A stretch of 64,000 nt of DNA from an uncultured Gammaproteobacteria bacterium. Lineage in GTDB: Bacteria; Patescibacteriota; Patescibacteriia; PEXW01. Of the stretch, positions 1-64,000 are shown piece after piece (positions within the stretch are counted from its first letter, which is position 1; each line of letters begins with the position of its first letter). The position numbers and the translations under genes were made by a program. The notes beneath the pieces were generated by a model. The model was not told the DNA's origin. It saw nothing but the letters and a program-made list of their open reading frames with translations, and did not search any database. The stretch covers positions 19,505 to 83,504 of the forward strand of contig CAZAMC010000003.1 of the NCBI GenBank assembly GCA_964486505.1, read 5' to 3'.

Positions 1-214
1 GGCGATCGGAGAAGAGCGCCACCCCCCAGGCCACAAGAATGAAAGCAGCGTAAACAGCCATTCCACCCAGAAGCGGGGTGGCAACCGGCTGGATTTTTCG
101 GTCGGGAGCTGTCTCGGGTGCGTCTACAATGTTTCGCCGCCGCGCCCAGCGGATGACCAGGGGGGTGAGGCCAGCGGAGATGCCAAACGCGAGAATCGCG
201 GCCACGTAAATCAT
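1..214 (-). CDS. Partial (5' end only; runs off window) UDP-GlcNAc:undecaprenyl-phosphate GlcNAc-1-P transferase family (WecA/TagO/MraY-like)
   Basis: Manual reverse-complement translation gives MIYVAAILAFGISAGLTPLVIRWARRRNIVDAPETAPDRKIQPVATPLLGGMAVYAAF..., matching the WecA/TagO N-terminal motif VDxP..RK.H....P..GG..VYA. The frame stays open to position 1. The ATG at 212-214 overlaps the ruvX stop (ATGA). Confidence 0.5.
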   Translation of the reverse strand, partial: MIYVAAILAFGISAGLTPLVIRWARRRNIVDAPETAPDRKIQPVATPLLGGMAVYAAFILVAWGVALFSDR

Positions 215-606
215 TGCTGCAAGTCGAGGTGGGTTTGGAGAATCGCTACCGCCGCGCGCACGTCGTCCGGAACGTTCCGCTTGCCTGCATCCCGCAGCTC
301 CTGTTGCGCCCGTTGTGAGGTTAGCCGCTCGTCAACCAAAGCCACGGGGAGCTGAAGAACATTTGCCAGATCCGCTGCCACTTCCCGCACGCGGCTGGTT
401 TGCGCCGTGTCCTTTCCAGAAAGCCCCAGGGGTAAGCCGAGGACAATCCGATCAACATGCTCGGCTGCCACAACCTCCTGAATGACCGCAATGGCATGAG
501 GGAATGAACGAACTTCGTAGGCACGTAAAGGAAAGGCCCAATGGGTATCGGGGCTTATGGCCAGGCCTAAGCGCCGCTCACCCCAATCAATGGCCAGAAT
601 ACTCAT
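211..606 (-). CDS. ruvX: Holliday-junction resolvase-like / pre-16S rRNA nuclease YqgF (RuvX)
   Basis: 131 aa, MSILAIDWGERRLGLAISPD... fits the YqgF/RuvX fold motifs. It overlaps map by 4 nt. Confidence 0.75.
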   Translation of the reverse strand: MSILAIDWGERRLGLAISPDTHWAFPLRAYEVRSFPHAIAVIQEVVAAEHVDRIVLGLPLGLSGKDTAQTSRVREVAADLANVLQLPVALVDERLTSQRAQQELRDAGKRNVPDDVRAAVAILQTHLDLQQ

Positions 607-1349
607 AGGGCCGTTACTACTTCGGCACCCGTTGCCGTAACCACCAGCGTGTGCTCGTAGTGAGCTGCCAAGCTGTGGTCAGCGGTCTGCACGGTCCAGC
701 CGTCTGTCGCCGTAGTCACGTCGTAGTGCCCGGCGGTCACCATGGGCTCTACGGCAATGACTATGCCCTCTGGCAAAAGCGCGCCACTGCCTGGGGAGCC
801 GTAATTTGGAACTTTCGGATCCTCGTGCACGTGCTCACCCACACCGTGCCCCACTAGCGCCCGAACCACGCTAAACCCTTGCGCTTCCACGTACGTTTGC
901 ACTGCATGGCCAACGTCGCCCGTGCGGACTCCGGCTCGAATAACCTGGTGCGCAATCCAGAAGGCTTTCTCAGTAACTTCAATAAGACGCCGAGCCTTCC
1001 GACGAAGAGTGCCAACGCCCACCGTCACCGCTGCATCGGTAATGTAGCCCTTATAGCGCACGCCACAGTCCAAACCCACTACGTCCCCGTCAGCCAGCGG
1101 CTTGGCCGTGGGAATGCCGTGCACAACAGCGGTGTTGACGGAAACGCACAACGTCGCCGGAAAACCCTGGTACCCCTTGAAGGCGGGTTCGCCACCGGCT
1201 TCACGGATAGTTTTCTCCGCCAGAGCATCTAGGGCTAAAGGTGTTGCACCGGGGACCGCCGCGGCGGCTACGGCCGCAAGCGTGCGTGCCAAAATTGCCC
1301 CGCCTTCCCGGAGGGCAGCGAGGTCTTTCGCGGCCTTCAGAATGGTCAT
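603..1349 (-). CDS. map: Methionine aminopeptidase type I
   Basis: 248 aa with MetAP metal-ligand regions (HGIP..., D..D.., H..E..E). Its position after adk at the end of the spc cluster is canonical. Confidence 0.9.
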   Translation of the reverse strand: MTILKAAKDLAALREGGAILARTLAAVAAAAVPGATPLALDALAEKTIREAGGEPAFKGYQGFPATLCVSVNTAVVHGIPTAKPLADGDVVGLDCGVRYKGYITDAAVTVGVGTLRRKARRLIEVTEKAFWIAHQVIRAGVRTGDVGHAVQTYVEAQGFSVVRALVGHGVGEHVHEDPKVPNYGSPGSGALLPEGIVIAVEPMVTAGHYDVTTATDGWTVQTADHSLAAHYEHTLVVTATGAEVVTAL

Positions 1350-2026
1350 AGGTACGGGACTAGGGCTTGAAGAACTTCTCGAAAAACCCCCGAAATGGAC
1401 TGCTCGCCATCAACTTCGAGCAAGCGCCCATGCTCACGGTAAAAATCAGTAAGTTTTTCAATCCGGTCTGTGTACGTGTCGTAGCGCTTTTGGGCCAGCT
1501 CGGCGGTGTCATCTGACCGCTGGATCAACTGGCCCCCGCACACGGCACAGCGGTTCGCCTGGTACGCTGCGTCATTCGGATGGTAGACGTGCTGGTCAGC
1601 CGGGCAGAAGCGTCGCTTGCTCATTCGCTCAACCGCTTCACTCCGTGATACACGAATAGAAACGGCGAGGGGGGCGCGCATGTCAAAAACCTTCGTGAGC
1701 CGCTCAAGCTCTAGTGCTTGTGGCACCGAGAGCGGGAAGGCGTCAAAAACAAAACCGGTCTTCCGGTGCAGGCGCTGCAGCTCCCGTTCCACAAGCTGCA
1801 CAGCCACATTGTCGGGCTGAGGAATACCCGCGTCGTAGCGCGCCTTCACTTCATCGGCAAGGGCATCACCTCTGCCAGCGTGTTCACGGATTGCCCGAAT
1901 GAGGTCGCCGGTGGCGAGATGGTACAACGAAAAGCGCTCCGTGAGGAGCTCGGCTTGCGTACCCTTCCCCGATCCTGGCGGGCCAACGAGGACGAGGTTC
2001 AGCGGACGTGGGTGCGACGTGTGCAT
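1346..2026 (-). CDS. adk: Adenylate kinase with zinc lid
   Basis: P-loop GPPGSGKGTQAE; lid CPADQHVYH...CAVCGG. Confidence 0.9.
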   Translation of the reverse strand: MHTSHPRPLNLVLVGPPGSGKGTQAELLTERFSLYHLATGDLIRAIREHAGRGDALADEVKARYDAGIPQPDNVAVQLVERELQRLHRKTGFVFDAFPLSVPQALELERLTKVFDMRAPLAVSIRVSRSEAVERMSKRRFCPADQHVYHPNDAAYQANRCAVCGGQLIQRSDDTAELAQKRYDTYTDRIEKLTDFYREHGRLLEVDGEQSISGVFREVLQALVPYL

Positions 2027-2162
2027 GACTGTGACGTGGGTACTATACCAGGCTGCGCTGAAACTGGAAGAGGACCAGGCGTATGAGTAGAGAGTGAGGA
2101 GTGAGACTTACGGCCCAGGCCCTCACTCGGCACCCATACGCACCACGCGGCACATGCCGCTC

Positions 2163-3452
2163 CTATTTGTAAAACGCTTCGTAATCCCGCATAACCAGCT
2201 GCGCTTGCACTTGCTTCACGCTCTCCAACACCACGGATACAACGATGAGGAGGCTGGTGCCTCCAATGGCCAGATTCTGCGCGCTCGTGGCTTGCTGCAT
2301 GACTGTGGGGAGCACCGCAATGACACCCAGGAAGAGTGCCCCACCCAAGATGATGCGATTCGAAACGAAACTCAAGTAGTGAGCCGTCGGTTCACCAGGC
2401 CGGATCCCAGGAATGAACCCGCCCTGCTTCTGCAGGTTCTCGGCAATCTTTCGGGGTTGGAAGACCACTGCCGTGTAGAAATACGTAAAGGCCACCACGA
2501 GGACGAAATACGCAGCGCCGTAGAACGTCTGATTCTGGAAAGTATCCCGCACCCACACGGCGGTATTCGCGAGCCAAGGAATGGGGCTAGCGGTAAAGAA
2601 CTGCGCGATGAGCGGCGGCACGAGGATTATGGAGACGGCGAAGATGATGGGAATAACCCCAGCCTGGTTTACCCGAAGGGGCAAGTGGGTGTTCACGCCA
2701 GCGCCCCCGACGGCCTGCGTACCAATCAACCGCTTGGCATAGGTAACGGGAATATTCCGCTGGCCTTCTGTAACAAAGACCACCCCGGCAATAGTAATCG
2801 CCCCAATGGCCAAGAATGCCACGATGGTGAATAGCATAGAGGGGTCATAGGTGGCCACGAACTGCTGCACCGAGCTGGGCAGCTGGGCGATGATCCCCGC
2901 GAAGATGAGCAGGGAAATACCGTTGCCAACTTTCTTCTCATTGATGATCTCGCCAATCCACATGAGAAGCATGGTCCCGCCTACCACCGCTGCAATGGCG
3001 GTAATTGTTTGGAACGTGGTCAGAGAACCAAGAATCTCGGCTGCACCTTGCCGCTTGAGGAAGATGAGCGTGCTGTACCCCTGCAGGATGGCGAGGGGAA
3101 CGGTGAGCACTCGCGTGTACTGGTTAATGCGGTTCTGCCCTTGCTCACCCTCTTTCTGGATGGCCTCTAACCGTGGAATAACCATGGTCAAGAGCTGCAT
3201 GATGATGGACGCAGTAATGTACGGACCAACGCCGAGCATGACAATAGAGAAGTTCTGCAGGCCACCACCGGAGAACAGATTGAGCAGGCCGAGGAGCTGG
3301 TTCCCTTGCAGCACGCGCTGCAAACCGGTGGGGTCTACGCCCGGAATTGGGATGTGGGCCAGAATGCGAAACACCACGAGCATCGCCAAAACAAAGAGAA
3401 GCGTGTTTCGGAGTTCACGCGCGCGCCAGAGCTGACGTAGCCGCTCGATCAT
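2163..3452 (-). CDS. secY: Preprotein translocase subunit SecY
   Basis: 429 aa multi-TM protein with SecY signature segments, sitting between rplO and adk. Confidence 0.95.
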   Translation of the reverse strand: MIERLRQLWRARELRNTLLFVLAMLVVFRILAHIPIPGVDPTGLQRVLQGNQLLGLLNLFSGGGLQNFSIVMLGVGPYITASIIMQLLTMVIPRLEAIQKEGEQGQNRINQYTRVLTVPLAILQGYSTLIFLKRQGAAEILGSLTTFQTITAIAAVVGGTMLLMWIGEIINEKKVGNGISLLIFAGIIAQLPSSVQQFVATYDPSMLFTIVAFLAIGAITIAGVVFVTEGQRNIPVTYAKRLIGTQAVGGAGVNTHLPLRVNQAGVIPIIFAVSIILVPPLIAQFFTASPIPWLANTAVWVRDTFQNQTFYGAAYFVLVVAFTYFYTAVVFQPRKIAENLQKQGGFIPGIRPGEPTAHYLSFVSNRIILGGALFLGVIAVLPTVMQQATSAQNLAIGGTSLLIVVSVVLESVKQVQAQLVMRDYEAFYK

Positions 3453-3946
3453 TGCTGTTGAGCTTGCCGCTTAGCCAACTGCCGTGCAGGCAGCGGCTGC
3501 TGCGGAACGGCGAGAGTAAACGTCTTGCCACCGGCCTTCTCAATGGCCGCTTTCGCTGTCGCTGAGAAAGCGTGAGCATGTACTTCCAGGGCAACGTTGA
3601 GCGTCCCCAGCGCCAAAATTTTCACGTAGGCAGCAGACGGAATGAGGCGCTTCTGCAAAAGCTTGGCGGGGGTTACAATCGCGCCCGCCGGGAAAACTGC
3701 CAGCTGCCCAACATTTACAACAGCTGCCTTGTCATGCTGGCTTAAAAAACCACGCGACTTGGGGAGCTGGAGCAACATTTGCTTCAATCCCCGCTTTCGA
3801 CCGTGCTTCCGGCCGCCGCTGCGCGCGCGTTGACCTTTAATGCCGCGGCCGCTAAATGCGCCATGCCCGGAAGCATTCCCACGGCCAACACGAACCGAGC
3901 GAGAGGTGCTACCAGCAGTAGGTTTGAGAGTGTGGAGGTGAGACAT
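3449..3946 (-). CDS. rplO: 50S ribosomal protein L15
   Basis: GRGNASGHGAFSGRGIKGQRARSGG motif. It follows rpsE directly, with no rpmD between. Confidence 0.9.
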   Translation of the reverse strand: MSHLHTLKPTAGSTSRSVRVGRGNASGHGAFSGRGIKGQRARSGGRKHGRKRGLKQMLLQLPKSRGFLSQHDKAAVVNVGQLAVFPAGAIVTPAKLLQKRLIPSAAYVKILALGTLNVALEVHAHAFSATAKAAIEKAGGKTFTLAVPQQPLPARQLAKRQAQQQ

Positions 3947-3951
3947 GGAAT

Positions 3952-4470
3952 TTAGGTAGAAGCAGCGGAGGTAGTTGCACGCTTCTTCCGCGGCTGCAGC
4001 TGACTGAGCGCCAAAAGCACGGCGCGAACATTATTAATCTTGTTCTTCGAACCAAGCATCTTGCTCACCACGTCCTTAATGCCAGCTAGGTCGAGCACAG
4101 CACGAGCGGCACCACCGGCAATAACCCCCGAGCCAGTTGGGGCGGGCTTCAGGAGGACGCGAGCCGCGCGGAATTTCACATTGACGGCGTGAGGAATTGT
4201 CCCCCGCTCCGTTACCACGGTGATGAGCCGCTTTTTCGCGGCGGTCACCGCCTTCTCAACCGAGCCTTGCACATCGGCGCCCTTGGCCAACCCCATGGCC
4301 ACGCGGCCCTTTCGGTCACCAATGACGACGCACGCTCGGAAGCGCATGCGCTTACCGCCGGCGACAACGCGTGTCACGCGGGAGAGGTCAATAGTCTTTT
4401 GATCAAATTCCGACTTCTCGCGGGGTTTGCGATCGCGACGGGGTCCGGATTGAAGGCGTCCTGGAGGCAT
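3952..4470 (-). CDS. rpsE: 30S ribosomal protein S5
   Basis: VTRVVAGGKRMRFRACVVIGD...GLAKGADVQ S5 signature. Confidence 0.9.
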   Translation of the reverse strand: MPPGRLQSGPRRDRKPREKSEFDQKTIDLSRVTRVVAGGKRMRFRACVVIGDRKGRVAMGLAKGADVQGSVEKAVTAAKKRLITVVTERGTIPHAVNVKFRAARVLLKPAPTGSGVIAGGAARAVLDLAGIKDVVSKMLGSKNKINNVRAVLLALSQLQPRKKRATTSAAST

Positions 4471-4479
4471 AGGGTGAGT

Positions 4480-4854
4480 TTAGAACTGAAGACCGCCAGC
4501 CCGAGCGCCATCCGCAAGGGCGCGAACGCGGCCATGGTAACGGTAACCAGCAGTATCGAAGACAACTTTAGAAATTTTCTTGGTCTTGGCGCGTTCGGCA
4601 AGCAACTTTCCAACGGCCGTAGCGACGGCTACTTTGCGCGTTTCTTCCTTGGACGCTTTGGGGAGGTTGCTCAAGTGCTTGTCCGAAACGGCGAGGATGG
4701 TTTTCCCCGCAGCGTCATCAACGAGCTGACAGCTAATGTGCTTCGCGCTGCGAAAAACCACAAGGCGAGGGCGATCAGCCAAACCCGTCACGCGGCTACG
4801 CACGCGGCGGTGGCGCTGAAGTCGGCGGGCGGAGCGAGAAGAGGTAATAGTCAT
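4480..4854 (-). CDS. rplR: 50S ribosomal protein L18
   Basis: [14 protein letters not shown]...[20 protein letters not shown]. Confidence 0.9.
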
Positions 4855-4861
4855 AAGGATG

Positions 4862-5413
4862 CTACTTGGCGCCAGCGGCCTTCACGACCTTTCCGGCTTT
4901 TCGGCGGATGACTTCCCCAGCGTACTTAATCCCCTTACCCTTGTACGGTTCCGGTGGTTTGAGGCGACGAATGGTAGCCGCGGTTTCACCCACGCGCTGC
5001 TTATCTGCGCCTGTAACGATGATAGCATTTTTCTCCACCGCTAACGTGATACCCGCTGGCGGTGCAAAGGTAATGGGGTGCGAGAAACCGAGGGCCAGTT
5101 CCAAAGCCGTACCCTTGAGAATGGCCTTGAAACCAACACCCGTGAGTTCGAGGCGCTTTTCAAAACCTTTCGTTACGCCCTCCACGGCGTTCGCCAACAG
5201 CTGGCGGCTGAGGCCCCACAGGGCACGGTCGTTGCGGTTGTTCGGGGATGGCACTGTGACAACCAGGTTCTGTGCATCCACAGCCACGTTGACGCGGTGG
5301 TGGAGACGCATTTCAAGTTCTCCCTTTGGGCCTTTTACCGAAACGTCAGGCGCTTTCACGTTCACCGTGACGCCGGCAGGGATTGCAATGGGAAGTTTAC
5401 CAATACGCGACAT
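4862..5413 (-). CDS. rplF: 50S ribosomal protein L6
   Basis: Start set at the internal [15 protein letters not shown] (cat at 5411-5413), 5 nt after the rpsH stop. The ORF-track 5' extension to 5515 was rejected. Confidence 0.9.
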
Positions 5414-5417
5414 AAGA

Positions 5418-5801
5418 TTAGGCAACAGTGCAGAGGAGCTCGCCACCAACGTGGGCTTTCCGAGCTTCACGGTCAGTGATGACACCTTTTGGAGTAGAGA
5501 GGATGGCCATACCAATCCCGTTCTTCACCCGCGGAATTGCGCCAGCCGACACGTATACCCGCCGACCGGGCTTTGACTCACGCGTTACCTGCTGGACAAA
5601 AGACGTGCCATCCGGGTTGTACTTGAGCGTCACGGTAAACGTCCGCTGGTCGGGAGAAGGAATGGCCGCTGCCAAGTAGAGCTCGCGGACAAGAATAGTA
5701 GCGATAGAAAATCGCATTTTCGAGTACGGGATGGTGACGGTCCGGTGTCGGGCAAGGCCCGCATTCCGGATCCGCGTGAGCATGTCAGCAATTGGGTCCA
5801 T
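5418..5801 (-). CDS. rpsH: 30S ribosomal protein S8
   Basis: MDPIADMLTRIRNAGLARH... Confidence 0.9.
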   Translation of the reverse strand: MDPIADMLTRIRNAGLARHRTVTIPYSKMRFSIATILVRELYLAAAIPSPDQRTFTVTLKYNPDGTSFVQQVTRESKPGRRVYVSAGAIPRVKNGIGMAILSTPKGVITDREARKAHVGGELLCTVA

Positions 5802-5817
5802 AGGGAATCAGTATGAG

Positions 5818-6003
5818 TTACCAGCTTGCCTTACGGAGGCCGGGCACGTCGCCCTTGTTCGCCAGCTCCCGCAAGCAAATACGACAGAGATTAAACTTCC
5901 GCATGTAGCCACGGCTCCGACCACAGCGCCAGCACCGACGAACGATGCGCGTGCTGTACTTCGGCCGGCGGTTCGATTTCGCAATTTGTCCGGTAGTTGC
6001 CAT
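5818..6003 (-). CDS. rpsZ: 30S ribosomal protein S14 type Z (zinc-binding)
   Basis: 61 aa, [20 protein letters not shown]. Confidence 0.9.
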
Positions 6004-6009
6004 AGGTCG

Positions 6010-6630
6010 TTAGTTCTTCGCCTTCTTCGGGGCGTCTTTGGAAGGGCGGGTGGGGAATTGCTCCTCCTGTTCGCCGCTCGCCCGGAATGGGAAGCCGAGG
6101 TGTTCCATGAGTAGGCGACCGGCTTTGGCATTCTCGGCCGTCATGGCAATGACGACCTCCAAACCGTGCAGTTTTTCCACTTCATCAGATCGAATCTCCG
6201 GGAAGGCCAGGTGTTCTTTAAATCCCAAGGTGTAGTTCCCCTGGCCATCAAAGGCGGTGGGGGAAATGCCGCGGAAGTCACGGACACGCGGGAGAGCAGC
6301 GTTAATGAGCTTATCGAGGAACTCGTACATGCGGCGACCGCGGAGTGTCACTTTTGCACCGATAGCCATCCCCTGCCGAATCTTGAAAGCAGAAACGGAC
6401 TTCTTCGCTTTGGTGAGTACGGGCTTCTGGCCGGTAATACGCGTCAACGTGGACACAACCGCTTCTTGGAGTTTTGGATCTTTAATACCATTTCCAAAGC
6501 CAACGTTGATGACCACTTTCGTTACCCGTGGAACTGCGTGCGGGTTGGTGGTACCCAAGGCTTTTTCCAAAGCGGGAATCACTTGGGTGCGGTACTTACC
6601 GAGAAGTCGTGGAAATGTGGGAGCGGTCAT
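6010..6630 (-). CDS. rplE: 50S ribosomal protein L5 (with basic/acidic C-terminal tail)
   Basis: Start at MTAPTFPRLLGKY (ATGA overlap with rplX at 6627-6630). L5 core KVVINVGFG...; extra C-terminal ~30 aa ...QEEQFPTRPSKDAPKKAKN. Confidence 0.9.
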   Translation of the reverse strand: MTAPTFPRLLGKYRTQVIPALEKALGTTNPHAVPRVTKVVINVGFGNGIKDPKLQEAVVSTLTRITGQKPVLTKAKKSVSAFKIRQGMAIGAKVTLRGRRMYEFLDKLINAALPRVRDFRGISPTAFDGQGNYTLGFKEHLAFPEIRSDEVEKLHGLEVVIAMTAENAKAGRLLMEHLGFPFRASGEQEEQFPTRPSKDAPKKAKN

Positions 6631-6941
6631 ACGCGGAAGGGAGTTTGGCAGGAAGCGCACACGCGTTGCTTCTGGCCGTCGGCACCAATCTGATTCTTCA
6701 AGCGACGGGGCTTGCTGCACTTTTCACAGTAGAGCGCAACATTTGATGCTGGGAGGGGCGCGAAAAAGGTAATCTTCTGGCCCTTTTCGGTGCTGCGGCG
6801 CGTCCGGATGTGGCGCGTGCGCTCGTTTACCCCTTCAAGGACCACAAGCTGCTTCACCGGGAAAACCTGCATGACCTTCCCCTTCTTCCCGCGCTCGCGG
6901 CCGCGGATGACCATCGCATTGTCGCCAGTCTTCAAGTGCAT
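6627..6941 (-). CDS. rplX: 50S ribosomal protein L24 with C-terminal C4 zinc-ribbon extension
   Basis: KOW domain AMVIRGRERGKKGKVMQV..., then YCEKCSKPRRL...RVCASCQTPF (CxxC-N18-CxxC). Confidence 0.85.
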   Translation of the reverse strand: MHLKTGDNAMVIRGRERGKKGKVMQVFPVKQLVVLEGVNERTRHIRTRRSTEKGQKITFFAPLPASNVALYCEKCSKPRRLKNQIGADGQKQRVCASCQTPFRV

Positions 6942-6945
6942 ACGG

Positions 6946-7317
6946 CTAGAGAACTTCAGGAGCGAGGGAGATGAGCTTCGTGAACCCGCGGGCTTTCAAC
7001 TCGCGTGCCACCGGACCGAAAATGCGCGTGCCTTTTGGTTCCTTAGACTTCTGGTCAACAATGACCGCTGCATTATCGTCGAAACGAATGTAGGTTCCGT
7101 CTGCCCGTCGCGTTTCCTTGCGCTGGCGGACAATAACCGCGTGGTGGACTTCACTCTTCTTCACCGCGGCATGCGGAATGGCAACTTTCACAACCACGCG
7201 GACGATGTCCCCAATACGGGCGTACCGCTTCTTGTACCCACCGAGCACGGTAATGAGCTCGAGCTCACGTGCGCCGGTGTTGTCTGCTGCCGTTAATCGT
7301 GATCGAAGTTGCACCAT
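6946..7317 (-). CDS. rplN: 50S ribosomal protein L14
   Basis: [27 protein letters not shown]... Confidence 0.9.
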
Positions 7318-7323
7318 AGGAAG

Positions 7324-7563
7324 TTAGGGCAGGATGCGCCAACGCTTGGAACGGGAAATTGGCCGGCACTCCACGAAATTCACCTTCTGTCCAACAGCGT
7401 ACGAGCCGGTCGGAGCGTGCACGGCGTACTTCCGGCTCACGCGGTAGCGCTTGCCGTACTTCGGGTGCACAATGACACGGTCAACCCGTACAACCACCGT
7501 CTTCGCCATCTTGGTGGAAACGACGGTGCCAGTAAACGTGCGGGGATTTGGAGTGGTAGCCAT
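7324..7563 (-). CDS. rpsQ: 30S ribosomal protein S17
   Basis: TFTGTVVSTKMAKTVVVRVDR... Confidence 0.9.
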   Translation of the reverse strand: MATTPNPRTFTGTVVSTKMAKTVVVRVDRVIVHPKYGKRYRVSRKYAVHAPTGSYAVGQKVNFVECRPISRSKRWRILP

Positions 7564-7572
7564 AGAGAAGAA

Positions 7573-7809
7573 TTACGCCTTGCTGGCAGACTTCGCCACT
7601 GGTGGCGTTACCACGGGTGACGAGTTTGCTGGTGTAGAGAGGAGGGTAAGAATACGCGCAATCACTTTGCGAACCTCGCGGATCTCCCGAACATCTTTGT
7701 GGGCGTCTTGCGAGACTCGAAAGCGCAGGTCGCGCAGGCGCTCACGCCCTTCGGCGAGGAGTGTGCGGAGTTCGGCTGGAGTCTTCTGCTTGAGGTCTTT
7801 GAGTTCCAT
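7573..7809 (-). CDS. rpmC: 50S ribosomal protein L29 (C-terminal extension)
   Basis: MELKDLKQKTPAELRTLLAEGRERL... Confidence 0.85.
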   Translation of the reverse strand: MELKDLKQKTPAELRTLLAEGRERLRDLRFRVSQDAHKDVREIREVRKVIARILTLLSTPANSSPVVTPPVAKSASKA

Positions 7810-7815
7810 AGGAGC

Positions 7816-8232
7816 TTACTGGGTCTGAGCCTTTGTGACAAATTTCGTCTTCACCGAGAGCTTGTACGCGGCGAGCTGCATTGACTGGCGGGCAGTGGCT
7901 TCTGGAATACCATCCACTTCAAACATAATCGTGCCAGGCTTAATGGGCGCAACGTAGTGGTCCACTGGACCCTTGCCGCCACCCATACGGATTTCTGAAC
8001 CTTTAATCGTAACGGGCTTGTCCGGAAATATGCGGATCCACACCTTACCACCCCGATGCAAGAAACGGGTAATGGCGCGCCGAGCCGCTTCGATTTGCCG
8101 CGCAGAGATCCAGCCAGACTCTGTGGCCTTCAAACCGTACGCGCCGAAACTGACGCGGAGTTTCTGCGTGGCATTCCCACGGATATGCCCGCGGTGGTGC
8201 TTTCGGTGCTTGACTTTCTTCGGCGTGAACAT
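7816..8232 (-). CDS. rplP: 50S ribosomal protein L16
   Basis: MFTPKKVKHRKHHRGHIRG... Confidence 0.9.
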   Translation of the reverse strand: MFTPKKVKHRKHHRGHIRGNATQKLRVSFGAYGLKATESGWISARQIEAARRAITRFLHRGGKVWIRIFPDKPVTIKGSEIRMGGGKGPVDHYVAPIKPGTIMFEVDGIPEATARQSMQLAAYKLSVKTKFVTKAQTQ

Positions 8233-8238
8233 AGGGAG

Positions 8239-8889
8239 TTAATTTGCTTCTTCTTTCTTACGGAATACGTCGCCCCGGTAAATCCAAGCCTTCACCCCAA
8301 TGGCGCCGTACGTGGTGAATGCTGCGCCGCGGGCAAAATCGACATCAGCGCGCAACGTTTGGAGCGGGAGCTTCCCCCACGTGAGCTGTTCAGTGCGGGC
8401 GATGTCTGCACCGTTCAAACGACCAGCAACCATCACTTTCACGCCCTGGCCGCCCGCTTTCTTCACCTGCTCGACCGACTGCTTAAGAATCCGACGGAAG
8501 GGCAAGCGCTTCTCAAGCTGTTCAATCATATTCTGGACCACCAGCTGAGCCACAAGGGAGGGATTTGCAACTTCCTGAATATTGAGCTTGAACTTCGTCT
8601 TCGGGGGGACGTACTTCAACAGAGCGGCCTTCAAGTCTTCCACGCCCGCTCCCCCCCGACCGATCACAATGCCGGGCTTCGCCGTAATGATTGTTACCAC
8701 CACCGCATTCCCCGAGCGCTCTATCTCAATGCGAGCAACGCCAGCATTCCGCAACTTCTTGCGTAAGAACGATTTCACTTCCAAGTCTTGCTTCAGCGTT
8801 TGGTGAAAGCTGCGCTTGGAATACCACTTCGACGACCATTCGGTCGTAATGCCAAGGCGGTGAGCGATAGGGTGAACTTTGTGTCCCAT
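8239..8889 (-). CDS. rpsC: 30S ribosomal protein S3
   Basis: MGHKVHPIAHRLGITTEWSSKWY..., KH domain. Confidence 0.9.
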   Translation of the reverse strand: MGHKVHPIAHRLGITTEWSSKWYSKRSFHQTLKQDLEVKSFLRKKLRNAGVARIEIERSGNAVVVTIITAKPGIVIGRGGAGVEDLKAALLKYVPPKTKFKLNIQEVANPSLVAQLVVQNMIEQLEKRLPFRRILKQSVEQVKKAGGQGVKVMVAGRLNGADIARTEQLTWGKLPLQTLRADVDFARGAAFTTYGAIGVKAWIYRGDVFRKKEEAN

Positions 8890-8898
8890 AGAAGTAAG

Positions 8899-9342
8899 CT
8901 AGGCGGCTGGCTTCGGTGAAGGAGAAGAGGTCTTGGGCGGCTCGGCGTGCTTTGTGTCCTTTTTCTCCGTTGGCTTCGTGACGGACTTCTTCACGGCTGA
9001 GGCCTTGGGGGTATGCGTATCCAGGGTGAGGGTAATGTGAGAGGCATGCTTGAGAATGGTGGTGGCGCGGCCTTGGGCGTGCGGCATGAAGCGCTTCAGA
9101 CGTGGAGCCATATCAACGGTAATCGCGCTGATGCGCAGGTGCGCGGGGTTCTCTTTCCCTTTCGTTTTGGCGTTAGCCACTGCGGACTTCAGCAAGGTGA
9201 GGAGGGACGCGGCGCTCCCCTTCGGCAAGTGCGTCAAAATGGTGACGGCTTCTTCCACGGCTTTCCCGCGCAGGAGGTCCGCCACTAAGCGAACCTTGCG
9301 GGGGGAAATGCGGATATTTCGAAGGGTTGCAGACGTTACCAT
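8899..9342 (-). CDS. rplV: 50S ribosomal protein L22 (Lys/Pro-rich C-terminal tail)
   Basis: ATLRNIRISPRKVRLVADLLRGK... Confidence 0.9.
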   Translation of the reverse strand: MVTSATLRNIRISPRKVRLVADLLRGKAVEEAVTILTHLPKGSAASLLTLLKSAVANAKTKGKENPAHLRISAITVDMAPRLKRFMPHAQGRATTILKHASHITLTLDTHTPKASAVKKSVTKPTEKKDTKHAEPPKTSSPSPKPAA

Positions 9343-9348
9343 ACAACG

Positions 9349-9687
9349 TTACTTAGCGGGGGGCACTGCCTTAGGAGCTGCCGCAGGCGCAGCCGCTGCA
9401 GCTGCTGCTGCCATCTCGGCTTCTTTCTGCATACGGCCACCATGTCGGACGAACTTCCGGGTTGGAGAAAACTCACCCAAGCGATGACCAACCATGTTCT
9501 CGGAAACGATGACAGTAATGTGGTTCTTCCCGTTGTGCACCCCGAAGGCGAAACCAACCATTTCCGGAGTTATCACTGAATCGCGGGACCAGGTCTTGAT
9601 GACCGTCTTATCACCAACGCGAAGCTTACCGACCTTCTTCAGGAGTTTTGCATCGGTGAACGGACCTTTTTTTAGGGATCGTGACAT
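9349..9687 (-). CDS. rpsS: 30S ribosomal protein S19 (poly-Ala C-terminal tail)
   Basis: [19 protein letters not shown]...; tail [24 protein letters not shown]. Confidence 0.9.
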
Positions 9688-9691
9688 AGGC

Positions 9692-10537
9692 CTAGCCCTT
9701 CTTCGCCGGTCGGCGTTTGAGAATGAAACGGTCAGAGAACTTGCCCGCGCGACGAGTCTTTACCCCAAGGGCGGGCTTCCCCCACGGGGTCTTCGGGTGC
9801 TTCATACCAATCGGTTGGTTACCTTCACCACCACCATGCGGGTGGTCAACTGGATTCATAACTTTCCCGCGGACCGTTGGCCGAAAACCTTTCAAGATGA
9901 CCCGACCTGCCTTCCCGAGGCGGACATTGCTGTGATCAATGTTGGAAATTTGCCCGAGGGAGGCGCGTGCCTGTGCTGGAATGGCGCGAATTTCGCCCGA
10001 CGGCATCTTCACCTGCGCCATGCCCCCTTCCACCGCCATGATCACTGCCGACGCCCCAGCGGAACGTACGCTGATGCCGCCGCGCCCAGGTTGGAGTTCT
10101 AGACTGTGGATGGGCATGCCAACCGGAATATCCTGAAGGGGCATGCGGTTACCGACGGTCACTTCAACACGCTTTGTTGCGCTCACTACCTGCGCACCCG
10201 GCTTTAAGTCTGCTGGTGCCAAGATGTACCGCTTCTCGCCATCGGCGTACTGCAGCAACGCCAGGTAGGCGGTGCGGTTTGGATCGTACTCAATGCCTAC
10301 TACCGTGCCCGGCATATCGAGCTTATCCTGGAGGAAATCTACAGTGCGCAGGAGGCGCTTGGCGCCACCGCCCCGATGCCGCGTGGTGATCTTGCCTTGG
10401 TTATTGCGGCCACCCGTGCGGAGCTTTGGCCCGAGAAGCGACTTCTCCGGGGTGTTCTTCGTCACCTCGGTCTTCCAGCCACGCACGCCGGCATGGCGTC
10501 GCCCAGGAGTTGTTGGTTTGTAGAGTTTAAATGCCAT
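9692..10537 (-). CDS. rplB: 50S ribosomal protein L2
   Basis: 281 aa; ...[24 protein letters not shown]... Confidence 0.95.
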
Positions 10538-10538
10538 A

Positions 10539-10988
10539 CTAGCTCGTTACATCAATAGTCTTGCCGGTGGGGAGAGTAACCGTCGCTTTCTTCCAGGACT
10601 TCTGCGTGCCCTTCACCAGGCCAAAGCGGATGGCCTTGCCCTTTACGGTCCGCGTCGTTACGTGCACGGGGCGCACACCGTAGGCAGCGAAGACCGCATC
10701 GCGCACTTCAACCTTCCCCGCCGTCGTCGGCACGGCAAACACGTACTGGTTCAGGCTGGTTAGACGAGTAGACTTCTCGGTGAGGATGGGCCGCAGGAGT
10801 GTGCGGTGCGCGTGGCGGGTGTTCGCCTTCAGAACGCGCGGCTTCTTTGTGGCTTTCTCTGCTTTCTCGGTTTTCGGCGCTTCCGCTTCCTTGGCTGGCG
10901 TAGCCGCAACGGCCTCCTTGGCGTTTGCCGGTTTCTTATCCTTGCCCACGTCTTGGTGCTTCTTGCGAAGTCGATCGAAAAGTCCCAT
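10539..10988 (-). CDS. rplW: 50S ribosomal protein L23 (N-terminal Lys/Ala-rich extension)
   Basis: Start set at MGLFDRLRKK (cat at 10986-10988), 4 nt after the rplD stop. L23 core HRTLLRPILTEKST.... Confidence 0.85.
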   Translation of the reverse strand: MGLFDRLRKKHQDVGKDKKPANAKEAVAATPAKEAEAPKTEKAEKATKKPRVLKANTRHAHRTLLRPILTEKSTRLTSLNQYVFAVPTTAGKVEVRDAVFAAYGVRPVHVTTRTVKGKAIRFGLVKGTQKSWKKATVTLPTGKTIDVTS

Positions 10989-10992
10989 ACGA

Positions 10993-11646
10993 TTAGGTGC
11001 TGTGCTTCTTAAAGAAGGTGTTCGCGATAACATCGAGGCTGGCAACCGGGAGCACGAGGTGGTGGCTGCGAAGAACATCGTAGGCGTTCAGGCTGTCGGC
11101 GCGGAGAACCGTAACATCCTGGAGGTTCCGCGTAGCGAGAACGAGCTTCGTGTCATGGCTTGCAGGAATCACTGTGGTCTTGCGCACGGCCTTGAGTTTC
11201 TTCAGCAAACCAGCAACAGGTTTGGTCTTGCCATCGGCGGGCAGCGCTTCCACGAGGAGGAGGTGGTGCTTCGCAGCGAGGGTTGAAAGGGCCATGGCCA
11301 AAGCCTTGCGTCGAACTTTTACCGGGAGCTGCTTAGACCAGTTGCGGCCCGTGCGCGGGCCAAAGATGACGCCGCCACCCCGCCACTGCGGGCTGCGAAT
11401 AGAACCTTGCCGTGCGTTTCCCGTTCCCTTCTGGCGCCACGGCTTCTTGCCGCCGCCCCGCACTTCCGCTTTGGTCTTGCTGTGCGCTAAACCCAAACGC
11501 TGATTGGCCAAATGGGCAGTCGTCACCAGGTGCAAGAGCCCCGTGTCCACAGCGACACCGAAAATGGCTGGATCAAGCTGCACGTCCTTCGTGGGCTTAC
11601 CCTCGAGGTCGTACACCTTGGCCACAAGTTTTGCAGCGGTTGCCAT
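10993..11646 (-). CDS. rplD: 50S ribosomal protein L4
   Basis: Start at MATAAKLVAKVYDLEGK (cat at 11644-11646). Confidence 0.9.
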   Translation of the reverse strand: MATAAKLVAKVYDLEGKPTKDVQLDPAIFGVAVDTGLLHLVTTAHLANQRLGLAHSKTKAEVRGGGKKPWRQKGTGNARQGSIRSPQWRGGGVIFGPRTGRNWSKQLPVKVRRKALAMALSTLAAKHHLLLVEALPADGKTKPVAGLLKKLKAVRKTTVIPASHDTKLVLATRNLQDVTVLRADSLNAYDVLRSHHLVLPVASLDVIANTFFKKHST

Positions 11647-11647
11647 A

Positions 11648-12253
11648 CTACGCAGACTGGATGAGGAGGAGGGACCCACGGCTGCCAGGAACCGCGCCCT
11701 TGAGGGCTATCAAATTCTTGCTGGCGTCAACTTCCACGACTTCAAGATTCTCGACGGTGGTTTTCTGGCCACCCATGCGACCAGCCATGCGCAAACCCTT
11801 CATGACGTGCTGCGGGAAGGTGGCGCCAATCGAGCCGGGCATGCGGAGGTTATCCTTGTGGCCGTGCGAGGCCGGACCGCCGCGGAAACCGTGGCGGCGC
11901 ACAACCCCTTGAAAACCTTTGCCTTTGGCAGTGCCGGTGACACGCACGACATTCCCAACGGCAAACGTTGATGCATCTATGAGCTTCCCGCGCTCCAGCC
12001 CCTGTGTGTCATCTACCCGAACTTCCTTCAGGTGCGCATTTGCTTGCAGATCTTTCGTATGGCCGGCGCGGGCCTTGGTGGCGTGTTTCGCAGTACCAAA
12101 GCTCAACTGCACAGCCGAGTACCCGTCCTTATCGGCGGTCTTCACCTGGGCAACAACGCACGGGCCAGCCTCCACGAGGGTCACCGGCACGACGGCGCCA
12201 TTCTCATGGAACCGCTGCGTCATACCAATTTTTTTTGCGAGGATGAAGGACAT
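11648..12253 (-). CDS. rplC: 50S ribosomal protein L3
   Basis: Start at MSFILAKKIGMTQRF (cat at 12251-12253). Confidence 0.9.
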   Translation of the reverse strand: MSFILAKKIGMTQRFHENGAVVPVTLVEAGPCVVAQVKTADKDGYSAVQLSFGTAKHATKARAGHTKDLQANAHLKEVRVDDTQGLERGKLIDASTFAVGNVVRVTGTAKGKGFQGVVRRHGFRGGPASHGHKDNLRMPGSIGATFPQHVMKGLRMAGRMGGQKTTVENLEVVEVDASKNLIALKGAVPGSRGSLLLIQSA

Positions 12254-12446
12254 GGTCTGAGAAAAAGAAAATCTGGCCAATGACTGCCAGATGTCGGTCC
12301 ACGTGGGTGGACGTCCATGGCGAGTCGTTATCCCGGGCTTACGGGTGAACTGGTGCGACTATTGTCAGCCCGAGAACCTACTGCCTGCGTACGCTGCGGT
12401 AGGGTCGGCGTCCCACGGAGTGGGCAGACGACCTCACCGCATTGAA

Positions 12447-12797
12447 CTACATCTTAATTTCTACGTCAACCCCGGCGGGCAAGTTCAGGTTCATGAGGGC
12501 GTCAACGGTCTTGGCCGTGGGGTCTAGAATATCCAGCAAGCGCTTGTGGGTGCGCATTTCGTACTGCTCGCGCGAGTTCTTGTGCGCAAACGAGGAACGA
12601 ATAACCGTAAAACGATTTCGTTCGGTTGGCAGGGGCACAGGCCCGCGCACGCTCGCGCCCGTCCGTTTCACGGTGTCGATGATCGTGCGGATAGATTGGT
12701 CGATGATCTTGTGGTCGTACCCACGGATCCGAATGCGGATGCGCTGGTGGACCTCTTCTTCGACTGTCTGTACGGGTTGTGGGGTAGCGTCTGCCAT
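12447..12797 (-). CDS. rpsJ: 30S ribosomal protein S10
   Basis: Start at [10 protein letters not shown]... (cat at 12795-12797). [16 protein letters not shown]... S10 signature. Confidence 0.9.
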
Positions 12798-12864
12798 GGA
12801 ACGAGCTAAGGAGCGGGAGAAACCTCGCCCGCCCCGCAACAGCGGGACGGGCGAGGGTAAAGTA

Positions 12865-14052
12865 TTACTTAATAATCTTGGTCACAACTCCGGCGCCAAC
12901 CGTGTGGCCACCTTCGCGGATCGCGAAGCGCTGGTTCTCTTCCAAAGCCACCGGGGCGACGAGCTTCACAACAAGGTTTACTGTATCACCCGGCATGACC
13001 ATTTCCGCGCCGGCCGGAAGTTCTACTTCACCGGTAACATCCGTGGTGCGGATGTAGAACTGCGGCTTGTACCCCTTTAAAAACGGGGTGTGGCGGCCGC
13101 CTTCTTCCTTGGTGAGAATGTAGCACTTCGTTTCAAAGTCGGTGTGCGGGGTAATAGTGCCCGGCTTGGCAACAACTTGGCCGCGCTCCACTTCATCCTT
13201 CTTCGTACCGCGGAGGAGCAAACCAGCATTATCACCTGCTTGGCCCTGGTCGAGCTGCTTCTTAAACATCTCGATACCCGTCACGACGGTTTTCGAGGTG
13301 GCCTTCAGCCCAACAATTTCGATTTCCTCGTTGAGCTTAATTGCGCCACGCTCGATGCGCCCGGTAACCACCGTGCCTCGACCTTCGATGGAGAACACGT
13401 CTTCAACCGGCATGAGGAAGGGCTTATCAAGATCGCGCTTTGGCTCTGGAATGTACTCGTCCAACGTCTTAACGAGCTGGAGGATAGATTCCTGTGCCGC
13501 TTTGTCACCCTCGAGGGCCTTGAGGGCCGACCCGCGGATGATGGGGGTGGTGTCGCCTGGGAACTCGTACTTCTTCAGGAGGTCGCGGATTTCGACTTCG
13601 ACGAGGTCAATGAGTTCGGCATCGTTCACCATATCGACCTTGTTCAAGAAAACCACGATGTACGGCACACCCACCTGGCGAGCGAGCAAGATGTGCTCAC
13701 GAGTCTGGGGCATGGGACCGTCAGCTGCAGAGACGACGAGTACTGCGCCGTCCATCTGGGCGGCACCGGTGATCATGTTCTTCACGTAGTCGGCGTGCCC
13801 GGGGCAGTCGACGTGCGCGTAGTGGCGCTTCTCTGATTCGTATTCCACGTGCGCCGTAGCAATGGTAATACCGCGCGCCTTCTCTTCCGGCGCGTTGTCG
13901 ATTTGGTCGACGCCCTTCTGCTGGGCTTTCATGCCGTGATCAGCAAGGGTCTTGAGAATAGCCGCAGTGAGCGTGGTCTTCCCATGGTCAACGTGACCAA
14001 TGGTCCCAACGTTCACGTGTGGCTTGCTGCGGTCAAAGGTTTCTGCTGCCAT
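12865..14052 (-). CDS. tuf: Elongation factor Tu
   Basis: 395 aa; [26 protein letters not shown] motifs. Confidence 0.95.
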
Positions 14053-14153
14053 AGACGTGAGAATTAATGGCTAGGGTTAGAGAAAGTGGAGAAAATGAGT
14101 GCGAACGTGAGCATACCAACCTCTTGCCAACTTGGCAAGGGGGCCGCCCTCGG

Positions 14154-16241
14154 CTAACCCGCGGGCTGGACTGCGGACTTCTCAATAATCCCTTGGGCAA
14201 CGTTCCGAGGGACTTCTGCGTAGTGGCTGAACTCCATGCTGTAGGAAGCACGGCCCTGGGTCATGGACCGAAGGGCGGTGGCGTAGCCAAACATCTCGGC
14301 CAGCGGGACATCGGCATCAATAACCCGCATTTGGCCACGGTCACGCATTTCCTTAATCTGGGCCCGTTTGCTATTCAGGTCACCAATGACATCGCCCATG
14401 AACGATTCCGGTGTTACCGCTTCAACTTTCATAATTGGCTCCAAAAGGATGGGCTTGGCTTTCTTGCACGCAGCCTGCACAGCCATGGAGCCCGCAATCT
14501 TGAATGCCATTTCCGAAGAGTCAACTTCGTGGTAGCTGCCGTCGTACACCGTAGCTTTCACATCAATCATCGGGAAGCCGGCAATGATGCCGCGGTCGAG
14601 GGCTTCGGCAATGCCTTTGTTGATGGGCTGGATGTACTCCTTCGGAATAGTGCCGCCCTTTACGTCGTCAACGAATTCGTAGCCCTTCCCCTTCTCGTTG
14701 GGCTCAACTTTCACCCAGCAGTGGCCGTACTGACCGCGGCCACCGGTCTGGCGAATGTACTTCCCTTCAGCATCGCCAGTCGTGGTGATCGTTTCCTTAT
14801 AGGCTACCTGCGGTTTCCCAACGTTCGCTTCTACTTTGAACTCCCGCTTCATACGGTCAACGATGATATCCAAGTGCAATTCACCCATGCCCGAGATAAT
14901 GGTCTGGTTAGTTTCCTCGTTGAATTTCACCCGGAAAGTCGGGTCTTCTTCAGCCAGACGCTGAATAGCGGTACCCATTTTCTCTTGGTCGGCCTTGGTC
15001 TTTGGCTCAATGGCTAAGTCGATGACCGGCGTGGGGAAGGTGATGGATTCCAGCACCACGTGGTGGTCAGGATCGCAGATGGTATGACCAGTGAAGGTGT
15101 TCTTCAGGCCCACAATGGCGGCAATCTCTCCCGCGTACACTTCCTGCACTTCTTCGCGGTGGTTGGCGTGCAGGCGAACGATACGGCCGACGCGTTCCTT
15201 CTCTCTGGTGGACGTGTTGTAGACGTACGACCCTGCAGTCAGCGTGCCCGTGTAAATGCGGAAGAACGCAAGCTTCCCAACGAATGGGTCGGCCGCGATC
15301 TTAAAGACCAACCCGGCGAATGGCTTGGTATCATCCGGCGAACAGACAACTTCCGCATTCGTCTTTGGGTCAATGCCTTTGGCAGCCGGAATTTCGAGGG
15401 GATTTGGCAAGTAGTCCACCACCGCGTCTAGCAATAGCTGTACCCCCTTGTTCTTCAGGGCCGACCCGCACATGACGGGCACGATTTCATTGGTAATCAC
15501 GGCCTTGCGGAGCGTCGCCTTCAACGCCTCGAGGGGTGGCTCTTTACCCTCTAAGTACTGGTTCAGAAGTGCTTCGTCTTGCTCCACGATGGCCTCAATG
15601 AGTTTGTGGCGGAATTCCTCCACCTTGTCTTTCATGTCAGCGGGGACTTCAATCTGCTGCACGTCCTTACCAAGGTCATCCTTGTAGACGTACGCCGTGC
15701 GGGTGAAGAGGTCGATGACGCCCTGGAACGTCTCCGCGGCACCGATTGGCAACTGCAGAGGATGCGCACGGGTGGTGAGGCGTTCGTGGATGGATTTGAG
15801 GTCGTAGTCGAAGTCCGCGCCCATGCGGTCCATCTTGTTGATGAAGCAAATGCGCGGCACGCCAAACTTCTCGGCTTGGTGCCAGACGGTCTCGGACTGC
15901 GATTCCACGCCCGCCACGCCGTCGAAGACCACCACGCCCCCGTCGAGCACCCGCAAGCTGCGCTGCACTTCTACGGTGAAGTCAATGTGCCCAGGCGTGT
16001 CGATGAGGTTGATGCGCTTGCCGTTCCAGAAGCAGGTGGTGGCGGCAGCCGTGATGGTGATCCCGCGCTCTTTCTCCTGCTCCATCCAGTCCATTTCGGC
16101 GGCGCCTTCGTGCACTTCACCAATCTTGTGCTTCTTGCCCGTGTAGAACAAAATGCGCTCGGACACGGTGGTCTTGCCTGCATCAATGTGGGCAATAATG
16201 CCAATGTTTCGAGTGTTTTCTAGCGAGTATTCACGGGCCAT
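14154..16241 (-). CDS. fusA: Elongation factor G
   Basis: 695 aa; [21 protein letters not shown]. Confidence 0.95.
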
Positions 16242-16319
16242 ACGGAAGGGAAAGTGGCTAGTTATAGAAACGGCGGCTGATACGCCGCGAAATACGAAGG
16301 CCGAGCCAGCGGAGGCGCC

Positions 16320-16784
16320 TTACGCGAAGTGGGCAAAGGCGCGGTTCGCCTCAGCCATGCGGTGCACGTCCAGTTTCTTCTTCACCGCGTCGCCTTCGTT
16401 ATTGATGGCTGCCACGAGCTCCGCGGCAAGCTTCTCGGCCATTGGCCGACCTTTCTTGCTGCGGGCGGCGCCCAGAATCCAACGGAACGCCAGGGCTTGC
16501 CGGCGATCACCGCGAACTTCCATTGGAACTTGGTAATTAGAGCCACCCACGCGCTTGGCCTTCACTTCAACAGTTGGCGCAATGTTGCGAATGGCGAGGT
16601 CAAAACCTTCCACCGGCGGCTTACCGGTCTTCTCCTGCACGATGTCGAGGGCGCGGTAGACAATAGCCTGCGCAACGGTCTTCTTGCCACGCTCCATGAC
16701 AAAGTTGATAAACTTACCGAGAACGGGGTTGCCGTACTTCGGATCGGGAGCAATGCGTCGTTTGGGAGCTTGTTTGCCGCGCAT
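16320..16784 (-). CDS. rpsG: 30S ribosomal protein S7
   Basis: 154 aa S7 family. Confidence 0.9.
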   Translation of the reverse strand: MRGKQAPKRRIAPDPKYGNPVLGKFINFVMERGKKTVAQAIVYRALDIVQEKTGKPPVEGFDLAIRNIAPTVEVKAKRVGGSNYQVPMEVRGDRRQALAFRWILGAARSKKGRPMAEKLAAELVAAINNEGDAVKKKLDVHRMAEANRAFAHFA

Positions 16785-16787
16785 AGG

Positions 16788-17201
16788 TTAGCCTTTCTTG
16801 GCGCCGTACAAACTGCGGCCCTGCTTGCGGTTCGCTACGCCCTGCGTGTCGTATACGCCGCGGACAATGTGGTAACGAACACCCGGGAGATCTTTAACAC
16901 GGCCACCGCGGATGAGGACAATGGAGTGCTCCTGGAGATTATGACCGATTCCCGGAATGTAGGCGGTTACTTCCATACCATTCGAGAGGCGAACACGGGC
17001 AATTTTCCGAAGCGCCGAGTTTGGCTTCTTCGGCGTAGTGGTTGTCACCTTCACGCACACCCCCCGCTTAAATGGGCTGCCTTCCGGCAGGTTGTGGCGG
17101 TAGCGCTTGAGCGGGTTGAGCACCGGCTGGAGGGCCGGCGTCTTGGACTTCAGCTTGTTGGTGGCCCGACCACGACGGACGAGCTGGTTAACGGTTGGCA
17201 T
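16788..17201 (-). CDS. rpsL: 30S ribosomal protein S12
   Basis: [12 protein letters not shown]...; [10 protein letters not shown]. Confidence 0.95.
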
Positions 17202-17327
17202 GCTGGAGTAATGAAAATCCGGTAGGGGCGAGGGCAGCCCTACGTGAACGAGTCAGCGGAGGGGCGGTAACCGGAAATCTGCAGGAGCGAATGTACCACG
17301 CCGCTCCACGTGCGTCAAGCGCGAGTC

Positions 17328-17957
17328 CTACGGGATGATGACCCGGAAGGCTACATCCTCTACGGCCCCAAAAACCCTGCTCAAGAGTGGCTGCCCAAGG
17401 AAGACGAGGCCGACGAGGATAACGAACCCGTACTTATTGAAGAATTCTACAATTCCGTGAAAACGGTCCGGCAGGAGGTTGAGGAGTTTCGAGCCATCCA
17501 GCGGAGGCACGGGCAGGAGGTTGAAGAGCATGAGCACGATGTTGAACTGCACCAACAAAGCCAAAAAATTCAGGAGGAGGTTCGTGTTGGGCAAGTCCCC
17601 AAATTGCAGAACGACCCGCAAAATAATGCCGAAAACAATAAGCCCTACCAGGTTGGAAGCCGGACCAGCTAGGGAGACGATCGCCGGCCCCCAGCGTCGG
17701 GCCTTGAGGTTGTACGGATTGAAGGGCACGGGTTTCCCCCACCCAAAGCCAACCAGGACGAGCGCGATGAAGCCCCATGGATCAACGTGCGAGAGAGGGT
17801 TCAGGGTCACCCGGCCTTCCAGCTCGGCAGTACTGTCCCCTTGGAGCTTGGCGACGATGGCGTGGCTAAATTCGTGGATGGTGATGGCCACAACAATGGC
17901 CAGCACCCAGGCGACCGCCAGGGGTGGATTGGAGGAGAGGAGATTCAAGAACGGCAT
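17328..17957 (-). CDS. Peptidase M50 family (site-2 protease-like) membrane metalloprotease
   Basis: HEFSH (HExxH) in a TM helix; LDG motif (LLPVPPLDGSKLL). Confidence 0.7.
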   Translation of the reverse strand: MPFLNLLSSNPPLAVAWVLAIVVAITIHEFSHAIVAKLQGDSTAELEGRVTLNPLSHVDPWGFIALVLVGFGWGKPVPFNPYNLKARRWGPAIVSLAGPASNLVGLIVFGIILRVVLQFGDLPNTNLLLNFLALLVQFNIVLMLFNLLPVPPLDGSKLLNLLPDRFHGIVEFFNKYGFVILVGLVFLGQPLLSRVFGAVEDVAFRVIIP

Positions 17958-18016
17958 AGGACTTGCCAGGATAGGTAACGCGTGGTAGTCTGCACAGCAC
18001 TAGCGTAGCATACTCT

Positions 18017-18196
18017 ATGGCACGAACCTGTTCCATCTGCGGTCGGGGTGCGCTGAAAGGCAACATGCGCAGCCACTCCAAGATTGCCACCATCAAGCGG
18101 CAGCACGTTAACGTGCAAACCTTGTTTGTGGGCGGCAAGCGCGTTACCGCTTGCACATCTTGCATCCGGAGCAACGCCCGCAAGAGCGCCAAGTAA
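18017..18196 (+). CDS. rpmB: 50S ribosomal protein L28 (zinc-ribbon type), 59 aa - absent from the ORF track (<60 aa)
   Basis: Manual translation MARTCSICGRGALKGNMRSHSKIATIKRQHVNVQTLFVGGKRVTACTSCIRSNARKSAK*. L28 signature GNN/MRSHS, plus CxxC...CxxC. Confidence 0.8.
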   Translation: MARTCSICGRGALKGNMRSHSKIATIKRQHVNVQTLFVGGKRVTACTSCIRSNARKSAK

Positions 18197-18242
18197 CCCC
18201 CCTGCACTATAGAAAAATGCTCCGCTACGCGGAGCATTTTAG

Positions 18243-19034
18243 TTAGAAAAGGTACTTGGCAATGTCGCCAATGAACGCATATGCGAAGAGTGACAGGACC
18301 GCGAGTACACCCACAACTCGGAAGGGTGTAACGATCTTCGGCGTGTAGCGCTCGGCCAACTTGGCAATGATGTTCCCCACATCCAGTATTGGGAACGGGA
18401 GCGAGTTGAGCAGCCCCAGAGAAAAGCTGAAGATGGCCACCCGAGTAACCACCTCTTCCCAACTTGGTGCCTGCGCGAACGCGATAATTTCCGATGGGCC
18501 GGCTTGCCGCAACGGCACGAGGTACAGACCGTAAGCGGTAAACGCGAGGGCAAAAAGTGAGGTGAGCGGCAGGAGGAAGGCCGAAAGCGGGCGCCGTAGC
18601 CAAAAGATGCAACCGGCCACAGCTAAGGGGATGACAAAATTCCAACTGCCCTTCAGCAGGACAAGCAACGCAATGAGGGTTACGGCCCCTGTGTAATTGG
18701 CGAGAATCCCTGCTCCGTACACTTCAGCGTAGTCCACGTACCCCAGCCGCTTCATGTACACGATTCCCCGAAGCGTTGGTTTCACGTAGGCGCCAATTAG
18801 CAACGGATGCAGGCAGAAGTACACTGGCACTTTCCCGCCCCGGACGCGTACCCGCAGGTGCGGCACTTTGGGCAGAGGGATCCCCAAACCAATTTCGGTC
18901 ACGGGAATGTTGTGTCGCCGCATGGCCAAGTAGTGCCCGAGCTCGTGCGCCATGACAATGGCAACGAAACCGAACAGCGTAATGGTAAAGAGCACCTGAA
19001 GCCTCCTTTGTTTTCTTGCTTTTTTGTACGCCAA
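18243..19034 (-). CDS. Second peptidase M50 family membrane metalloprotease (paralog)
   Basis: HELGH in TM; LPFPILDVG; multi-TM. Confidence 0.65.
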   Translation of the reverse strand: MAYKKARKQRRLQVLFTITLFGFVAIVMAHELGHYLAMRRHNIPVTEIGLGIPLPKVPHLRVRVRGGKVPVYFCLHPLLIGAYVKPTLRGIVYMKRLGYVDYAEVYGAGILANYTGAVTLIALLVLLKGSWNFVIPLAVAGCIFWLRRPLSAFLLPLTSLFALAFTAYGLYLVPLRQAGPSEIIAFAQAPSWEEVVTRVAIFSFSLGLLNSLPFPILDVGNIIAKLAERYTPKIVTPFRVVGVLAVLSLFAYAFIGDIAKYLF

Positions 19035-19094
19035 CGGTACGGCTTTCTACCGCAGCCGTCAATGCTCGACGAGAAGAAAAACTTCTCGGGCGAG

Positions 19095-19832
19095 CTACAA
19101 GTACTGCACGAGTTGTTCAGGATGGAGTAATGGCCAATCGTGCACGCCCACTACCCGGTTGAGCTGTGCATTGGGCATGATACGGACCAATTCTTCTCCT
19201 ACCGCTACGGGCACAAAATCATCCTGGTCGCCCCAGAGAATAGTCGTAGGAATTGACACCTGCTTGGCCTCCGCTCGAACATCGAGTCGCTTACATTCGT
19301 TTGCCAGGCGGAAGAGGTCACGCGGATTATGCGTGAGGTTGTACCCAAACGCCGCCACGACGTTTTGCATGTAACGCCGCGGCGCGTGTGCGACATTCTG
19401 CGCTTCCTTCTGCAACCACTGCACGTTCCAAGTGGCGCTCTTCCGCTGAATGGGCGCGCCAAGTGGATCAATGAGGATGAGTTTCCGCACCAGCCCGGGC
19501 GGGAGGAGCGACGCAGCCACAATGGCCACCGCCCCACCAAATGAATGACCGACCAAAATGCAGTCGTGGAGGCCAAGGTGAGTGAGCCATTCGGCGTAGA
19601 GCTTCCCAAAATCGTGAACCCCAAAATCCGGCCGGGGGAGGCGTTGAGATTTTCCATGCCCCACGAGGGAGGGAGTGAAGACGCAGTACTTGTCGGCCAA
19701 CAACTCCCGCACGTGCTGGGTCCCGCCCGCATGCACACTCCAGCCGTGCAAGAATACCAGCGGCGCGCCGGAACCCGCGCTGTAACTGTGAATATGCATC
19801 CCCTGAATATGGTGGCTGTGCTCCTGGTGCAT
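19095..19832 (-). CDS. Alpha/beta-hydrolase fold protein
   Basis: GHSFGG nucleophile elbow; HGW...; 245 aa. Confidence 0.65.
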   Translation of the reverse strand: MHQEHSHHIQGMHIHSYSAGSGAPLVFLHGWSVHAGGTQHVRELLADKYCVFTPSLVGHGKSQRLPRPDFGVHDFGKLYAEWLTHLGLHDCILVGHSFGGAVAIVAASLLPPGLVRKLILIDPLGAPIQRKSATWNVQWLQKEAQNVAHAPRRYMQNVVAAFGYNLTHNPRDLFRLANECKRLDVRAEAKQVSIPTTILWGDQDDFVPVAVGEELVRIMPNAQLNRVVGVHDWPLLHPEQLVQYL

Positions 19833-19855
19833 ACCTCCATCCTACCACGTTGCCC

Positions 19856-19864
19856 TGCTATACT
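19856..19864 (+). promoter_or_regulatory. Extended -10 TGCTATACT, 6 nt upstream of ATG 19871 (leaderless)
   Basis: Plus-strand instance of the recurring motif. Confidence 0.45.
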
Positions 19865-19870
19865 CTGGCC

Positions 19871-20314
19871 ATGCCTTCACTTTTCGCCCTCCTCCTCTTT
19901 GCCCTTCTCACGGCGAGTTTACACGCCTGGATGGAAATTGAGATTGAGGGGCCAAATGGCTGGGCGGCAAAGCTGCCAACGAAACGGTACGACACTACAT
20001 TGGCCCGCCTCATCTTTGGCGTACCCATTACGCGATACCACCTGGTGATGATGGCGACCATTCTGGCATTCGCTCACCTCCCTGCCCTCTTCGTTGCGCC
20101 CTGGACGTTTGCGCATGAACTCGTTGTCTTCGGGTACGTCATCCTTCACTTTACGTTGGAAGACTTCTTGTGGTTTGTGTTCAATCCCGCTTATGGAATT
20201 CGAAAATTTTCTAAGCAGAACATCTGGTGGCACAGCCGCTGGTTCCTTGGCCTACCCCTGGCCTACTGGACTGGACTGCCTGTTGGTCTTGCCTTGCTGC
20301 TGCTAGGCATGTAA
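19871..20314 (+). CDS. Hypothetical integral membrane protein (start moved to MPSLFALL...)
   Basis: 4 predicted TM helices. TGCTATACT extended -10 lies 6 nt upstream of ATG 19871 (leaderless). Confidence 0.45.
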   Translation: MPSLFALLLFALLTASLHAWMEIEIEGPNGWAAKLPTKRYDTTLARLIFGVPITRYHLVMMATILAFAHLPALFVAPWTFAHELVVFGYVILHFTLEDFLWFVFNPAYGIRKFSKQNIWWHSRWFLGLPLAYWTGLPVGLALLLLGM

Positions 20315-20380
20315 CGGCTATTGACGGTGAGCCGGAACGCGCTAAGCTACGGAGAATAAAACTGTTCATTGGAGGAACTC

Positions 20381-20851
20381 ATGCTTGAAAAGGAAGCCTT
20401 TGCCCTACTGACGAAAAGGGTGTGGCACATGCTTGAAAACAACGAGCCGATCAGCCCGTCGGTGACAGATGCGATAAACCACTTAGAGCCACAAGCTTTC
20501 CACGAGCCAGTTGCTCGGGCGGTGCTCACGCAAATGACCCGAGAAATTGGGCGGACTGTGGCCCCCGCCCTAACTGAAACTGGCGATGATTTCATCGGCT
20601 CGGTTGCACTCGCCTTCGCTATCCTTGCGGAATCGGATCGGCCGCCAAAGTACATCGGGTACACCGCCCACACATTTGCGGAAATGCTCATTGAGCAATT
20701 CTGCAAAGCCTACGCACGGTCGGTCAACATGAACGCCCCGGTGAAGGTGGACATCCCAACGTCCGCACCCCGCGCGCTGAGCCTGCGCGAGCGTTTGCAA
20801 GAAATGAAACCCACCGCCTTCGGTCGGTACACATTTCCAGCGAAAATCTGA
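20381..20851 (+). CDS. Hypothetical protein
   Basis: ATG 20381 is preceded by GGAGGA (20371-20376). Followed by an 11-bp-stem terminator. Confidence 0.45.
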   Translation: MLEKEAFALLTKRVWHMLENNEPISPSVTDAINHLEPQAFHEPVARAVLTQMTREIGRTVAPALTETGDDFIGSVALAFAILAESDRPPKYIGYTAHTFAEMLIEQFCKAYARSVNMNAPVKVDIPTSAPRALSLRERLQEMKPTAFGRYTFPAKI

Positions 20852-20858
20852 ACCTCAA

Positions 20859-20894
20859 CTGCCCGAGCCCACCTATGGCTCGGGCAGTTTCTTG
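20859..20894 (+). terminator. Rho-independent terminator (ctgcccgagcc-N7-ggctcgggcag + TTTCTT)
   Basis: Perfect 11-bp inverted repeat followed by a T-run; also abuts the tRNA-Pro 3' end on the other strand. Confidence 0.6.
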
Positions 20895-20904
20895 TAGGTT
20901 CGGG

Positions 20905-20977
20905 TCGGGGTGCCGGGACTTGAACCCGGGGCCTCTTGCACCCCATGCAAGCGCGCTACCAACTGCGCCACACCCCG
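20905..20977 (-). tRNA. tRNA-Pro (anticodon GGG)
   Basis: Manual fold of the reverse complement CGGGGTGTGGCGCAGTTGGTAGCGCGCTTGCATGGGGTGCAAGAGGCCCCGGGTTCAAGTCCCGGCACCCCGA. Anticodon loop AT-GGG-GT; T-loop TTCAAGT; 7-bp acceptor. Confidence 0.8.
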
Positions 20978-21041
20978 ACCAGAACCTACAAAAGCTACGG
21001 TGCATGGTACCCCGTGCCAGCGCATCGAGCAAGACCGATTT

Positions 21042-21905
21042 TTACTTCTCGTCGTCTTCGTGGTGCTTGGCTGACCCAATCATCTGCACCATACCATTGA
21101 AGAGCTCGATGAACGCGTGGTCTGCGCCCCGCCCCTTTAAGGCCAGCTGATGATGGCTGTCGCCGTGCGAGACGTTGTACATACCCTGCCCAAGGATCCG
21201 GAACGGCCGGCTCATGCGCTGGGCAAACCACCAAGAAATGAGAACAAAGACGGGCAAGGCGGCGAGGTCAACCAAGGCAAGTGCACCGAGCACGTCGTTG
21301 CGTTGTGCATTGATGAAACTGGAGGACAGGTCAACACCCAAGACTGCAACGCTCACGCCTTCGGCATTCTTTACGGGGGCGTAGCCCGAGAGCCAGGCGC
21401 CCCACTTATCGTAGGTAATTTCGTCATCGGCGCTCGGTTGGCGCAAGCCTTCTTCCAGCTGGGGGAAGTCGGCCGTATCATACTCCTCGCCCAAGTTTGC
21501 CTTGAGCTCGGCGTCATCAATGGCCCCGTTCCCGTTCTGGTCAGCAGTCTCTTTGCCACTGACGACGAACGTCATGAGGTGCGGCGTACTCGTGGGCCGG
21601 AGCGTGTAGATGTCATCAATTTTCGGGTTGCCATCCATCACTGACTGAAAGTACTTTTCAATCTGCACGTACGCCGAGCTGGTCTGCTGCTCCGGGGACG
21701 TGAGTTGCTCATGCACATCCACCGGGACATTCGCCGCAACGCTCACGGCAATACTCTGCAATGTATCCTGCGTCTCGCGAAAAAGTTTGGTGGTGCGCAC
21801 AAAGTACAGGGCTGCACTTACAGCCGCCGTCATAACCACGAACACAATCAACGTGTGGACGAAGACAAACCGCCGGTAGGGATGAAAACTTGTGTGAATG
21901 TCCAT
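21042..21905 (-). CDS. Membrane sensor-like protein: TM - extracytoplasmic Cache-like domain (Ca-binding DQNGNGAIDDAEL loop) - TM - HAMP-like segment, no output domain
   Basis: Two TM helices bracket a ~180 aa extracytoplasmic domain. The C-terminal ~50 aa after TM2 (RMSRPFRILGQG...) resembles HAMP, and the ORF ends there. Confidence 0.45.
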   Translation of the reverse strand: MDIHTSFHPYRRFVFVHTLIVFVVMTAAVSAALYFVRTTKLFRETQDTLQSIAVSVAANVPVDVHEQLTSPEQQTSSAYVQIEKYFQSVMDGNPKIDDIYTLRPTSTPHLMTFVVSGKETADQNGNGAIDDAELKANLGEEYDTADFPQLEEGLRQPSADDEITYDKWGAWLSGYAPVKNAEGVSVAVLGVDLSSSFINAQRNDVLGALALVDLAALPVFVLISWWFAQRMSRPFRILGQGMYNVSHGDSHHQLALKGRGADHAFIELFNGMVQMIGSAKHHEDDEK

Positions 21906-21948
21906 AGGTATATTCTAGCCTATTCTAGTGGGGGTTACGAGGTGCCAG

Positions 21949-22296
21949 CTATTCCAGAAACACCTGGAGCGCCTCGAGTAGCTCGTGTTTGACGGCATCG
22001 GGCGGTTGGGGGTCTTTCTCTGGATACTGTTGTTTGAGGGCATGCAGGCGAATTTTGATTGCCTCTACAGCCTGCTCCTGGGCAACCAGGGCTTCGGGTG
22101 GGAAGGCGGCTTGGTACTTAGGGCTCGACATGTACGTCTCAATAACAAACACCGTGCTCCCAAAACACGACAGCCAGTCGTTGGCAGTCCGCGAAAATTC
22201 ATCCTCAATTCTGCTCGGGGCCTCGCGAATGGCTTGCCGGAGCTGGGCTACCCGGTCCTCACTAAGTTCTGGAGTGGGACGCTCGCCTTCGGTCAT
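21949..22296 (-). CDS. Hypothetical protein (start moved to MTEGERPTPE..., 115 aa)
   Basis: TGCTATACT extended -10 lies 6 nt upstream of ATG 22296. The ORF-track extension to 22479 would overlap the riboswitch region. Confidence 0.4.
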   Translation of the reverse strand: MTEGERPTPELSEDRVAQLRQAIREAPSRIEDEFSRTANDWLSCFGSTVFVIETYMSSPKYQAAFPPEALVAQEQAVEAIKIRLHALKQQYPEKDPQPPDAVKHELLEALQVFLE

Positions 22297-22302
22297 GCAG
22301 CA

Positions 22303-22311
22303 AGTATAGCA
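22303..22311 (-). promoter_or_regulatory. Extended -10 TGCTATACT, 6 nt upstream of ATG 22296 (leaderless)
   Basis: Minus-strand instance. Confidence 0.45.
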
Positions 22312-22394
22312 CCCGCCAATTTCCCGAAAGGGAACGGTTCGGGATCGCCATTGGCAAGCATCGAGCTGGTCTGCTACACTGCTGCTACAATTCG

Positions 22395-22501
22395 CGTATC
22401 CAGAGTGCTGGGAAGGGAACTCGCCCGCTATCACCCAGCCGGCAACTCGTCCTGCAGCTGCAGGACTCCAGTGCTCCATCGAGCCCGCAAGGGAAGATAC
22501 G
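22395..22501 (+). promoter_or_regulatory. Candidate SAM-I (S-box) riboswitch aptamer in the metK leader
   Basis: P1 CGUAUC...GAUACG. AGAG, GAAGGGA, GCCCG and GGCAAC elements are in SAM-I order. The P3 base GGCA/UGCU is extended by a perfect 16-nt palindrome UCCUGCAGCUGCAGGA. There is a GUGCUCCAUCGAG J3/4-like segment and a P4 CCC-GCAA-GGG. TGCTACAAT -10 at 22383-22391 puts the TSS at P1. Confidence 0.45.
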
Positions 22502-22562
22502 AGGCGCTCATCGTACTACCTTCTGTGTCGCGGAAGGTCTTTCACCGTTAACGACCCTGCGT

Positions 22563-23588
22563 ATGCTCACTACCACCGAATCGGTTACCATTGGCCACCC
22601 GGACAAAATCTGCGACCAAATTTCTGACGCCATTGTCGATGCGTACCTGCTGCAGGATCCCCTTTCCCGCGTAGCCGTGAACAGCATGGGCTCGCACGGG
22701 ACGCTCTTCATCGGCGGGGAGGCGACCTCCAAAGGCGCGGTAGATCATGCCAAGCTGGCGCAAGAGCTGTACCAAGAAATTGGCTACACCGAGGAATTAA
22801 AGATGGTAGTCAACGTTGTGCCGCAGTCGCCGGACATCGCCCAAGGGGTGGACACCGGGGGCGCGGGTGACCAAGGTATTATGTACGGCTACGCAACCGA
22901 TGAAACACCCGAGATGCTCCCCCGCCAAGTTGTAGCCGCGCACGCCCTCACACGGGGGCTCACCGCCCTCCGGGCAAAGCCGGGCTTCGAATGGCTGCGG
23001 CCAGATGGGAAGTCCCAAGTGACCTACGAGGACGGCAGACTAAAAACCATTCTCGTCTCCTGCCAACATACAGAGAACATCGAGCAGCCCGAAATTCAAG
23101 CGCAACTCACCCAACACCTCTTCCAGCCCCTGTTTGGCGACTTGTCGAATGTCGAAGTACTCGTGAACCCCACGGGCCGCTTTGTGCAAGGCGGCTTCTA
23201 CGCCGATACGGGGCTCACCGGCCGCAAAATTATGGTAGACACCTACGGCGGTCTCATTCCGCACGGCGGCGGTGCCTTCAGCGGGAAAGACCCAACCAAA
23301 GTGGATCGCTCGGCGGCGTACTTCTGCCGCTACGTCGCTCGCCAACTGGTGAAGCGTGGCCTCTGCCACCATGCCACGGTGCGCGTTGCCTACGCCATTG
23401 GCCGAGCCGAACCAGTGATGGTCGATGTTGAAGGCGATGGTGATGACGGCCTCCATGAAGCGGTGCAAAAGGAATTCGACTTCCGCCCCAAGGCGATTAT
23501 TGAACGTCTTGACCTGCGAAAACCCATTTACCGCCAGACGGCCATGAACGGCCACTTTGGGAATCCAGACTTCCCCTGGGAAAAGTAG
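22563..23588 (+). CDS. metK: S-adenosylmethionine synthetase (compact 341-aa form)
   Basis: GHPDKICDQISDA, DQGIMYGYA, GGGAFSGKDPTKVDRS motifs. Confidence 0.9.
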   Translation: MLTTTESVTIGHPDKICDQISDAIVDAYLLQDPLSRVAVNSMGSHGTLFIGGEATSKGAVDHAKLAQELYQEIGYTEELKMVVNVVPQSPDIAQGVDTGGAGDQGIMYGYATDETPEMLPRQVVAAHALTRGLTALRAKPGFEWLRPDGKSQVTYEDGRLKTILVSCQHTENIEQPEIQAQLTQHLFQPLFGDLSNVEVLVNPTGRFVQGGFYADTGLTGRKIMVDTYGGLIPHGGGAFSGKDPTKVDRSAAYFCRYVARQLVKRGLCHHATVRVAYAIGRAEPVMVDVEGDGDDGLHEAVQKEFDFRPKAIIERLDLRKPIYRQTAMNGHFGNPDFPWEK

Positions 23589-23651
23589 TATATCGTTGAC
23601 AACGAGTAGGGTAGCGCCTAGAGTTTTGCTACAAACACAACGGAGGAAAAC

Positions 23652-23915
23652 ATGGCACGATTTCCTGGCTACCTCATCGAGAACCCCAATGGGAATAGTC
23701 ACCTCATCCCACTGGTGATCACAACCGAGCACCGTGGACTCTGCATCCGCATCGACGTTCCCAAAGAACACCCGAACTTTGCCAATGCCTCAGACCGACT
23801 CCAGCAGGTTATCCTGGCCTTGCAGGAGGCAGGCATCAAGCACGAGGTACTCCGCGTAAGTTCGAGCCACAACCGGCTGCCCGACTGCGTGTGCATCTCC
23901 TGCGAAAAGGCGTAG
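23652..23915 (+). CDS. Hypothetical small protein (87 aa) with C-terminal CxCxxC
   Basis: Own TTGACA-N17-TAGAGT promoter (23596-23624), GGAGGA SD, and a downstream terminator. Confidence 0.45.
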   Translation: MARFPGYLIENPNGNSHLIPLVITTEHRGLCIRIDVPKEHPNFANASDRLQQVILALQEAGIKHEVLRVSSSHNRLPDCVCISCEKA

Positions 23916-23928
23916 TGCAACTTCAATG

Positions 23929-23955
23929 AAAAAGCCCCGACCGGGGCTTTTTGCT
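23929..23955. terminator. Bidirectional rho-independent terminator aaaaaGCCCCGaccgGGGGCttttt
   Basis: GC stem flanked by an A-run and a T-run, between convergent genes (23652-23915 + and ndk -). Confidence 0.65.
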
Positions 23956-23969
23956 TAGTGGAGTATTGA

Positions 23970-24566
23970 TTAGAACTGGATGTCCTCTTCCATGCGCTTG
24001 TACGCGTGGACTTCATCTTCAGCAAACCAGTTCGCAATTTCGTGCTTAGCCTCTTCCGGGGTTTCTGAAGCATGGAGTATGTTGTGCACCGCGCGCTTTT
24101 CCTTGTTCGCCGCCGCCGCGGAATCCACCGAGTAGTCCCCCCGAATGGTGCCCATGTCGGCCATGTACGGCATCGTTACCCCTGCAATCTTGCGAACCAT
24201 GTCCACCGCGTGCACGCCCTGTACGACCATTTTCACCACCGGACCAGTGGTCATAAAATCCAGGAGCCACCCCCGCACCATCTTGCCAATCTCCAGCAAG
24301 TCGGTGGTGCCGAGTTCGCCTTCCAAATCGTAGCCGTACTTCTCGTAGGTCTTGTGGGTTTTCTCGCCCAGGCGGCGTGTCCAGGCCTCATCCTTGGGGT
24401 AGTGTTTGTCCATTTCTTCTCGTGCGGCCCAAATCATCTTCAATGCAATGACCTTCAAGCCCCGCTGCTCAAAGCGGTGAATGATATCACCAATGAGACC
24501 ACGCTTCACGCCGTCGGGTTTGACCAGAACGAGCGTTCGCTCTTCGCGAGGATGGGGAGCTGCCAT
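23970..24566 (-). CDS. ndk: Nucleoside diphosphate kinase (extended, 198 aa)
   Basis: LVLVKPDGV, NILHASE (active-site His region); ~50 aa insertion. Confidence 0.85.
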   Translation of the reverse strand: MAAPHPREERTLVLVKPDGVKRGLIGDIIHRFEQRGLKVIALKMIWAAREEMDKHYPKDEAWTRRLGEKTHKTYEKYGYDLEGELGTTDLLEIGKMVRGWLLDFMTTGPVVKMVVQGVHAVDMVRKIAGVTMPYMADMGTIRGDYSVDSAAAANKEKRAVHNILHASETPEEAKHEIANWFAEDEVHAYKRMEEDIQF

Positions 24567-24578
24567 AGGTCGGATGCG

Positions 24579-24959
24579 TTACAGTTTGAGAAGTTCCTTC
24601 ACCTTCTCCACGATGGCCGCGGGAGTGAAGTTCGTTTTAATGAAGTAGTCGGTCGCCCCCAGCTGCCGGCCTTTCTGCACGTCTTCTTCCTGGCCGAGGT
24701 TGGTGAGCATGACCACAGGGGTGTCTTTGAATTCTGATGTCTTCCGGAGTTCCTGCAGAACCTGAAAACCATCCATCTTCGGCATGATGATGTCCAGCAA
24801 AATGATATCGGGCTTTTCCTTCTTCACCATTTCCAGGCCGGCAAAACCGTCCGGCGCATGGTGGAGCTCGTACCCTTCCTTTGTGAACTTCGTGGTGTAC
24901 ATCTCGGCGATCAGCGGATCGTCCTCGATGAGCGCGACACTGGGTTTCTGCTTTGCCAT
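24579..24959 (-). CDS. Single-domain response regulator (REC only, CheY-like)
   Basis: DD pair IEDD, phospho-acceptor ILLDIIMP, ...TNLGQEEDVQKG..ATDYFIK. Paralog of 42776-43195. Confidence 0.8.
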   Translation of the reverse strand: MAKQKPSVALIEDDPLIAEMYTTKFTKEGYELHHAPDGFAGLEMVKKEKPDIILLDIIMPKMDGFQVLQELRKTSEFKDTPVVMLTNLGQEEDVQKGRQLGATDYFIKTNFTPAAIVEKVKELLKL

Positions 24960-24965
24960 AGTCCT

Positions 24966-24994
24966 ACCCTAGCATGCGTTTTTCAGCCATGCAA
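24966..24994 (-). promoter_or_regulatory. TTGCAT-N17-TAGGGT promoter ending 6 nt upstream of the REC ATG (leaderless), inside the gatA 3' end
   Basis: Read on the minus strand: TTGCATggctgaaaaacgcatgcTAGGGTaggactATG. Confidence 0.4.
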
Positions 24995-26464
24995 CGTTCC
25001 GGTAGCTGGGGAAAGCTGCACAAAACCGCTCTCGGCTTCGTATCCCGCGGCCGCCCGAAAAAGCTTGGCTTCCCCAAAGCGTGGCGCAATGAACTGCCCG
25101 CCAACTGGCATTTTGTGCGCGAAGCCAATGGGCATAGAAATGGCGGGGAGGTTGGCAATGTTCGCGGGTACCGTAAAAATGTCCGACAGGTACATAGTGA
25201 GCGGGTCATTGTACTTCTCCCCCAGTGGGAAGGCCACGGATGGCGAGGTGGGCCCGAAGAGGACATCCACATTCGCAAACGCCGCATCGAAATCCTTGGC
25301 GACAGTGCTCATGAGCGCGTAGGCGCGGTGGTAGTAACGGTCAGCGTACCCTTTCGAAAGGGTGTAGGTGCCCAGGATGCTCCGGCGCTGCGCTTCGGGG
25401 CCAAGGCCTGCGGATCGCACCCGCGTGGTGTACTGCTCAAAAGATTCCCCGGCTTTACCGGTTGGTTCCACACTGAGGCCGTACCGAATACCATCGTACC
25501 GTGCCAAATTGGACGACACCTCACTCGTGACGATGACGTAGTACAGCGCCAGTGACAAGTGTGCCGCGGGCACGCGGACGGGCACCAGCTTTGCCCCGGC
25601 CTGTTCCATACAGTGCAACGCTTCCTGCACGCGGGCAGTGACTTCCTCATCCATCCCCTGCACCAAAGCGTCTTCCATGTAGCCCACCCGCAAGCCCGCT
25701 AAGCCGCCAGTGAGGACACTCGAAGGTATGGCCGATCCAGCAACCGTGGTTGCATCTTGCGGGTCCACGCCCGCAACCGCATTAAACACGGCGAGGGCAT
25801 CCGCCGTGCAGCGGGCAAAGGGACCAATTTGATCGAGGGAAGACGACAGGGCGATGAGGCCGTTGCGCGAGACGCGACCGTAGGTTGGTTTAAATCCCAC
25901 CACCCCGCAGAAACTGGCCGGCTGGCGGATTGAGCCTCCGGTGTCGGAGCCCAGAGCGACCAGGGCTTCGCGGGCAGCCACAGCCACGGCCGAACCTCCG
26001 GATGAACCGCCGGGGACGCGAGCCGGATCCCACGGGTTGCGCGTCTTCTGGTACGCCGAATTTTCGGTGGACGAACCCATGGCAAATTCATCGAGGTTCG
26101 TTTTTCCAACAATGACCGCGCCCGCATCCAGCAGTCGCTGCACTGCCGTGGCCGTGTACGGTGCAACGTAGGGCTCCAAGACTTTAGAAGCTGCGGTCGT
26201 CGGCGTGCCTGTGAGGCAGAGGTTGTCTTTTATTGCCACGGGTACACCGAAGAGCGCGTTGGGCTTTTCGCCCGCTTGAAGACGCCTATCGAGCTCCTCG
26301 GCCCGCGCAATTGCGCGTTCCCCCATGATGTGCAGGAAAGCGCAGAGCCGGGCATCTTGCTTCGTTATGCTGTCTAAGTACGCGCTCGTCACCGCCTCCA
26401 CGCCAATACGGCCGCTCGCGTACTCGTCGTGTAATTGCGCAATGGTGTAGTCCTTCACATCCAT
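24983..26464 (-). CDS. gatA: Glutamyl/aspartyl-tRNA amidotransferase subunit A
   Basis: Amidase signature GGSSGGSAVAVAA; 493 aa. Confidence 0.9.
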   Translation of the reverse strand: MDVKDYTIAQLHDEYASGRIGVEAVTSAYLDSITKQDARLCAFLHIMGERAIARAEELDRRLQAGEKPNALFGVPVAIKDNLCLTGTPTTAASKVLEPYVAPYTATAVQRLLDAGAVIVGKTNLDEFAMGSSTENSAYQKTRNPWDPARVPGGSSGGSAVAVAAREALVALGSDTGGSIRQPASFCGVVGFKPTYGRVSRNGLIALSSSLDQIGPFARCTADALAVFNAVAGVDPQDATTVAGSAIPSSVLTGGLAGLRVGYMEDALVQGMDEEVTARVQEALHCMEQAGAKLVPVRVPAAHLSLALYYVIVTSEVSSNLARYDGIRYGLSVEPTGKAGESFEQYTTRVRSAGLGPEAQRRSILGTYTLSKGYADRYYHRAYALMSTVAKDFDAAFANVDVLFGPTSPSVAFPLGEKYNDPLTMYLSDIFTVPANIANLPAISMPIGFAHKMPVGGQFIAPRFGEAKLFRAAAGYEAESGFVQLSPATGTLHG

Positions 26465-26466
26465 AC

Positions 26467-26775
26467 TCAGGTTGTGGGCGGTGAAACGACGAATGACCCA
26501 TCCCGCGTGGGCGCTTGGGCTACCAGACGAACTGCATCTGCCGGCATGGCTATGTCTTCTCGCACATCATACGGGGTAACTGGGCTACGACGCTGGCCCT
26601 CAACTGCTGGAACGTCGCTCTGGTTAATTTGGTCAAGGTAATCCAGCACGCGGGAAAGTTGCTCCGCGTACATCTGACGTTGGGCGAGTGTTTGCGAAAG
26701 CCGTACAAGCTTGCCTAGGTGGACGATGTCAGCGTCGGTAAAATGCATAGGCACAGTATACCACCCACGGTGCAT
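26467..26775 (-). CDS. gatC: Asp/Glu-tRNA amidotransferase subunit C
   Basis: ~95-102 aa, directly upstream of gatA. ...DIVHLGKLVRL...L..IL.Y...I pattern. Start may instead be the ATG at 26748. Confidence 0.65.
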   Translation of the reverse strand: MHRGWYTVPMHFTDADIVHLGKLVRLSQTLAQRQMYAEQLSRVLDYLDQINQSDVPAVEGQRRSPVTPYDVREDIAMPADAVRLVAQAPTRDGSFVVSPPTT

Positions 26776-26850
26776 TGACAGGATAGCCAGAAAACTCTAC
26801 GCTCACCGGAATACAAAAGTATCCACACCACCAGCAGGGAGGCTGATGCA

Positions 26851-27480
26851 TTGAAAAGGAGTAAGGCCGCACCGAAACACGGCGAGCGCCAGCTCTCATC
26901 TGACCCGACCATCGCTCGCGCCCAACTCGGGGATCAGGTTGCTCTTGGTGAACTTACCCAAGAGTACCGGGATCGCTGTACGAACTTCCTCTTCAGAATC
27001 CTTCAGGACGCTGAACTCGCCGCGGAAGTATACCAAGACGTGTGCGTGAAGCTCGTCGGGTACATCGCCAACTACGATGCTACCTATCAATTCACTACCT
27101 GGCTGTACACGGTAGCGAAGAACATGGCCTTCAACCACTTACGGCGGAGGAAGAAGTACGAATTCGTTGACATTGAGACCATTGCCGGCGAGCTGCCCAG
27201 CCCCGATGGTCGGCCAGATGTCCATCTGCACCGTAGCGACATCACCCGCGCCGTGGCAGAGGCTGTAGCCTCGTTGCCAGAGAAAATGCACGAAGCGTTT
27301 ACCCTCGTACGGCTGCGTGGGTTCAGCTACGAAGAGGCGGCGATGAAGCTTGACCTGCCCATTGGGACGGTAAAGTCACGCGTGACACGCGCGCACGAGG
27401 AAATCCGCACCTTCTTCAGACTGTACTACCCCGAGCTCATCCCCCCGCGCTCTCGCGCAAAAAAACTCGCTCGTTTCTAA
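26851..27480 (+). CDS. ECF-type RNA polymerase sigma-70 family factor
   Basis: Region 2 (YQDVCVKLV...TWLYTVAKNMAFNHLRRR) and region 4 HTH (LRGFSYEEAAMKLDLPIGTVKSRVTRA). TTG start 9 nt after GGGAGG. Confidence 0.8.
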   Translation: MKRSKAAPKHGERQLSSDPTIARAQLGDQVALGELTQEYRDRCTNFLFRILQDAELAAEVYQDVCVKLVGYIANYDATYQFTTWLYTVAKNMAFNHLRRRKKYEFVDIETIAGELPSPDGRPDVHLHRSDITRAVAEAVASLPEKMHEAFTLVRLRGFSYEEAAMKLDLPIGTVKSRVTRAHEEIRTFFRLYYPELIPPRSRAKKLARF

Positions 27481-30420
<2,940 letters not shown>

Positions 30421-30424
<4 letters not shown>

Positions 30425-32337
30425 GAAATTGGGCAGTACCCTTCTTCCGGTCCCAAGAAGGACGGCTGGGTGAGAATGTCGTAGGAGTCAAACGTCGTCG
30501 TCCGGTTTATCTGGCAAAAGTTGAAGCCCCCACCACACTGCGCACTCGCATCACAGAGAATTGTGGGGTCATTACTACACTGACCAAAGCCTCCAGAAAA
30601 GTTAGACTCGGTGTTCGCGGGGCTCCGAATAATGAGGAAGCGCGTCGTCACACCCGGGTTGACCGTAATGGGTGTAGGGAGGATGCAGCTACTCGCCGCG
30701 CCGCCATTGAAGGGCTGAATTGTCTGCTCTTGCGCCTTCAGGCTAAGCGACGAGGCATCGGACTGCGTATCGTAGTTGAAGAAGAAAGTAGGACTCGCGC
30801 CACCATTTTCGATGTAGTTCACCTTCACTGTGCGGTTAAACTTCCCCCGGATACGAACGTAATAGTTACACGGCCCAATAGTGCAGTCGGCAAAAGGGGC
30901 ATCGGGCACCACGACGCCAAACTTGTGGGAATTTTGGCCATATGCCGCATTGGTATTGTACTCCGTGAACCCACATTCCACGCTCTGGGGCACATTCCCG
31001 ACAATAGTCTGGAGGCACTTGAAATCAATTGACTGCGTGTCGGTGGTTGTGCCACCGGGGTTAAGCCACAGCTTATTTGCGCCACCAGCCACGCCGTTAC
31101 AGTACGTACTCGTGCTAGCGAAATCGGCGCCGCAATGAACACCTTGCCAATTCTTCCCCTCATGGTTTGGCCCAATAAGTTGGCAGAGCCTGGGCGCGCC
31201 TGGACAAAAGGTGACTTGGTTGACGCCGTAGTAGGTCGTGCACCAATTACGCCCATTGCCATTGCAATCATCCCATTGACCTTGGGCATTCAATTCTGGT
31301 TCACTGGGATTTATGTTTGCCTCAAATTGATAGGGCCCAAAGGTTTTCACATCTTCAGAAACTGATAACTCAATGCTCTTCTCGAGCGTCCGCTCGCTGA
31401 AGATGACAAAGTCGAAGAGCGAGGAAAGCGGCAGCGACCAAGGAAAGGTGGCGACGAGGGCTTGTTTCTGGTTTTTCCCAGAACTCACCGATTTCAACCG
31501 GATCTGGCTGGTGGGTTTGGGGTTCAGGTAGGCATTGAAATTCTTAACGTCCCCGTTCCCGCCCGTGGTTGGCTTCAAGGGAGTAATGCGGATGCGGAAA
31601 CCGGCTAGCGTTGAGGAAAGGGTCGGCTCAAAAGCGGGGTAAAACTGCGTCAAGGGGATCTGCGCACCTTTACCGCCACTCTCGGGAAGCGTGCAGGTGC
31701 TGGAACTCGAAAAATTGGTAAATGAAACCAACACTCGCTGTGAACGAGAGCTCTCTAACCGGGAATTCCACGCAATCCACGTAACTTCCAGCACTTCATC
31801 ATTCGCCCCATCATTGCTCTCCGCGTACACGCAGAGCGTGGGCGCATTGAAGTCTACTGGCGCCCCGGCAACGTTGAGTGAGTCGTCGACGTCGTACATT
31901 TCGACATACACACTCTGGTTCTCAGGTAACTCCGGAATCGTTTCCCCCACGCTCGTCTGGTCGGTAGAGCTCACAAGCTTTGTATCCCCGGTGGGGAAAA
32001 ACGCTTGATTTTCGGCAACGATGATATTTGGGTGCCCACCCTCGCCGACCGGTAGTTCCAGGTCGCGGACTTTCGTGAGAGCGCCAGCCAGGGTTTCACT
32101 GGTCTTCAGCAGTTGCACGGCGTGCAGCCCCTGTTCCAAGCCCGATTCCGCTGCGTAGTACCCTTCGTGCGTGTTGGAAACGACTTCATTAATGCGAACC
32201 TGGGTGACAACCACGGTGCTCACGGTAATGCCAATCGCTACAACAGCCGACATAATCAGCACTGCCAGAATCATGGTTATGCCCCGTTGTTTCTTCCCGA
32301 CTCGGCTAATTCGCATAACGGTTGAACTTATCGGCAT
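30421..32337 (-). CDS. PilX-like large minor pilin / pilus tip protein with Cys-rich C-terminal domain
   Basis: N-terminus KKQRGITMILAVLIMSAVVAIG...EGYYAAESGLEQGL resembles the PilX_N domain. 638 aa, 20+ Cys. Last gene of the minor-pilin operon. Confidence 0.55.
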
Positions 32338-33079
32338 TCTTAAAAACCCGGCTGGCTATGGTCGTCTGGAACGTCTGGCTCACGGTCTGCTGGCCCCCAA
32401 GCCGACTAATGTGCATGCTAAAGGTCACCCGGGGGTGGAATGGGTAGAAGTCATCGCCCACGTCGGTAGTATCGTAGCTGAACTTCTGCGGCGTACAGTA
32501 ACAAGTAGCGCCCTTTGTGAACTGGCACTCACTCGTGACGGGATTCAAGCATAACGTGCCCCAACGACATCCCAAATCGTCAGTGCAGACGTCAGGCACC
32601 TGGGCTGCGTACGGATCTTCGGACGGCGCGACGGCAAAAGTCAAATTGCTCACGGTGAGTACGCTGGGCGTAACGCTCGACCATGAAGAAGCGAAGCTTA
32701 CGTCATCACACGCCGTCGTTTCGGCTACCGGGAGCGTGAGTTTTTCGACGACACTGTTCTGAAGCCGGTACCGAACCTGACGATTGAGCGCGTCAACAAT
32801 GACCAGGCAGTTCTTTCCGGTGCCGTCCAAAGGCGCAAAAAGTTTTGTCCGTTCCAGGGGGAACTGGGTTTTGTAGTACGCGTAATCTACAACACCTTCG
32901 CGCAGCTGGTCCGCAATTTCTTCAATGAGCGCCCGAGCGTCGCTCTGCAGCTCCTGCTGTGAAACAGTACGACGCTGCTGCTGAACGTAGAAGACGAATA
33001 AATTCACGGCCAGTAACGATGCAATACTAAACACTCCGAGGGTAACCACTACTTCAATGAGGGTAAAGCCACGACGCAT
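32306..33079 (-). CDS. Type IV minor pilin (PilW-like), prepilin leader MRRG|FTLIEVVV
   Basis: Class III signal G-FTLIE with E+5. Confidence 0.65.
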   Translation of the reverse strand: MRRGFTLIEVVVTLGVFSIASLLAVNLFVFYVQQQRRTVSQQELQSDARALIEEIADQLREGVVDYAYYKTQFPLERTKLFAPLDGTGKNCLVIVDALNRQVRYRLQNSVVEKLTLPVAETTACDDVSFASSWSSVTPSVLTVSNLTFAVAPSEDPYAAQVPDVCTDDLGCRWGTLCLNPVTSECQFTKGATCYCTPQKFSYDTTDVGDDFYPFHPRVTFSMHISRLGGQQTVSQTFQTTIASRVFKNADKFNRYAN

Positions 33080-33083
33080 AACC

Positions 33084-34238
33084 TTATATGTTAATCCAGT
33101 CGTAGAGGTACTCTTGGTAGCTCACCCGGGTCCGGCTCGTGGGCGTGGGCCAGCGCACTTCGCTGGTCACCAGCACGCCCTCCTTCACTGCCTCAATGTT
33201 GTTCAGCCACCCTTTCACATACCGCGCATGGTCGTAGCAGTTTCCGGCGGAATTTTGGTCCATGACCCACTCCACGTATGGCCCGGTGCCATTCTCCCGG
33301 CCTTTGCAGACCGACTGGAACGTAACCACCCGGTAAAATTTTGTTGGCTGGGCGCCCACCAAACCGCTCACGTTCTGGGTAAACGTACCGTTCACCTCAT
33401 AGACCTGTGAGCTGGCAACATTATCCCAGGCTTCTTGCAGGGTGTAGTTGCCGGTGTCCAGAGCCGTGGACGACGGTGCGGTGAAAAACTTCAACGTCGA
33501 TGATGGAGTCGTTACAGTTCCGGACGGGAAAAGGGCAATGGTAGGATACCCCGCCTGGTAATTGAACGAATTCAAGAACATTTCAGAAATCAAGAAAGAC
33601 AGGTCACCAATGTCGGGCCGCGCTGGACTTGAGTTACTGAAGTTACAGGTCGTCTTCTGTATAGTAGAGCCATCCCAGTACGGTAGGTGCCCAGTATTGT
33701 TGTTGTCACATCCCGGGGGGAGAATCGTTAGGTTTATGTAGAGGTACTCAATGAGCGTTTGGACGTCACACATAATTGCGTCTTCATTCCCTTGGTGTAC
33801 ATCATCACTCACTCCCGTGCACATAGCCTGGGTGTTCGGGTCGGAAGCGTACTTGCCACAGCCTTCACGGTCGTAGAATTTGCACTGCCCACTGGCGTCA
33901 ATATCACCAAGGTCGTATTTGTCTTTGTAATCAACGCCGCCCAACGTTGCACTCTTCTGTACTTTCGCCGCCAGGTACTTGTCCCACGCGCCCCCCGCAA
34001 ACTCTACAGCACTCAACGCCCCCGCGTTGCGGTGAGCGTACGCGAGTTCCATCCCCTCCCGGGCCAAGTTCTGGGCAACAATGCGGTCTTGGTTTACACG
34101 GCCCAAGTTAATGGTGGTCAGTATGAGCACCAGGCTGCCCACTACCCCAATCATAAGTACGCCAATAGCCAGCACGCCTTCCAGGAGCGACGTTCCGCGG
34201 GGGAACTTAGTTCGGTGTAGCAAAGTTGCAATCCGCAT
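33084..34238 (-). CDS. Type IV minor pilin (PilV-like), GTSLLEGVLAIGVLMIG
   Basis: PilV-type N-terminal motif with E+5. Confidence 0.6.
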   Translation of the reverse strand: MRIATLLHRTKFPRGTSLLEGVLAIGVLMIGVVGSLVLILTTINLGRVNQDRIVAQNLAREGMELAYAHRNAGALSAVEFAGGAWDKYLAAKVQKSATLGGVDYKDKYDLGDIDASGQCKFYDREGCGKYASDPNTQAMCTGVSDDVHQGNEDAIMCDVQTLIEYLYINLTILPPGCDNNNTGHLPYWDGSTIQKTTCNFSNSSPARPDIGDLSFLISEMFLNSFNYQAGYPTIALFPSGTVTTPSSTLKFFTAPSSTALDTGNYTLQEAWDNVASSQVYEVNGTFTQNVSGLVGAQPTKFYRVVTFQSVCKGRENGTGPYVEWVMDQNSAGNCYDHARYVKGWLNNIEAVKEGVLVTSEVRWPTPTSRTRVSYQEYLYDWINI

Positions 34239-35244
34239 CGATGTACTGGGTAACGACGTTGCTATTTGTGACTTTTACCACGCGGCAACTCGCCGAGGGC
34301 CGATCGGTGAGCCCAAACATAATTTCAACTGCTGTTACCGGATTCGCCAAATCAAGAGCTGGGGTCACGGCCGCGGTAAGGGGCGCGTACTCAGCCACGT
34401 TATCGGAAAGCTTCACTTCGCGGCCATCGGGCGCAAGGTAACGTATCGTGGCCGCAATCGGGTACGGTTGGCCACCCATTGTGCCAAGTAAATCTGTCGC
34501 GGCCGAATACGGATTCGGAACTTGCTTCGACTGCCAAGGCGAACTCTCGCCACAGCTCACCCAATTCTTGGTCATCCCCGGGGGGTTCTTCGCCCAGGTC
34601 ACCCGTACATTCTGAATCTTGGCATGGGAATCCACAGTGTACTTGGCTACTTGGGTATCCCCCTTCGGGAGCGTTTGAAACAGCAGTGTCGCAATTCCAT
34701 CGGGTGGGAAAATACCATTCGAGTCGTTCATGCCATACTCGGGTGGGAAACACGCGCCGAGTGCTCCGGATCCACTCCCAAAACAATTCGTTCGATCGGC
34801 GACGTAGTAGTAACTCTGGCGCGCATTCGAAATGAGCGCGTAATCGGTACTCGCCGAACTATTGTAGCAACTGAATGCCAACATAAAACCTTTCGGCGGC
34901 ACAGGACTCGCCGCCTCACACGCGGTTCCAATTTTTGGGCAGCAGTGACTGCTGCACCCGGAAGTGCCACTATCGGCGGCACACTTCCCGTTCACCAGCG
35001 CACACGTACACGGCAGGCCGGTTCGATGGTAGCAGAAAAACTGCTGCGTCCCTGCTGCAGTTTGCTCTTGCACAAGCCGCAGCCGACTCATGAACAACGA
35101 TGACTCACGTTGCAGTAGGCTGTCCTGATTTGCGCGTTGGTAGTTGGCGGTTACCAGCACAATGAGAATGCCGCTGATGAGGAGGGTGAGGCTTATTTCA
35201 ATGAGGGTGAAACCCCGAGGGTGCTTACGAGGATTCATAGACAT
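34207..35244 (-). CDS. Type IV minor pilin (FimT/GspH-like), ...PRG|FTLIEISLTLL
   Basis: Prepilin signal; LRLVQEQT motif shared with the next paralog. Start at MSMNPRK or MNPRK is uncertain. Confidence 0.6.
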   Translation of the reverse strand: MSMNPRKHPRGFTLIEISLTLLISGILIVLVTANYQRANQDSLLQRESSLFMSRLRLVQEQTAAGTQQFFCYHRTGLPCTCALVNGKCAADSGTSGCSSHCCPKIGTACEAASPVPPKGFMLAFSCYNSSASTDYALISNARQSYYYVADRTNCFGSGSGALGACFPPEYGMNDSNGIFPPDGIATLLFQTLPKGDTQVAKYTVDSHAKIQNVRVTWAKNPPGMTKNWVSCGESSPWQSKQVPNPYSAATDLLGTMGGQPYPIAATIRYLAPDGREVKLSDNVAEYAPLTAAVTPALDLANPVTAVEIMFGLTDRPSASCRVVKVTNSNVVTQYIDADCNFATPN

Positions 35245-35248
35245 ACGC

Positions 35249-36178
35249 TTAGCTAGCGAAGCTGCAGTTCTCATCAATGTGCTGGGAAATGACGCCTTCT
35301 TTCGTCATCCGGATTACCCGGCAGTCAATTACCCGGTTCTTCAGGCCCAGCATGATGTCCACCTGTGACCAGCTCTTCCCGGTAGTGCCAATGACACCGT
35401 CTACTGCTGCAGTATCGCTGATATTGTCATTCAGCACCACTGCCCGGCCGCCCGGAGGGAGGAAGCGAATGAAAGCTTGCAACGGGTAGTCCGGTGGCAC
35501 GTCATCAGCATGAACGGGCTCTAGCTTCCCATTCCAGGGTGAACCACCCAGGTATGCGCCATTGCGGCAGCGAACCTTTGCCGCACTCTGGGTTTCGGTT
35601 AACTGGATATCAACGATGCTCACTTTTGCATCCAGGTCATGCTGCGCGGTTTGGGGGTCACCCTTGGACCGCGAGAGAATCTCGTAGACGCTGGCAATGC
35701 CATCGGCGGCATTCGTTGTCCACTGCGACCCATCACCGAACACGGGCGGGTAGCACAGGGCCCCGGTCGAACCGCACTGCACGAAGTCGGCCACCGTAAC
35801 GTAGCGGCTTGCCCCGAGCGCACTGGTGGCAAGCTGTGATGCAGGGTACGCCGGTTGGGGGCAAGTGAAGAGCACGCCGTACCCTCCGGCAGGTGTGGTC
35901 TCGGCTTGGCAGGTACCGGGTGAGCACTGGCTATCGGCTGTGCAGAGTGTGCCGGTATCTTCCGTACAGGTGCGAATAGTCGTTCCAGCCGACGTTTGCT
36001 CCTGCGCCAGCCGGATATCGGCTACCAGCAGCGCCGCCTGGCGAACCAGTAAACTATCGTCACTCCCCCGGTTGTACCGTGCGAGGATGAGCCCCAGCAG
36101 TACCGAAAAAATCCCCATCGCGACGAGCACCTCGACGAGTGAGAAGCCTTGATGTTGGAGTTGAGGTTGAGCGGGCAT
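35249..36178 (-). CDS. Type IV minor pilin (FimT/GspH-like paralog), ...HQG|FSLVEVLVAMG
   Basis: Start reset to MPAQPQLQHQGFSLVEV (cat at 36176-36178), 8 nt after the pilD stop. IRLAQEQT motif. Confidence 0.6.
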   Translation of the reverse strand: MPAQPQLQHQGFSLVEVLVAMGIFSVLLGLILARYNRGSDDSLLVRQAALLVADIRLAQEQTSAGTTIRTCTEDTGTLCTADSQCSPGTCQAETTPAGGYGVLFTCPQPAYPASQLATSALGASRYVTVADFVQCGSTGALCYPPVFGDGSQWTTNAADGIASVYEILSRSKGDPQTAQHDLDAKVSIVDIQLTETQSAAKVRCRNGAYLGGSPWNGKLEPVHADDVPPDYPLQAFIRFLPPGGRAVVLNDNISDTAAVDGVIGTTGKSWSQVDIMLGLKNRVIDCRVIRMTKEGVISQHIDENCSFAS

Positions 36179-36186
36179 ATTTCGCG

Positions 36187-36993
36187 CTACCACCCAAGTG
36201 CGCGTTGGTACCAGGATACCACGCTGGGACCGAAAAGGAAGGTCAGCACACTCGCAAATGCTAGAAAACTTCCAAAAGGAATAGCCGTCTTGAAGGTCAC
36301 TCGCCCGCGCAGGAGGAGCACCACGGCCCACACACTGCCCACTACATAGGCAACAAAAAGTGCAGCGAGGGTGTAGGGCAAGCCCAAGAAGATGCCCATG
36401 AGCGCGCCCAGCCGGATGTCGCCCGATCCCACCCACCGGCCTTTCGACACGGCCCACTGTGCCGCAAACCAACCGGCGCCAGCGGCCGCGGCCAACACAA
36501 TAGTCCCCAGCTCTCTGAGCATACCGGACGCTACCGCTTCGCTGCCAAAGTGCGTCACCCGCAGAATTTGCACGATGCCAAGAACCACCATGCCCGATAC
36601 ACTGACGCGATCGGGGACAATGCCAAACTTTCCATCAATAACCCCCAAGACCACAAACCACGCTCCCCCAAGAATGCCCAGGAGCGCGAGCACACTCACC
36701 CCAAACTGCCATGCGGTGAGACCAAAAATCGCTGCCGTGAGAAGTTCTACCGCAAGGTATTGGGCGCTAATAGATTTGTGACAGTACCGGCACCGCCCGC
36801 GCAGGGCTAGATAACTAAAGACGGGTATGAGGTCGAGGACATGGAGTACATGCCGGCAGCGAGGACAGCGCGAACGATTCTTCACGCCAACCACCCGCCG
36901 GCCCTTGGGGATGCGGAGAATGAGGACGTTCAAAAAACTCCCAACGAGAGCGCCGAGGATTACTGCCACGGTTATGGTAAACCCGGCCGGCAT
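36187..36993 (-). CDS. pilD: Prepilin peptidase (A24 family)
   Basis: N-terminal CPRC...CRYC zinc motif; multi-TM; catalytic Asp regions VIDGKFGIVPD and GSGD. Confidence 0.85.
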   Translation of the reverse strand: MPAGFTITVAVILGALVGSFLNVLILRIPKGRRVVGVKNRSRCPRCRHVLHVLDLIPVFSYLALRGRCRYCHKSISAQYLAVELLTAAIFGLTAWQFGVSVLALLGILGGAWFVVLGVIDGKFGIVPDRVSVSGMVVLGIVQILRVTHFGSEAVASGMLRELGTIVLAAAAGAGWFAAQWAVSKGRWVGSGDIRLGALMGIFLGLPYTLAALFVAYVVGSVWAVVLLLRGRVTFKTAIPFGSFLAFASVLTFLFGPSVVSWYQRALGW

Positions 36994-36998
36994 GGCCG

Positions 36999-37415
36999 TT
37001 AGCGAATTCCCGCCGGAGTGAGCGTGTGGCGACCAGCCGCTAGGCCCGTGGCGCCCTTTTCCAACGTGAATGCCACTTCGTAGCTTGTCGCATCGGGCAC
37101 CTTGGTCACCAGGTAATCGCCGCCCCGCGGATCTCGCAGTGTACTAATGGTAGAAAAATCCTGCGCTAAGTTGCAGGTGCGAACGGGAACATTGGCTGTG
37201 CTACACCCATTCTGCGCCGCACCCGCGTAGCTGGCCGTGCGATTGTACAGCAGCAAAAACCCAACCTGGAGCCGAGCCATATCAGCTACGCGTTGGGCAT
37301 CGCGCGACTTAGCTCGCTCTGCACTAATGAGCCGAACGCCAATGAAGAGCACCACGAGCACGATGAGTGCCGCCACTACCATGCTGATCATGGAAACCCC
37401 CCGAGGCTGCTGCAT
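36999..37415 (-). CDS. Pilin-like protein lacking Glu+5 (MQQPRG|VSMISMVVAALIVLVV)
   Basis: Pilin-like hydrophobic N-helix and ...AERAKSRDAQRVADMARLQ...; TGCTATACT -10 lies 8 nt upstream of ATG. Confidence 0.5.
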   Translation of the reverse strand: MQQPRGVSMISMVVAALIVLVVLFIGVRLISAERAKSRDAQRVADMARLQVGFLLLYNRTASYAGAAQNGCSTANVPVRTCNLAQDFSTISTLRDPRGGDYLVTKVPDATSYEVAFTLEKGATGLAAGRHTLTPAGIR

Positions 37416-37423
37416 ATGGCCCT

Positions 37424-37432
37424 AGTATAGCA
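37424..37432 (-). promoter_or_regulatory. Extended -10 TGCTATACT, 8 nt upstream of ATG 37415 (leaderless)
   Basis: Motif recurs at six-plus gene starts in this window. Confidence 0.45.
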
Positions 37433-37435
37433 CGC

Positions 37436-39232
37436 CTACTGAGCCTGCAGTTGCTTCTGGATACCCGCTCGGAGCGTCTGCATATTCACGATATCTGTAG
37501 CGTAGGCAGGGTTGGCCGACCACGACCCTTCGGGATACGCCGCCAAAGCTTTGTCAACAACCGCTACGGCATCGGCCAGACGTTTCTGTGAAATGAGGAA
37601 GTTGGCGTACTCCCCAGCAATGTCTAAGTGGAAGGCATTGTCATACGTCACAGCCTTCTGAAAAGCGTGCTCTGCGTCCGCGTAGCGCCGGTCGGAATAC
37701 TCCACGCGGCCCAGTAGCCGGTACGTGAAGTAATTTGTGGGTGCCCATGCCAATGCTCGGTGCAGCTGCTCACGAGCCCGTTGGAGTGCGCCAGCATCGC
37801 CAGGAGCGCTCACCCACAGCGCTTCGGCAAGTTGGTTGCGACGCGTGGGGTCGGGGTCGTAGCGCAAGCCTTGCGCGTATGTTTGCACGGCGCTCTCGGC
37901 TTCCCCATGCGCTAACGCCCGGTCGGCCCGTTCAAAGTAGGTCCAGGCATACGCCACGCCCAAACCCCGAACGAAAACAATGAGGGCGATCACAACCATG
38001 ACGCTGGTCACGGCAAATCCTGCACGTCTGTTCGGCGCGGTGGTTGGGCCAGCCAGCAAGCCGGCCAGGATGAAAAATGCCACCCACACCGCGGGGAAAT
38101 GCCAACCAAAATCCACGGCGGCGGCAATAGCGCTCCCGCCAATAGCGACGCTCAACCAGGCAAGGTGCCTCTGGTCGGCATTCAAGTCTCGAAAGCGCTC
38201 CGCCACCCGCATCGCCAAAATTATGAACCCGCCCACGAACGCCAGCGCCACCAGCCCGCCGGCTTCTGCGGCAATCTCTAGGTACGCATTGTGGGTGTAC
38301 CGTGGTTGCTCAAAGAGCGTTCGCGCGTATCGCGGGTACGAAATTTGGTATGCCCCAAGCCCCACCCCGGTAAATGGACGGTCGATGAGCATGTCCACGG
38401 CGCTCTGCGCAAAATGCCACCGCTGGCTAAAGCTGGAACGGAAGTGCTCCCCTGAGATGACTTGATCAAGCCGAATTCCCGCTTGGAAGCTCTTCAGCTG
38501 CACCGATCGAAGCCCAACTACCCCTCCCAACAGCACCAACAGAATACCCAGGCTCCACACCACGCGGCGAACATTTACCACGCGCCGGCCAGCTATTACT
38601 ATGCCAATGATGGCGGCCAGGCCCAACCCAAACCATGCCGTGTAGGAATACGTCCGCAGGAGAGCAACGGCAATCACCCCCACGCCGAACCAAGACACAA
38701 TCCGCCAACGGCGCGAGCTACCCAGGGCAACGGCAACACCCACCGGCAGAACGAGCGCTAAGAATGCGCCGAGAGCATTCGCGTTGCCAAGCAGCCCCCC
38801 AGCCCGGTCTGCGCCTTCGGTGAACTGGCTTACCAACGCCCACGCGGCACTGCCCGCCCCGCCAACAAAAACCCAACGGAGTACGTTAGGAACATACGGC
38901 CCAGGGATTTCCCGAGCGGCAATGAACGTGGTGAAGCCGATGAACAGGTACGTGAGGTTCCGAACCGACGCGTAGTGCTGCTGTGACCACACTGCCGTAA
39001 GGGCTGCCAGTGCAAATGTGGCAAGGAACCACACCGTGGGTGAACGCCAGCCTCCCGCCAAAGGGTGCGCGTGGCGAGAAAAAATGACGAGGAGCAACGT
39101 GAGAATGCCAAGAACCGCATCCACCCAAGGTGACCAGTCACCCCCAATGACCGTGGCTACCAGGAAGGCAACCACGAGCGACACGGGCAATATGGATTCG
39201 CGGTGGAGGATCATGCCTAGGGTTGCGGGCAC
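37436..39232 (-). CDS. Wzy_C (O-antigen ligase/PglL-PilO-type oligosaccharyltransferase) family membrane protein with C-terminal TPR repeats
   Basis: 10+ TM; periplasmic-loop motif DRPFTGVGLGAYQISY...YTHNAYLEIAAEAGG; C-terminal ~170 aa TPR-like. The start overlaps the pilin stop by 16 nt. Confidence 0.7.
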   Translation of the reverse strand: MPATLGMILHRESILPVSLVVAFLVATVIGGDWSPWVDAVLGILTLLLVIFSRHAHPLAGGWRSPTVWFLATFALAALTAVWSQQHYASVRNLTYLFIGFTTFIAAREIPGPYVPNVLRWVFVGGAGSAAWALVSQFTEGADRAGGLLGNANALGAFLALVLPVGVAVALGSSRRWRIVSWFGVGVIAVALLRTYSYTAWFGLGLAAIIGIVIAGRRVVNVRRVVWSLGILLVLLGGVVGLRSVQLKSFQAGIRLDQVISGEHFRSSFSQRWHFAQSAVDMLIDRPFTGVGLGAYQISYPRYARTLFEQPRYTHNAYLEIAAEAGGLVALAFVGGFIILAMRVAERFRDLNADQRHLAWLSVAIGGSAIAAAVDFGWHFPAVWVAFFILAGLLAGPTTAPNRRAGFAVTSVMVVIALIVFVRGLGVAYAWTYFERADRALAHGEAESAVQTYAQGLRYDPDPTRRNQLAEALWVSAPGDAGALQRAREQLHRALAWAPTNYFTYRLLGRVEYSDRRYADAEHAFQKAVTYDNAFHLDIAGEYANFLISQKRLADAVAVVDKALAAYPEGSWSANPAYATDIVNMQTLRAGIQKQLQAQ

Positions 39233-39696
39233 GCAGTCACGGCTGCTTCGTCGGCTGTGCTTTTGCTATAGCTCAGCACCCACCATGACCCCGGATTCAC
39301 CGGGCGCTCAAGGAAAGCGTACAAGGTGTAGTTCCCGTTTGGTCGCCCCTCGCTATCGTCACATGCCAAATAGTAGTACCACTCATTTGCACTCGGCGCG
39401 TCTGGCAACTGACCCATGAACTTGGGTTCACCAATGAGCGCGTCGTAGAGCACGTTGCCTGTCGTGCTCGTGTTGTTAAACGGCAACGCCGATGCCTGCG
39501 GCGGGAAGTTCCCAAAGGCATCGTAGTAGAGGGCCAGGGCAGTTCGGACTGAACCCAGGTCGGTCTTACGCTTTGAGTCTCGGGCTCGTTCCCGAGCGCC
39601 CTGCATGGCAATGAGGCCGATAGCGGAAAGGATGCCGATGACCGCAATGACAACTAGCAACTCGATGAGGGTAAAGCCCGATCTGCGTTTCTCCAT
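39217..39696 (-). CDS. Type IV pilin (major-pilin candidate A2), MEKRRSG|[16 protein letters not shown]
   Basis: Canonical prepilin signal with E+5; 160 aa. TGCTATACT -10 lies 6 nt upstream of ATG 39696. Confidence 0.8.
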   Translation of the reverse strand: MEKRRSGFTLIELLVVIAVIGILSAIGLIAMQGARERARDSKRKTDLGSVRTALALYYDAFGNFPPQASALPFNNTSTTGNVLYDALIGEPKFMGQLPDAPSANEWYYYLACDDSEGRPNGNYTLYAFLERPVNPGSWWVLSYSKSTADEAAVTACPQP

Positions 39697-39702
39697 GGCC
39701 AC

Positions 39703-39711
39703 AGTATAGCA
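39703..39711 (-). promoter_or_regulatory. Extended -10 TGCTATACT, 6 nt upstream of the pilin A2 ATG (leaderless)
   Basis: Immediately follows the pilin A1 terminator hairpin. Confidence 0.45.
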
Positions 39712-39736
39712 AAAGAGCGCCTCGTGAGCGCTCTTT
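39712..39736 (-). terminator. Hairpin AAAGAGCGC-N7-GCGCTCTTT after pilin A1
   Basis: Perfect 9-bp stem followed by a T-rich run on the minus strand. Confidence 0.5.
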
Positions 39737-39750
39737 GTGCTTTCAGTAGA

Positions 39751-40257
39751 TTACAAGTAGGTTACGGCGCACGTGCTGGTGTTCAACGTTGCATCACTGT
39801 TTAGTGCTTCTCCTGCTGTACCTTGCGTGTAACTCACAACCCACCATGCATTTTGATTCGCTGGTCGCTCCAGGTTGGTGTACAAAATGTAGGTGTCGTG
39901 ATCCGCTGCTGCAGTAACGTCGCACGTCTTGTAGTAGTACGTGTCCGATGTCTGCGCCATCTTCGGCAGCTTGGAGATGAACTTCTGGGATGAGCCCACA
40001 AGGCCCATGCCAATGGAGTTCACTGTTTGGAATCGGTCATCAAACTCAATGCGCACGAAGGCGGGCGGGAAGTTCTGATACGTATCGTAATACAGCGCCA
40101 AACCCGTCCGGACCTGGCCGGCGTCGCTCTTGCGCTGGCTGTCGCGGGCCTTTTCACGTGCCCCGTTGAGGGCGATGAGGCCGACGGCAGACAGGATACC
40201 GATGATGGCAATAACCACCAAGAGTTCGATGAGGGTAAAACCTTTTCGGTTCGTCAT
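39751..40257 (-). CDS. Type IV pilin (major-pilin candidate A1), MTNRKG|[16 protein letters not shown]
   Basis: Start reset to ATG 40257, preceded by AAGGGAGGTGA SD. Promoter TGCTATACT at 40415-40423 gives a ~150-nt leader. Confidence 0.8.
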
Positions 40258-40414
40258 GTCTGTCACCTCCCTTCGCTTTATGCGGCGAGGCGGATGTCTG
40301 TTTGGGGGATCAGTGATCAGTACTGAACCACCCATCCTCCCTGTCGCCCAGGTAGCTCGACAGCCACTGGGTAACGCAGTTCAGGACAATCCGCAGCCAC
40401 GACAAGATAGATAG

Positions 40415-40423
40415 AGTATAGCA
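40415..40423 (-). promoter_or_regulatory. Extended -10 TGCTATACT upstream of pilin A1 (long leader)
   Basis: Same 9-mer as the leaderless promoters. Confidence 0.4.
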
Positions 40424-40452
40424 GTTTTTCGCCAACCTGACCAGCACCAACG

Positions 40453-41661
40453 CTACGTAATGGCGTTGCTCACGTTGTAGATTGGCAGCAAAATTGAAGA
40501 AACCATGAAGCCCACACCCACGCCCATGAGGAGCAAAATCACCGGCTCAATGAGCGCAACCAGGTTCCGGACGAGGGCGTCTAGCTCGTTCTCGTAGAAC
40601 TGCGCCACTTTGAGCAACACCTGATCCAACCGACCCGACTGTTCACCCACGCTCATCATCTGGGAAAGCATGAGCGGCACTTGCTTGCTGCGGACGAATA
40701 CGGTGGTAATGGAATTGCCGTCTTCAACCTCCCGAATGGTCTTGTCGAGGATGCCCGAGTACACGTGGTTGCCTACCACTTCCGAGGTAATGCCCAGGGC
40801 CTGGGAAATCGGCACACCGGAGGCCAAGAGTGTGGACAGCGACCGGGCCAGGCGGGTGAGGTAAATCATGGTAAAAATCTTGCCACCAATGGGCATCCGG
40901 AGCTTCACAATGTCCAAAATCCGTCGGCCATTCGCGGTCTTCCGCCAGTAGTAGAAGCCCACAACCACGCCGACGAAGAGCGCAATGACAATGTACCACT
41001 GGTTGCGCATGAAGTTGCTCGTCCAGATCAGGAGCTTGGTTGTAAGCGGGAGCTCCACGCCACCCTGGGTGAAAATTTCAAGAAGTTTTGGCAGGACAAA
41101 AACAACCATCACAATTGCTACCACGACCACCGCGAAGAGCACGACCGCCGGGTAAATGAAGGCCCCCCGGACACGGCTCATGATGCCGTAATCTTTCTCG
41201 CGCTGGTCGGCAAGGTAGATGAGGACTTCGTCCAGCTTGCCGGTGGTTTCACCAGATCGGATCATGGACACGAAGAAGGTGTTGAACACGTTCGGGTAAC
41301 GCGCCATTGCTGCCGAAAGCTTGGCGCCGCCATCGACTTCATCCAGGATGTCCGACAAAATCATCTTGAAGTGCACGTTCTTGGTTTGGCGCACCAGAAT
41401 GCGCAGGGCGCGGACGATTGGCACGTTAGCCGAAATCATCACGGAAAGCTGCCGAGCAAAAATGACTTGCTCCTTAACGGTTACCCGACGGAACAAATCC
41501 GCACTGAAGAACTTCGCGCTCTTCGCCCGCTCTTTCAGGCTCACAATGGTCAGCTGCTTCTCCCGTAGGGTGTCGTACGCAACGGACTCCGATGGCGCGA
41601 CAACGGCACCTTCAACAGTCTGGCCTCCTAAATTTTTGGCGCGGTAATCGTAGATCGCCAT
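40453..41661 (-). CDS. pilC: Type IV pilus platform protein PilC (GspF family)
   Basis: 402 aa; two GspF repeats; 3 TM. Confidence 0.9.
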   Translation of the reverse strand: MAIYDYRAKNLGGQTVEGAVVAPSESVAYDTLREKQLTIVSLKERAKSAKFFSADLFRRVTVKEQVIFARQLSVMISANVPIVRALRILVRQTKNVHFKMILSDILDEVDGGAKLSAAMARYPNVFNTFFVSMIRSGETTGKLDEVLIYLADQREKDYGIMSRVRGAFIYPAVVLFAVVVVAIVMVVFVLPKLLEIFTQGGVELPLTTKLLIWTSNFMRNQWYIVIALFVGVVVGFYYWRKTANGRRILDIVKLRMPIGGKIFTMIYLTRLARSLSTLLASGVPISQALGITSEVVGNHVYSGILDKTIREVEDGNSITTVFVRSKQVPLMLSQMMSVGEQSGRLDQVLLKVAQFYENELDALVRNLVALIEPVILLLMGVGVGFMVSSILLPIYNVSNAIT

Positions 41662-41664
41662 ACG

Positions 41665-42741
41665 CTAGCTCCGGTTCGCAATCGAACGAATGTTGGCCGG
41701 GTCCACGGCCATCGCCTCGGCATCGGCGAGCTGAATGTCGCCCGTGCGCACGTACTCCGCGAGCGAGCGATCCAAGGAAATTGCTCCCTCTTCACGTGCC
41801 GTTTGCACGGCGTTGGCGAGCTGGAGGAACTGGCCATCCCGCACGAGTGCCCGCAGGCCGGTGGTGGGAGTGAGGACCCCACAGACGAGAATGCGCCCCC
41901 CACCCATGCGCGGCACCAGCCGCTGGTTGAGGATGCCAATGAGGGATTCGGCCAGGTGTTTGCGCGCCCACGCCTGCTCATCACTGGGGAAGGCGGCGGT
42001 GAGGAGTTCCAGGGCCTGCACAGAGGAGTCGGTGGTCATGGAGGCAATGACGAGCCGGCCGCTGTGTACCGCCCGCACGCACGCCTGCATGCTCGCCGCA
42101 TCCTCAAGCTCGCTCACCACGAGCACGTCCACATCTTCGCGGTCAGCCCCCGCAATGCCCGCGGCGGTCGTGGGGACGTCCGACCCAACTTCCCGCTGCT
42201 CAATGATGCTCTTCTCACTAGAAAACAAAAACTCAATCGGCCGTTCAATGGTCACCAGGTGTGCCGCCCGCTTGTGGTTAATGCTATTCACCATGGCGGC
42301 CATGGTCGTGGTGCGACCAGAACCGTAAGGGCCCACCAAGAGCACGAGGCCGTGTGTACTCTGGGCATACTGCTCGACAACCGCGGGCAATCCCAGGTCT
42401 TGAATTGTTGGAATTGCATCCGGGATGTACCGCAGGTCGAGGGAGAGATTCCCCTTCTGGTACTTGGCCACCAGCCGGAAACGGAGCTTCCCTTCCAGCG
42501 TCAAGGTGGTACGCAAGTCCCGTTCCCGCTCCAACGCCTCCCGCTGAGCCGGGCTGAGGATTGCTTCAACGTAGGCACGGAGCAGGTCCACGCTCAACGG
42601 CGCTTCTTGTTCCAACGTTAAAAGTTTGCCGTCGACGCGAAAGACGGGCGGGCTGCCCGCAAGCAAATGCACATCCGACGCCCGATACTGGGTGGCTTGA
42701 ATGAGGATGCGCGAGATTGCTTGTTGCTCAGAGGTAAGCAT
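41665..42741 (-). CDS. pilT: PilT-like retraction ATPase homolog with degenerate Walker A (GPYGSGRTTT) and His-box
   Basis: PilT fold and size (358 aa). The P-loop Lys is replaced by Arg. The canonical His-box (…TGHLVF.TLHT…) reads SGRLVIASMTT. Confidence 0.75.
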   Translation of the reverse strand: MLTSEQQAISRILIQATQYRASDVHLLAGSPPVFRVDGKLLTLEQEAPLSVDLLRAYVEAILSPAQREALERERDLRTTLTLEGKLRFRLVAKYQKGNLSLDLRYIPDAIPTIQDLGLPAVVEQYAQSTHGLVLLVGPYGSGRTTTMAAMVNSINHKRAAHLVTIERPIEFLFSSEKSIIEQREVGSDVPTTAAGIAGADREDVDVLVVSELEDAASMQACVRAVHSGRLVIASMTTDSSVQALELLTAAFPSDEQAWARKHLAESLIGILNQRLVPRMGGGRILVCGVLTPTTGLRALVRDGQFLQLANAVQTAREEGAISLDRSLAEYVRTGDIQLADAEAMAVDPANIRSIANRS

Positions 42742-42775
42742 GGTCGAGGGGTAGGCGGGCGACGAGGTTCCAGCG

Positions 42776-43195
42776 TTACTTCACCAGACGCTTTACTTTT
42801 GCCACAACTTCCGAGGGCATGAAGTGGGCTTTAATAAGGTAGTCGGTAGCGCCTAGTGCAAAACCCTTCTGCACGTCTTCCTTCTGGCCCAGGTTAGTGA
42901 GGAGTACCACTGTGGTGGCCTTTGTCTGAGGGTCTGCCTTTACTTCTTTCAAAACATCGAAGCCACTCTTCTTGGGTAAGACGACGTCCAGTAGCATGAG
43001 CTGGGGCTGCTCCCGTTTGGCAAGAACCAGCGCTTGTTCGCCGTCACTCGCGAGCACAACACGAAAGCCCTCGAGCTCGAGCTTTGTTACGTACATACCG
43101 GCCAAAAAGGTATCATCCTCAACGAGGAGAATTGTGCGCTTGCGGCTCTTTTCGGCCGGGCGCGAGGCGCCATTCTTCTTCAGTGCTTGGGGCAT
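42776..43195 (-). CDS. Single-domain response regulator (REC only; PilH/PilG-like position)
   Basis: LLVEDD, LMLLDVVLP, TNLGQKEDVQKG..ATDYLIK. Sits between pilT and pilB. Confidence 0.8.
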   Translation of the reverse strand: MPQALKKNGASRPAEKSRKRTILLVEDDTFLAGMYVTKLELEGFRVVLASDGEQALVLAKREQPQLMLLDVVLPKKSGFDVLKEVKADPQTKATTVVLLTNLGQKEDVQKGFALGATDYLIKAHFMPSEVVAKVKRLVK

Positions 43196-43207
43196 AAGGT
43201 GGGATTA

Positions 43208-44971
43208 TTACTCTTGCGTAGCGCGCAAAACTTCTTCAACGGTGGTCATCCCCAACGTGGCCTTCACAAAACCATCTTGCTGCATGGTGATGACGCCCTG
43301 CCGCTTCGCTTCGGCTTTAATGTCGGCGAGCTTCGAACCGCTGGTGATGATTTGCTGGAGCTGATCGGTAACCTCAATGACCTCGGCCACGACCAAGCGG
43401 CCTTTGTACCCGCTGTTCCCGCAGCGCGTGCAGCCTTTCCCGTGCATGAACTGCATCTTATTTTCTAGAGAGAAGTCCTTCGGGAGCGCTTGAACTGGGG
43501 CGGTGCGGAGCGAATCTATAACTTCTTGCTGTGTGGATTTCGGAATCTCCTGTGGTTCTTTGCAGTACTCACAAATGCGGCGCACCAGACGTTGGGCAAT
43601 AATTGTAGAAAGTGAGGAGGCAATGAGGAACGGTTCCACTTTCATATCTATGAGGCGCGGAATGGCCCCAAAGGCATCGTTGGTGTGGAGGGTGGAGAAC
43701 ACCAAGTGACCAGTGAGGGCGGCGTTGACGGCGAGCTCCGCCGTCTCGGTATCGCGAATTTCACCAACCATGACCACGTCGGGGTCTTGGCGCAGGATAG
43801 AACGCAGGCCGTTGGCAAAGGTGAGCCCGACTTCCGGGTTAATCTGGCTCTGGTTCACGCCTTCCATGTGGTACTCCACCGGATCTTCCAGGGTGACGAT
43901 GTTAATGTCTTCCGTGTTAATCATGCCCAGCAGCGTGTACAGCGTGGTCGACTTACCCGAGCCAGTGGGGCCCGTGCTGAGCACCATGCCCTGGGTGGAA
44001 TCGAGCGACTTCACCAGAACCTCTTTTTCGCGGGCAATGAAGCCCAGGTCGTCCAGATTCAGCTTCTTGGCCGATGAGTCAAGAATACGCATGACGACCT
44101 TCTCATTGTTCATGAGCGGCAAGGTGGAAACGCGTAGGTCAATGGACTTGCCGTCAACTTCGGTGTGGAAGCGTCCGTCTTGCGGCAGACGAGTTTCATC
44201 CAGCTTGAGGTTAGAGATGACCTTAATGCGCGCTACGATAGCGGCGTGCACGTACGGCGGAAGCTTAATGGAAGTATGAAGGATGCCATCAACACGGTAG
44301 CGGACGCGCGAGCCTTCGGCCGTTGGCTCAACGTGGATATCGGAGGCGCTGCCTTCAATGGCGTGGCGCAGAATAACCGCCACCATTTTCGAGACCGGCG
44401 CCGTCTTAATGACTTCCTCAATGCCCTTATCGGCTAAGCTAATCTCATCAAGGGGGCTCGTGGTTGGCTTCTCCGTGGGGGTGGCGGCTTCCAGCGCTTC
44501 CTGCACTTCAGCGGTGAGACTGGCGTACTGTTTGAGTATGCTGGTGATGGCCGAGGCAGACGCAATGTGGTACTTGAGCACAAAGTTCCGGTTCCGAGCC
44601 AGGAACTCCACCGCTTCCAACGCCCGGAAGTTGGTCGGGTCAACCAGAGCTATGCTCAACTCGTGCCCATCCTTAGCAAAAGCGACGAGCTGGTAGTTCT
44701 TCGCGAGGTCCCGCGGAATAATGTTCAGGAGGTCGGGCGAAATGACGCGGCCTTGGAGATCGATGTACGGGATTTGAAATACCTCGGCGCGGGCTTGGGC
44801 GATACTGTCGTCACGGACATAGCCTTGTTTTTCAAGTATCTCAAGAACCGAGACATGCTTCGCCCGTGCTTCCCGCTGGGCAATATCCAACTGCTCACGC
44901 GAAATGGCTTTCTGTTCTAGCAGAACAGCCGCGATGTCGCGCAGGGGTGTTTGTTGCACAGCAGTGGTCAT
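43208..44971 (-). CDS. pilB: Type IV pilus assembly ATPase PilB (GspE family)
   Basis: N-terminal GSPII_E_N domain; Walker A GPTGSGKSTT; tetra-Cys CEYC...CTRC. Confidence 0.9.
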   Translation of the reverse strand: MTTAVQQTPLRDIAAVLLEQKAISREQLDIAQREARAKHVSVLEILEKQGYVRDDSIAQARAEVFQIPYIDLQGRVISPDLLNIIPRDLAKNYQLVAFAKDGHELSIALVDPTNFRALEAVEFLARNRNFVLKYHIASASAITSILKQYASLTAEVQEALEAATPTEKPTTSPLDEISLADKGIEEVIKTAPVSKMVAVILRHAIEGSASDIHVEPTAEGSRVRYRVDGILHTSIKLPPYVHAAIVARIKVISNLKLDETRLPQDGRFHTEVDGKSIDLRVSTLPLMNNEKVVMRILDSSAKKLNLDDLGFIAREKEVLVKSLDSTQGMVLSTGPTGSGKSTTLYTLLGMINTEDINIVTLEDPVEYHMEGVNQSQINPEVGLTFANGLRSILRQDPDVVMVGEIRDTETAELAVNAALTGHLVFSTLHTNDAFGAIPRLIDMKVEPFLIASSLSTIIAQRLVRRICEYCKEPQEIPKSTQQEVIDSLRTAPVQALPKDFSLENKMQFMHGKGCTRCGNSGYKGRLVVAEVIEVTDQLQQIITSGSKLADIKAEAKRQGVITMQQDGFVKATLGMTTVEEVLRATQE

Positions 44972-46152
44972 AGGGCGATGAAGGGGTTCGCCCGACCGGG
45001 TACGGATAAATCTTGAGTTGTCGATCGATTTCCCGCATTGTCAACAGCCACGACGGTGTAGTACGCCGTCGCGCCCGCCACGACTTCGGTATCTTCAAAG
45101 CACAAGGTTTTTGCGCATTCAGTGCCAGTCAATTGCGCTGCATCCTGAAGTTGAACCAGGTCTTTCACAAGCTTCGACGCTACTAAAGCGCCAAGATTCA
45201 TGGCCTGGTTCGAGCGGAAAATGCGGTACTCCACGACATCGGCAGACGAGGACGGCTCCCAGGTTACCCGCATGCGCGGCTGGGCGCTATTCGTTGTATC
45301 GAGGATCGCCCGCACTCCATCGGGCGGGTTCGGTGCGGTTGTGTCCGTTGCGAGCACGCTCACTGTGGCGGGCGTACCACTCCCCGTTGCGCCCACCCAG
45401 CGGAATGTGTAGAAGTGCAGTCCCGCCCGACCGCTCGCATCTTCAAACGTGCTGCCGTCGGTGCCCAACCGGGCTACCCGGGCCCCGAGGACCCCCACTT
45501 CTGCCGACCGGTACACTTCAACGTTCTCAAATTCGCCATTCGGTTTCCCATACTGCAGGGTCACACCATTGTCATCGGCGCGTGTGACACTCACCAATCC
45601 GCCCACCGAACCCGCCGCGGCAGACACCTGTGGCGACTCTTGGAGTATCGATTGTTGAATGTAAACTACTTCGTAGGTAATGCGCGTGCCTGTTGGCGCC
45701 TCACGGAAGACGTAGGTCGTTGACGGCACCGGTAAGGTTGCCAAATTCTTGCGTTCTTCACTCCCCACAATCTGGTTCACCCGCACGAGCGTCGCTCGAG
45801 TCTCGTCCGTTGGGCGTTCCCACGTGAGGAGCACGGCGCTCCCGGTTTGCATGTCAAACCCCTGCAGTGATTTTGGTGGGAGCAGCAGTTCCGATGGACG
45901 ACTTGCCGAGGCCTGCGTAATGAGGGCCGTCCCCTGCTTGGGCACAAGGCCGTAGAAACGGCTATCACTGAAGAGATCTTGTCCAAAATCAGTGGGTACG
46001 GTTTTCTTCGCTGGCGCTTGCGTAACCCCCACCGGCTCCGCCCCGCTGAAAAAATTCACGTACACAACGTACCCTGCTAGAAGTGCAAGGGCCACGCCGC
46101 CCCCAATGAGGAGGTAGCGAATGCGATTTGGGGCTTGTTTTTGGACGAGCAT
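44968..46152 (-). CDS. Single-pass membrane protein with two fibronectin type III-like domains (possible PilP/Q-replacing component)
   Basis: N-terminal TM, then VLLTWERPTD... and MRVTWEPSSSADVVEYRIFRS...YYTVVAVDNAGNRS FN3 signatures. Confidence 0.5.
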   Translation of the reverse strand: MLVQKQAPNRIRYLLIGGGVALALLAGYVVYVNFFSGAEPVGVTQAPAKKTVPTDFGQDLFSDSRFYGLVPKQGTALITQASASRPSELLLPPKSLQGFDMQTGSAVLLTWERPTDETRATLVRVNQIVGSEERKNLATLPVPSTTYVFREAPTGTRITYEVVYIQQSILQESPQVSAAAGSVGGLVSVTRADDNGVTLQYGKPNGEFENVEVYRSAEVGVLGARVARLGTDGSTFEDASGRAGLHFYTFRWVGATGSGTPATVSVLATDTTAPNPPDGVRAILDTTNSAQPRMRVTWEPSSSADVVEYRIFRSNQAMNLGALVASKLVKDLVQLQDAAQLTGTECAKTLCFEDTEVVAGATAYYTVVAVDNAGNRSTTQDLSVPGRANPFIAL

Positions 46153-46155
46153 ACG

Positions 46156-46752
46156 TTACTGCTGGAGGTAGTAGCTACGGAAAGAAAAGCTGTACGACGT
46201 GGGGGTAGACCCGCTGGAAGGCGTGTGTGAAATTGCCGTGAGATCCAAGAGGGGGGCTTGCCGGGATACTACATCGAGGAAATTCTTTAATTGGGTATAG
46301 TTCAACTGACCACCCAGAATGACGGAGACGGTAAGGGTGTGAACATTGCTCGCCGTTGCTTGCTCGGCAGTTGAAGCGATAACCGCCCCATCGGCAACGG
46401 ATACCGAGAGGAGCTCCATGCTTGCCTCGCGGGCAAAGGCTTGCATTTGCCGGAAAATACCAGGCACATCTTTGCCCTTAGGCAACACCGCATCCAGGCG
46501 CGCGAGGTCATCGTTCGAGATGGTGCGGAGTTCAGCCCGAAGCGCCTGCAGATCTTTCAGGTATTCCTCTTGCACTTTCAGTGTCTCAAGCTTCTGGTTG
46601 TAATTCAGCCCACCTAATTCTTTCACGGTCCGGTACCGCGGCACAATAATGGTGTAGGCGCCAATGATGAGCACGAGCACGGCAACAACAGCGCCAACTG
46701 CCAAAATGTGGCGGAGGAGGAAGCGGGTAATGCTGGTGAGAGACAAGCGCAT
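46156..46752 (-). CDS. pilO: PilO-like inner-membrane pilus alignment protein
   Basis: N-terminal TM plus coiled coil plus ferredoxin-like C-terminus; position after pilN. Confidence 0.6.
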   Translation of the reverse strand: MRLSLTSITRFLLRHILAVGAVVAVLVLIIGAYTIIVPRYRTVKELGGLNYNQKLETLKVQEEYLKDLQALRAELRTISNDDLARLDAVLPKGKDVPGIFRQMQAFAREASMELLSVSVADGAVIASTAEQATASNVHTLTVSVILGGQLNYTQLKNFLDVVSRQAPLLDLTAISHTPSSGSTPTSYSFSFRSYYLQQ

Positions 46753-46754
46753 GG

Positions 46755-48035
46755 TTAGCGGTAGAAAATCGTTGGTACGACGTGCATGGAAATAGAGAAC
46801 GTCACCAGCGGCTCAGCAGTTGGTGCAGTTTGGCCTGGAGGGGTAGCAGAGGGGGAACCGCCTGTAGACTGGGTGGATCGGGTAGCGGTGGAAATCGTTA
46901 CATCGGTAATGAAATCGGTGGCACGCTGGAACGTGAGCAGCTGGTCGCCCACATCATTAAAGGACTTCGCGGTGGCATTGAGGGTAACGGTACCGGAAAT
47001 GTCTACTGACATGCTGGAGTACGCCACATTCGGCAGGGTTACCGCTTCCAGCCGCTTGAAGAACTCGTCCCAGTAGACGTGCTGGCTCAGCAAGGTACGC
47101 ACATCATTTGCGCGTTGCTTCAAGACGAGCGCATCTTGGAGATCAACAGTTTCATATTCCCGAGCCGCGTGCAGGGCTTGCTGGTACTGTTCGTCAACAC
47201 GCTGCACTTTGTTCTCTAAGTTTCTTTGGTAGAAGTAAAGTCCCAAGCTCACCGCCGTCACGAGGAGGATTGCGCTCCCCACGGTGATGAGCGCAAAGAG
47301 GCGATTGCGAGGGGAAACTTCCGGCTGAAATTCTTCCGGGACCAAGTTGACATTTAATCCTTGCCCCAGGACGGGCGCGCCATTGGTCGCGGCCGGCGCC
47401 ACTTCCGGACGAGCTGGAGCAACAGATTTTCGTACCGGCTGGAATGCCGGTGGGGGTGGCGGTGCAGGTACGACGGGGACAGACGGGCGTTGCACCGGGG
47501 CCACCGGAGGCAGCGGTTTTACGGCCGGTGGAGGAGGCGGTGGCGGTGGGGCCCAAACTTGTCGTTTCGGTTCTGGTCTAACTGGCGCCGTCGGTGCCGG
47601 TGGGGGTGGAGGGGGAGGAACAGCGGCCCGGGGGGTTACGCCTGGTGCATCCGGCCGGGATGCAGAAGCTGCAGACTTTGAAAACAAGCGCGTGAAAAAG
47701 CTCGCGTCGGTTTCTGTCGGCCTGGGTTGCGTCGGTAACCGATCACTCATCGTCTCCAGGCGAGTGACTAGCCCAACGGGTGCGGCAGGATGGGGGATCT
47801 TCGGGGCAGGTGGCGGAGGTGGTGGCGCCGCAGGCTTCGCTTTGGCTGGCAACTTCGGGGCACGTTTAAAAATTCGCTTGAAGAATTCTAGCACTCCACC
47901 CACTCGAACAACGCGCTCCTGGAAGACCCGGTCATCCGGTTTGGTCATTTCCACAAGCTGCTCAGGCTGAGCGGGTTTATCACCGCGCTTCAGCTGCTTG
48001 TCTTTGGTCGGGAGTAAATTAATGTTGGATTCCAT
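46755..48035 (-). CDS. pilN: PilN-like protein with ~230-aa proline-rich insertion between the INLLP motif and the TM helix
   Basis: MESNINLLPTKDK (PilM-binding motif). Runs of PPPPPPP, three or more. TM LFALITVGSAILLVTAVSLGLYF plus coiled coil. Confidence 0.65.
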   Translation of the reverse strand: MESNINLLPTKDKQLKRGDKPAQPEQLVEMTKPDDRVFQERVVRVGGVLEFFKRIFKRAPKLPAKAKPAAPPPPPPAPKIPHPAAPVGLVTRLETMSDRLPTQPRPTETDASFFTRLFSKSAASASRPDAPGVTPRAAVPPPPPPPAPTAPVRPEPKRQVWAPPPPPPPPAVKPLPPVAPVQRPSVPVVPAPPPPPAFQPVRKSVAPARPEVAPAATNGAPVLGQGLNVNLVPEEFQPEVSPRNRLFALITVGSAILLVTAVSLGLYFYQRNLENKVQRVDEQYQQALHAAREYETVDLQDALVLKQRANDVRTLLSQHVYWDEFFKRLEAVTLPNVAYSSMSVDISGTVTLNATAKSFNDVGDQLLTFQRATDFITDVTISTATRSTQSTGGSPSATPPGQTAPTAEPLVTFSISMHVVPTIFYR

Positions 48036-48043
48036 ACCTGGGC

Positions 48044-49156
48044 CTACGCACTAAGTTGACGGAGACCAAGACCAACGGCCACGGCGAAACGCGGGCCAAT
48101 TTCATTCCATACCGGCTTCAGTTCCACGGGGTACGAAATACGGGCCCAGGGATCACCAATGTAGGTCCGGATGTTGAGGAGTTTTGTGAAGTACTCTGGC
48201 AAATTTGTGAGGAACGCCGACCCACCCGCGAGAATAATTTTATCAATGCTCCGGCCTGTGCCTTGGTTTTGGAACAGGTTCAGCACGTACCGAATTTCGT
48301 TGGTTATTGAATTCACCACGAATTCGATGGCTTTGGGGATGTTGCTATCTGCAGCACCCTGGGTGGAAATGAAGAAGTCCCGCTTGAATTGCTCGGCGCG
48401 ATCATTGCTCACGCGCAACGTACTGGCAATGGTCTTGGTAATTGTGTCGCCCCCAACATCAATAGAGCGCGTAAGCATGGGGATGCCCTCGCTGAACACC
48501 ACAATGTCAGTGGCCACCGCCCCAATGTCCACAATCATGATCGGTGCCCGATCGTGGCCAATGAGTGAACGCTCCAGGGCAAATGCTTCGGTTTCCAGGG
48601 CCACCAGCTGCAAATCAGCGGCTTTGAATATCTCCATGTACCGCTGGACTAGGTTCTTCGGCGCCGCGGTCAGCAACACTTTCATGTCCTTTGTAGCCGC
48701 CTTACTCTCATCCGCTTTCGGCTCGGGTGGCCGAGCAACGTTGGCACCGGCAACTTTTGCGGCCAGCGTGTCGTCCTTCAGCACCTCCCAGTCCAGAATC
48801 ATTTCATCCACAGGCATGGGGACGAACTTCTTCGCCTCCCACTTCACGGCGGACATCAGCTCCTTCTTGGACATCTGCGGCAGCGAGATGATTGAACTGA
48901 ATACCGTAAAGCTCGGCAGCGAGGTTACCGCTAGACGGGAAGTTGTCCGTGACGCTTTCACAACTTGCTTCAGCGCATCTACAATGGCTCGCATTTCGTC
49001 GGCCACGCTGTTCTTCAAGAGGTCGCTGCGCTTCTCGGCAAAACCATAGGTCACCAACGTTGGCCGCCCATTATCTGACCGTAATTCGACAGCCTTAATT
49101 GAAGAGCCGCCAATATCGACGCCGAGGAAACTTTGCTTTGAAGAAAAGAGGGGCAT
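48044..49156 (-). CDS. pilM: PilM (actin-like ATPase)
   Basis: FLGVDIGGSSIKAVEL N-terminal motif; 370 aa. Confidence 0.8.
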   Translation of the reverse strand: MPLFSSKQSFLGVDIGGSSIKAVELRSDNGRPTLVTYGFAEKRSDLLKNSVADEMRAIVDALKQVVKASRTTSRLAVTSLPSFTVFSSIISLPQMSKKELMSAVKWEAKKFVPMPVDEMILDWEVLKDDTLAAKVAGANVARPPEPKADESKAATKDMKVLLTAAPKNLVQRYMEIFKAADLQLVALETEAFALERSLIGHDRAPIMIVDIGAVATDIVVFSEGIPMLTRSIDVGGDTITKTIASTLRVSNDRAEQFKRDFFISTQGAADSNIPKAIEFVVNSITNEIRYVLNLFQNQGTGRSIDKIILAGGSAFLTNLPEYFTKLLNIRTYIGDPWARISYPVELKPVWNEIGPRFAVAVGLGLRQLSA

Positions 49157-49163
49157 GGGGAAT

Positions 49164-52100
49164 TTATGGCAATTCTCGGGTAGGATTGGGCAGCGCTTTC
49201 GTTACATCCTCTAGGCCGGGGGGCGGATTCAGGAAGAGCCGCTGGTCAAACGTTACCTGCTCCGCCGGCTCGTCAATCGTGTCGAGTGCGCCCGTGCGGG
49301 TAAAGTTGAACTTCCGGGCAAAGAGGAGGCCTTCAATGGTAAGTGGATTGCACTTCTTATCGGTGCCCCCGCAGAAAGCGGCATCAGCATCGTTCCCAGT
49401 ATCAAAGGCGCCACCACACCCATCGAAGCCGTACTCAGAAGCGGTGCACGCTGCCGATGGAGTATCGGCATTGAGGTCAGGATCTTTTGACGAGTCCCGG
49501 CCGATAACAATGAAGGCGCCGGTAATGCGATTGACCTCTTTCGCAATGCTCACGTTCCCCCGCACTATGAATGCCGCCGCCATAGAATCCCGTATGGAAG
49601 CGGGGGTAACCGCTGCAAGGTCAAGGTCTTTGGTAGGATCTGAGGCAATGATATTATAATGAATTTTTAGATCACCGTCCACTACGAACGTGATGTTCCG
49701 CGGCAAGGTTTGGCCAACTGTATAGGGCATGCGCCACACCCAACGGATAGTAGTGCCTAAGGGGTGATCACTCGCGGTATAGGGGTTCCCGCTTATGGTT
49801 CGTACACCGGTTAACTGATTCCCACTCTTACCGGTGTAGCTCAAGTACTCTTCTTTCCCGCTGCCCGTGCCAAGAATTACGGTGCCAGACAAGGGGTACG
49901 TGGCACTTGGGGTTGGGAAATTGGCTGCTGAGGCCAGCGTGAGCGTGCCCCCAGCGCCATTAATCGCTGCCCGCTGCCCACTGACCGCCACCGTGAGCGT
50001 TGAGGCCGCAATATTGGCCTCATTCGGGTCGTGCCCAATGGTCAAGTCGCCTTGGATGTGCACAACTTGGTTCTCAATAGCATCCAACGGGATGTCCGGA
50101 GGCGAACCACCACCCCCTGGCGGGGTATACGCAAACTGACCCGCCAGCTCATTCACGGTCCAGTCCACGGGCGTTGTGCCATTCTTGGTGGTCACGAAGA
50201 TTTTTTGGCCAAAACGGTTTGTAGAACGTTGGTAATCTTTTGTACCCAGAATGTCATTGTATGGGGCGAGCCCCGTCACATCTTTCGTTAGACCACCAAC
50301 GTCAAGTTTGCCAAGAGCATTGCGGTAGGTGGCGGTTGAGGTCTGTACGGACGGGAAACCAAACGTGTTCGGCGCCGAAGCACTATCACGGCCAAAGAGC
50401 TCGGGCGCAGTAGTGCCCAGCGACCGCGAGCAATCGGTATAATTCCCGTCAAACCCACACGCGCTATCCCCGGCAAGCAAATTCTGGAGGAAATCTATGG
50501 AAGCCGAAGAACCTGGTGATACAGACTGGCCCGACGGGTGCGCCAGTGGTTGCAACGTGCCGTTGGTTTCAATGCGATAGGTACTCACGTAACACGCTTC
50601 ATCCCCGTCGCCGTCACCATCCAAGTCGCGGCCGCAGGACGTTAACCGTTCTCCGGTTAAGCGTTGGGCATCGGGCAATTGGAAATTCCCCGCATCGGCG
50701 CCGCCACCGTTGACGTAAATATTCCCGAAGAGCGTTTCTAACCAGGCATACCCCAAGAAGATGAGCGGGTTGAAACGAATCCACCCGTACTCCCCGCTCC
50801 ACGCCCAACCAGAAAGAAGGTAACCATTCCCCGAATAGTACGCATTCACGCCGTAGTCACCGCCTGCTGCGTATACAGGCGTTCCAATAGAGTAATTCCG
50901 AAGAATGTCATTCGTCACCAAATTCAGTACAGGTTCACCAAAAATATCGGTGCCGATGCTTGAGTAGTAGAAGTACTCTTCGCCGATAATGCCAATTTCA
51001 TTCTTCCCGGTAACGACTGGGTCGGGGAAGGTGCTTGCATCAACAACAGGGAGCTGCGAATTCCCTGAAGCATACGCTCGTCGCAGGGTTGAGGTCTTTG
51101 TGGAATCCCGCCAGTAGCCTTGGAAACGCACCCACCCGCCTTCGGCGTCTCGGCACCGGTACGTGCCGCCCCCAATGTCCTGGTAATTGCAGAGATTCAA
51201 GAAACGCCCCCAACCATTGAGCCGTTGGGACGTCTTGTCGTACTTTAACGTAGGGTCACTCGTCAACACGCTGTTGCGATATGCCTGTCCGGGTGGGTTG
51301 CCGTAGTTGTTGTCATCGGTCAGCGGATCGGCATCACCACAGTTGCCCACGGCCCCGCAGTCGTAGGCGCTATGCAGACGGTTGAAGCTTAAAAAACCAG
51401 CATTACTGGACCAGCCAAATCCGCTCGCGGCGTACGTCATGTCTGTTGGCGTGGGGGAAAAGTTAACAGTGGGCGGAGAATTAACCGGCGCCACCGCAAG
51501 ACTAGTGCCGTACGGTGAGCTCCCCGGTGGCGCGCACGCATCCGTGGACTTTGCATTCGCACAGTTCATTGAGAGCCAACCAAAGTTCGATGACCAGCCG
51601 TAGCCATACACGTTACCCCCCGAATTCGCAGTGAAGGCCAACGCTTGCGCACCCACCCGTTCCCACGCCACAGGTGGTAACCCGCTATTCAAGGTCACGG
51701 CTCCTGAAGTTACCGGTGGCATTATCGGCGAGTATGCCTGCCCCGTAACGCCAGTGCTATCATCAAAGACCGCAGTTGTAGACCAGGTATAGGATGCAGG
51801 GGGGACTTGGTCCTCTTTAAAAATTGCCAATCGGTTGGTGGATAAATCGCGCATGGCTAGGTATGCCGAGTTTCCATGGAAACCCACCACCGGTGCCGCG
51901 TACGTACTTGCCCCAATGTACGGAGAAGCGCCAAAGGTTGCGTGGGCTACGCTGTTTGCCTGCTGGCCAATGATAAGTGGAATAGACATCACGCGCACGT
52001 GGTTCTGGTGCGCTTGGTCCTGTGCGTACGTTGTGGATGTGTTGTCGTGCCCTCCTTCATACGCGATAACCAGCCGAGACGAATCGGTGCCGGTGGGCAG

Positions 52101-53345
52101 CGCTGCTGCGGAAAAGCTAAAAGATAGTGCCCCAATGTTCGGCGCGCCAGAAGTGGGAGAGCACGCGTCCAGCCAAATTGCCGGCTCAACGTTTTTTACC
52201 GTATAGGGAATCCAGGAATTCGCATTCGCTTTATCCGCCATCACCGAAACCTGCATACCCAGTATGTACGGCAAACTTTGATAACAATTAACTACGTCCA
52301 CCGAGAACTCGCGTCCAACAACACGGACGATTGCGGGGGAAGCATCGGTACCTGTGGGCACGAGAATCGTCTGCGCATCACCAGATAAAGGCCAATTGTA
52401 CCGCTTCCAGAACGCCCAGGGGTCATCACCGCTGACAAGTCCATAGTCGGGAACGCCATCAGAATTCGTATCGGTCAGGCTCTTGCCCATGTTGCTCAGC
52501 TGCCAGGTTGGATTCGCAGTGGTGAAGTTATCGGTATAGAAAAGGAAGGTGTAGCCATCGGCACAACTTGTGTGAAAATCCATCACCACCCACAGACGCT
52601 CACCCGCGCCGTACTTCTGGGCCAGCACCGAGGTTGTTGCCGCTCCTTCATACGTGCTGTTACCAGGGCAGTTCCCGAGCTGTGGCCAGGGTCGTACCGA
52701 CGCAGCATAGGGAACGTGGTTGTGCGTGGAAGCGGCGCCCATGACCCATTGCTTGGTGCTTGGATTCCAAGTGAGCTTCTGGACGTGAACACTACCATTG
52801 CCCGCAGTGTCGCCCGTGTACGCCACCCAAATACTGGAGCGATCCCAGCTTTGCGTAACCGTGTAGTCAAGGCGCAGCCGGCTGCCCGTGTTCACCAGAA
52901 GAACGGGGAGGTACTGGGTTGCGCTCTCAATAGCGCGTGACCAGGTGACGCCTTTGTCGCGACTCATTTTAAATTCAATCCGGCAGAGCTTATGGCTGGC
53001 GTCTATAACTGTGCACGCACTATCGTCGTCATTCACATAGGCCACAAAGAAAGCCTCTACCCCGGGCTCTGGCTCCATGTACAGCATCTTGGTTCGCTCC
53101 TGCCGCTCCGGCCGCCACGCGTATACGTTATCGGAAAAAGAAAAGGGGGCTATCTCCCTCTCCCACCCAAAATTTTCGTACGGGGTTGCCGCCTCCGCGT
53201 ATTGAGCTCCACTAACAATTGTCGTAGGGGTGGTAAGTGCCGCCTGCGCTACTCCTGACGTTACAAAAAACCCAATCAGCGAAAACGCCGCAGCCCAGAG
53301 TGAGCCGCGGAACCACTTTGCATTACGCCATGTGCTAACAAGCAT
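49164..53345 (-). CDS. Giant secreted surface protein (~1394 aa) with BNR/Asp-box, GW-aromatic repeats and DxDxDG Ca-binding run
   Basis: Start reset to MLVSTWRNAKWFRGSLWAAAFSLIGFFVTSGVAQA (signal peptide). SRDKGVTW Asp-box. Repeats GWSSNFGWLSMN, GFGWSSNAGFLSFN, NGWGRFLNL, GGWVRFQGYW, GWAWSGEYGWIRFN. DLDGDGDGDE. Confidence 0.6.
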   Translation of the reverse strand: MLVSTWRNAKWFRGSLWAAAFSLIGFFVTSGVAQAALTTPTTIVSGAQYAEAATPYENFGWEREIAPFSFSDNVYAWRPERQERTKMLYMEPEPGVEAFFVAYVNDDDSACTVIDASHKLCRIEFKMSRDKGVTWSRAIESATQYLPVLLVNTGSRLRLDYTVTQSWDRSSIWVAYTGDTAGNGSVHVQKLTWNPSTKQWVMGAASTHNHVPYAASVRPWPQLGNCPGNSTYEGAATTSVLAQKYGAGERLWVVMDFHTSCADGYTFLFYTDNFTTANPTWQLSNMGKSLTDTNSDGVPDYGLVSGDDPWAFWKRYNWPLSGDAQTILVPTGTDASPAIVRVVGREFSVDVVNCYQSLPYILGMQVSVMADKANANSWIPYTVKNVEPAIWLDACSPTSGAPNIGALSFSFSAAALPTGTDSSRLVIAYEGGHDNTSTTYAQDQAHQNHVRVMSIPLIIGQQANSVAHATFGASPYIGASTYAAPVVGFHGNSAYLAMRDLSTNRLAIFKEDQVPPASYTWSTTAVFDDSTGVTGQAYSPIMPPVTSGAVTLNSGLPPVAWERVGAQALAFTANSGGNVYGYGWSSNFGWLSMNCANAKSTDACAPPGSSPYGTSLAVAPVNSPPTVNFSPTPTDMTYAASGFGWSSNAGFLSFNRLHSAYDCGAVGNCGDADPLTDDNNYGNPPGQAYRNSVLTSDPTLKYDKTSQRLNGWGRFLNLCNYQDIGGGTYRCRDAEGGWVRFQGYWRDSTKTSTLRRAYASGNSQLPVVDASTFPDPVVTGKNEIGIIGEEYFYYSSIGTDIFGEPVLNLVTNDILRNYSIGTPVYAAGGDYGVNAYYSGNGYLLSGWAWSGEYGWIRFNPLIFLGYAWLETLFGNIYVNGGGADAGNFQLPDAQRLTGERLTSCGRDLDGDGDGDEACYVSTYRIETNGTLQPLAHPSGQSVSPGSSASIDFLQNLLAGDSACGFDGNYTDCSRSLGTTAPELFGRDSASAPNTFGFPSVQTSTATYRNALGKLDVGGLTKDVTGLAPYNDILGTKDYQRSTNRFGQKIFVTTKNGTTPVDWTVNELAGQFAYTPPGGGGSPPDIPLDAIENQVVHIQGDLTIGHDPNEANIAASTLTVAVSGQRAAINGAGGTLTLASAANFPTPSATYPLSGTVILGTGSGKEEYLSYTGKSGNQLTGVRTISGNPYTASDHPLGTTIRWVWRMPYTVGQTLPRNITFVVDGDLKIHYNIIASDPTKDLDLAAVTPASIRDSMAAAFIVRGNVSIAKEVNRITGAFIVIGRDSSKDPDLNADTPSAACTASEYGFDGCGGAFDTGNDADAAFCGGTDKKCNPLTIEGLLFARKFNFTRTGALDTIDEPAEQVTFDQRLFLNPPPGLEDVTKALPNPTRELP

Positions 53346-53367
53346 GGGAGTGTTGTTTTGTAAAAAT

Positions 53368-53376
53368 ATTGTACCA
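53368..53376 (-). promoter_or_regulatory. Extended -10 TGGTACAAT, 22 nt upstream of the giant-protein ATG
   Basis: Follows the terminator of the upstream adhesin-like gene. Confidence 0.4.
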
Positions 53377-53412
53377 TGAAAAACATAAAAAAGCAAGGGC
53401 TTCAGTTTCACT
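53376..53412 (-). terminator. Rho-independent terminator AAGGGCTTCAG-N5-CTGAAGCCCTT + T6
   Basis: 11-bp stem and T-run on the minus strand after the 602-aa gene. Confidence 0.55.
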
Positions 53413-53441
53413 GAAGCCCTTGGGATACCAAAGTTGTTAAT

Positions 53442-55250
53442 CTAGGTCGTAGGGCCAGTTACGTCTCCACCAATAATGGATCCGCACACACACCCGGAAG
53501 ACGGGGCCGAGTTATAGCACCCGGCTGGGTATGTATCGACCTTGCTTCCAACAGTGCAGGTTATCGTGCCATTGCAACACGAGCGACCGGGCCCACACGG
53601 ACCACCCGCCATACACGTATTCCGCGTAACGACTGGGCGGGTGTAACTTGCGCACTCGTTCGTTGGGCCGGGGCAAGTGGGGTGGAAAAGCCGCATCGTC
53701 TCGGTATAGGTGGTGTTGAACACGTGAACCACGGTGTTCGTCGTATCCGAGCAGTTGGTTCCTGCTGCCGGTGTGATGTCATTGCTCCCGTCCGTTAGCA
53801 GGTCAACGCGGCAGGAAACCCCAGTAATCCCGCCGTAGTTGGTCGAGTCAGTAATGTTCACGAACTGCGTGAGTTCAGACCGCTGCGCTACAGAGAATAT
53901 GGGCCGAAACATATTAATGTTCACGGACTTCGTTGTGCCTGGCGGGCCAACATCATCGCTGATTGTGAGTTTCGGCGACTTCACACCGCTCGTTACACCA
54001 GAAGGGTAGCGCACTGTGGGGTTTGCCACAGTTCCCGCAAAGACAAAGCCTCCGGCGTTCACACAAGTCGCATTCGGGTCTGTGCTCTGGCAATCAACAT
54101 CGTTCAAGGCGTCTTCACCGAAGTCCCAGGCGTACGTAGCGGTGCCGGTAACCGTAACCGCGGAGGTCGTGAAATTGAAGTTGCTTGTATACCCATTCCC
54201 CGTTGGATCAACCGCTAAGGTAAAGTTTGGTGCACCACAGACGGCGGCCTCATCCCGATACCGCAAGCTCACCCGGACTTTCGTATTCGCATTGGCAGTC
54301 TGCAGGTACAGCTTGCCGTAGAACACGCCACTCGAGCATTCACGGTACTCGGCAAAGTTGGTCGCGTCCACGGCGGGACGCCAGAAAATGTTCGGCGCGG
54401 TTGTATCCGCGTCGTACATCACGTCCAGACCAACGATGTGGAACGTATTGTCAGTTGTTATTTGAACGTAGTCGGGGCTTACGCTGTTGGTAAAGTCAAC
54501 AAGCTTCCCTGTGGGCCCAACGTTGCTAACGTCGAAAGTCCGCTCGTAGACACCGCCGGATGGTGATGGGTAGTTTTGGTCACGAATCGAATTCGCCACA
54601 GCGCCCACTGCCGCGCCCCCAACTTGTAACGTCCCCACGATGTTCACATTGCCCGTGAGTGTCGTGGTACCGGCAACCGTTAGGTTCCCTCCACCAATAA
54701 TGTCAACGTTGCCTTGGAACTGCCCGGCAGGCGAACCAAGTGCGTAAATACCGCGACCGCCAACACTCGTGGCTTGAATCGCATCGCCGGTCCCTGCCGT
54801 AGCACTAGCTTGCAGTGCCGCAGCGCCGGTGTCAGTCTTCGCGACAATTGCAAACGTGTCTGTGCTGTAGACATTTATAGCTTGACCAGCTTGCGCGGCT
54901 CGCTGCAATGAGTACGCCACCCCAGGAGCAGGGTCGGGCGTTTCACCCAAGAGGAGGTTCCCCAAAACCTGGAGCTTCTTGTTCGCCGTAGACTGGCCCA
55001 CGTACACCGGTGTCTGCACAACCTGCGCTGTAGTTTTATCACTTGGCGCCAGGAAGAGCGGGCTACTGGTATTACAGCCGCTCGGGCCTGTGGGATCGTT
55101 CGGGTTGCAGGTGGGATCCCGGAATTCCGTAGCAGAGGTCTGCGCGTACACGCGTATTCCAAAACCAGCCACAATGCCAACCATACCGACCAGGACATAC
55201 GTGGCCCAACGTGGCCAAGTGACTGCCGTTGCACGGGTGCTTGTAGGCAT
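53442..55250 (-). CDS. Secreted/anchored adhesin-like protein (602 aa) with beta-helix-like G/T/V-rich repeats and Cys-rich C-terminal domain
   Basis: Start reset to MPTSTRATAVTWPRWATYVLVGMVGIVAGF (cat at 55248-55250). GNLTVAGTTTLTGNVNIVGTLQVGG. C-terminal has more than 14 Cys in 90 aa. Confidence 0.5.
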   Translation of the reverse strand: MPTSTRATAVTWPRWATYVLVGMVGIVAGFGIRVYAQTSATEFRDPTCNPNDPTGPSGCNTSSPLFLAPSDKTTAQVVQTPVYVGQSTANKKLQVLGNLLLGETPDPAPGVAYSLQRAAQAGQAINVYSTDTFAIVAKTDTGAAALQASATAGTGDAIQATSVGGRGIYALGSPAGQFQGNVDIIGGGNLTVAGTTTLTGNVNIVGTLQVGGAAVGAVANSIRDQNYPSPSGGVYERTFDVSNVGPTGKLVDFTNSVSPDYVQITTDNTFHIVGLDVMYDADTTAPNIFWRPAVDATNFAEYRECSSGVFYGKLYLQTANANTKVRVSLRYRDEAAVCGAPNFTLAVDPTGNGYTSNFNFTTSAVTVTGTATYAWDFGEDALNDVDCQSTDPNATCVNAGGFVFAGTVANPTVRYPSGVTSGVKSPKLTISDDVGPPGTTKSVNINMFRPIFSVAQRSELTQFVNITDSTNYGGITGVSCRVDLLTDGSNDITPAAGTNCSDTTNTVVHVFNTTYTETMRLFHPTCPGPTNECASYTRPVVTRNTCMAGGPCGPGRSCCNGTITCTVGSKVDTYPAGCYNSAPSSGCVCGSIIGGDVTGPTT

Positions 55251-55288
55251 GGCTTTTTTGGTTATCGTTGCGGGTAAACCCTGCGTAC

Positions 55289-55319
55289 GGTATACTCCAG
55301 GGGTTAGCGGCAGTATACC
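55289..55319. promoter_or_regulatory. Inverted repeat GGTATACT-N15-AGTATACC in a divergent promoter region
   Basis: Each arm contains TATACT/TATACC -10 hexamers on opposite strands. Same arms are found upstream of clpC. Confidence 0.45.
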
Positions 55320-55343
55320 ATTTTCCCCTAACCTTGTACACCT

Positions 55344-55823
55344 ATGAGCGAGCGCAAGCCAGTTGCCCAGCTCCCGGCCCAGCAAAAGGCCATTCTCGGC
55401 ACCGCTATTGTTGCTCTCCTCCTGGTTGCTGCCGCGGGAACCGCATTTTGGTACGGCCGGCAGAGTGCCAGCAATACCAACACCTCAGCAAACTCCACGA
55501 ACACCGATACCACCGCCACGCCGGGCACTGATGAGCCCAACACACCAGCAAAGATTGCGGGCAAGGTGGTGAAGGTGCTTGGGGATAGTATTGAAATCAA
55601 CACCGGCTCCGGAGAAACCACACGCACAGTAACCGCCGTCATCAGCAAAGCAACTGAGCTCCGAAAAATTGACTACCGCTCGATTCCAAAAAATGGCGTG
55701 GGTAATGGTGTGCCCCTAAAGAAAGATGAAATTACTACCGGCGCTTCGGTCGTTGTTGCGGCGGACGACGTTTCGAGTAATAAAATCGAAGCCAGTAAAG
55801 TGAGCCTCCTCATCTACCCCTAA
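55344..55823 (+). CDS. Hypothetical membrane-anchored small protein (159 aa) with S/T/N-rich linker and beta-rich domain
   Basis: N-terminal TM, low-complexity TNTSANSTNTDTTATPGTDEPNTP. Confidence 0.45.
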   Translation: MSERKPVAQLPAQQKAILGTAIVALLLVAAAGTAFWYGRQSASNTNTSANSTNTDTTATPGTDEPNTPAKIAGKVVKVLGDSIEINTGSGETTRTVTAVISKATELRKIDYRSIPKNGVGNGVPLKKDEITTGASVVVAADDVSSNKIEASKVSLLIYP

Positions 55824-55847
55824 ACTCTCCTTTACCTCACGTATCCT

Positions 55848-56411
55848 ATGGCAGTCCTCTGGATAATCCTCATAGTCATTATTCTCGCTATCGGCTGGAC
55901 CTGGATGGGTTACAATCGCCTCGTCCGCCTCAAGAACCAGTCCGAAGAAGCCTGGTCCGACATTGACGTACAGCTCAAGCGGCGCTACGACCTCATCCCC
56001 AACCTCGTAGAAACGGTGAAGGGGTATGCCACGCACGAGCGCGAACTATTCGAGAAGGTTACGCAGGCCCGCGCCGCGGCCATGGGCGCCACCGGTTTTG
56101 CCGACAAGTCCCAAGCCGAGAACATGCTCTCCCAGACGCTGAAGTCGCTGTTCGCCGTTGCAGAGAACTACCCCACCCTGAAAGCCAACGAAAACTTTGC
56201 CAAGCTGCAGGATGAACTGGCCGACACGGAGAATAAAATCCAGGCCTCGCGCCGCTTCTACAATGGTAACGTTCGCGACCTCAACACCGCCATTGAGCAG
56301 TTCCCCACGAACATGCTGGCGGGCTGGTTCAAGTTCACCAAGCGTGAATTCTTTGAACTAGAAGAGGACGAGAAAGCAGCCGCGAAGAAGCCCGTGGACG
56401 TGAAGTTCTAG
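55848..56411 (+). CDS. lemA: LemA family protein
   Basis: N-terminal TM plus NRLVRLKNQSEEAWSDIDVQLKRRYDLIPNLVETVKGYA. Confidence 0.8.
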   Translation: MAVLWIILIVIILAIGWTWMGYNRLVRLKNQSEEAWSDIDVQLKRRYDLIPNLVETVKGYATHERELFEKVTQARAAAMGATGFADKSQAENMLSQTLKSLFAVAENYPTLKANENFAKLQDELADTENKIQASRRFYNGNVRDLNTAIEQFPTNMLAGWFKFTKREFFELEEDEKAAAKKPVDVKF

Positions 56412-56475
56412 TACACCTCCGCACACACCTAAACCAGCGCGGGCAAGAATGCCCGCGCTGTGTTATATATACAGT

Positions 56476-57366
56476 ATGACTACCTACTCGCAAGTCTCCA
56501 TCAACAAGCGCCGGAGTATTGTCCTCATTTTGGCGTTCATCGTCATCATCGGTGCCCTTGCCTACGTGTTTAGCCGCGCGTACGAAGCCGGGCCGGGTGC
56601 CGTAGTCCTCGCTATCATTCTCTCTACGGGAATGGCTATGATTGGCTACGCGAGTGGTGACAAGCTGGCCCTCTGGACTGCTGGGGCGGTGGAAGTAACC
56701 AAGGAGCAAAACCCGTACCTCGTACGGTTGGTAGAGAACCTAGCCATCACCGCGGGCCTACCTATGCCGCGGGTCTACGTGATGCAGGACGAAATGATCA
56801 ACGCATTTGCCACGGGCCGGAATCCTGAGCGAGCCTCCATTGCCGTAACCACCGGGGCGCTAGAAAAGCTGGAGAACGAAGAACTCGAAGGCGTCCTTGC
56901 ACACGAGCTATCCCACATTGGCAACTACGACATTCGGTTCATGACCCTAGTCGCGGTTTTGGTAGGCATCATTAGCCTGCTCGCCAACTGGTTCATCCGC
57001 ATGAACTTCTTTGGCGGCCGCCGCTCTAGCGACCGGAATAACGCCGCGGGAATTTTCTTCCTCGTTGGCATTGTCTTGTCTATCCTCGCACCCATCGCCG
57101 CCACGCTCATCCAGCTGGCAGTCTCTCGCAAGCGTGAATTCTTAGCGGATGCCGCGGGGGCCCAGCTCACCCGCTACCCCGAAGGGCTGGCTCGCGCCTT
57201 GGAGAAAATTGGCACTCAGGATGGCCGCATGCGCGGAGCGAGCAACGCCACGGCGCACCTCTTCATTGCGAACCCCTTCGGCGCCGTTACGAAGCACGGC
57301 TTGAGCAAGCTCTTCTCCACGCACCCGCCTGTTGAAGAGCGCATCAAGATCCTGCGGGGCATGTAA
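56476..57366 (+). CDS. htpX: HtpX-like M48 zinc metalloprotease
   Basis: HELSHIGNYD (HExxH); 4 TM. Start at MTTYSQVS (the upstream ATG at 56449 is also possible). Confidence 0.8.
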   Translation: MTTYSQVSINKRRSIVLILAFIVIIGALAYVFSRAYEAGPGAVVLAIILSTGMAMIGYASGDKLALWTAGAVEVTKEQNPYLVRLVENLAITAGLPMPRVYVMQDEMINAFATGRNPERASIAVTTGALEKLENEELEGVLAHELSHIGNYDIRFMTLVAVLVGIISLLANWFIRMNFFGGRRSSDRNNAAGIFFLVGIVLSILAPIAATLIQLAVSRKREFLADAAGAQLTRYPEGLARALEKIGTQDGRMRGASNATAHLFIANPFGAVTKHGLSKLFSTHPPVEERIKILRGM

Positions 57367-57377
57367 CCGAACGACGT

Positions 57378-57403
57378 ACGGGTTTTGACAAAACCCGTTT
57401 TTT
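57378..57403 (+). terminator. Rho-independent terminator ACGGGTTTTG-aca-AAAACCCGT + T6
   Basis: After the htpX stop. Confidence 0.6.
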
Positions 57404-57598
57404 GCGCTATACTTACTGCCGTAGAGTGAGTTTCATCTCAGCATCTACACGTAGGACACGCCTCGCGTGTCTGAAAAACAGAAATCAAAAGTTCTTGAGC
57501 CTGCACCCCATTGATGGCTCATCAAACATAGATGTTTGAAGAGCGTCATCCTTTCCTGGTTGGCGCTTCTTCTCTTTGGGCAATAAACGCATTGACAC

Positions 57599-57623
57599 GG
57601 TATACTATACCCAGTAGTATACC
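57599..57623 (+). promoter_or_regulatory. Inverted repeat GGTATACTA-N7-TAGTATACC overlapping the clpC -10 region
   Basis: Perfect 9-bp arms; 9 nt upstream of ATG 57632. Confidence 0.45.
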
Positions 57624-57631
57624 GAGAACCA

Positions 57632-60121
57632 ATGCCCCCCATCCTCAGCAAGTTCACTACCCACCTGCGCGAGGTCTTGGTAAAAGCCACGAACTTCGCG
57701 GCTGGCAATCGGGCTCGCACCACCGGCCCGGAACATTTGCTGTACGCTCTCGGCGTACAGAAAGGCTCCATTGCCTACGAAATCCTACAGAAAGCCAACC
57801 TCAACCTAGACCGCGTGCGCCAGAGCATCCAGCTGCGGGATAGCGGCGCCGACCTGCAGCCCGCCACCACGGCCCCCGCAAAACCACCGCTCGCCCCAGA
57901 CAGCAAAGCTGCAATTGAGAAGAGTGGCATCATCGCCGCGAAGTACAACCATCGCTACATTGGCACGGAGCACGTCCTCTACGGCTTGCTGAAGCTCCAG
58001 AGCCCCTTCGTCCAGAAAATGTGGCGCGAGCAGAACATTGACCCCAGCGAAATGCTGGGCCAGGTCGTGCTCGTGCTTCGCTCAACGTCAAAATTCCCCG
58101 ACCTCACCGAACTCTTTGAAGACGTGAAAGAAGAGAAGAGTGAACGCCGGAACCAGAGCAAAACACCCGCGCTGGATTTCTTTGCGACGGACTTAACGGA
58201 TCCCAAGCTGCAAGCCACCATTGATCCGGTGATTGGCCGAAAGGCGGAAATTGAACGCTTGGTACACATCCTCTCCCGTCGCACGAAGAACAACCCAGTG
58301 CTCCTTGGTGACCCGGGTGTTGGGAAAACCGCCATCGTGGAAGGGCTGGCCAAGAAGGTAGTAAACGGGGAGGTGCCGGAGGCCTTGCAGGGCAAACGCA
58401 TCCTGCGGCTGGACCTCTCGCTCATTGTGGCGGGCACCATGTACCGCGGCGAGTTTGAATCCCGACTCAAGCAAATTATTGAGGAGATCACTGCTGACCC
58501 ACGCATCATTGTCTTCATTGACGAGATTCACACTATTATCGGGGCCGGTTCTGCCTCGGGCAGCATGGACGCGGCGAACATTCTTAAGCCGGCATTGGCT
58601 CGCGGTGAACTCCGCGTCATTGGCGCTACCACGCTGGATGAGTACCGCAAGCACATTGAGTCCGACGCCGCCCTCGAGCGCCGCTTCCAGCCCATTATTG
58701 TTCCGGAACCAACGCTCGCCGAGACCGAACAAATTCTGGAGGGGCTCCGGCCGAATTACGAACGCTTCCACCAAGTGAGCATTTCCCGCGAAGCCATTGT
58801 AGCGGCGGTTGAGCTTTCGGAACGCTACATTCAGGATAAGTTCCTGCCCGACAAAGCCATTGACCTCATTGACGAAGCAGCAGCGAAGCGAAAAGTGGAA
58901 CGCGGCGGTTCCCCAGAGGCCAAGAAGATTCGCACCCTGGAACTCCAGCTCGAGGACTTGGAAGTGCAGAAAGACAAGGCTGTTCTCCAAGAACGTTTCG
59001 AAGAAGCCCTTACCCTCAAAGGGGCGGCCGAGAAAGCGCGGGAAAAACTTGCGCAGCTCATCAACGGAAGTCCCACTAAACACAAGACCCTGGCCACCAT
59101 TACGCGCAAAGACATTGCCGACGTGGTGAGCCGGATTACCAGTGTCCCCCTCCGCGACCTGGTGAGTGAAGAACGAGACCGCCTACTCAAACTGGAAGAT
59201 CGCCTAAAGGCCCACGTCATTGGGCAAGATGAGGCTGCGCACGCCATTGCCGATGCCATCCGCCGCTCCCGCGTGGGCTTGCGCAACCACAACCGGCCCA
59301 TTGGCTCATTCATCTTCATGGGCCCCAGCGGCGTGGGGAAAACTGAAATGGCCAAAGTCCTGGCCCGAGAAATATTTGAGGACGAGAGCGCACTCATCCG
59401 CATTGACATGAGCGAGTTTGGTGAGAGTTTCAACGTCTCCAAGCTCATTGGCGCGCCGGCGGGCTACGTGGGCTACAAAGAGGGTAACAAGCTCACCGAG
59501 CCAGTCCGTCGCAAACCCTACTCCGTGGTGCTCTTCGACGAAGTGGAAAAGGCTCATCCCGACGTGTTCAACCTCCTCCTGCAAGTACTCGAGGATGGAC
59601 AGCTCACCGATGGCACGGGCAAGCAGGTGAACTTCAAAAACACCATCATCATCTTCACCAGCAACGTTGGGCTGGAAAGCCTCAACCAGACGGCGAAGCT
59701 CGGTTTCGAAACCGGATCGGCAGACGCGCGGAAAGTGGCCGAGGCGCGCTTTGAAGAAATCAGCCACGAAGTAACCGGCCAACTCCACGAGCAGTTCCGA
59801 CCAGAATTCCTCAACCGCATCGACAAGGTTATTGTCTTCCGACCGCTCACTGCTAAGGACGTAAAACAGATTGTTCAGCTTCAGGTTGCTGAACTGCAAG
59901 TACTGGCGGCCGCCCAGGGCTTTAAGCTCACTCTAACCCCGGCGGCCACCAAGCGTATTGCCGAGCTCGGCTTCTCGCCCGAACAGGGGGCGCGCGCCAT
60001 TCGCAAAGTCATCCAGGATGAGGTGGAAAACCCCTTGGCCCGGGCGATTCTCGAGAAGAAGTTTGCACGTGGCGCAGCCATTACCGTGAATGCCGGTAAG
60101 CACGGCTTCACCATCAAATAA
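57632..60121 (+). CDS. clpC: ATP-dependent Clp protease ATP-binding subunit ClpC/ClpB-type AAA+ chaperone
   Basis: Two Clp_N repeats and two AAA modules ([15 protein letters not shown]; [15 protein letters not shown]). Confidence 0.9.
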
Positions 60122-60125
60122 CCCT

Positions 60126-60776
60126 ATGATTGAACGGGCGCGGGCGGCGGCCACACGAGTTGGTCGTTTTTTGCTGGATGCCCTGGCGCCCCACCGTTGC
60201 CCCGGCTGCGGGAAGGTGGGTGTGGTGGTGTGCGAAAACTGCTGGCAGGCCATGCCCAAGCGTGCCCAGGTGACCCCGGGCCCATCCCCCCTCCTCATGA
60301 CGGTAACCGCCACAACCTACGATGAGCCAATAACCCAGCAGCTCATCCAGTGCTTGAAGTACGAAGGCATTCGAGACGCCGCCACTCCGCTGGGCGAACT
60401 CTTGGCCACCGCCCTGGAACCTATGCGGCAAGAGGGCGACGTGCTCGTGCCAATCCCCTTGCACCCGCGGCGCGAGCGCGAACGCGGATTCAACCAAAGT
60501 CTCCTGCTTGCCGAAACCATTGCCAAGAAGACCCAGCTGCCCGTGGCCCAGCCCCTGCAGCGCTCCCGCCCAACCAAACCCCAGGTAGAGTGCTCGGCCG
60601 AAGAGCGACGTACAAACCTGGAGGCGGCCTTTACAGCCGAGCCCGTAACGGCGAACCGGATTATTCTCGTGGACGACGTAACCACGACGAGCACCACCTT
60701 TGCAGAAGCGGCAAAAGCCCTTCGTAAAGTCACCGATGCACCAATCATCGGCTTAGCGGTGGCGCGGGGTGGGTAG
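60126..60776 (+). CDS. comFC: ComF family protein (ComFC-like phosphoribosyltransferase with N-terminal zinc ribbon)
   Basis: CPGCG...CENC; PRTase motif ILVDDVTTTSTT. Confidence 0.75.
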   Translation: MIERARAAATRVGRFLLDALAPHRCPGCGKVGVVVCENCWQAMPKRAQVTPGPSPLLMTVTATTYDEPITQQLIQCLKYEGIRDAATPLGELLATALEPMRQEGDVLVPIPLHPRRERERGFNQSLLLAETIAKKTQLPVAQPLQRSRPTKPQVECSAEERRTNLEAAFTAEPVTANRIILVDDVTTTSTTFAEAAKALRKVTDAPIIGLAVARGG

Positions 60777-60789
60777 TGCCAACACGTGC

Positions 60790-60822
60790 AAATAAAAACA
60801 GGGACGACGAGAATCGTCCCTG
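60790..60822 (-). terminator. Hairpin CAGGGACGA-N6-TCGTCCCTG + TTTTTATTT (minus strand)
   Basis: Follows the minus-strand gene 60829-61131. Confidence 0.5.
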
Positions 60823-60828
60823 CCGTAC

Positions 60829-61131
60829 CTACGCAGCTTCCAAGAGAAGCTGAAAGTGTTCCTGCAAACAGCGTTCAGTTTTTTTCCAGAGCCTGGCTGC
60901 TTTCCTCTGGTGTCCGGCATCCTCAGCGGCCTCTGCCTGGTCGTGCCAACCTGCTGCCTCGACTCGCTTAGCTACTGCAGCAAAGGCTTGCGAAGCACTA
61001 AGCCCAAACTGGAGCTGGTAGAGCTTTGACATAGTTTTCAGCAACTTGCCTTTCTGCCTACGGTGGTGGGCCTGCCACCAACTCACTTCGTAGAAAGCAA
61101 GGGTTCTTGCATGTTTGGAAATTCGTACCAT
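60829..61131 (-). CDS. Hypothetical protein (100 aa)
   Basis: Has TTGACA-N17-TAGGAT promoter (61168-61196) and GAGGT SD. Confidence 0.35.
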   Translation of the reverse strand: MVRISKHARTLAFYEVSWWQAHHRRQKGKLLKTMSKLYQLQFGLSASQAFAAVAKRVEAAGWHDQAEAAEDAGHQRKAARLWKKTERCLQEHFQLLLEAA

Positions 61132-61231
61132 TTTTACCTCACATTTTTAGCTTTCTGCTTTCGGTAAATCCTAAGGCGCCCCTTTGGTAATGTCAACCTG
61201 AATAATAAATAAGAGAGCCTGAACAGCTCTC

Positions 61232-61798
61232 TTATTCTAATGAACCTTGCCGCTCTGCAAGAACGAGGTACGCGCAGAGGTCGGCCTTCACCGCGCAGCT
61301 GAGGGGTTCTGGAACTTCCACAAACTCCACAATGTCCAAGTAGTGCAGTTCCTGGAGATGCGTGATGCTCGGGTGTCCTTGGCGCAGAGTGAGCTGCAAC
61401 AGCTCCCGCTCCACATCAGCCGAGTTGAGCTCGAGGACTGCTGCGTCCCGAGCGTGAACGGGTACGTGGCGACCCACTTCCTCCCACCCCCGCGGTGTGA
61501 GAAAGCAAACACTGCGCGCGTTAAACTTTACTACGCCCTTCACGTACCAGCGTCTCTGCGCAACCCAACCCGCCTCTGCCTTCACTGCCGCTTCCAAACG
61601 CGGCAGGTCTACATTGAGTACCTTTAAAGAGTACAGGCAGACAAGTGCGAGGGCTACAACTGCAAGGCAAAGCGCAATCAGTTGACCACGTGCCGCCTGC
61701 GCCCCGCCGGATGACGTACAGTAGGTGTACAGCGCCAGGCATCCAAGAACAACGAGACTGGCGACTTTAATCACCTGAATCTTACGGTGCATGGTCAT
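61232..61798 (-). CDS. Hypothetical membrane protein (188 aa)
   Basis: Two N-terminal TM. TTGACA-N16-TAGGGT promoter (61837-61864), GGAGGG SD. Confidence 0.4.
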   Translation of the reverse strand: MTMHRKIQVIKVASLVVLGCLALYTYCTSSGGAQAARGQLIALCLAVVALALVCLYSLKVLNVDLPRLEAAVKAEAGWVAQRRWYVKGVVKFNARSVCFLTPRGWEEVGRHVPVHARDAAVLELNSADVERELLQLTLRQGHPSITHLQELHYLDIVEFVEVPEPLSCAVKADLCAYLVLAERQGSLE

Positions 61799-61932
61799 GT
61801 GCCCTCCGCTGTAAATTGTTTCAATGTGCTACCGCGACCCTAGCATGGTACTCGGTACTGTCAACTACTCAAATAAGACGCTCAGCAAAAAACCAGCCGG
61901 GTAACGGACTGGCGGTGGGGGCAGGACAGAGT

Positions 61933-62009
61933 TGGTGCGCCCGGCAGGATTTGAACCTACGACCTCAAGCTCCGCAAGCTTGCGCTCTATCCAACTGAGC
62001 TACGGGCGC
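61933..62009 (-). tRNA. tRNA-Arg (anticodon read as GCG), CCA encoded
   Basis: RC GCGCCCGTAGCTCAGTTGGATAGAGCGCAAGCTTGCGGAGCTTGAGGTCGTAGGTTCAAATCCTGCCGGGCGCACCA; cloverleaf folds. Terminator hairpin plus T6 at 61887-61912. Confidence 0.75.
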
Positions 62010-62056
62010 GTGTACGTGAACACTATCTGTACCATGGCGCGGAAGCCATGGCAAGG

Positions 62057-62560
62057 TTAAATTTTGAACATGCGCCCCAGCCGATCGGTAAGGTCTTCAG
62101 CTTCCCGCTCCAGATCCTCTCGGATGTACTTCTGGAGAACGGTACGCACCTTTAATGGATTTTCTTGTTGCAATGGAATGGGGTAGGAGGGACGGAATCC
62201 ACTCTTAAAAGTTAAGTACAGCACTTTAACTTCCGGTGGTTCAAACGCAATCCAAAAAGTGGCAAACTCCCGGAAGCGGTACACCCGGTCGCCGATTGTG
62301 ATACCGTCCTCATGCACGGAAAATTGCACCTTCACCGGCTGAAGGAAGTCGCGGGCGACCATTGTTACGACGATCAGGATGATGATGATGGAGAACAGGA
62401 AATTTCTCGTGACGATGGCGTAGATAAACAGCCCTACAGCCAGTAACCCAGAAACTGCGTACCAGCCCATGCCGCGTTCGTACCGGTGGAAGGAAGGAAA
62501 TTCCCACTTCAGAAGCGTCTGGGGTTGTGTGGTTCGATTAGGGTTGCTACTCTGATCCAT
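62057..62560 (-). CDS. Hypothetical membrane protein with two TM and PH-like C-terminal domain (start moved to MDQSSNP...)
   Basis: TGCTATACT -10 lies 9 nt upstream of ATG 62560. Confidence 0.4.
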   Translation of the reverse strand: MDQSSNPNRTTQPQTLLKWEFPSFHRYERGMGWYAVSGLLAVGLFIYAIVTRNFLFSIIIILIVVTMVARDFLQPVKVQFSVHEDGITIGDRVYRFREFATFWIAFEPPEVKVLYLTFKSGFRPSYPIPLQQENPLKVRTVLQKYIREDLEREAEDLTDRLGRMFKI

Positions 62561-62569
62561 ACGTGGCAG

Positions 62570-62578
62570 AGTATAGCA
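62570..62578 (-). promoter_or_regulatory. Extended -10 TGCTATACT, 9 nt upstream of ATG 62560 (leaderless)
   Basis: Same motif family. Confidence 0.45.
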
Positions 62579-62593
62579 CGTTCCGTTCATATT

Positions 62594-62687
62594 GGAGAGG
62601 TGGCCGAGTGGCTGAAGGCGGCAGGTTGCTAACCTGTTATACGGTGTTAAAGCCGTATCGAGAGTTCGAATCTCTCCCTCTCCGCCA
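62594..62687 (+). tRNA. tRNA-Ser (anticodon GCT), long variable arm, CCA encoded
   Basis: GGAGAGGTGGCCGAGTGG...CAGGTTGCTAACCTG...GAGAGTTCGAATCTCTCCCTCTCCGCCA. Confidence 0.8.
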
Positions 62688-62769
62688 GCGCGTTCTATAA
62701 TTGGCCTGACACATGGGTCATTCTCGCTATGCGAGCTCCTGCCCTATTGATCAGGCTGAGTAATTTACG

Positions 62770-62858
62770 GGTGGGGTGGCGGAGTGGTCGATCGCGGCGG
62801 TCTTGAAAACCGTTAGGGTGAATAGCCCTCGCAGGTTCGAATCCTGCCCCCACCGCCA
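62770..62858 (+). tRNA. tRNA-Ser (anticodon TGA), long variable arm, CCA encoded
   Basis: GGTGGGGTGGCGGAGTGGTCGATCGCGGCGGTCTTGAAAACCGTT...GCAGGTTCGAATCCTGCCCCCACCGCCA. TCTATAAT -10 at 62692-62699 upstream. Confidence 0.8.
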
Positions 62859-62896
62859 CTAAACCCCAGCGCTAGCTCTTGGTGTATCCTTAGAGT

Positions 62897-64000
62897 ATGC
62901 TTTCGCTTTCTACACCGGTCACCCAGCTCGTGGGCGTTGGGCCGTCAGCGGCTACACGCTTGAAACGCCTCGGCATTACCACGGCCCAAGACCTCCTGTG
63001 GCACCTCCCCTTCCGCTACGAAGACCTCACCCGCGTTGAACGCATCATTGACGTACGCGGTAACACCACAGTCTCCATCCGGGGGAAGCTTCAGCTCCTG
63101 AGCTCTCGACGCGCCGCTCGTCGTCGCGGCATGTTGGTGTTGGAGGCGATCGTCGCTGACGACACGGGCAGCCTGAAGGTTGTGTGGTTCAACCAGCCCT
63201 TCCTAGCCAAGGCACTGCGGCCAGGCGACGTGCTGTGGTTGGCCGGCAAGGTGGAGCACAATCACTTCGGTACCACGCTCGTAAACCCCACCTGGGAAAA
63301 ACGCGAAAACCCCCTGCATAGCGCCGGCGTTATTCCCATCTACCCCCTCACGGATGGCCTGACGCAAAAGCAGATGCGGCACTTCATCCACCAAGCGCTG
63401 CCCCTGGCCGCACAGCTCCCCGATCGGCTCCCTGCATCCCTTTCAACTCAAAAGCCGCTGGACCACCTCCAGGCAGCACTCTACCACGTGCACGAACCAA
63501 AGACGTTTGCCGACATTGCGGCAGGCCGTCGCCGACTTGGTTTTGAGGAGCTCCTCATCGTCCATTTAGCAGTCCTGCAAGAACGGGCCGCCCTCACGCA
63601 GGCCTCGAGTGTGCGCATTCCTTTTGACCAAGAAAAGACAGTCGCTTTTGTCCAACGCCTGCCCTTCACCCTCACCCCGGGCCAGAAACGTTCGGCGTGG
63701 GACATCCTCCAGGACATGGATACACCGCACCCTATGAACCGTCTCGTGGAAGGTGACGTGGGCTCTGGAAAGACCGTAGTGGCGGCGATTGCCATTCTCA
63801 ACGTAACGGCTGCCGGATGCCAGACCGCGTACCTCGCGCCTACCGAAATATTGGCACGGCAGCACTTTGAAAAAATCACCAAGCTGCTCAAGCCTTTCAA
63901 TACGCGCGTGGGCCTTTTCACGCAAGCTAGCCGGCGGCTTTCCACAACGGAAAAGCCAGTGACGAAAACCGCCATGCTCCAGGCCCTCCGAGATGGAAAT
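62897..64000 (+). CDS. recG: ATP-dependent DNA helicase RecG (5' part; continues beyond window; absent from the ORF track)
   Basis: Manual translation MLSLSTPVTQLVGVGPSAATRLKRLGITTAQDLLWHLPFRYED... (wedge domain) ...GDVGSGKTVVAAIAIL (Walker A); no stop before 64000. Confidence 0.85.
   Translation, partial: MLSLSTPVTQLVGVGPSAATRLKRLGITTAQDLLWHLPFRYEDLTRVERIIDVRGNTTVSIRGKLQLLSSRRAARRRGMLVLEAIVADDTGSLKVVWFNQPFLAKALRPGDVLWLAGKVEHNHFGTTLVNPTWEKRENPLHSAGVIPIYPLTDGLTQKQMRHFIHQALPLAAQLPDRLPASLSTQKPLDHLQAALYHVHEPKTFADIAAGRRRLGFEELLIVHLAVLQERAALTQASSVRIPFDQEKTVAFVQRLPFTLTPGQKRSAWDILQDMDTPHPMNRLVEGDVGSGKTVVAAIAILNVTAAGCQTAYLAPTEILARQHFEKITKLLKPFNTRVGLFTQASRRLSTTEKPVTKTAMLQALRDGN

Follow-up and report, generated by a model that had tools for sequence, protein, structure and literature searches.

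Type IV pili are the best-documented host-binding tool of cultivated Patescibacteria, and the glycosylation of their pilins has been guessed with a site predictor only, with no enzyme named (PMC11623550). The window analysed here, a 64-kb stretch of patescibacterial DNA, carries, within a complete type IV pilus cluster, a gene for a Wzy_C membrane protein with a TPR domain (hereafter the enzyme); this gene directly follows that of a pilin (pilin A2). The first-pass annotation had proposed a pilin O-oligosaccharyltransferase (O-OTase), and we regard this as the best reading, with a probability of roughly 0.6. The proposal stands as regards family, the residues R271 and H314, and the linkage to the pilus, whereas the PglL/TfpO-specific motif and the C-terminal acceptor that went with it do not. 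Our literature search found no paper linking the pili of Patescibacteria with a Wzy_C/O-antigen-ligase gene.

The annotated open reading frame is real (Table 1), with a stop codon at 37436-37438 on the reverse strand, and encodes 598 aa if read from GTG 39232 or 592 aa if read from ATG 39214. As four of the five closest homologues begin at the residue matching M7 of the enzyme (alignment A1), ATG 39214 is the start supported by the homologues; the N-termini of the other three members of this alignment are longer and unrelated. This ATG sits 2 nt past the TAG stop of pilin A2 (39219-39217). The junction between the two genes is tight with either start and probably contains no overlap, the 16-nt overlap given earlier holding only with GTG 39232 as the start. 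Pilin A2 is a canonical prepilin, as annotated (N_methyl, E 6.4e-9; GFTLIE), that from its sequence has a probable start at ATG 39696 (MEKRRSG/FTLIE), and it is probably co-transcribed and translationally coupled with the enzyme. Upstream of it, pilin A1 starts at M27 of the listed reading frame with GGGAGGTG ahead of the start, and is probably the major pilin. The two pilin genes are parted by a terminator-like hairpin that is supported by RNA folding and was not called by a simple terminator scan; pilin A1 is thereby set apart from the pilin A2-enzyme unit. An extended -10 box, TGCTATACT, follows this hairpin as the putative promoter of a leaderless transcript of pilin A2 and the enzyme, and a further copy precedes the next gene as the putative promoter of the next unit; the window holds six copies of the box versus 0.09 expected. 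The pilus motor and platform genes (40453..44971) lie upstream of the enzyme in the same orientation. The enzyme gene had been described as lying between pilin genes, which is correct for its upstream side, whereas its downstream neighbour, a 138-aa protein (p138), is pilin-like only, with no Pfam match (N_methyl included), no Glu5 and no canonical prepilin motif. p138 is nonetheless conserved, and its N-terminal helix resembles that of pilins in the alignment.

Table 1. Coordinates of the enzyme gene, its domains and the surrounding pilus features.
Feature	Position	Strand	Evidence and remarks
Prepilin peptidase PilD	36187..36993	(-)	A24_N_bact and Peptidase_A24
138-aa pilin-like protein (p138)	36999..37415	(-)	phmmer in all loci; alignment
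TGCTATACT box	37424..37432	(-)	8 nt ahead of ATG of the 138-aa gene
Wzy_C + TPR membrane protein gene	37436..39232	(-)	ORF list, Pfam, homologue alignment, AF2
C-terminal TPR domain (predicted extracytoplasmic)	37439..37960	(-)	aa ~425-598
13th transmembrane helix (TM13)	37961..38029	(-)	aa ~402-424; DSSP of AF2 model, hydropathy
Wzy_C domain	38234..38683	(-)	Pfam; aa 184-333
Pilin A2 (prepilin)	39217..39702	(-)	N_methyl and GspG-like matches, sequence, pilin alignment
TGCTATACT extended -10 box	39703..39711	(-)	6 nt ahead of pilin A2 ATG
Terminator-like hairpin then U-run, 3' of pilin A1	39712..39741	(-)	RNA fold -23.4 kcal/mol, z -3.2
Pilin A1	39751..40257	(-)	N_methyl; sequence with strong Shine-Dalgarno
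PilC	40453-41661	(-)	ORF; Pfam of orthologues in loci L001 and L006; phmmer synteny
PilT	41665-42741	(-)	ORF; Pfam of orthologues in loci L001 and L006; phmmer synteny
Response regulator (RR)	42776-43195	(-)	ORF; Pfam of orthologues in loci L001 and L006; phmmer synteny
PilB	43208-44971	(-)	ORF; Pfam of orthologues in loci L001 and L006; phmmer synteny

The linkage of the enzyme to the pilus extends to 16 distinct related loci (27-83% identity) from Patescibacteria MAGs, a Kerfeldbacteria chromosome (CP181398.1) among them. In all 16 the enzyme gene lies beside a pilin gene, down to 27% identity, in the order PilB-RR-(PilT)-PilC-pilin-[GT2]-enzyme-(pilin)-p138-PilD-minor pilins, with p138 following either the enzyme or the enzyme and a pilin in every locus (phmmer). 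A GT2 glycosyltransferase gene occupies the same spot in nine of these loci; no specific sugar could be assigned to it, all of its NCBIfam matches being far below the cut-offs. Since the enzyme is present in every related pilus operon, it most likely puts sugars on pilus subunits. More distant Wzy_C-TPR proteins, for which one second-tier family was recovered and two second-tier contexts were examined, lie in polysaccharide or housekeeping loci with no pilus linkage, and the linkage thus belongs to the clade of the enzyme. The same comparison bears on a different reading, in which the enzyme would ligate or polymerise a non-protein glycopolymer of the cell surface (a repeat unit that is polymerised, or a glycan joined to a lipid anchor or to the wall) that the pilus needs or is merely co-regulated with, the TPR domain contacting pilus machinery or wall. 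The Wzy_C family takes in both ligases and polymerases, the only relative with a solved structure is a lipid-acceptor ligase, and the PglL-specific domains are absent from the enzyme; moreover, the nearest relatives outside the clade are found in polysaccharide loci with glycosyltransferases, Wzz, CpsB and further Wzy_C genes, and patescibacterial genomes contain several Wzy_C-TPR paralogues in non-pilus contexts. Against this, the placement among pilin genes is kept in 16/16 loci across deep divergence, the junction with the pilin gene is tight, the enzyme gene in sister loci heads a unit that runs on into a pilin gene, and no Wzz, Wzx, ABC exporter or other polysaccharide gene is found in the pilus loci except for the single GT2. 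We therefore consider a glycopolymer ligase or polymerase rather unlikely.

Assignment of the enzyme to the Wzy_C superfamily, as annotated, is firm: PF04932 matches with E 7.6e-20 and 71.7 bits versus a gathering score of 31.7, and also matches all eight clade members tested. Several Pfam TPR families match at aa ~439-570, in agreement with the annotated TPR array. An NCBIfam match to IctB (48.6 bits versus a cut-off of 366) reflects generic Wzy_C similarity and was rejected as an identity. The motif quoted by the first-pass annotation is present (R285-P-F-T-G-V-G-L-G-A-Y ... H314-N-A-Y-L-E-I-A-A-E-A-G-G); rather than a PglL/TfpO signature, it is a general Wzy_C motif that WaaL shares. The large extracytoplasmic loop (aa 242-325) holds the catalytic arginine and histidine expected of the superfamily, R271 (SFSQR) and H314 (EQPRYTHN), which align with R265/H313 of CmWaaL and R288/H338 of EcWaaL; the PglL counterparts of this pair are R298/H349 (PMC3643930). 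R271, G289, G291, H314 and G325 are invariant among 44 diverse Wzy_C proteins. A second essential arginine (EcWaaL R215/PglL R224) is replaced by Tyr197 in 'TYSYTAW', and by Tyr or Leu across the clade, such that, of the three Arg/His positions on which WaaL and PglL depend, two are kept and the third is substituted; the invariant R143 may compensate for the loss. Within the clade, R271, H314, G289/G291, the EQPxYxHN block, N150/N152, R143 and D374 stay unchanged between members with an overall identity of 27-30%, and all map to outer loops, which argues for a working active site. This invariance also weakens the view that the protein is a non-catalytic factor for pilus assembly or stability, a polytopic anchor displaying a PilF/PilW-like TPR scaffold, for which the loss of one essential arginine and an NCBIfam match to PilW (E 1.8e-7) could be taken to speak. 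PilF and PilW are outer-membrane lipoprotein pilotins for secretins, whereas the enzyme is a polytopic inner-membrane protein and no secretin gene is seen in the cluster; the match reaches only 31 bits versus the TIGR02521 cut-off of 154, and the structural likeness is generic to TPR domains. Such a purely structural role is very improbable.

The AF2 model of the enzyme (pLDDT 92.7, pTM 0.92) exhibits the WaaL-like polytopic fold of the Wzy_C superfamily, with the large extracytoplasmic loop linking TM9 to TM10, and comprises 13 transmembrane helices and an outer TPR domain of 174 aa. DSSP of the model shows TM13 running on as a single helix (402-441) into the TPR domain, and this helix is predicted to bring the C-terminus to the outer face. 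Positively charged inside loops (SSRRWR, GRRVVNVRR, ERFRDLNADQRH and NRRAG) put both the catalytic loop and the TPR domain on the outer side, where the model predicts that the two adjoin. A single-sequence search of the PDB with the whole enzyme returned TPR proteins only and with the membrane part no match, WaaL being reached with profile searches alone; the best structural match of the enzyme is WaaL, and the TPR part of the model matches the TPRs of OGT. As the PDB matches include no structure of PglL, PglS or TfpO, comparing folds does not tell ligases from protein O-OTases, and as WaaL is the only solved Wzy_C structure, its match does not discriminate. That the enzyme is a ligase of the WaaL type, coupling O-antigen to lipid A-core, as this match and the NCBI label of the homologues ('O-antigen ligase family protein') might suggest, is scarcely credible. 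WaaL (C. metallidurans, 7TPG/7TPJ; E. coli) is only ~16-18% identical to the enzyme and has neither its 13th transmembrane helix nor its TPR domain, and the arginine corresponding to EcWaaL R215 is gone from the enzyme. An LPS context, named at the outset as the finding that would speak for WaaL, is absent: the window and the 16 loci, all of them pilus operons, contain no LPS genes. To our knowledge, Patescibacteria lack LPS biosynthesis.

Ser/Thr-rich C-terminal pilin ends had been suggested as acceptor sites, and this was not borne out: the C-termini read ...ACPQP in pilin A2 and ...AVTYL in pilin A1, and a terminal Ser or Thr occurs in only 6 of 30 adjacent pilins of relatives. Across all adjacent pilins no internal S/T motif is universally conserved in the alignment. 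Pilin A2 carries a T-S-T-T cluster (39460-39471) at mature residues 69-72, in the alpha-beta loop position; its AF2 model, from a two-sequence alignment, is too poor (pLDDT 43) to place the cluster, and its exposure is therefore argued from sequence position only. On the donor side, genes for an initiating phosphoglycosyltransferase, a flippase, sugar-nucleotide enzymes or a GT are all absent from the 64 kb, which also contain no GT2 orthologue and no second Wzy_C gene. We infer donor, acceptor and site alike, the acceptor (a pilin) from gene context. A further reading is a general PglL-like O-OTase acting on many surface proteins (S-layer, minor pilins, adhesins), with pilins as one substrate and the operon position reflecting co-expression. 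Besides the missing fixed pilin sequon, the ability of TPR domains to bind diverse peptides favours such an enzyme, as does an architecture (592-598 aa, 13 TM and a C-terminal outer domain) closer to PglL/PglS than to TfpO/TfpM (PMC9829042, Table 2). General PglL enzymes are, however, typically unlinked to their substrates and substrate-specific ones linked (PMC12645811), the pilin linkage here is invariant, and the other Wzy_C-TPR paralogues of the phylum could fill general roles. A general O-OTase thus appears unlikely.

As a pilin O-OTase, the enzyme would be a pilus-dedicated polytopic glycosyltransferase with a core of the WaaL/PglL fold (Wzy_C), whose C-terminal TPR domain would be displayed by TM13 at the outer surface of the membrane. 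A glycan would be built on undecaprenyl-(pyro)phosphate, in sister genomes with the help of the operon-encoded GT2, and then flipped outward, and its phosphate(s) would dock in the pocket that R271 and H314 form in the large outer loop. With the membrane-anchored pilin held by the TPR domain ahead of its entry into the fibre, the glycan would be moved onto an internal Ser/Thr, for which the alpha-beta-loop S/T cluster of pilin A2 is the most plausible candidate. A bolder and, as a whole, unlikely proposal is that the clade constitutes a fifth class of enzymes for pilin O-glycosylation, specific to Patescibacteria, and that with the GT2 of sister genomes it makes up the first module for protein glycosylation to be defined in the Candidate Phyla Radiation. 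On this view the altered phosphate-binding site, where Tyr/Leu takes the place of the arginine of WaaL R215, could point to an atypical donor in these pathway-poor cells, for instance a polyprenyl-monophosphate sugar or a unit derived from lipid II, and pilin glycans would join in host recognition by the pili with which these episymbionts attach.

The operon offers for study a concrete gene for a candidate transferase, together with candidate acceptor sites. If the preferred reading is true, pilin-linked Wzy_C O-OTases would reach beyond the Proteobacteria, from which they are known so far, to an ultrasmall lineage that lacks an outer membrane. Glycoengineering could gain a different substrate range from an O-OTase that is guided by TPRs and has a divergent active site. 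Should the pilins prove unglycosylated, the gene would remain a conserved and so far uncharacterised part of the pilus operon in Patescibacteria.

Among known systems, the genes of pilin-specific O-OTases adjoin those of their pilins, and the large C-terminal periplasmic domain of PglL/PglS is thought to read internal sequons (PMC9829042, PMC12645811). PglS (Acinetobacter baylyi, ComP-specific) and PglL (Neisseria, general) share the Wzy_C core and catalytic Arg/His with the enzyme, and PglS is likewise encoded beside its pilin-like substrate. With ~13 TM helices, a large C-terminal periplasmic domain and 520-620 aa (PMC9829042, PMC12800693), they also agree with the enzyme in size and topology, and their internal Ser/Thr glycosylation is what would be expected of it. 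In contrast, PglL_A (PF15864) and Wzy_C_2 (PF11846), which mark PglL/PglS, gave no match at E<=10 in the eight clade members tested, membership in PglL/PglS/TfpO being judged here through Pfam models and not by direct alignment; the equivalent of PglL R224 is Tyr/Leu in the clade, and the host, a Patescibacterium, has no outer membrane, unlike those of PglL/PglS. TfpO/PilO (P. aeruginosa 1244, Acinetobacter) and TfpM (Moraxellaceae) resemble the enzyme in being encoded immediately downstream of their cognate pilin and in having neither PglL_A nor Wzy_C_2 (PMC12645811), and differ in their length of 420-470 aa with no C-terminal domain and in glycosylating the C-terminal Ser/Thr of a pilin, whereas the pilins here end in Pro or Leu. 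A C-terminal TPR motif is reported for PglL and for the S-layer O-OTase WsfB of Paenibacillus alvei (PMC2943079); from PglL/PglS the enzyme differs in that its C-terminal domain is a canonical multi-repeat TPR. WsfB, likened to the enzyme by description only, is likewise a Wzy_C protein and has a protein acceptor and a host without an outer membrane, but acts on an S-layer protein from an S-layer glycan locus. OGT and the TMTC O-mannosyltransferases, in which a TPR array fused to a glycosyltransferase chooses the protein substrate, offer an analogy only, as their catalytic domains and donors are unrelated to those of the enzyme. The enzyme thus fits no described class of O-OTase.

The target protein has a Pfam Wzy_C match of 71.7 bits (cut-off 31.7) over aa 184–333 and is matched by several TPR families over aa ~439–570; the first-pass annotation of a Wzy_C-TPR protein beside a pilin gene was therefore correct. 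The AlphaFold2 model, based on a 44-sequence alignment (pLDDT 92.7, pTM 0.92), has 13 transmembrane helices, the last of which (aa 402–441) runs unbroken into the C-terminal TPR domain. The cytoplasmic side is recognisable by short loops rich in Arg (SSRRWR, GRRVVNVRR, ERFRDLNADQRH and NRRAG), so that in this model the outer face would carry both the 84-residue TM9–TM10 loop and the TPR domain. For the transmembrane core, fold comparison (Foldseek E 3.9e-6) and a profile search (E 6e-28) both lead to the WaaL O-antigen ligase of Cupriavidus metallidurans (CmWaaL), which is also the sole PDB match of a transmembrane-only profile of the clade, i.e. the enzyme and its related proteins (E 1.9e-6); no other solved Wzy_C-type structure appears among the fold and profile matches to the core. 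By structure comparison, peptide-binding TPR domains and OGT are similar to the TPR part, as, in a generic way, are PilF/PilW. Only R271, G289, G291, H314 and G325 are invariant among 44 diverse Wzy_C proteins. R271 aligns with CmWaaL R265 and EcWaaL R288, and H314 with CmWaaL H313 and EcWaaL H338; the WaaL Arg and His are reported to be essential and are conserved in PglL as R298 and H349 (PMC3643930), and TfpM requires the equivalent His (PMC9829042). In the alignment, Tyr197 occupies the place of the third essential residue, EcWaaL R215 (PglL R224), and the position is held by Tyr or Leu throughout the clade. That the enzyme is a true WaaL, as the shared fold might imply, is scarcely credible. 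Further clade-invariant residues (R143, N150, N152, S196, T198, the EQPxYxHN block, E323 and D374) all lie on the outer face. From the pattern of invariant residues, the active site would seem to be functional if somewhat divergent, unlike that of a degenerate scaffold, and a non-catalytic scaffolding role, with which the missing Arg would agree, is very improbable.

The enzyme is encoded within a complete type IV pilus cluster on the minus strand (window 30.4–49.2 kb; ORF calls and domain matches), the features of which are collected in the table. Directly upstream of PilM lie two large ORFs, 49164–53411 (-; 1415 aa) and 53442–55385 (-; 647 aa), that have no Pfam match and may encode pilus-associated surface proteins. 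The 16-nt overlap proposed between the enzyme gene and pilin A2 holds only if GTG 39232 is the start, and is lost if translation begins at M7 (ATG 39214), with which the starts of four of the five closest homologues coincide in an alignment of clade members; the N-termini of more distant members are longer and unrelated. ATG 39214 is 2 nt past the TAG stop of pilin A2, and neither start leaves room for an independent ribosome-binding region. An extended -10-like box, TGCTATACT, occurs six times in the window (0.09 expected), with three copies in the pilin–enzyme region: ~150 nt upstream of pilin A1, which has a strong Shine–Dalgarno sequence (GGGAGGTG) and is followed by a stable hairpin and U-run; 6 nt upstream of the pilin A2 ATG; and 8 nt upstream of the ATG of p138, a conserved pilin-like protein. 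As read from these signals, pilin A1 alone, a leaderless pilin A2–enzyme transcript, and p138–PilD onward are the likely transcription units. In sister loci, a like box precedes the start of the enzyme itself by 6 nt, with a pilin gene next downstream, and we infer that the enzyme shares a transcription unit with a pilin in both arrangements. That several of the boxes end 6–8 nt before start codons (pilin A2, p138, sister-locus enzyme) suggests wide use of leaderless mRNAs by these Patescibacteria.

Features of the pilus cluster and of related loci (L, numbered homologue loci or contigs from other genomes; P, proteins from other genomes).
Feature	Location	Strand	Remark
PilM	48044-49156	-	first in cluster order
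Two membrane proteins, then 394-aa protein	between PilM and PilB	-	
PilB	43208-44971	-	then response regulator, PilT, PilC in order
PilT	41665-42741	-	
Pilin A1	39751-40257	-	
Pilin A2	39217-39696/39702	-	
Target ORF (Wzy_C-TPR)	37436-39232	-	
p138	36999-37415	-	138-aa pilin-like ORF
PilD	36187-36993	-	prepilin peptidase
Five large minor-pilin-like ORFs, then LigA	after PilD	-	last in cluster order
TGCTATACT boxes, window	19856-19864	+	
	22303-22311, 37424-37432, 39703-39711, 40415-40423, 62570-62578	-	
TGCTATACT boxes, relatives	L003 2639-2647; L011 5908-5916; L012 338-346; L014 5926-5934; L015 5947-5955		
GT2	L003 1595-2596; L011, L014-L019, L021 (e.g. L021 4995-5987)		nine loci
Wzy_C fusions	L024 19784-end; L025 12989-end; P0228, P0230, P0237, P0240		

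A word-indexed search returned only eight close homologues before scores fell from 730 to 110 bits; an exhaustive HMM search gave ~27 cluster representatives above 400 bits and, at 170–300 bits, full-length Wzy_C-TPR proteins that form a second tier. By a scan of species-representative genomes and contig look-ups, we gathered 16 distinct loci with a clade enzyme (27–83% identity), all from Patescibacteria MAGs and including a complete Candidatus Kerfeldbacteria chromosome, and searched the pilus proteins of the window against their ORFs. The order in every locus is PilB, response regulator, (PilT), PilC, pilin, [GT2], enzyme, (pilin), p138, PilD, minor pilins and, usually, LigA. Among the next-best relatives outside the clade, some occur in polysaccharide loci and one in an unrelated context, and the second-tier proteins sit amid housekeeping genes in genomes that have further Wzy_C-TPR paralogues. 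Given the same order in all 16 loci and the other contexts of the next-best relatives, pilus linkage is a specific, conserved property of the enzyme clade. The main rival reading, to which the relatives in polysaccharide loci might point, is that the enzyme ligates or polymerises a surface glycopolymer and is co-regulated with pili; it is considered unlikely. In nine sister loci, the first pilin and the enzyme are separated by 1.1 kb, in which lies a conserved GT2 glycosyltransferase (~325 aa, VNWNG...DNGS motif) that resembles, far below any specific cut-off, rhamnosyltransferase-type enzymes extending lipid-linked sugars; no orthologue of this GT2 occurs in the window or in its closest relatives, and a search of the 64 kb gave no initiating phosphoglycosyltransferase, flippase, sugar-nucleotide enzyme or any GT gene.

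Several further observations were made on these genomes. A PilT match is absent in the sister-subclade loci L011, L014–L018 and L021 (PilB, response regulator, PilC) and kept in the subclade of the window as well as in L006 and L010; all loci keep the response regulator that follows PilB and precedes PilT/PilC. Elsewhere, Wzy_C is fused as FolD (THF dehydrogenase/cyclohydrolase)-Wzy_C-TPR (~910 aa) or behind a MraY/WecA-type phosphoglycosyltransferase (PF00953) as Wzy_C(-TPR) (~1000 aa). L012 and L013 are the two ends of the 19.9-kb JBIOWE010000017.1 (1–8146; 11771–19916 reversed), inverted with identical ORF coordinates and scores, which is probably a palindromic assembly artefact. Four MAGs (L015, L016, L018 and L022) are titled 'uncultured Gammaproteobacteria bacterium' and carry the same-order Patescibacteria-type pilus cluster; these labels are probably wrong.

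The C-terminal Ser/Thr acceptor expected under the TfpO/TfpM rule was not borne out, as the last residues are ...ACPQP in pilin A2 and ...AVTYL in pilin A1; terminal Ser or Thr occurs in only 6 of 30 adjacent pilins of relatives. An S/T cluster, F-[ND]-[GN]-T-[ST]-T-[ST], is common to the A2-type pilins in the subclade of the window; in pilin A2 (mature residues 69–72, nt 39460–39471) it lies, judged by sequence position (the structure model, pLDDT 43, is unusable), just past the N-terminal helix, much as does Ser63 of Neisseria PilE, which PglL modifies. At the equivalent place, G-x-G-P-D-[TIL]-S is common to the downstream pilins in the sister subclade, and p138 has a conserved T-A-S-Y-x-x-A-A motif and two Cys; the three motifs are candidate acceptor sites only. 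Kept in every related locus, p138 is pilin-like in its N-terminal helix and ERAK-x-RDA-x-R motif, with Gly at the putative cleavage site, and has no Glu5 and no N_methyl match; it is possibly a minor pilin of non-canonical type or a further acceptor. We put the probability that pilins are the acceptor of the enzyme at about 0.6, the weak points being that the 64 kb show no genes of a donor pathway, that the acceptor is read from gene context, which cannot prove it, and that one essential Arg is missing. A general O-OTase, the acceptors of which would extend beyond the pilins to which the gene order points, is a decidedly doubtful alternative.

Within the literature library searched, we found no published link between Patescibacteria pili and a Wzy_C/O-antigen-ligase gene, and a detailed study of Saccharibacteria pili gives predicted glycosylation sites only and calls the process unexplored (PMC11623550). 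Reading a Wzy_C gene beside a pilin gene as that of a pilin O-OTase is already a published heuristic (PMC3643930), and the enzyme is therefore an addition to an already recognised kind. Four O-OTase classes are recognised: TfpO and TfpM (420–470 aa) are pilin-adjacent, use a C-terminal acceptor and are without PglL_A or Wzy_C_2, whereas PglS and PglL (520–620 aa) use an internal acceptor and have a large C-terminal periplasmic domain with PglL_A and Wzy_C_2 (PMC9829042, PMC12645811). The target protein is like TfpO/TfpM in its pilin adjacency and in giving no match to the Pfam models PglL_A and Wzy_C_2, and like PglL/PglS in length and 13-TM-plus-outer-domain architecture; the outer domain forms a canonical TPR array. 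According to an older review, PglL and the S-layer O-OTase WsfB both have a TPR motif at the C-terminus (PMC2943079), which gives the Wzy_C-TPR architecture a precedent among protein O-OTases. By their defining features the enzyme is outside all four classes, and by analogy it would work most like a PglS-type pilin-specific enzyme.

Follow-up and report, generated by a model that had tools for sequence, protein, structure and literature searches.

A clade of PilT-family proteins with a degenerate active site in the type IV pilus operon of Patescibacteria

Introduction

In the ultrasmall, host-dependent Patescibacteria few surface machines are conserved, and among these are type IV pili, which are thought to serve host attachment, DNA uptake and motility. 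Genome papers list ‘pilT’ as evidence of retraction or twitching (PMC5220378, PMC7143001, PMC11809585), and papers on Parcubacteria, Microgenomates and Patescibacterium list the gene simply as that of the retraction ATPase. The 64-kb stretch of DNA analyzed here (the window) contains a complete type IV pilus locus, in which an open reading frame with an ATG start (41665..42741, minus strand) encodes a PilT-family protein of 358 amino acids with a degenerate active site. The question that this locus raises is whether such a protein can still be a retraction motor, and what it may be if it is not. Annotation pipelines call such degenerate proteins PilT.

We have compared this protein with solved PilT structures, with its homologues in sequence collections and with the pilus operons of related genomes. 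The comparisons indicate that in many Patescibacteria the canonical PilT of the pilus operon is replaced by a conserved, monophyletic and catalytically degenerate PilT subfamily, which is apparently unreported. In a full-text literature search, which covered few subscription journals, no description of a degenerate or pseudo-ATPase PilT was found, either for Patescibacteria or elsewhere.

Results

Family assignment and fold

The protein belongs to the PilT family by its fold, its length, its best profile and its operon slot. With the TIGR01420 profile (pilT_fam) it scores 304.8 bits, a near miss below the curated cutoff of 319.1, and the alignment runs from end to end, with residues 9-349 on profile positions 2-342; Pfam T2SSE also matches. 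The AlphaFold2 model (pLDDT 92.8, pTM 0.89) has the two-domain PilT fold, an N-terminal PAS-like domain followed by a RecA-like C-terminal domain, and its best Foldseek matches are PilT2 and PilT4 structures with TM of 0.84-0.90. Compared with canonical PilT from Aquifex aeolicus (2EWV), P. aeruginosa (3JVV), Geobacter (PilT4, 6OJX) and the Saccharibacteria strain TM7x, the protein has the same length and the same two domains, with about 32-36% identity to the solved PilTs and TM up to 0.90. The Arg fingers, the Asp-box Glu, the catalytic Glu and the motifs QREVGxD and GGG(R) are common to both, the IR[DE]G core is partly so, and both occupy the same operon slot, between PilB, with or without a response regulator, and PilC. 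The PilT of TM7x has been described with sites for ATP binding and hydrolysis (PMC12206443).

Two other assignments were considered and rejected. PilU is a PilT paralogue within the same NCBIfam model and an example of a second PilT-like ring that depends on another one, but it keeps and needs all catalytic motifs (PMC6762196) and is normally encoded beside pilT, whereas the protein of the window has degenerate motifs and no neighboring pilT. The phmmer scores, 228.9 bits with PilT versus 164 bits with PilU, also speak against PilU. An assignment to PilB or GspE is ruled out by the length (358 versus about 560-600 amino acids) and by the lack of MshEN and of the tetracysteine Zn motif; the TIGR02538 profile matches the core only, with 53.8 bits.

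States of the active-site motifs

The register of the motifs was set by a phmmer alignment to the Aquifex PilT 2EWV, which is almost gapless. All motif coordinates given here are on the minus strand. The Walker A motif, or P-loop (amino acids 137-146; 42304..42333), reads GPYGSGRTTT where 2EWV has GPTGSGKSTT. The lysine is replaced by Arg143, and the codon of this residue, CGC at 42313-42315, is at least two base changes away from any lysine codon. In the His box (amino acids 227-237; 42031..42063), which reads SGRLVIASMTT, Arg229 takes the place of the first histidine and Thr236 that of the second, the aligned segments being SGRLVIASMTTD in the protein of the window and TGHLVFGTLHTN in Aquifex PilT. 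A sequence-only reading of this DNA had reported the arginine in the P-loop and the replacement of both histidines, and the alignment to 2EWV bears out both observations.

Three replacements beyond those reported there were found, one in the Asp box and two in the Walker B motif. The Asp box (amino acids 164-171; 42229..42252) reads TIERPIEF against TIEDPIEY in 2EWV; Glu166 is kept and the following Asp is changed to Arg167. In the atypical Walker B motif (amino acids 203-214; 42100..42135), DVDVLVVSELED against DPDVIFVGEMRD in 2EWV, the Gly is changed to Ser210, the catalytic Glu211 is kept, and the conserved Arg thereafter is changed to Glu213. The last position is equivalent to R206 of Vibrio cholerae PilT, and V. 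cholerae MO10 carries a PilT with R206S (PMC6762196). The helix equivalent to AIRNLIRE was located by comparing the columns of degenerate and canonical sequences (amino acids 295-303, GLRALVRDG; 41833..41859), and its core, A-x-R-x-x-I-R-[DE]-G, is partly kept, the consensus of the clade described below being A[VI]R[AS][LV]I[RK][DE]G.

Besides Glu166 and Glu211, the P-loop glycines, Thr144 and R87, R89 and R104 of the N-terminal domain are kept, and both Arg fingers of that domain (R87 and R104) are therefore present. The Asp-box Glu has a Mg-coordinating role and is completely conserved in the superfamily (PMC5424180). The protein thus lacks three defining sequence features of PilT, the Walker A Lys and the two histidines of the His box, and Arg167, Ser210 and Glu213 set it further apart from the canonical form. 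The enzyme fold is retained under purifying selection and catalytic residues are lost, a combination expected of a pseudoenzyme.

The sequence-only reading had allowed for the case that its motifs were mis-registered and that a canonical P-loop lay elsewhere in the protein. The register holds against the solved PilT, and no other G..G.GK[ST] is present anywhere in the protein; a mis-registration or a hidden canonical P-loop is ruled out by this alignment together with a six-frame P-loop scan.

A degenerate clade in Patescibacteria

The best 120 homologues of the protein are all about 357 amino acids long, have identities from 90% down to 39% and carry Patescibacteria labels. Nearly all of them have a common pattern, with GPxGSGR in the P-loop, an Asp box with K, R, Q or H, and a His box of the form [SG]R...N/T-TDS; only 2 of these 120 are canonical. 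Among the taxon labels of the lineage are Nomurabacteria, Kerfeldbacteria, Komeilibacteria, Buchananbacteria and Microgenomatus. More than 100 independent assemblies, whose GC contents range from 27 to 62%, have the same substitutions. A GC artefact behind the change of Lys to Arg was considered and ruled out, since the PilB of the same operon keeps its Lys and relatives with 27-46% GC also have the Arg.

Key columns were extracted from the matches of a profile search over 1.84 billion cluster representatives, which gave 190 complete non-canonical domains and 93 canonical ones. The key residues are essentially invariant in the canonical set (Walker A Lys 93/93, His/His 93/93, Asp-box Asp 92/93). 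In the degenerate set, position 143 is R in 143 domains, K in 43 and another residue in four; the first histidine of the His box is replaced by Arg or Lys in 156/190, and N, T, D, S or E stands in place of the second. Of the 190 domains, only 138 still have the catalytic Glu, as do only 27 of 71 cluster representatives at 50% identity. Other residues are almost never changed: G137 is present in 189/190, G142 and Ser/Thr144 each in 188/190, and Glu166 and R87 each in 187/190, while R104 is kept in 127/190 and replaced by K in a further 18. In the subclade to which the protein of the window belongs (at least 60% identity, n = 25), Glu211, Glu166 and the Arg fingers are kept in 25/25, Ser/Thr144 is likewise retained, and the residues at positions 143 (Arg) and 229 (Arg or Lys) are conserved and not random.

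[quoted passage not shown] The clade keeps the binding half of this list while the catalytic half drifts, a signature that suggests kept binding and relaxed catalysis.

In neighbor-joining trees, all 47 degenerate sequences form one bipartition with a bootstrap of 100/100, and of 98/100 when the four motif regions are masked. The PilBs of the degenerate operons likewise form one bipartition (100/100, neighbor joining). Because the degenerate PilTs and their PilBs each form one bipartition, the degeneration seems to have happened once, long ago, in a single lineage of operons, within what can be read from neighbor-joining trees, in which long-branch attraction is possible. That relatives might share the substitutions had been proposed as a check in the sequence-only reading, and they are indeed common to about 190 Patescibacteria homologues in one clade. 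Treating them as an oddity of one gene, as that reading did, does not hold in view of this clade-wide sharing; the degenerate state appears instead to be the ancestral state of a whole operon lineage.

The pilus locus and its relatives

All genes of the locus are on the minus strand and are given here in the direction of transcription. PilM (48044-49156), a PilN-like protein (46755-48035) and a PilO-like protein (46156-46752), all recognized by Pfam, are encoded upstream of PilB, and a conserved protein of 394 amino acids and unknown function (44968-46152) directly precedes it; this order is also found in three relatives (L001, L002 and L004). The assembly ATPase PilB (43208..44971) scores 575 bits with TIGR02538 and has MshEN and T2SSE domains. 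Its motifs had been called intact from the sequence, and in agreement with this every canonical motif is present and its key residues are canonical. A stand-alone response-regulator receiver (42776..43195; Pfam Response_reg, 73.7 bits), whose D27, D28 and D70 are invariant in 47/47, lies between PilB and the degenerate PilT, and the platform protein PilC (40453..41661; Pfam T2SSF, 193.9 bits) starts 3 nt past the stop codon of the latter. Two pilins with N_methyl matches (39751-40335 and 39217-39702), a Wzy_C/TPR protein with a Wzy_C match (37436-39232), a small pilin-like open reading frame and the prepilin peptidase PilD with an A24 match (36187-36993) follow, and a minor-pilin-like cluster leads down to LigA and then GatA (block 30421..40335). 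The synteny down to LigA and GatA is also found in two loci with canonical PilT (L006 and L008). The rest of the window is ordinary chromosome, with genes for ribosomal proteins, EF-Tu, EF-G, SecY, MetK and a ClpB-like protein, and tRNAs.

Species representatives of GTDB were scanned with patterns that miss one type of canonical PilT (P0145 type; VDQREVG, TIEDPIE), and 80 loci were obtained, 46 degenerate and 34 canonical. The order PilB-receiver-PilT-PilC is present in 36 of the 46 degenerate loci, the exceptions being contig ends and one orphan subclade. The same order with a fully canonical PilT was found in eight Patescibacteria loci, labeled as Saccharibacteria, Parcubacteria-group and Yonathbacteria and including a closed UBA2103 genome. 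The receiver gene was therefore rejected as a hallmark of the degenerate PilT. In low-GC Paceibacteria, a canonical PilT is found in the arrangement PilT-PilC-pilin-PilD-minor pilins-LigA-GatC-GatA, with downstream synteny as in the window. From the shared operon arrangement and the downstream synteny we conclude that the degenerate protein fills the PilT slot of the operon.

Search for another PilT

In a six-frame scan of the 64-kb window, the only other P-loop of the T2SSE type was that of PilB, and around the 46 degenerate loci no second PilT-like gene was found in the 10 kb on either side. The sequence-only reading had called the protein the sole PilT-like ATPase, and this stands for the window and for 10 kb on either side at the 46 relatives, which are the scopes to which it applies. 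Between the best 120 matches of the degenerate PilT and the best 120 matches of canonical Paceibacteria PilT, both small subsets, no long contig is in common. With the PilB of locus L055 as query, no match was obtained on contigs of genomes with the P0145-type canonical PilT. Tandem-domain matches were considered as candidate fusions of a degenerate and a canonical PilT in Patescibacteria, but they belong to a tandem PilT family outside Patescibacteria (Myxococcaceae-like).

Selection and evolutionary rate

Against a relative with 90% amino-acid identity (L004), the approximate dN/dS values, for which dS exceeds 1 and is saturated, are 0.034 for the degenerate PilT, 0.039 for PilB and 0.051 for PilC. 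By these estimates the gene is clearly maintained under selection and is not decaying. The divergence of degenerate PilT is 1.22 times that of PilB of the same operon (595 genome pairs, IQR 1.17-1.28), whereas that of canonical Patescibacteria PilT is 0.83 times that of PilB (78 pairs, IQR 0.77-0.89), so that, measured against PilB, the degenerate form evolves faster than the canonical one by a factor of about 1.5. On these ratios, constraint on the degenerate PilT is looser than on canonical PilT. In low-GC Paceibacteria the canonical PilT is hyper-conserved, with 83% identity against 63-66% for PilC, LigA and GatA.

Discussion

A proposed nucleotide-binding protein without a motor function

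We favor, with a probability of about 0.5, the reading that the protein is a nucleotide-binding PilT pseudo-ATPase, hydrolysis-dead or very slow, which serves as a non-motor part of the pilus. Of what had been proposed from the sequence, the motif reading stands, and of the two interpretations attached to it, retraction driven in another way, such as by PilB alone, or a regulatory pseudo-ATPase, it is the latter that the comparative data favor. Nucleotide binding would be retained because the scaffold of the P-loop is intact, its Ser/Thr, the Arg fingers and the Glu that binds Mg are present, and positions 143 and 229 still carry a positive charge. Turnover would be very slow or absent because six positions that are invariant in canonical PilT are changed and much of the clade has lost the catalytic Glu. 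In P-loop NTPases, a change of the Walker A Lys to Arg, as in RecA K72R, usually keeps binding and cuts hydrolysis by orders of magnitude, and it is by analogy with such other P-loop ATPases that Arg143 would be expected to abolish hydrolysis here.

The mechanism that we propose is as follows. The protein would descend from the PilT retraction ATPase of the operon and would presumably still form a PilT-like ring, which binds nucleotide but hydrolyzes it very slowly or not at all. This ring may compete with PilB for the PilC/PilM platform and dock there in its stead; such docking is suggested because the AIRNLIRE core and other PilT-specific surfaces are kept and the gene is translationally close-coupled to pilC. 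The protein would then act not as a force-generating motor but as a brake, gate or exchange factor that depends on nucleotide, ending extension and permitting only slow, unpowered disassembly, and the receiver encoded between PilB and it probably feeds into this switch. We infer both the docking on PilC/PilM and the control by the receiver from gene order and residue conservation.

Alternative explanations

For a decaying pseudogene, a sequencing error or mis-registered motifs nothing speaks beyond the unusual residues themselves, and we regard this explanation as refuted: the reading frame is uninterrupted and as long as in canonical PilT, dN/dS is only about 0.03, the same changes recur in more than 100 assemblies, and the arginine codon is CGC. 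A rewired but working retraction ATPase, in which Arg143 stands in for the Walker A Lys and Arg229 for the His that senses the gamma-phosphate, is unlikely. Both changes preserve charge, so that slow but real hydrolysis is possible; in the subclade of the window Arg143 and Arg/Lys229 are conserved along with Glu211, Glu166, Ser/Thr144 and the Arg fingers; and purifying selection on the gene is as strong as on PilB. Against such a motor, changes have come together at six positions that vary hardly or not at all among the 93 canonical domains, and the relative evolutionary rate is raised. Most representatives of the wider clade no longer have the catalytic Glu, and L, V or Q occasionally stands at position 143; a function shared by the clade would therefore not depend on hydrolysis.

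To about the same low degree we credit the possibility that the protein is an ATPase-dead adaptor, which docks on the pilus machine and recruits or activates an intact ATPase of the PilT/PilU type encoded elsewhere, the latter powering retraction. In V. cholerae, Walker A and B mutants of PilT do support retraction if PilU is active (PMC6762196), other Paceibacteria do have a canonical, hyper-conserved PilT, and the tandem PilT fusions outside Patescibacteria combine a degenerate N-terminal half with a canonical C-terminal half (P0129, P0174). Against such a partner, PilB is the only other T2SSE ATPase in the window, and no candidate is encoded within 10 kb of the 46 degenerate loci. In addition, the canonical PilT of Paceibacteria fills the very slot, upstream of PilC ... 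PilD ... LigA-GatCA, that the degenerate protein has here. The pseudo-ATPase reading is preferred to these alternatives.

Comparison with known systems

Several known systems resemble parts of the proposed pseudo-ATPase. Rings of engineered ATPase-dead V. cholerae PilT (K136A or E204A) are likewise incapable of hydrolysis and still relevant at the machine; these are laboratory mutants that need an active PilU, whereas the protein of the window is natural, ancient and clade-wide, carries several substitutions and has no visible PilU. That a pilus can be dynamic or functional with no canonical PilT motor is known from the bifunctional motor CpaF of Tad pili (PMC11300603) and from the T4P-2 locus of TM7x (PMC12206443). 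Those two systems have no PilT gene, while here a PilT derivative is retained under strong selection. A wider parallel comes from an unrelated family. The alpha subunit of F1-ATPase keeps its P-loop and nucleotide binding, has lost the catalytic carboxylate or sensor residues, and has a structural or regulatory role. It does so in a hetero-hexamer with catalytic beta subunits, a kind of partner for which no PilT-like candidate was found within 10 kb of the degenerate loci.

Implications for Patescibacteria

A broader and more tentative proposal, which we regard as possible but less probable than the pseudo-ATPase reading itself, is that a large and ancient lineage of Patescibacteria has turned its only PilT into a nucleotide-binding, non-hydrolyzing ring. 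Such bacteria would lack a powered retraction motor and would retract their pili passively, by means of PilB or not at all, and the degenerate PilT together with the CheY-like receiver would act as a clutch on PilB. If this is true, the inference ‘pilT = twitching/retraction’ in metabolic reconstructions of CPR bacteria would be wrong for this lineage, and the lineage would be a natural experiment on the roles of the PilT ring beyond ATP hydrolysis and on motor-free disassembly of pili. Many Patescibacteria may retract their pili in a way that is not the textbook one, and if PilT is non-catalytic in a large part of the phylum, the functional inferences drawn from this gene would need to be revisited.

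Genes of the pilus locus

Between PilB and PilT* (the degenerate PilT homologue) in the window lies a gene for a stand-alone CheY-like receiver (42776-43195, minus strand), counterparts of which are found among L010-L079 of the loci around PilT-like genes. In Patescibacteria, 36 operons with degenerate and eight with canonical PilT have a gene of this type separating PilB from PilT* or PilT, and the acidic pocket and phospho-acceptor of the receiver (D27, D28, and D70) are invariant (47/47).

Two large ORFs on the minus strand, one of 1415 aa (49164-53411) directly upstream of PilM and one of 647 aa (53442-55385) beyond it, gave no match in Pfam; ORFs of 1012 and 1323 aa, also with no Pfam match, are found in the corresponding place upstream of PilM in the relatives L001 and L002. 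The PilN-like protein (426 aa; 46755-48035, minus strand) has a long N-terminal stretch of about 200 aa that is proline-rich and of low complexity, followed by a transmembrane and PilN part. A gene for a 598-aa protein of the Wzy_C (O-antigen ligase) family with C-terminal TPR repeats (37436-39232, minus strand) sits between pilin genes, and this position is kept in the relatives L002 and L004; the protein may be a pilin O-oligosaccharyltransferase.

Several GTDB records carrying PilB-receiver-PilT*-PilC operons of the Patescibacteria type (L013, L015, L018, L022, L024, and other TPA_asm records) are titled "uncultured Gammaproteobacteria bacterium", and these titles look like mislabels.

Other PilT types

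The canonical PilT of low-GC Paceibacteria (10001-11071 in L006 and L008; proteins P0145 and P0271-P0389) has an unusual P-loop, GPAGHGKTTT, and is hyper-conserved, with 81-97% identity among the 120 best matches. When two of these genomes were compared, identity was 83% for this PilT and only 63-66% for PilC, LigA, and GatA.

A subclade of degenerate PilT (L028, L029, L030, L031, L044, and L056; about 10001-11071) is not in any pilus operon. Its members have the Walker A Lys together with degenerate Asp and His boxes, and PilM lies directly 3' of the gene in all six loci; in L044, Der and Pth lie upstream of this pair and Mfd lies downstream of it.

MAGs with labels such as Myxococcaceae and Chthoniobacteraceae encode tandem PilT-PilT fusions of about 730-770 aa (L043, L047, L050-L052, L066, L068, L070, and L078; P0123-P0129 and P0174). 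Both halves are usually canonical. Some representatives (P0129, P0174, and P0168) have a degenerate N-terminal half and are an independent instance of a pseudo-PilT module fused to an active PilT module.

Follow-up and report, generated by a model that had tools for sequence, protein, structure and literature searches.

The window, a stretch of 64,000 nucleotides from a Patescibacteria (CPR) genome, contains a type IV pilus (T4P) operon of the secretin-less, monoderm type, which has neither PilP nor PilQ. A complete ORF of 426 uninterrupted codons plus a stop codon lies at 46755..48035 on the minus strand. The initial annotation had recognized a PilN ORF at this position, without naming the strand, and the translation of the window bears this out. 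Directly upstream is pilM (48044..49156, minus strand; 370 aa), the presumed partner of PilN, which matches Pfam PilM_2 (5e-45) and PDB entry 2YCH, Thermus PilM (3.2e-31). Directly downstream is a pilO-like gene (46156..46752, minus strand; 198 aa) with a weak match to Pfam PilO (0.0091), whose position is the same in all related loci examined with a contig covering that side. The gaps are 8 nt between the pilM stop codon and the PilN ORF and 2 nt between the latter and the pilO-like ATG, and the order of the three genes is common to the related loci whose contigs span both sides. The full T4P locus around the PilN ORF further comprises pilB, a response regulator, pilT, pilC, pilins and pilD.

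Residues 223–426 form a complete canonical PilN, consisting of a VNLVP motif, a transmembrane (TM) helix, a coiled coil and a ferredoxin-like domain. No other element of the protein is as well conserved as the motif region LGQGLNVNLVPEEFQPEV (residues 223–240; 47316..47369, minus strand), which has a mean identity of 0.77 in the clade. Its core is a second INLLP-type motif, GLNVNLVPEEFQPE (VNLVP, residues 229–233; nt 47337-47351), situated 12 residues upstream of the TM helix in the canonical PilN position. Val229, Asn230 and Leu231 are invariant in 36 diverse sequences and Pro233 is at least 90% conserved, and the family consensus reads [D/E]-V-N-L-[V/I/L]-P-E-E. Basic residues RNR immediately precede the single TM helix (residues 246–268; 47232..47300, minus strand), the only strongly hydrophobic stretch of the protein, with a maximum Kyte–Doolittle 19-mer mean of 2.39 at residue 246; the earlier placement of the helix near residue 265 was thus roughly right. 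In the A2 AlphaFold model, a continuous helix (242–316) begins with the TM segment. The extracytoplasmic coiled-coil helix (269–316; 47088..47231, minus strand) is predicted with pLDDT above 90, in AlphaFold helices 242–294 and 297–317, and is followed by the ferredoxin-like core (317–426; 46758..47087, minus strand).

The assignment as PilN is based on the [IL]NLLP-type motif about 10–20 residues before a single TM helix (N-in), on the coiled coil and extracytoplasmic core of the PilN/PilO/GspL/GspM fold, and on the location of the gene in a T4P operon, where pilM immediately precedes it and pilO follows. Two features depart from other PilN proteins: the cytoplasmic part measures 245 aa instead of about 30 aa, and the match to Pfam PF05137 (PilN) scores 17.7 bits, below the gathering cut-off of 22.8. 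In alignment A2, which contains the window protein and 14 homologs, 5 of the 15 rows match Pfam PilN at E-values up to 0.05 (best, 5.9e-5). No NCBIfam family covers the protein, the only match being a weak one to Amuc_1101_fam, and a PDB sequence search with the N-terminal 30 aa or the C-terminal 203 aa gave no meaningful matches. The protein is a divergent CPR branch of PilN, which is listed among the T4P components enriched in CPR (PMC6744442).

The N-terminal 60 residues (47856..48035, minus strand) form a conserved module, comprising a motif of the PilM-binding type (motif 1), a basic stretch, the sequences VEMTKP and DRVFQERVVR and an amphipathic helix. The mean identity of this N-module among 15 sequences (0.68) exceeds that of the periplasmic core (0.61), and its HMM matches 117 of 148 family representatives, for which alignment A3 is the family alignment of the module. 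Motif 1, INLLP (48009..48023, minus strand), is found at residues 5–9, as initially annotated, and is invariant within the clade (alignment A1). Its family consensus is M-x-D-I-N-L-L-[P/K]-[D/E]; the proline is replaced by lysine in about one-quarter of the family members (INLLK, IDFLK) and by Gln, His or Ser in others. VEMTKP (residues 28–33; 47937..47954, minus strand) represents a short linear motif, [IV]-E-[MLYF]-[TS]-x-P, in which Glu29, Met30 and Pro33 are invariant in A1 and the proline is more than 90% conserved throughout the diverse family. Neither VEMTKP nor DRVFQERVVR has a counterpart in canonical PilN.

Between the N-module and the canonical part lies a proline-rich spacer that is predicted to be disordered (residues 61–222; 47370..47855, minus strand). 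Proline accounts for 33% of residues 60–225, AlphaFold pLDDT values are mostly 44–72 and secondary structure in the spacer is limited to a three-residue helix (113–115). As a whole, the extension is predicted to be disordered apart from short AlphaFold helices, and it contains neither a domain nor a Pfam match. Four poly-proline runs are present on the minus strand, at 47808-47825, 47598-47618, 47526-47549 and 47448-47462; they comprise six (residues 71–76), seven (140–146), eight (163–170) and five prolines (192–196), correcting earlier counts of seven, eight, eight and five. The runs are written in mixed CCN codons and do not form a DNA tandem repeat. Expansion of such a repeat was ruled out as their source, since TRF detects only a weak 24-nt CGGTGG array beneath the run of eight.

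Identity in the spacer is low among the relatives (0.22–0.34) and in-frame indels are frequent. Conserved islands are embedded in it. One, VTRLETMSDRLP (residues 90–101; 47733..47768, minus strand), has an identity of 0.69 without gaps in 15 sequences, and Val90, Thr91, Met96 and Arg99 are invariant in A1. Another, PKRQVWAPPPPPPPP (residues 156–170; 47526..47570, minus strand; identity 0.54), combines the clade-conserved pattern [KR]-x-x-W-[AST]-P-P with the run of eight prolines. Of the 15 complete relatives, 14 have it, as does a 16th related locus, L016; the close relative L010 has lost it via a 44-aa repeat indel, which indicates that not all islands are essential. Across the family, the proline content of the extension has a median of 13% and the extensions are often rich in Lys and Glu; the window protein marks the maximum, at 25%. 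High proline content is a feature of the clade and not of the family, in which disorder, the N-module, the amphipathic helices and motif 2 are conserved.

Gene annotations of the homologs would suggest another interpretation, in which the true PilN begins at about residues 212–231 and the sequence before it is not translated, results from a frame error or belongs to a different gene, either a separate one or a glycine-rich one on the opposite strand. All 14 homologs found through a word-indexed database are annotated as short proteins of about 131–219 aa, with the extension cut off by the gene callers, and antisense ORFs have been called across the proline-rich part in L001, L002, L003, L007 and L008 (four distinct loci). 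In the window, the equivalent is a glycine-rich shadow ORF of 207 aa (47347..47970, plus strand). Comparison of the extensions of L001 and L010 yields 9, 8 and 45 substitutions in codon positions 1, 2 and 3 of the PilN frame, and 39 synonymous and 15 non-synonymous changes. The third-position excess and this ratio show that purifying selection acts on the minus-strand frame; the antisense ORF was accordingly ruled out as a gene and results from the CCN codons of the opposite strand. The same two extensions are also separated by the 44-aa repeat indel.

In none of the 15 complete relatives (380–455 aa), which come from independent assemblies, is the long frame interrupted, and although their indels are many, every one is a multiple of 3. 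The extension is present in L016 as well, where the locus ends at the contig edge. These observations rule out a frame error or an assembly chimera. In every locus examined, the N-terminal ATG comes right after the stop codon of pilM. An internal start that would yield a canonical short PilN was ruled out, since the relatives share no conserved start codon before motif 2, and in the window there is none within 16 codons of it. In addition, an exhaustive library contains four full-length gene calls (P0015-P0018; 404–433 aa). The truncated reading is thus largely refuted, and we regard it as very improbable. The initial annotation had argued that the long proline-rich cytoplasmic region is not a frame artefact, and the preserved frame, its conservation in relatives and the third-position excess all support this. 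It had also proposed a comparison of PilN lengths in related genomes and named two findings that would speak against a long PilN, a frameshift splitting the ORF and absence of the proline-rich region from all relatives. Among the 15 complete relatives we found neither, and the long form is retained in every one.

Since standard gene calling removes the extension, protein databases under-represent the true architecture, and the module has stayed invisible in annotations. A search of the word-indexed database of 5.8 billion proteins with the N-terminal 132 aa or with a profile of 27 N-module sequences gave no matches. The cause lies in the limits of the index and of E-values when a query is short and of low complexity, as an exhaustive phmmer search finds full-length members. 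Extensions of 80–594 aa are present in 105 of the 113 parseable representatives found by exhaustive search, and 86 of these 105 contain both motifs. The long-armed PilN is no isolated case, being a member of a large PilN family of Patescibacteria. Of the 105 long members, 102 have motif 2 at a distance of 9–18 aa upstream of the TM helix, so that what had been described as an insertion into PilN is instead an N-terminal addition to a complete protein with its juxtamembrane motif intact. In literature on PilN with proline-rich, Patescibacteria/CPR, INLLP, amphipathic-helix or N-terminal-extension features we found no account of this architecture, which has apparently not been described.

The initial annotation proposed that the arm places PilM about 230 residues from the membrane. 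This holds for INLLP at residues 5–9 but not for VNLVP, only 12 residues from the TM helix. If the N-terminal INLLP were the sole functional PilM site, the polyproline region would act as a semi-rigid PPII tether, with PilM held at a distance of tens of nanometres from the membrane and other cytoplasmic partners recruited via proline recognition. Motif 1 has the exact canonical sequence and does not vary in the clade, residues 60–225 are one-third proline with runs of five to eight, and islands such as R-x-x-W-A-P-P could serve as ligand sites. However, the high conservation of motif 2 at its canonical distance from the TM helix speaks against a tether of this kind, proline content varies within the family, and we identified no proline-binding proteins of the SH3, WW or EVH1 type. 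Moreover, the arm is not a plain tether; it holds conserved islands, and two of these are amphipathic helices similar to the membrane-targeting sequence (MTS) of MinD, which argue for association with the membrane. We therefore consider the tether unlikely.

Helix 1 (VLEFFKRIFKR, residues 48–58; 47862..47894, minus strand) has a net charge of +3 and a hydrophobic moment of 0.89, a value reached by 0.6% of shuffled sequences (p ~0.006). Its hydrophobic (Phe/Leu/Ile) and basic faces are segregated, as in membrane-targeting helices of the MinD/FtsA type, and the region is helical in AlphaFold, at residues 38–56 in the A2 model and 49–56 in the A4 model. Helix 2 (ASFFTRLFSKS, residues 111–121; 47673..47705, minus strand) has a moment of 0.56 and a charge of +2, contains the family motif (FFTRLF) and overlaps the short AlphaFold helix at 113–115. 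In the family, the aromatic/basic helix motif was observed 88 times compared to 5.0 expected, an 18-fold enrichment over shuffled sequences; there are one to four copies per arm, and their number grows with arm length. The strict amphipathic motif is found in 66 of 100 extensions. A strict hydrophobic-moment threshold (>=0.7) detects helices in 26 of 99 arms, and the definition by sequence motif is the more informative one. The family consensus, G-F-F-S-R-L-F-G-R-K-K, resembles the C-terminal MTS of E. coli MinD. Both helices resemble this MTS and, judging from their sequences, probably lie on the membrane. On its own, the amphipathic helix of the MinD MTS is weak; it works once its valency reaches two or more (PMC6803595).

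Our best explanation, to which we give as a whole about an even chance, is that the ORF encodes an inner-membrane platform subunit of the T4P machine of an ultra-small Patescibacteria bacterium, consisting of a canonical PilN at whose N-terminus a cytoplasmic arm of about 220 aa, intrinsically disordered, is added. The N-module would repeat the logic of the PilN N-terminus, a motif copy (D/S-x-I-N-L-L-P) followed about 40 residues later by a membrane anchor, here presumably a cationic amphipathic helix resembling the MinD MTS in place of a TM helix. In this model, PilN would be bivalent, each copy offering two PilM docking sites near the membrane with a disordered leash between them. In one report, the first eight PilN residues are described as binding a cleft of PilM (PMC6325625). 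In the bivalent protein, motif 2 would dock one PilM at the usual site beside the TM helix, and the N-module would dock a second PilM or keep it in reserve, with helix 1 (and helix 2) fastening it to the inner leaflet. As a non-collapsing leash, the proline-rich spacers would set the roaming range of the second site, and they may also carry short linear motifs (VEMTKP, VTRLETMxDRLP, R-x-x-W-A-P-P) for further partners, while the ferredoxin-like domain would pair with PilO. As a net result, PilN would raise the local PilM concentration or cross-link the PilM ring. PilM binding by either motif, membrane binding by the helices and a 2:1 stoichiometry are what we infer from these features. The variable proline of motif 1, the longer distance from motif 1 to its presumed anchor (about 40 aa, compared to 12 aa for motif 2), the strict helix motif in 66 of 100 extensions and the loss of the W-A-P-P island count against bivalency.

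If the proline is needed for the PilM cleft, its frequent replacement in motif 1 means that this motif may bind differently or bind something else. In another reading, PilM would be bound by motif 2, and motif 1 and the N-module would recruit a different actin-fold protein (FtsA, MreB or a PilM paralog) or one of the other T4P components (PilB, PilT, PilC or the response regulator). Pilus machines would thereby be coupled to the divisome, to the cytoskeleton or to their own motors. A short cytoplasmic peptide of FtsN binds the equivalent IA–IC cleft of FtsA (PMC7613929), indicating that such peptides are a general route to engaging the actin fold, and both the divergence of motif 1 from motif 2 at the proline in many lineages and the additional motifs VEMTKP and DRVFQERVVR would be in keeping with a further partner. 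On the other hand, the core D-[IV]-N-L-[LVI]-P-[DE] common to both motifs points to one class of pocket, the neighboring gene is pilM, and a scan of 17 selected ORFs revealed no second actin-like gene in the T4P locus of the window. We see some chance for a different partner, albeit a small one.

Two near-identical motifs connected by a flexible linker are also the classic layout of an autoregulatory pseudo-ligand. Both motifs might compete for a single PilM cleft, the arm being an intramolecular switch (membrane- or nucleotide-dependent, for example) that tunes PilM engagement and hence extension versus retraction. Work by McCallum and colleagues from 2016 reportedly shows, going by its title, that PilN binding modulates the structure and partners of PilM, which would be consistent with such competition. 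Nevertheless, there is no evidence of a switch element, and the range of arm lengths, 80–594 aa, is difficult to square with a tuned competition within one molecule, a reading that we consider quite improbable.

The PilM–PilN interaction is the coupling point of the cytoplasmic motors and the membrane platform in type IV pili. To our knowledge, every characterised system has a PilN whose cytoplasmic part is just a short tail bearing one docking peptide. A long disordered arm that is conserved and under selection, with a duplicated motif and its own predicted membrane anchors, implies a different cytoplasmic architecture. Tentatively, Patescibacteria T4P machines may use a bivalent PilN, whose second site is held on a leash of 80–600 residues pinned by amphipathic helices, giving a PilM assembly unlike the 1:1 ring of model diderms. 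Such an assembly would have a PilM:PilN ratio of 2:1, form a cross-linked ring, or surround the machine as a reservoir or corral of PilM held at the membrane. The system offers compact pieces for direct testing: two PilN peptides (MESNINLLPTKDKQLKR and GQGLNVNLVPEEFQPEV), one PilM and two amphipathic helices. Type IV pili of CPR/Patescibacteria are thought to be central to host-cell attachment, motility and DNA uptake (PMC6744442, PMC11623550).

Among the closest known systems are canonical type IVa PilN, GspL/EpsL/XcpY/PulL of type II secretion and PilM–PilN fusions of the Amuc_1101 type. The cytoplasmic tail of PilN is normally about 30 aa long (PMC7613929). This is the case for type IVa PilN of Thermus thermophilus, Pseudomonas aeruginosa and Myxococcus xanthus (PDB 4BHQ, 2YCH complex, 3JC8 model), whereas the window protein has about 245 aa, adds an N-terminal motif copy, amphipathic helices and proline-rich disordered spacers, and scores below the Pfam PilN cut-off. 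GspL carries a folded actin-like cytoplasmic domain that is covalently fused; this domain is missing from the window PilN, whose cytoplasmic part is disordered and provides docking peptides only, PilM being encoded by a separate gene. In the FtsN–FtsA pair, as predicted here, a cytoplasmic peptide of a bitopic protein binds the IA–IC cleft of an actin-fold protein and an amphipathic helix aids membrane attachment (PMC7613929). There, however, the helix is part of FtsA and the tail is short, whereas here the helices are located on the PilN arm, and the two systems share no sequence similarity. The helices have the short length, cationic character and Phe/Leu face of the MinD, FtsA and MinE MTS, but are internal to the disordered arm of an integral membrane protein, while the MTS is situated at the terminus of a soluble ATPase. 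Proline-rich low-complexity segments also serve as extended spacers in other envelope machines, TonB and cyanobacterial PilT2. The TonB spacer is periplasmic, whereas that of the window PilN is cytoplasmic by topology. In cyanobacterial PilT2, it is the N-terminus that has been noted to be proline-rich (PMC12288463).

Window PilN is encoded by an uninterrupted ORF on the minus strand (46755–48035, 426 aa, ATG start), which begins 8 nt downstream of the pilM stop codon and ends 2 nt upstream of a pilO-like gene. PilM (48044–49156, minus strand) matches Pfam PilM_2 (5e-45) and Thermus PilM (PDB 2YCH, 3e-31); relative to 2YCH, a HMMER alignment places an insertion of ~20 aa at residues ~128–148, in the DDTLAAKVAGANVARPPEPKADESKAATKD region. 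Downstream on the same strand lie genes for a conserved 394-aa protein, pilB, a response regulator, a pilT-like ATPase, pilC, pilins, a Wzy_C/TPR protein and a prepilin peptidase. Neither PilP nor PilQ was found among the window ORFs scanned, and the locus is a T4P locus of the monoderm type.

The 394-aa protein (44968–46152, minus strand; between pilO and pilB) gave a faint fn3 signal only and no family assignment. Its position is kept in all related loci with contig coverage there (308–405 aa), and it may take the place of PilP/PilQ as a platform or alignment component specific to CPR. The response regulator, a stand-alone receiver protein (139 aa; 42776–43195, minus strand), lies between pilB and pilT, as it does in all four relatives reaching that far (L002, L006, L018 and L019). 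The Wzy_C (O-antigen-ligase-like) and TPR protein, found among the pilin genes (37436–39232, minus strand), may be a pilin glycosylation enzyme. Directly upstream of pilM, a giant protein of 1415 aa (49164–53411, minus strand) is without Pfam match; syntenic giant ORFs occur in relatives (1349–1444 aa; 5586 aa in L019), and it could serve as an adhesin or another surface protein associated with the pilus.

Sequence evidence alone for identity as PilN is weak. The window protein scores 17.7 bits against Pfam PilN, below the gathering threshold of 22.8; five of the 15 rows in an alignment with its 14 homologues match this family at E up to 0.05 (best 5.9e-5), and a PDB sequence search with the C-terminal part gave no match. 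The short cytoplasmic tail of an ordinary PilN, about 30 aa (PMC7613929), is also missing. The AlphaFold model (36-sequence alignment) has a core pLDDT above 90, with a long TM and coiled-coil helix (residues 242–317) followed by an alpha-beta-beta-alpha-beta-beta domain, and Foldseek results for the first model are consistent with a PilN fold (top match EpsL, 2w7v). By context, motif, topology and fold, the protein is a PilN family member.

The initial annotation described a polyproline insertion that moves the PilM-docking motif away from the membrane. INLLP (motif 1) is indeed found at residues 5–9 of the translation, and there is a single TM segment, which had been placed near residue 265 and spans residues 246–268, the sole TM-grade hydrophobic stretch. 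A second motif of this type had been overlooked: GLNVNLVPEEFQPE, with VNLVP (motif 2) at residues 229–233, stops 12 residues short of the TM helix, where ordinary PilN has the motif. Fold, motif and topology together indicate that residues 223–426 form a complete canonical PilN, with the additional 220 aa appended at its N-terminus rather than inserted. The polyproline runs are present, with lengths of 6, 7, 8 and 5 residues rather than 7, 8, 8 and 5; they use mixed CCN codons without a tandem DNA repeat, and residues 60–225 contain 33% proline. Eight consecutive proline codons (residues 163–170; 47526–47549, minus strand), together with the gene's other runs of 5–7, are expected to stall ribosomes in the absence of EF-P activity. 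Such stalling might adjust how much PilN is made compared with the translationally coupled pilO.

With the C-terminal 203 aa as query, we retrieved 14 homologues, all annotated as ~131–219 aa and most starting just before motif 2, which looked like evidence against the extension. The DNA of their loci shows the opposite. In six metagenome loci fetched for these homologues, a "gap" of 600–750 bp after pilM is in frame with pilN and begins with M-[E/D]-S-x-INLLP immediately after the pilM stop codon. Nine more loci (GTDB species representatives) show the same extension, eight as complete ORFs of 380–455 aa; in the ninth (L016), which is cut by the contig end, it is still present. Between the extensions of relatives L001 and L010, 9, 8 and 45 substitutions fall on codon positions 1, 2 and 3 of the sense frame (39 synonymous and 15 non-synonymous codon changes), and all ten pairs tested share the third-position bias. 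Length differences among relatives are all in frame. No conserved internal start codon precedes motif 2 in the relatives, and the window has none within 16 codons of it. Taken together, the in-frame gaps and indels, the substitution bias and the missing internal start indicate, at the level of sequence, that the extension is translated and evolves under purifying selection, and an annotation artefact is essentially excluded. The continuous frame claimed initially is thus borne out, and neither a frameshift split nor absence of the region from all relatives, the outcomes named as refuting it, appeared.

Gene callers systematically cut this PilN family to about 200 aa. All 14 word-index homologues are truncated calls, and an in-frame extension was found for each of the seven whose DNA was checked (six of the 14, plus the divergent member P0039). 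"Short" P0039 (213 aa) has 299 more in-frame codons, with amphipathic helices and an 11-proline run. Antisense Gly-rich ORFs are called across the Pro-rich coding stretch at four distinct loci, in five records (L001, 1392–2219; L002/L003, 5762–5974; L007, 1811–2161; L008, 677–1075; all (-)); the window counterpart lies at 47347–47970 on the plus strand, opposite the Pro-rich part of pilN. As genes these ORFs are spurious, and substitutions follow the sense frame.

Searched exhaustively with phmmer, 1.84 billion representatives yielded 1722 matches at E ≤ 1e-3 and 603 at E ≤ 1e-10. Core and TM helix could be parsed in 113 of the best 150 of the 1722 matches. Of these 113, 105 carry cytoplasmic extensions of 80 aa or more; the median is 213 aa over the full 113, and the longest reaches 594 aa. 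Motif 2 is located 9–18 aa before the TM helix in 102 of these 105, both motifs are present in 86, and an HMM of the N-module (residues 1–60) matches 117 of 148 representatives. The same operon context surrounds two very long members, of 702 and 778 aa. The related GTDB loci are from Patescibacteria-group MAGs, including Candidatus Kerfeldbacteria and Parcubacteria; this lineage was confirmed, and the nearest relative, at 72% identity, is recorded as a "Patescibacteria group bacterium". The architecture is common in Patescibacteria and hidden by systematic gene-call truncation. Locus L012 (CAZBMC010000023.1), labelled "uncultured Gammaproteobacteria", has the same locus type and a Patescibacteria-type long pilN with the extension, and the label is probably a binning or labelling error. 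In L018, the locus of the 778-aa member, about 355 bp (2416–2770) separate pilM from the called pilN start, compared with 3–12 nt in the window's clade.

Conservation of the extension across 15 close relatives is strongly patchy. Mean identity to the window is 0.68 for the N-module, 0.69 for the VTRLETMSDRLP island (residues 90–101), 0.54 for [KR]-x-x-W-A-P-P and the following poly-Pro (residues 156–170) and 0.77 for the motif 2 segment (residues 223–240), compared with 0.61 for the periplasmic core (residues 317–426); the Pro-rich spacers, at various residues, reach 0.22–0.34 and carry many indels. L001 (1477–2751) and L010 (2993–4135), each other's closest relatives, are distinguished by an in-frame indel of 44 aa that comprises one PPAPTMPAKPARVPAPPPPPPPAP-type repeat unit together with the A-W-A-P-x-P-P island, suggesting that the Pro-rich spacer changed length through its repeats or was collapsed during assembly.

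The N-module consists of motif 1 (M-x-D/S-I-N-L-L-P-D/E), [IV]-E-[ML]-[TS]-x-P (VEMTKP in the window) and the aromatic/basic helix VLEFFKRIFKR (residues 48–58; net charge +3), whose hydrophobic moment of 0.89 is reached by 0.6% of shuffles. A weaker amphipathic helix, ASFFTRLFSKS, follows at residues 111–121. Within residues 1–240, AlphaFold predicts helices exactly at these two stretches and no order elsewhere. The consensus of these helices across the family, G-F-F-S-R-L-F-G-R-K-K, bears a close resemblance to the membrane-targeting sequence at the C-terminus of E. coli MinD. The MinD sequence is a weak amphipathic helix requiring a valency of two or more (PMC6803595). In 100 extensions, the strict motif [FWLIM][FW]xx[FLIMW][FLIMWK] was observed 88 times (5.0 expected from shuffling), and longer arms carry more copies (Spearman 0.33, p 0.001), spaced by a median of about 100 aa.

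At 25% proline, the window arm is the most proline-rich of the set (median, 13%), and spacers of other lineages are K/E/P-rich. Since proline varies and disorder, N-module, amphipathic helices and motif 2 recur, the latter are the conserved properties and polyproline is not. These results bear on the reading proposed initially, in which a free PPII tether carries the one, distal PilM site: motif 1 is distal and the window spacers are Pro-rich, and the canonical site, motif 2, is intact. The best-supported model is instead a bivalent PilN, in which the N-module would repeat the docking peptide and membrane anchor logic of the PilN N-terminus, its anchor being the amphipathic helix about 40 aa downstream, compared with the TM helix 12 aa downstream of motif 2. 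Each PilN would thus offer two membrane-proximal PilM docking sites on a disordered leash that its proline-rich composition would hold expanded, and further partners may bind at the remaining conserved islands. Lys replaces the Pro of motif 1 in roughly a quarter of family members, and motif 2 nearly always keeps its Pro, so that the two sites may not be equivalent. Other rival readings are that the N-module might recruit a different actin-fold protein or T4P component, or that the two motifs might compete intramolecularly for one PilM. If PilN is bivalent, the outcome could be a 2:1 PilM:PilN assembly, cross-links between adjacent PilM protomers or a pool of PilM kept at the membrane around the machine.

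Full-text literature searches turned up no account of a PilN carrying amphipathic helices, a second copy of the motif or a long cytoplasmic extension, and CPR studies list PilN merely as present or enriched (PMC6744442; preprint PMC11623550 = PMC12206443). The architecture, as read from sequence, is mechanistically suggestive. It is like GspL in its large cytoplasmic N-terminal part, which in GspL is a fused actin-like domain, whereas in window PilN it would be a disordered docking arm, and in principle it resembles FtsN–FtsA.
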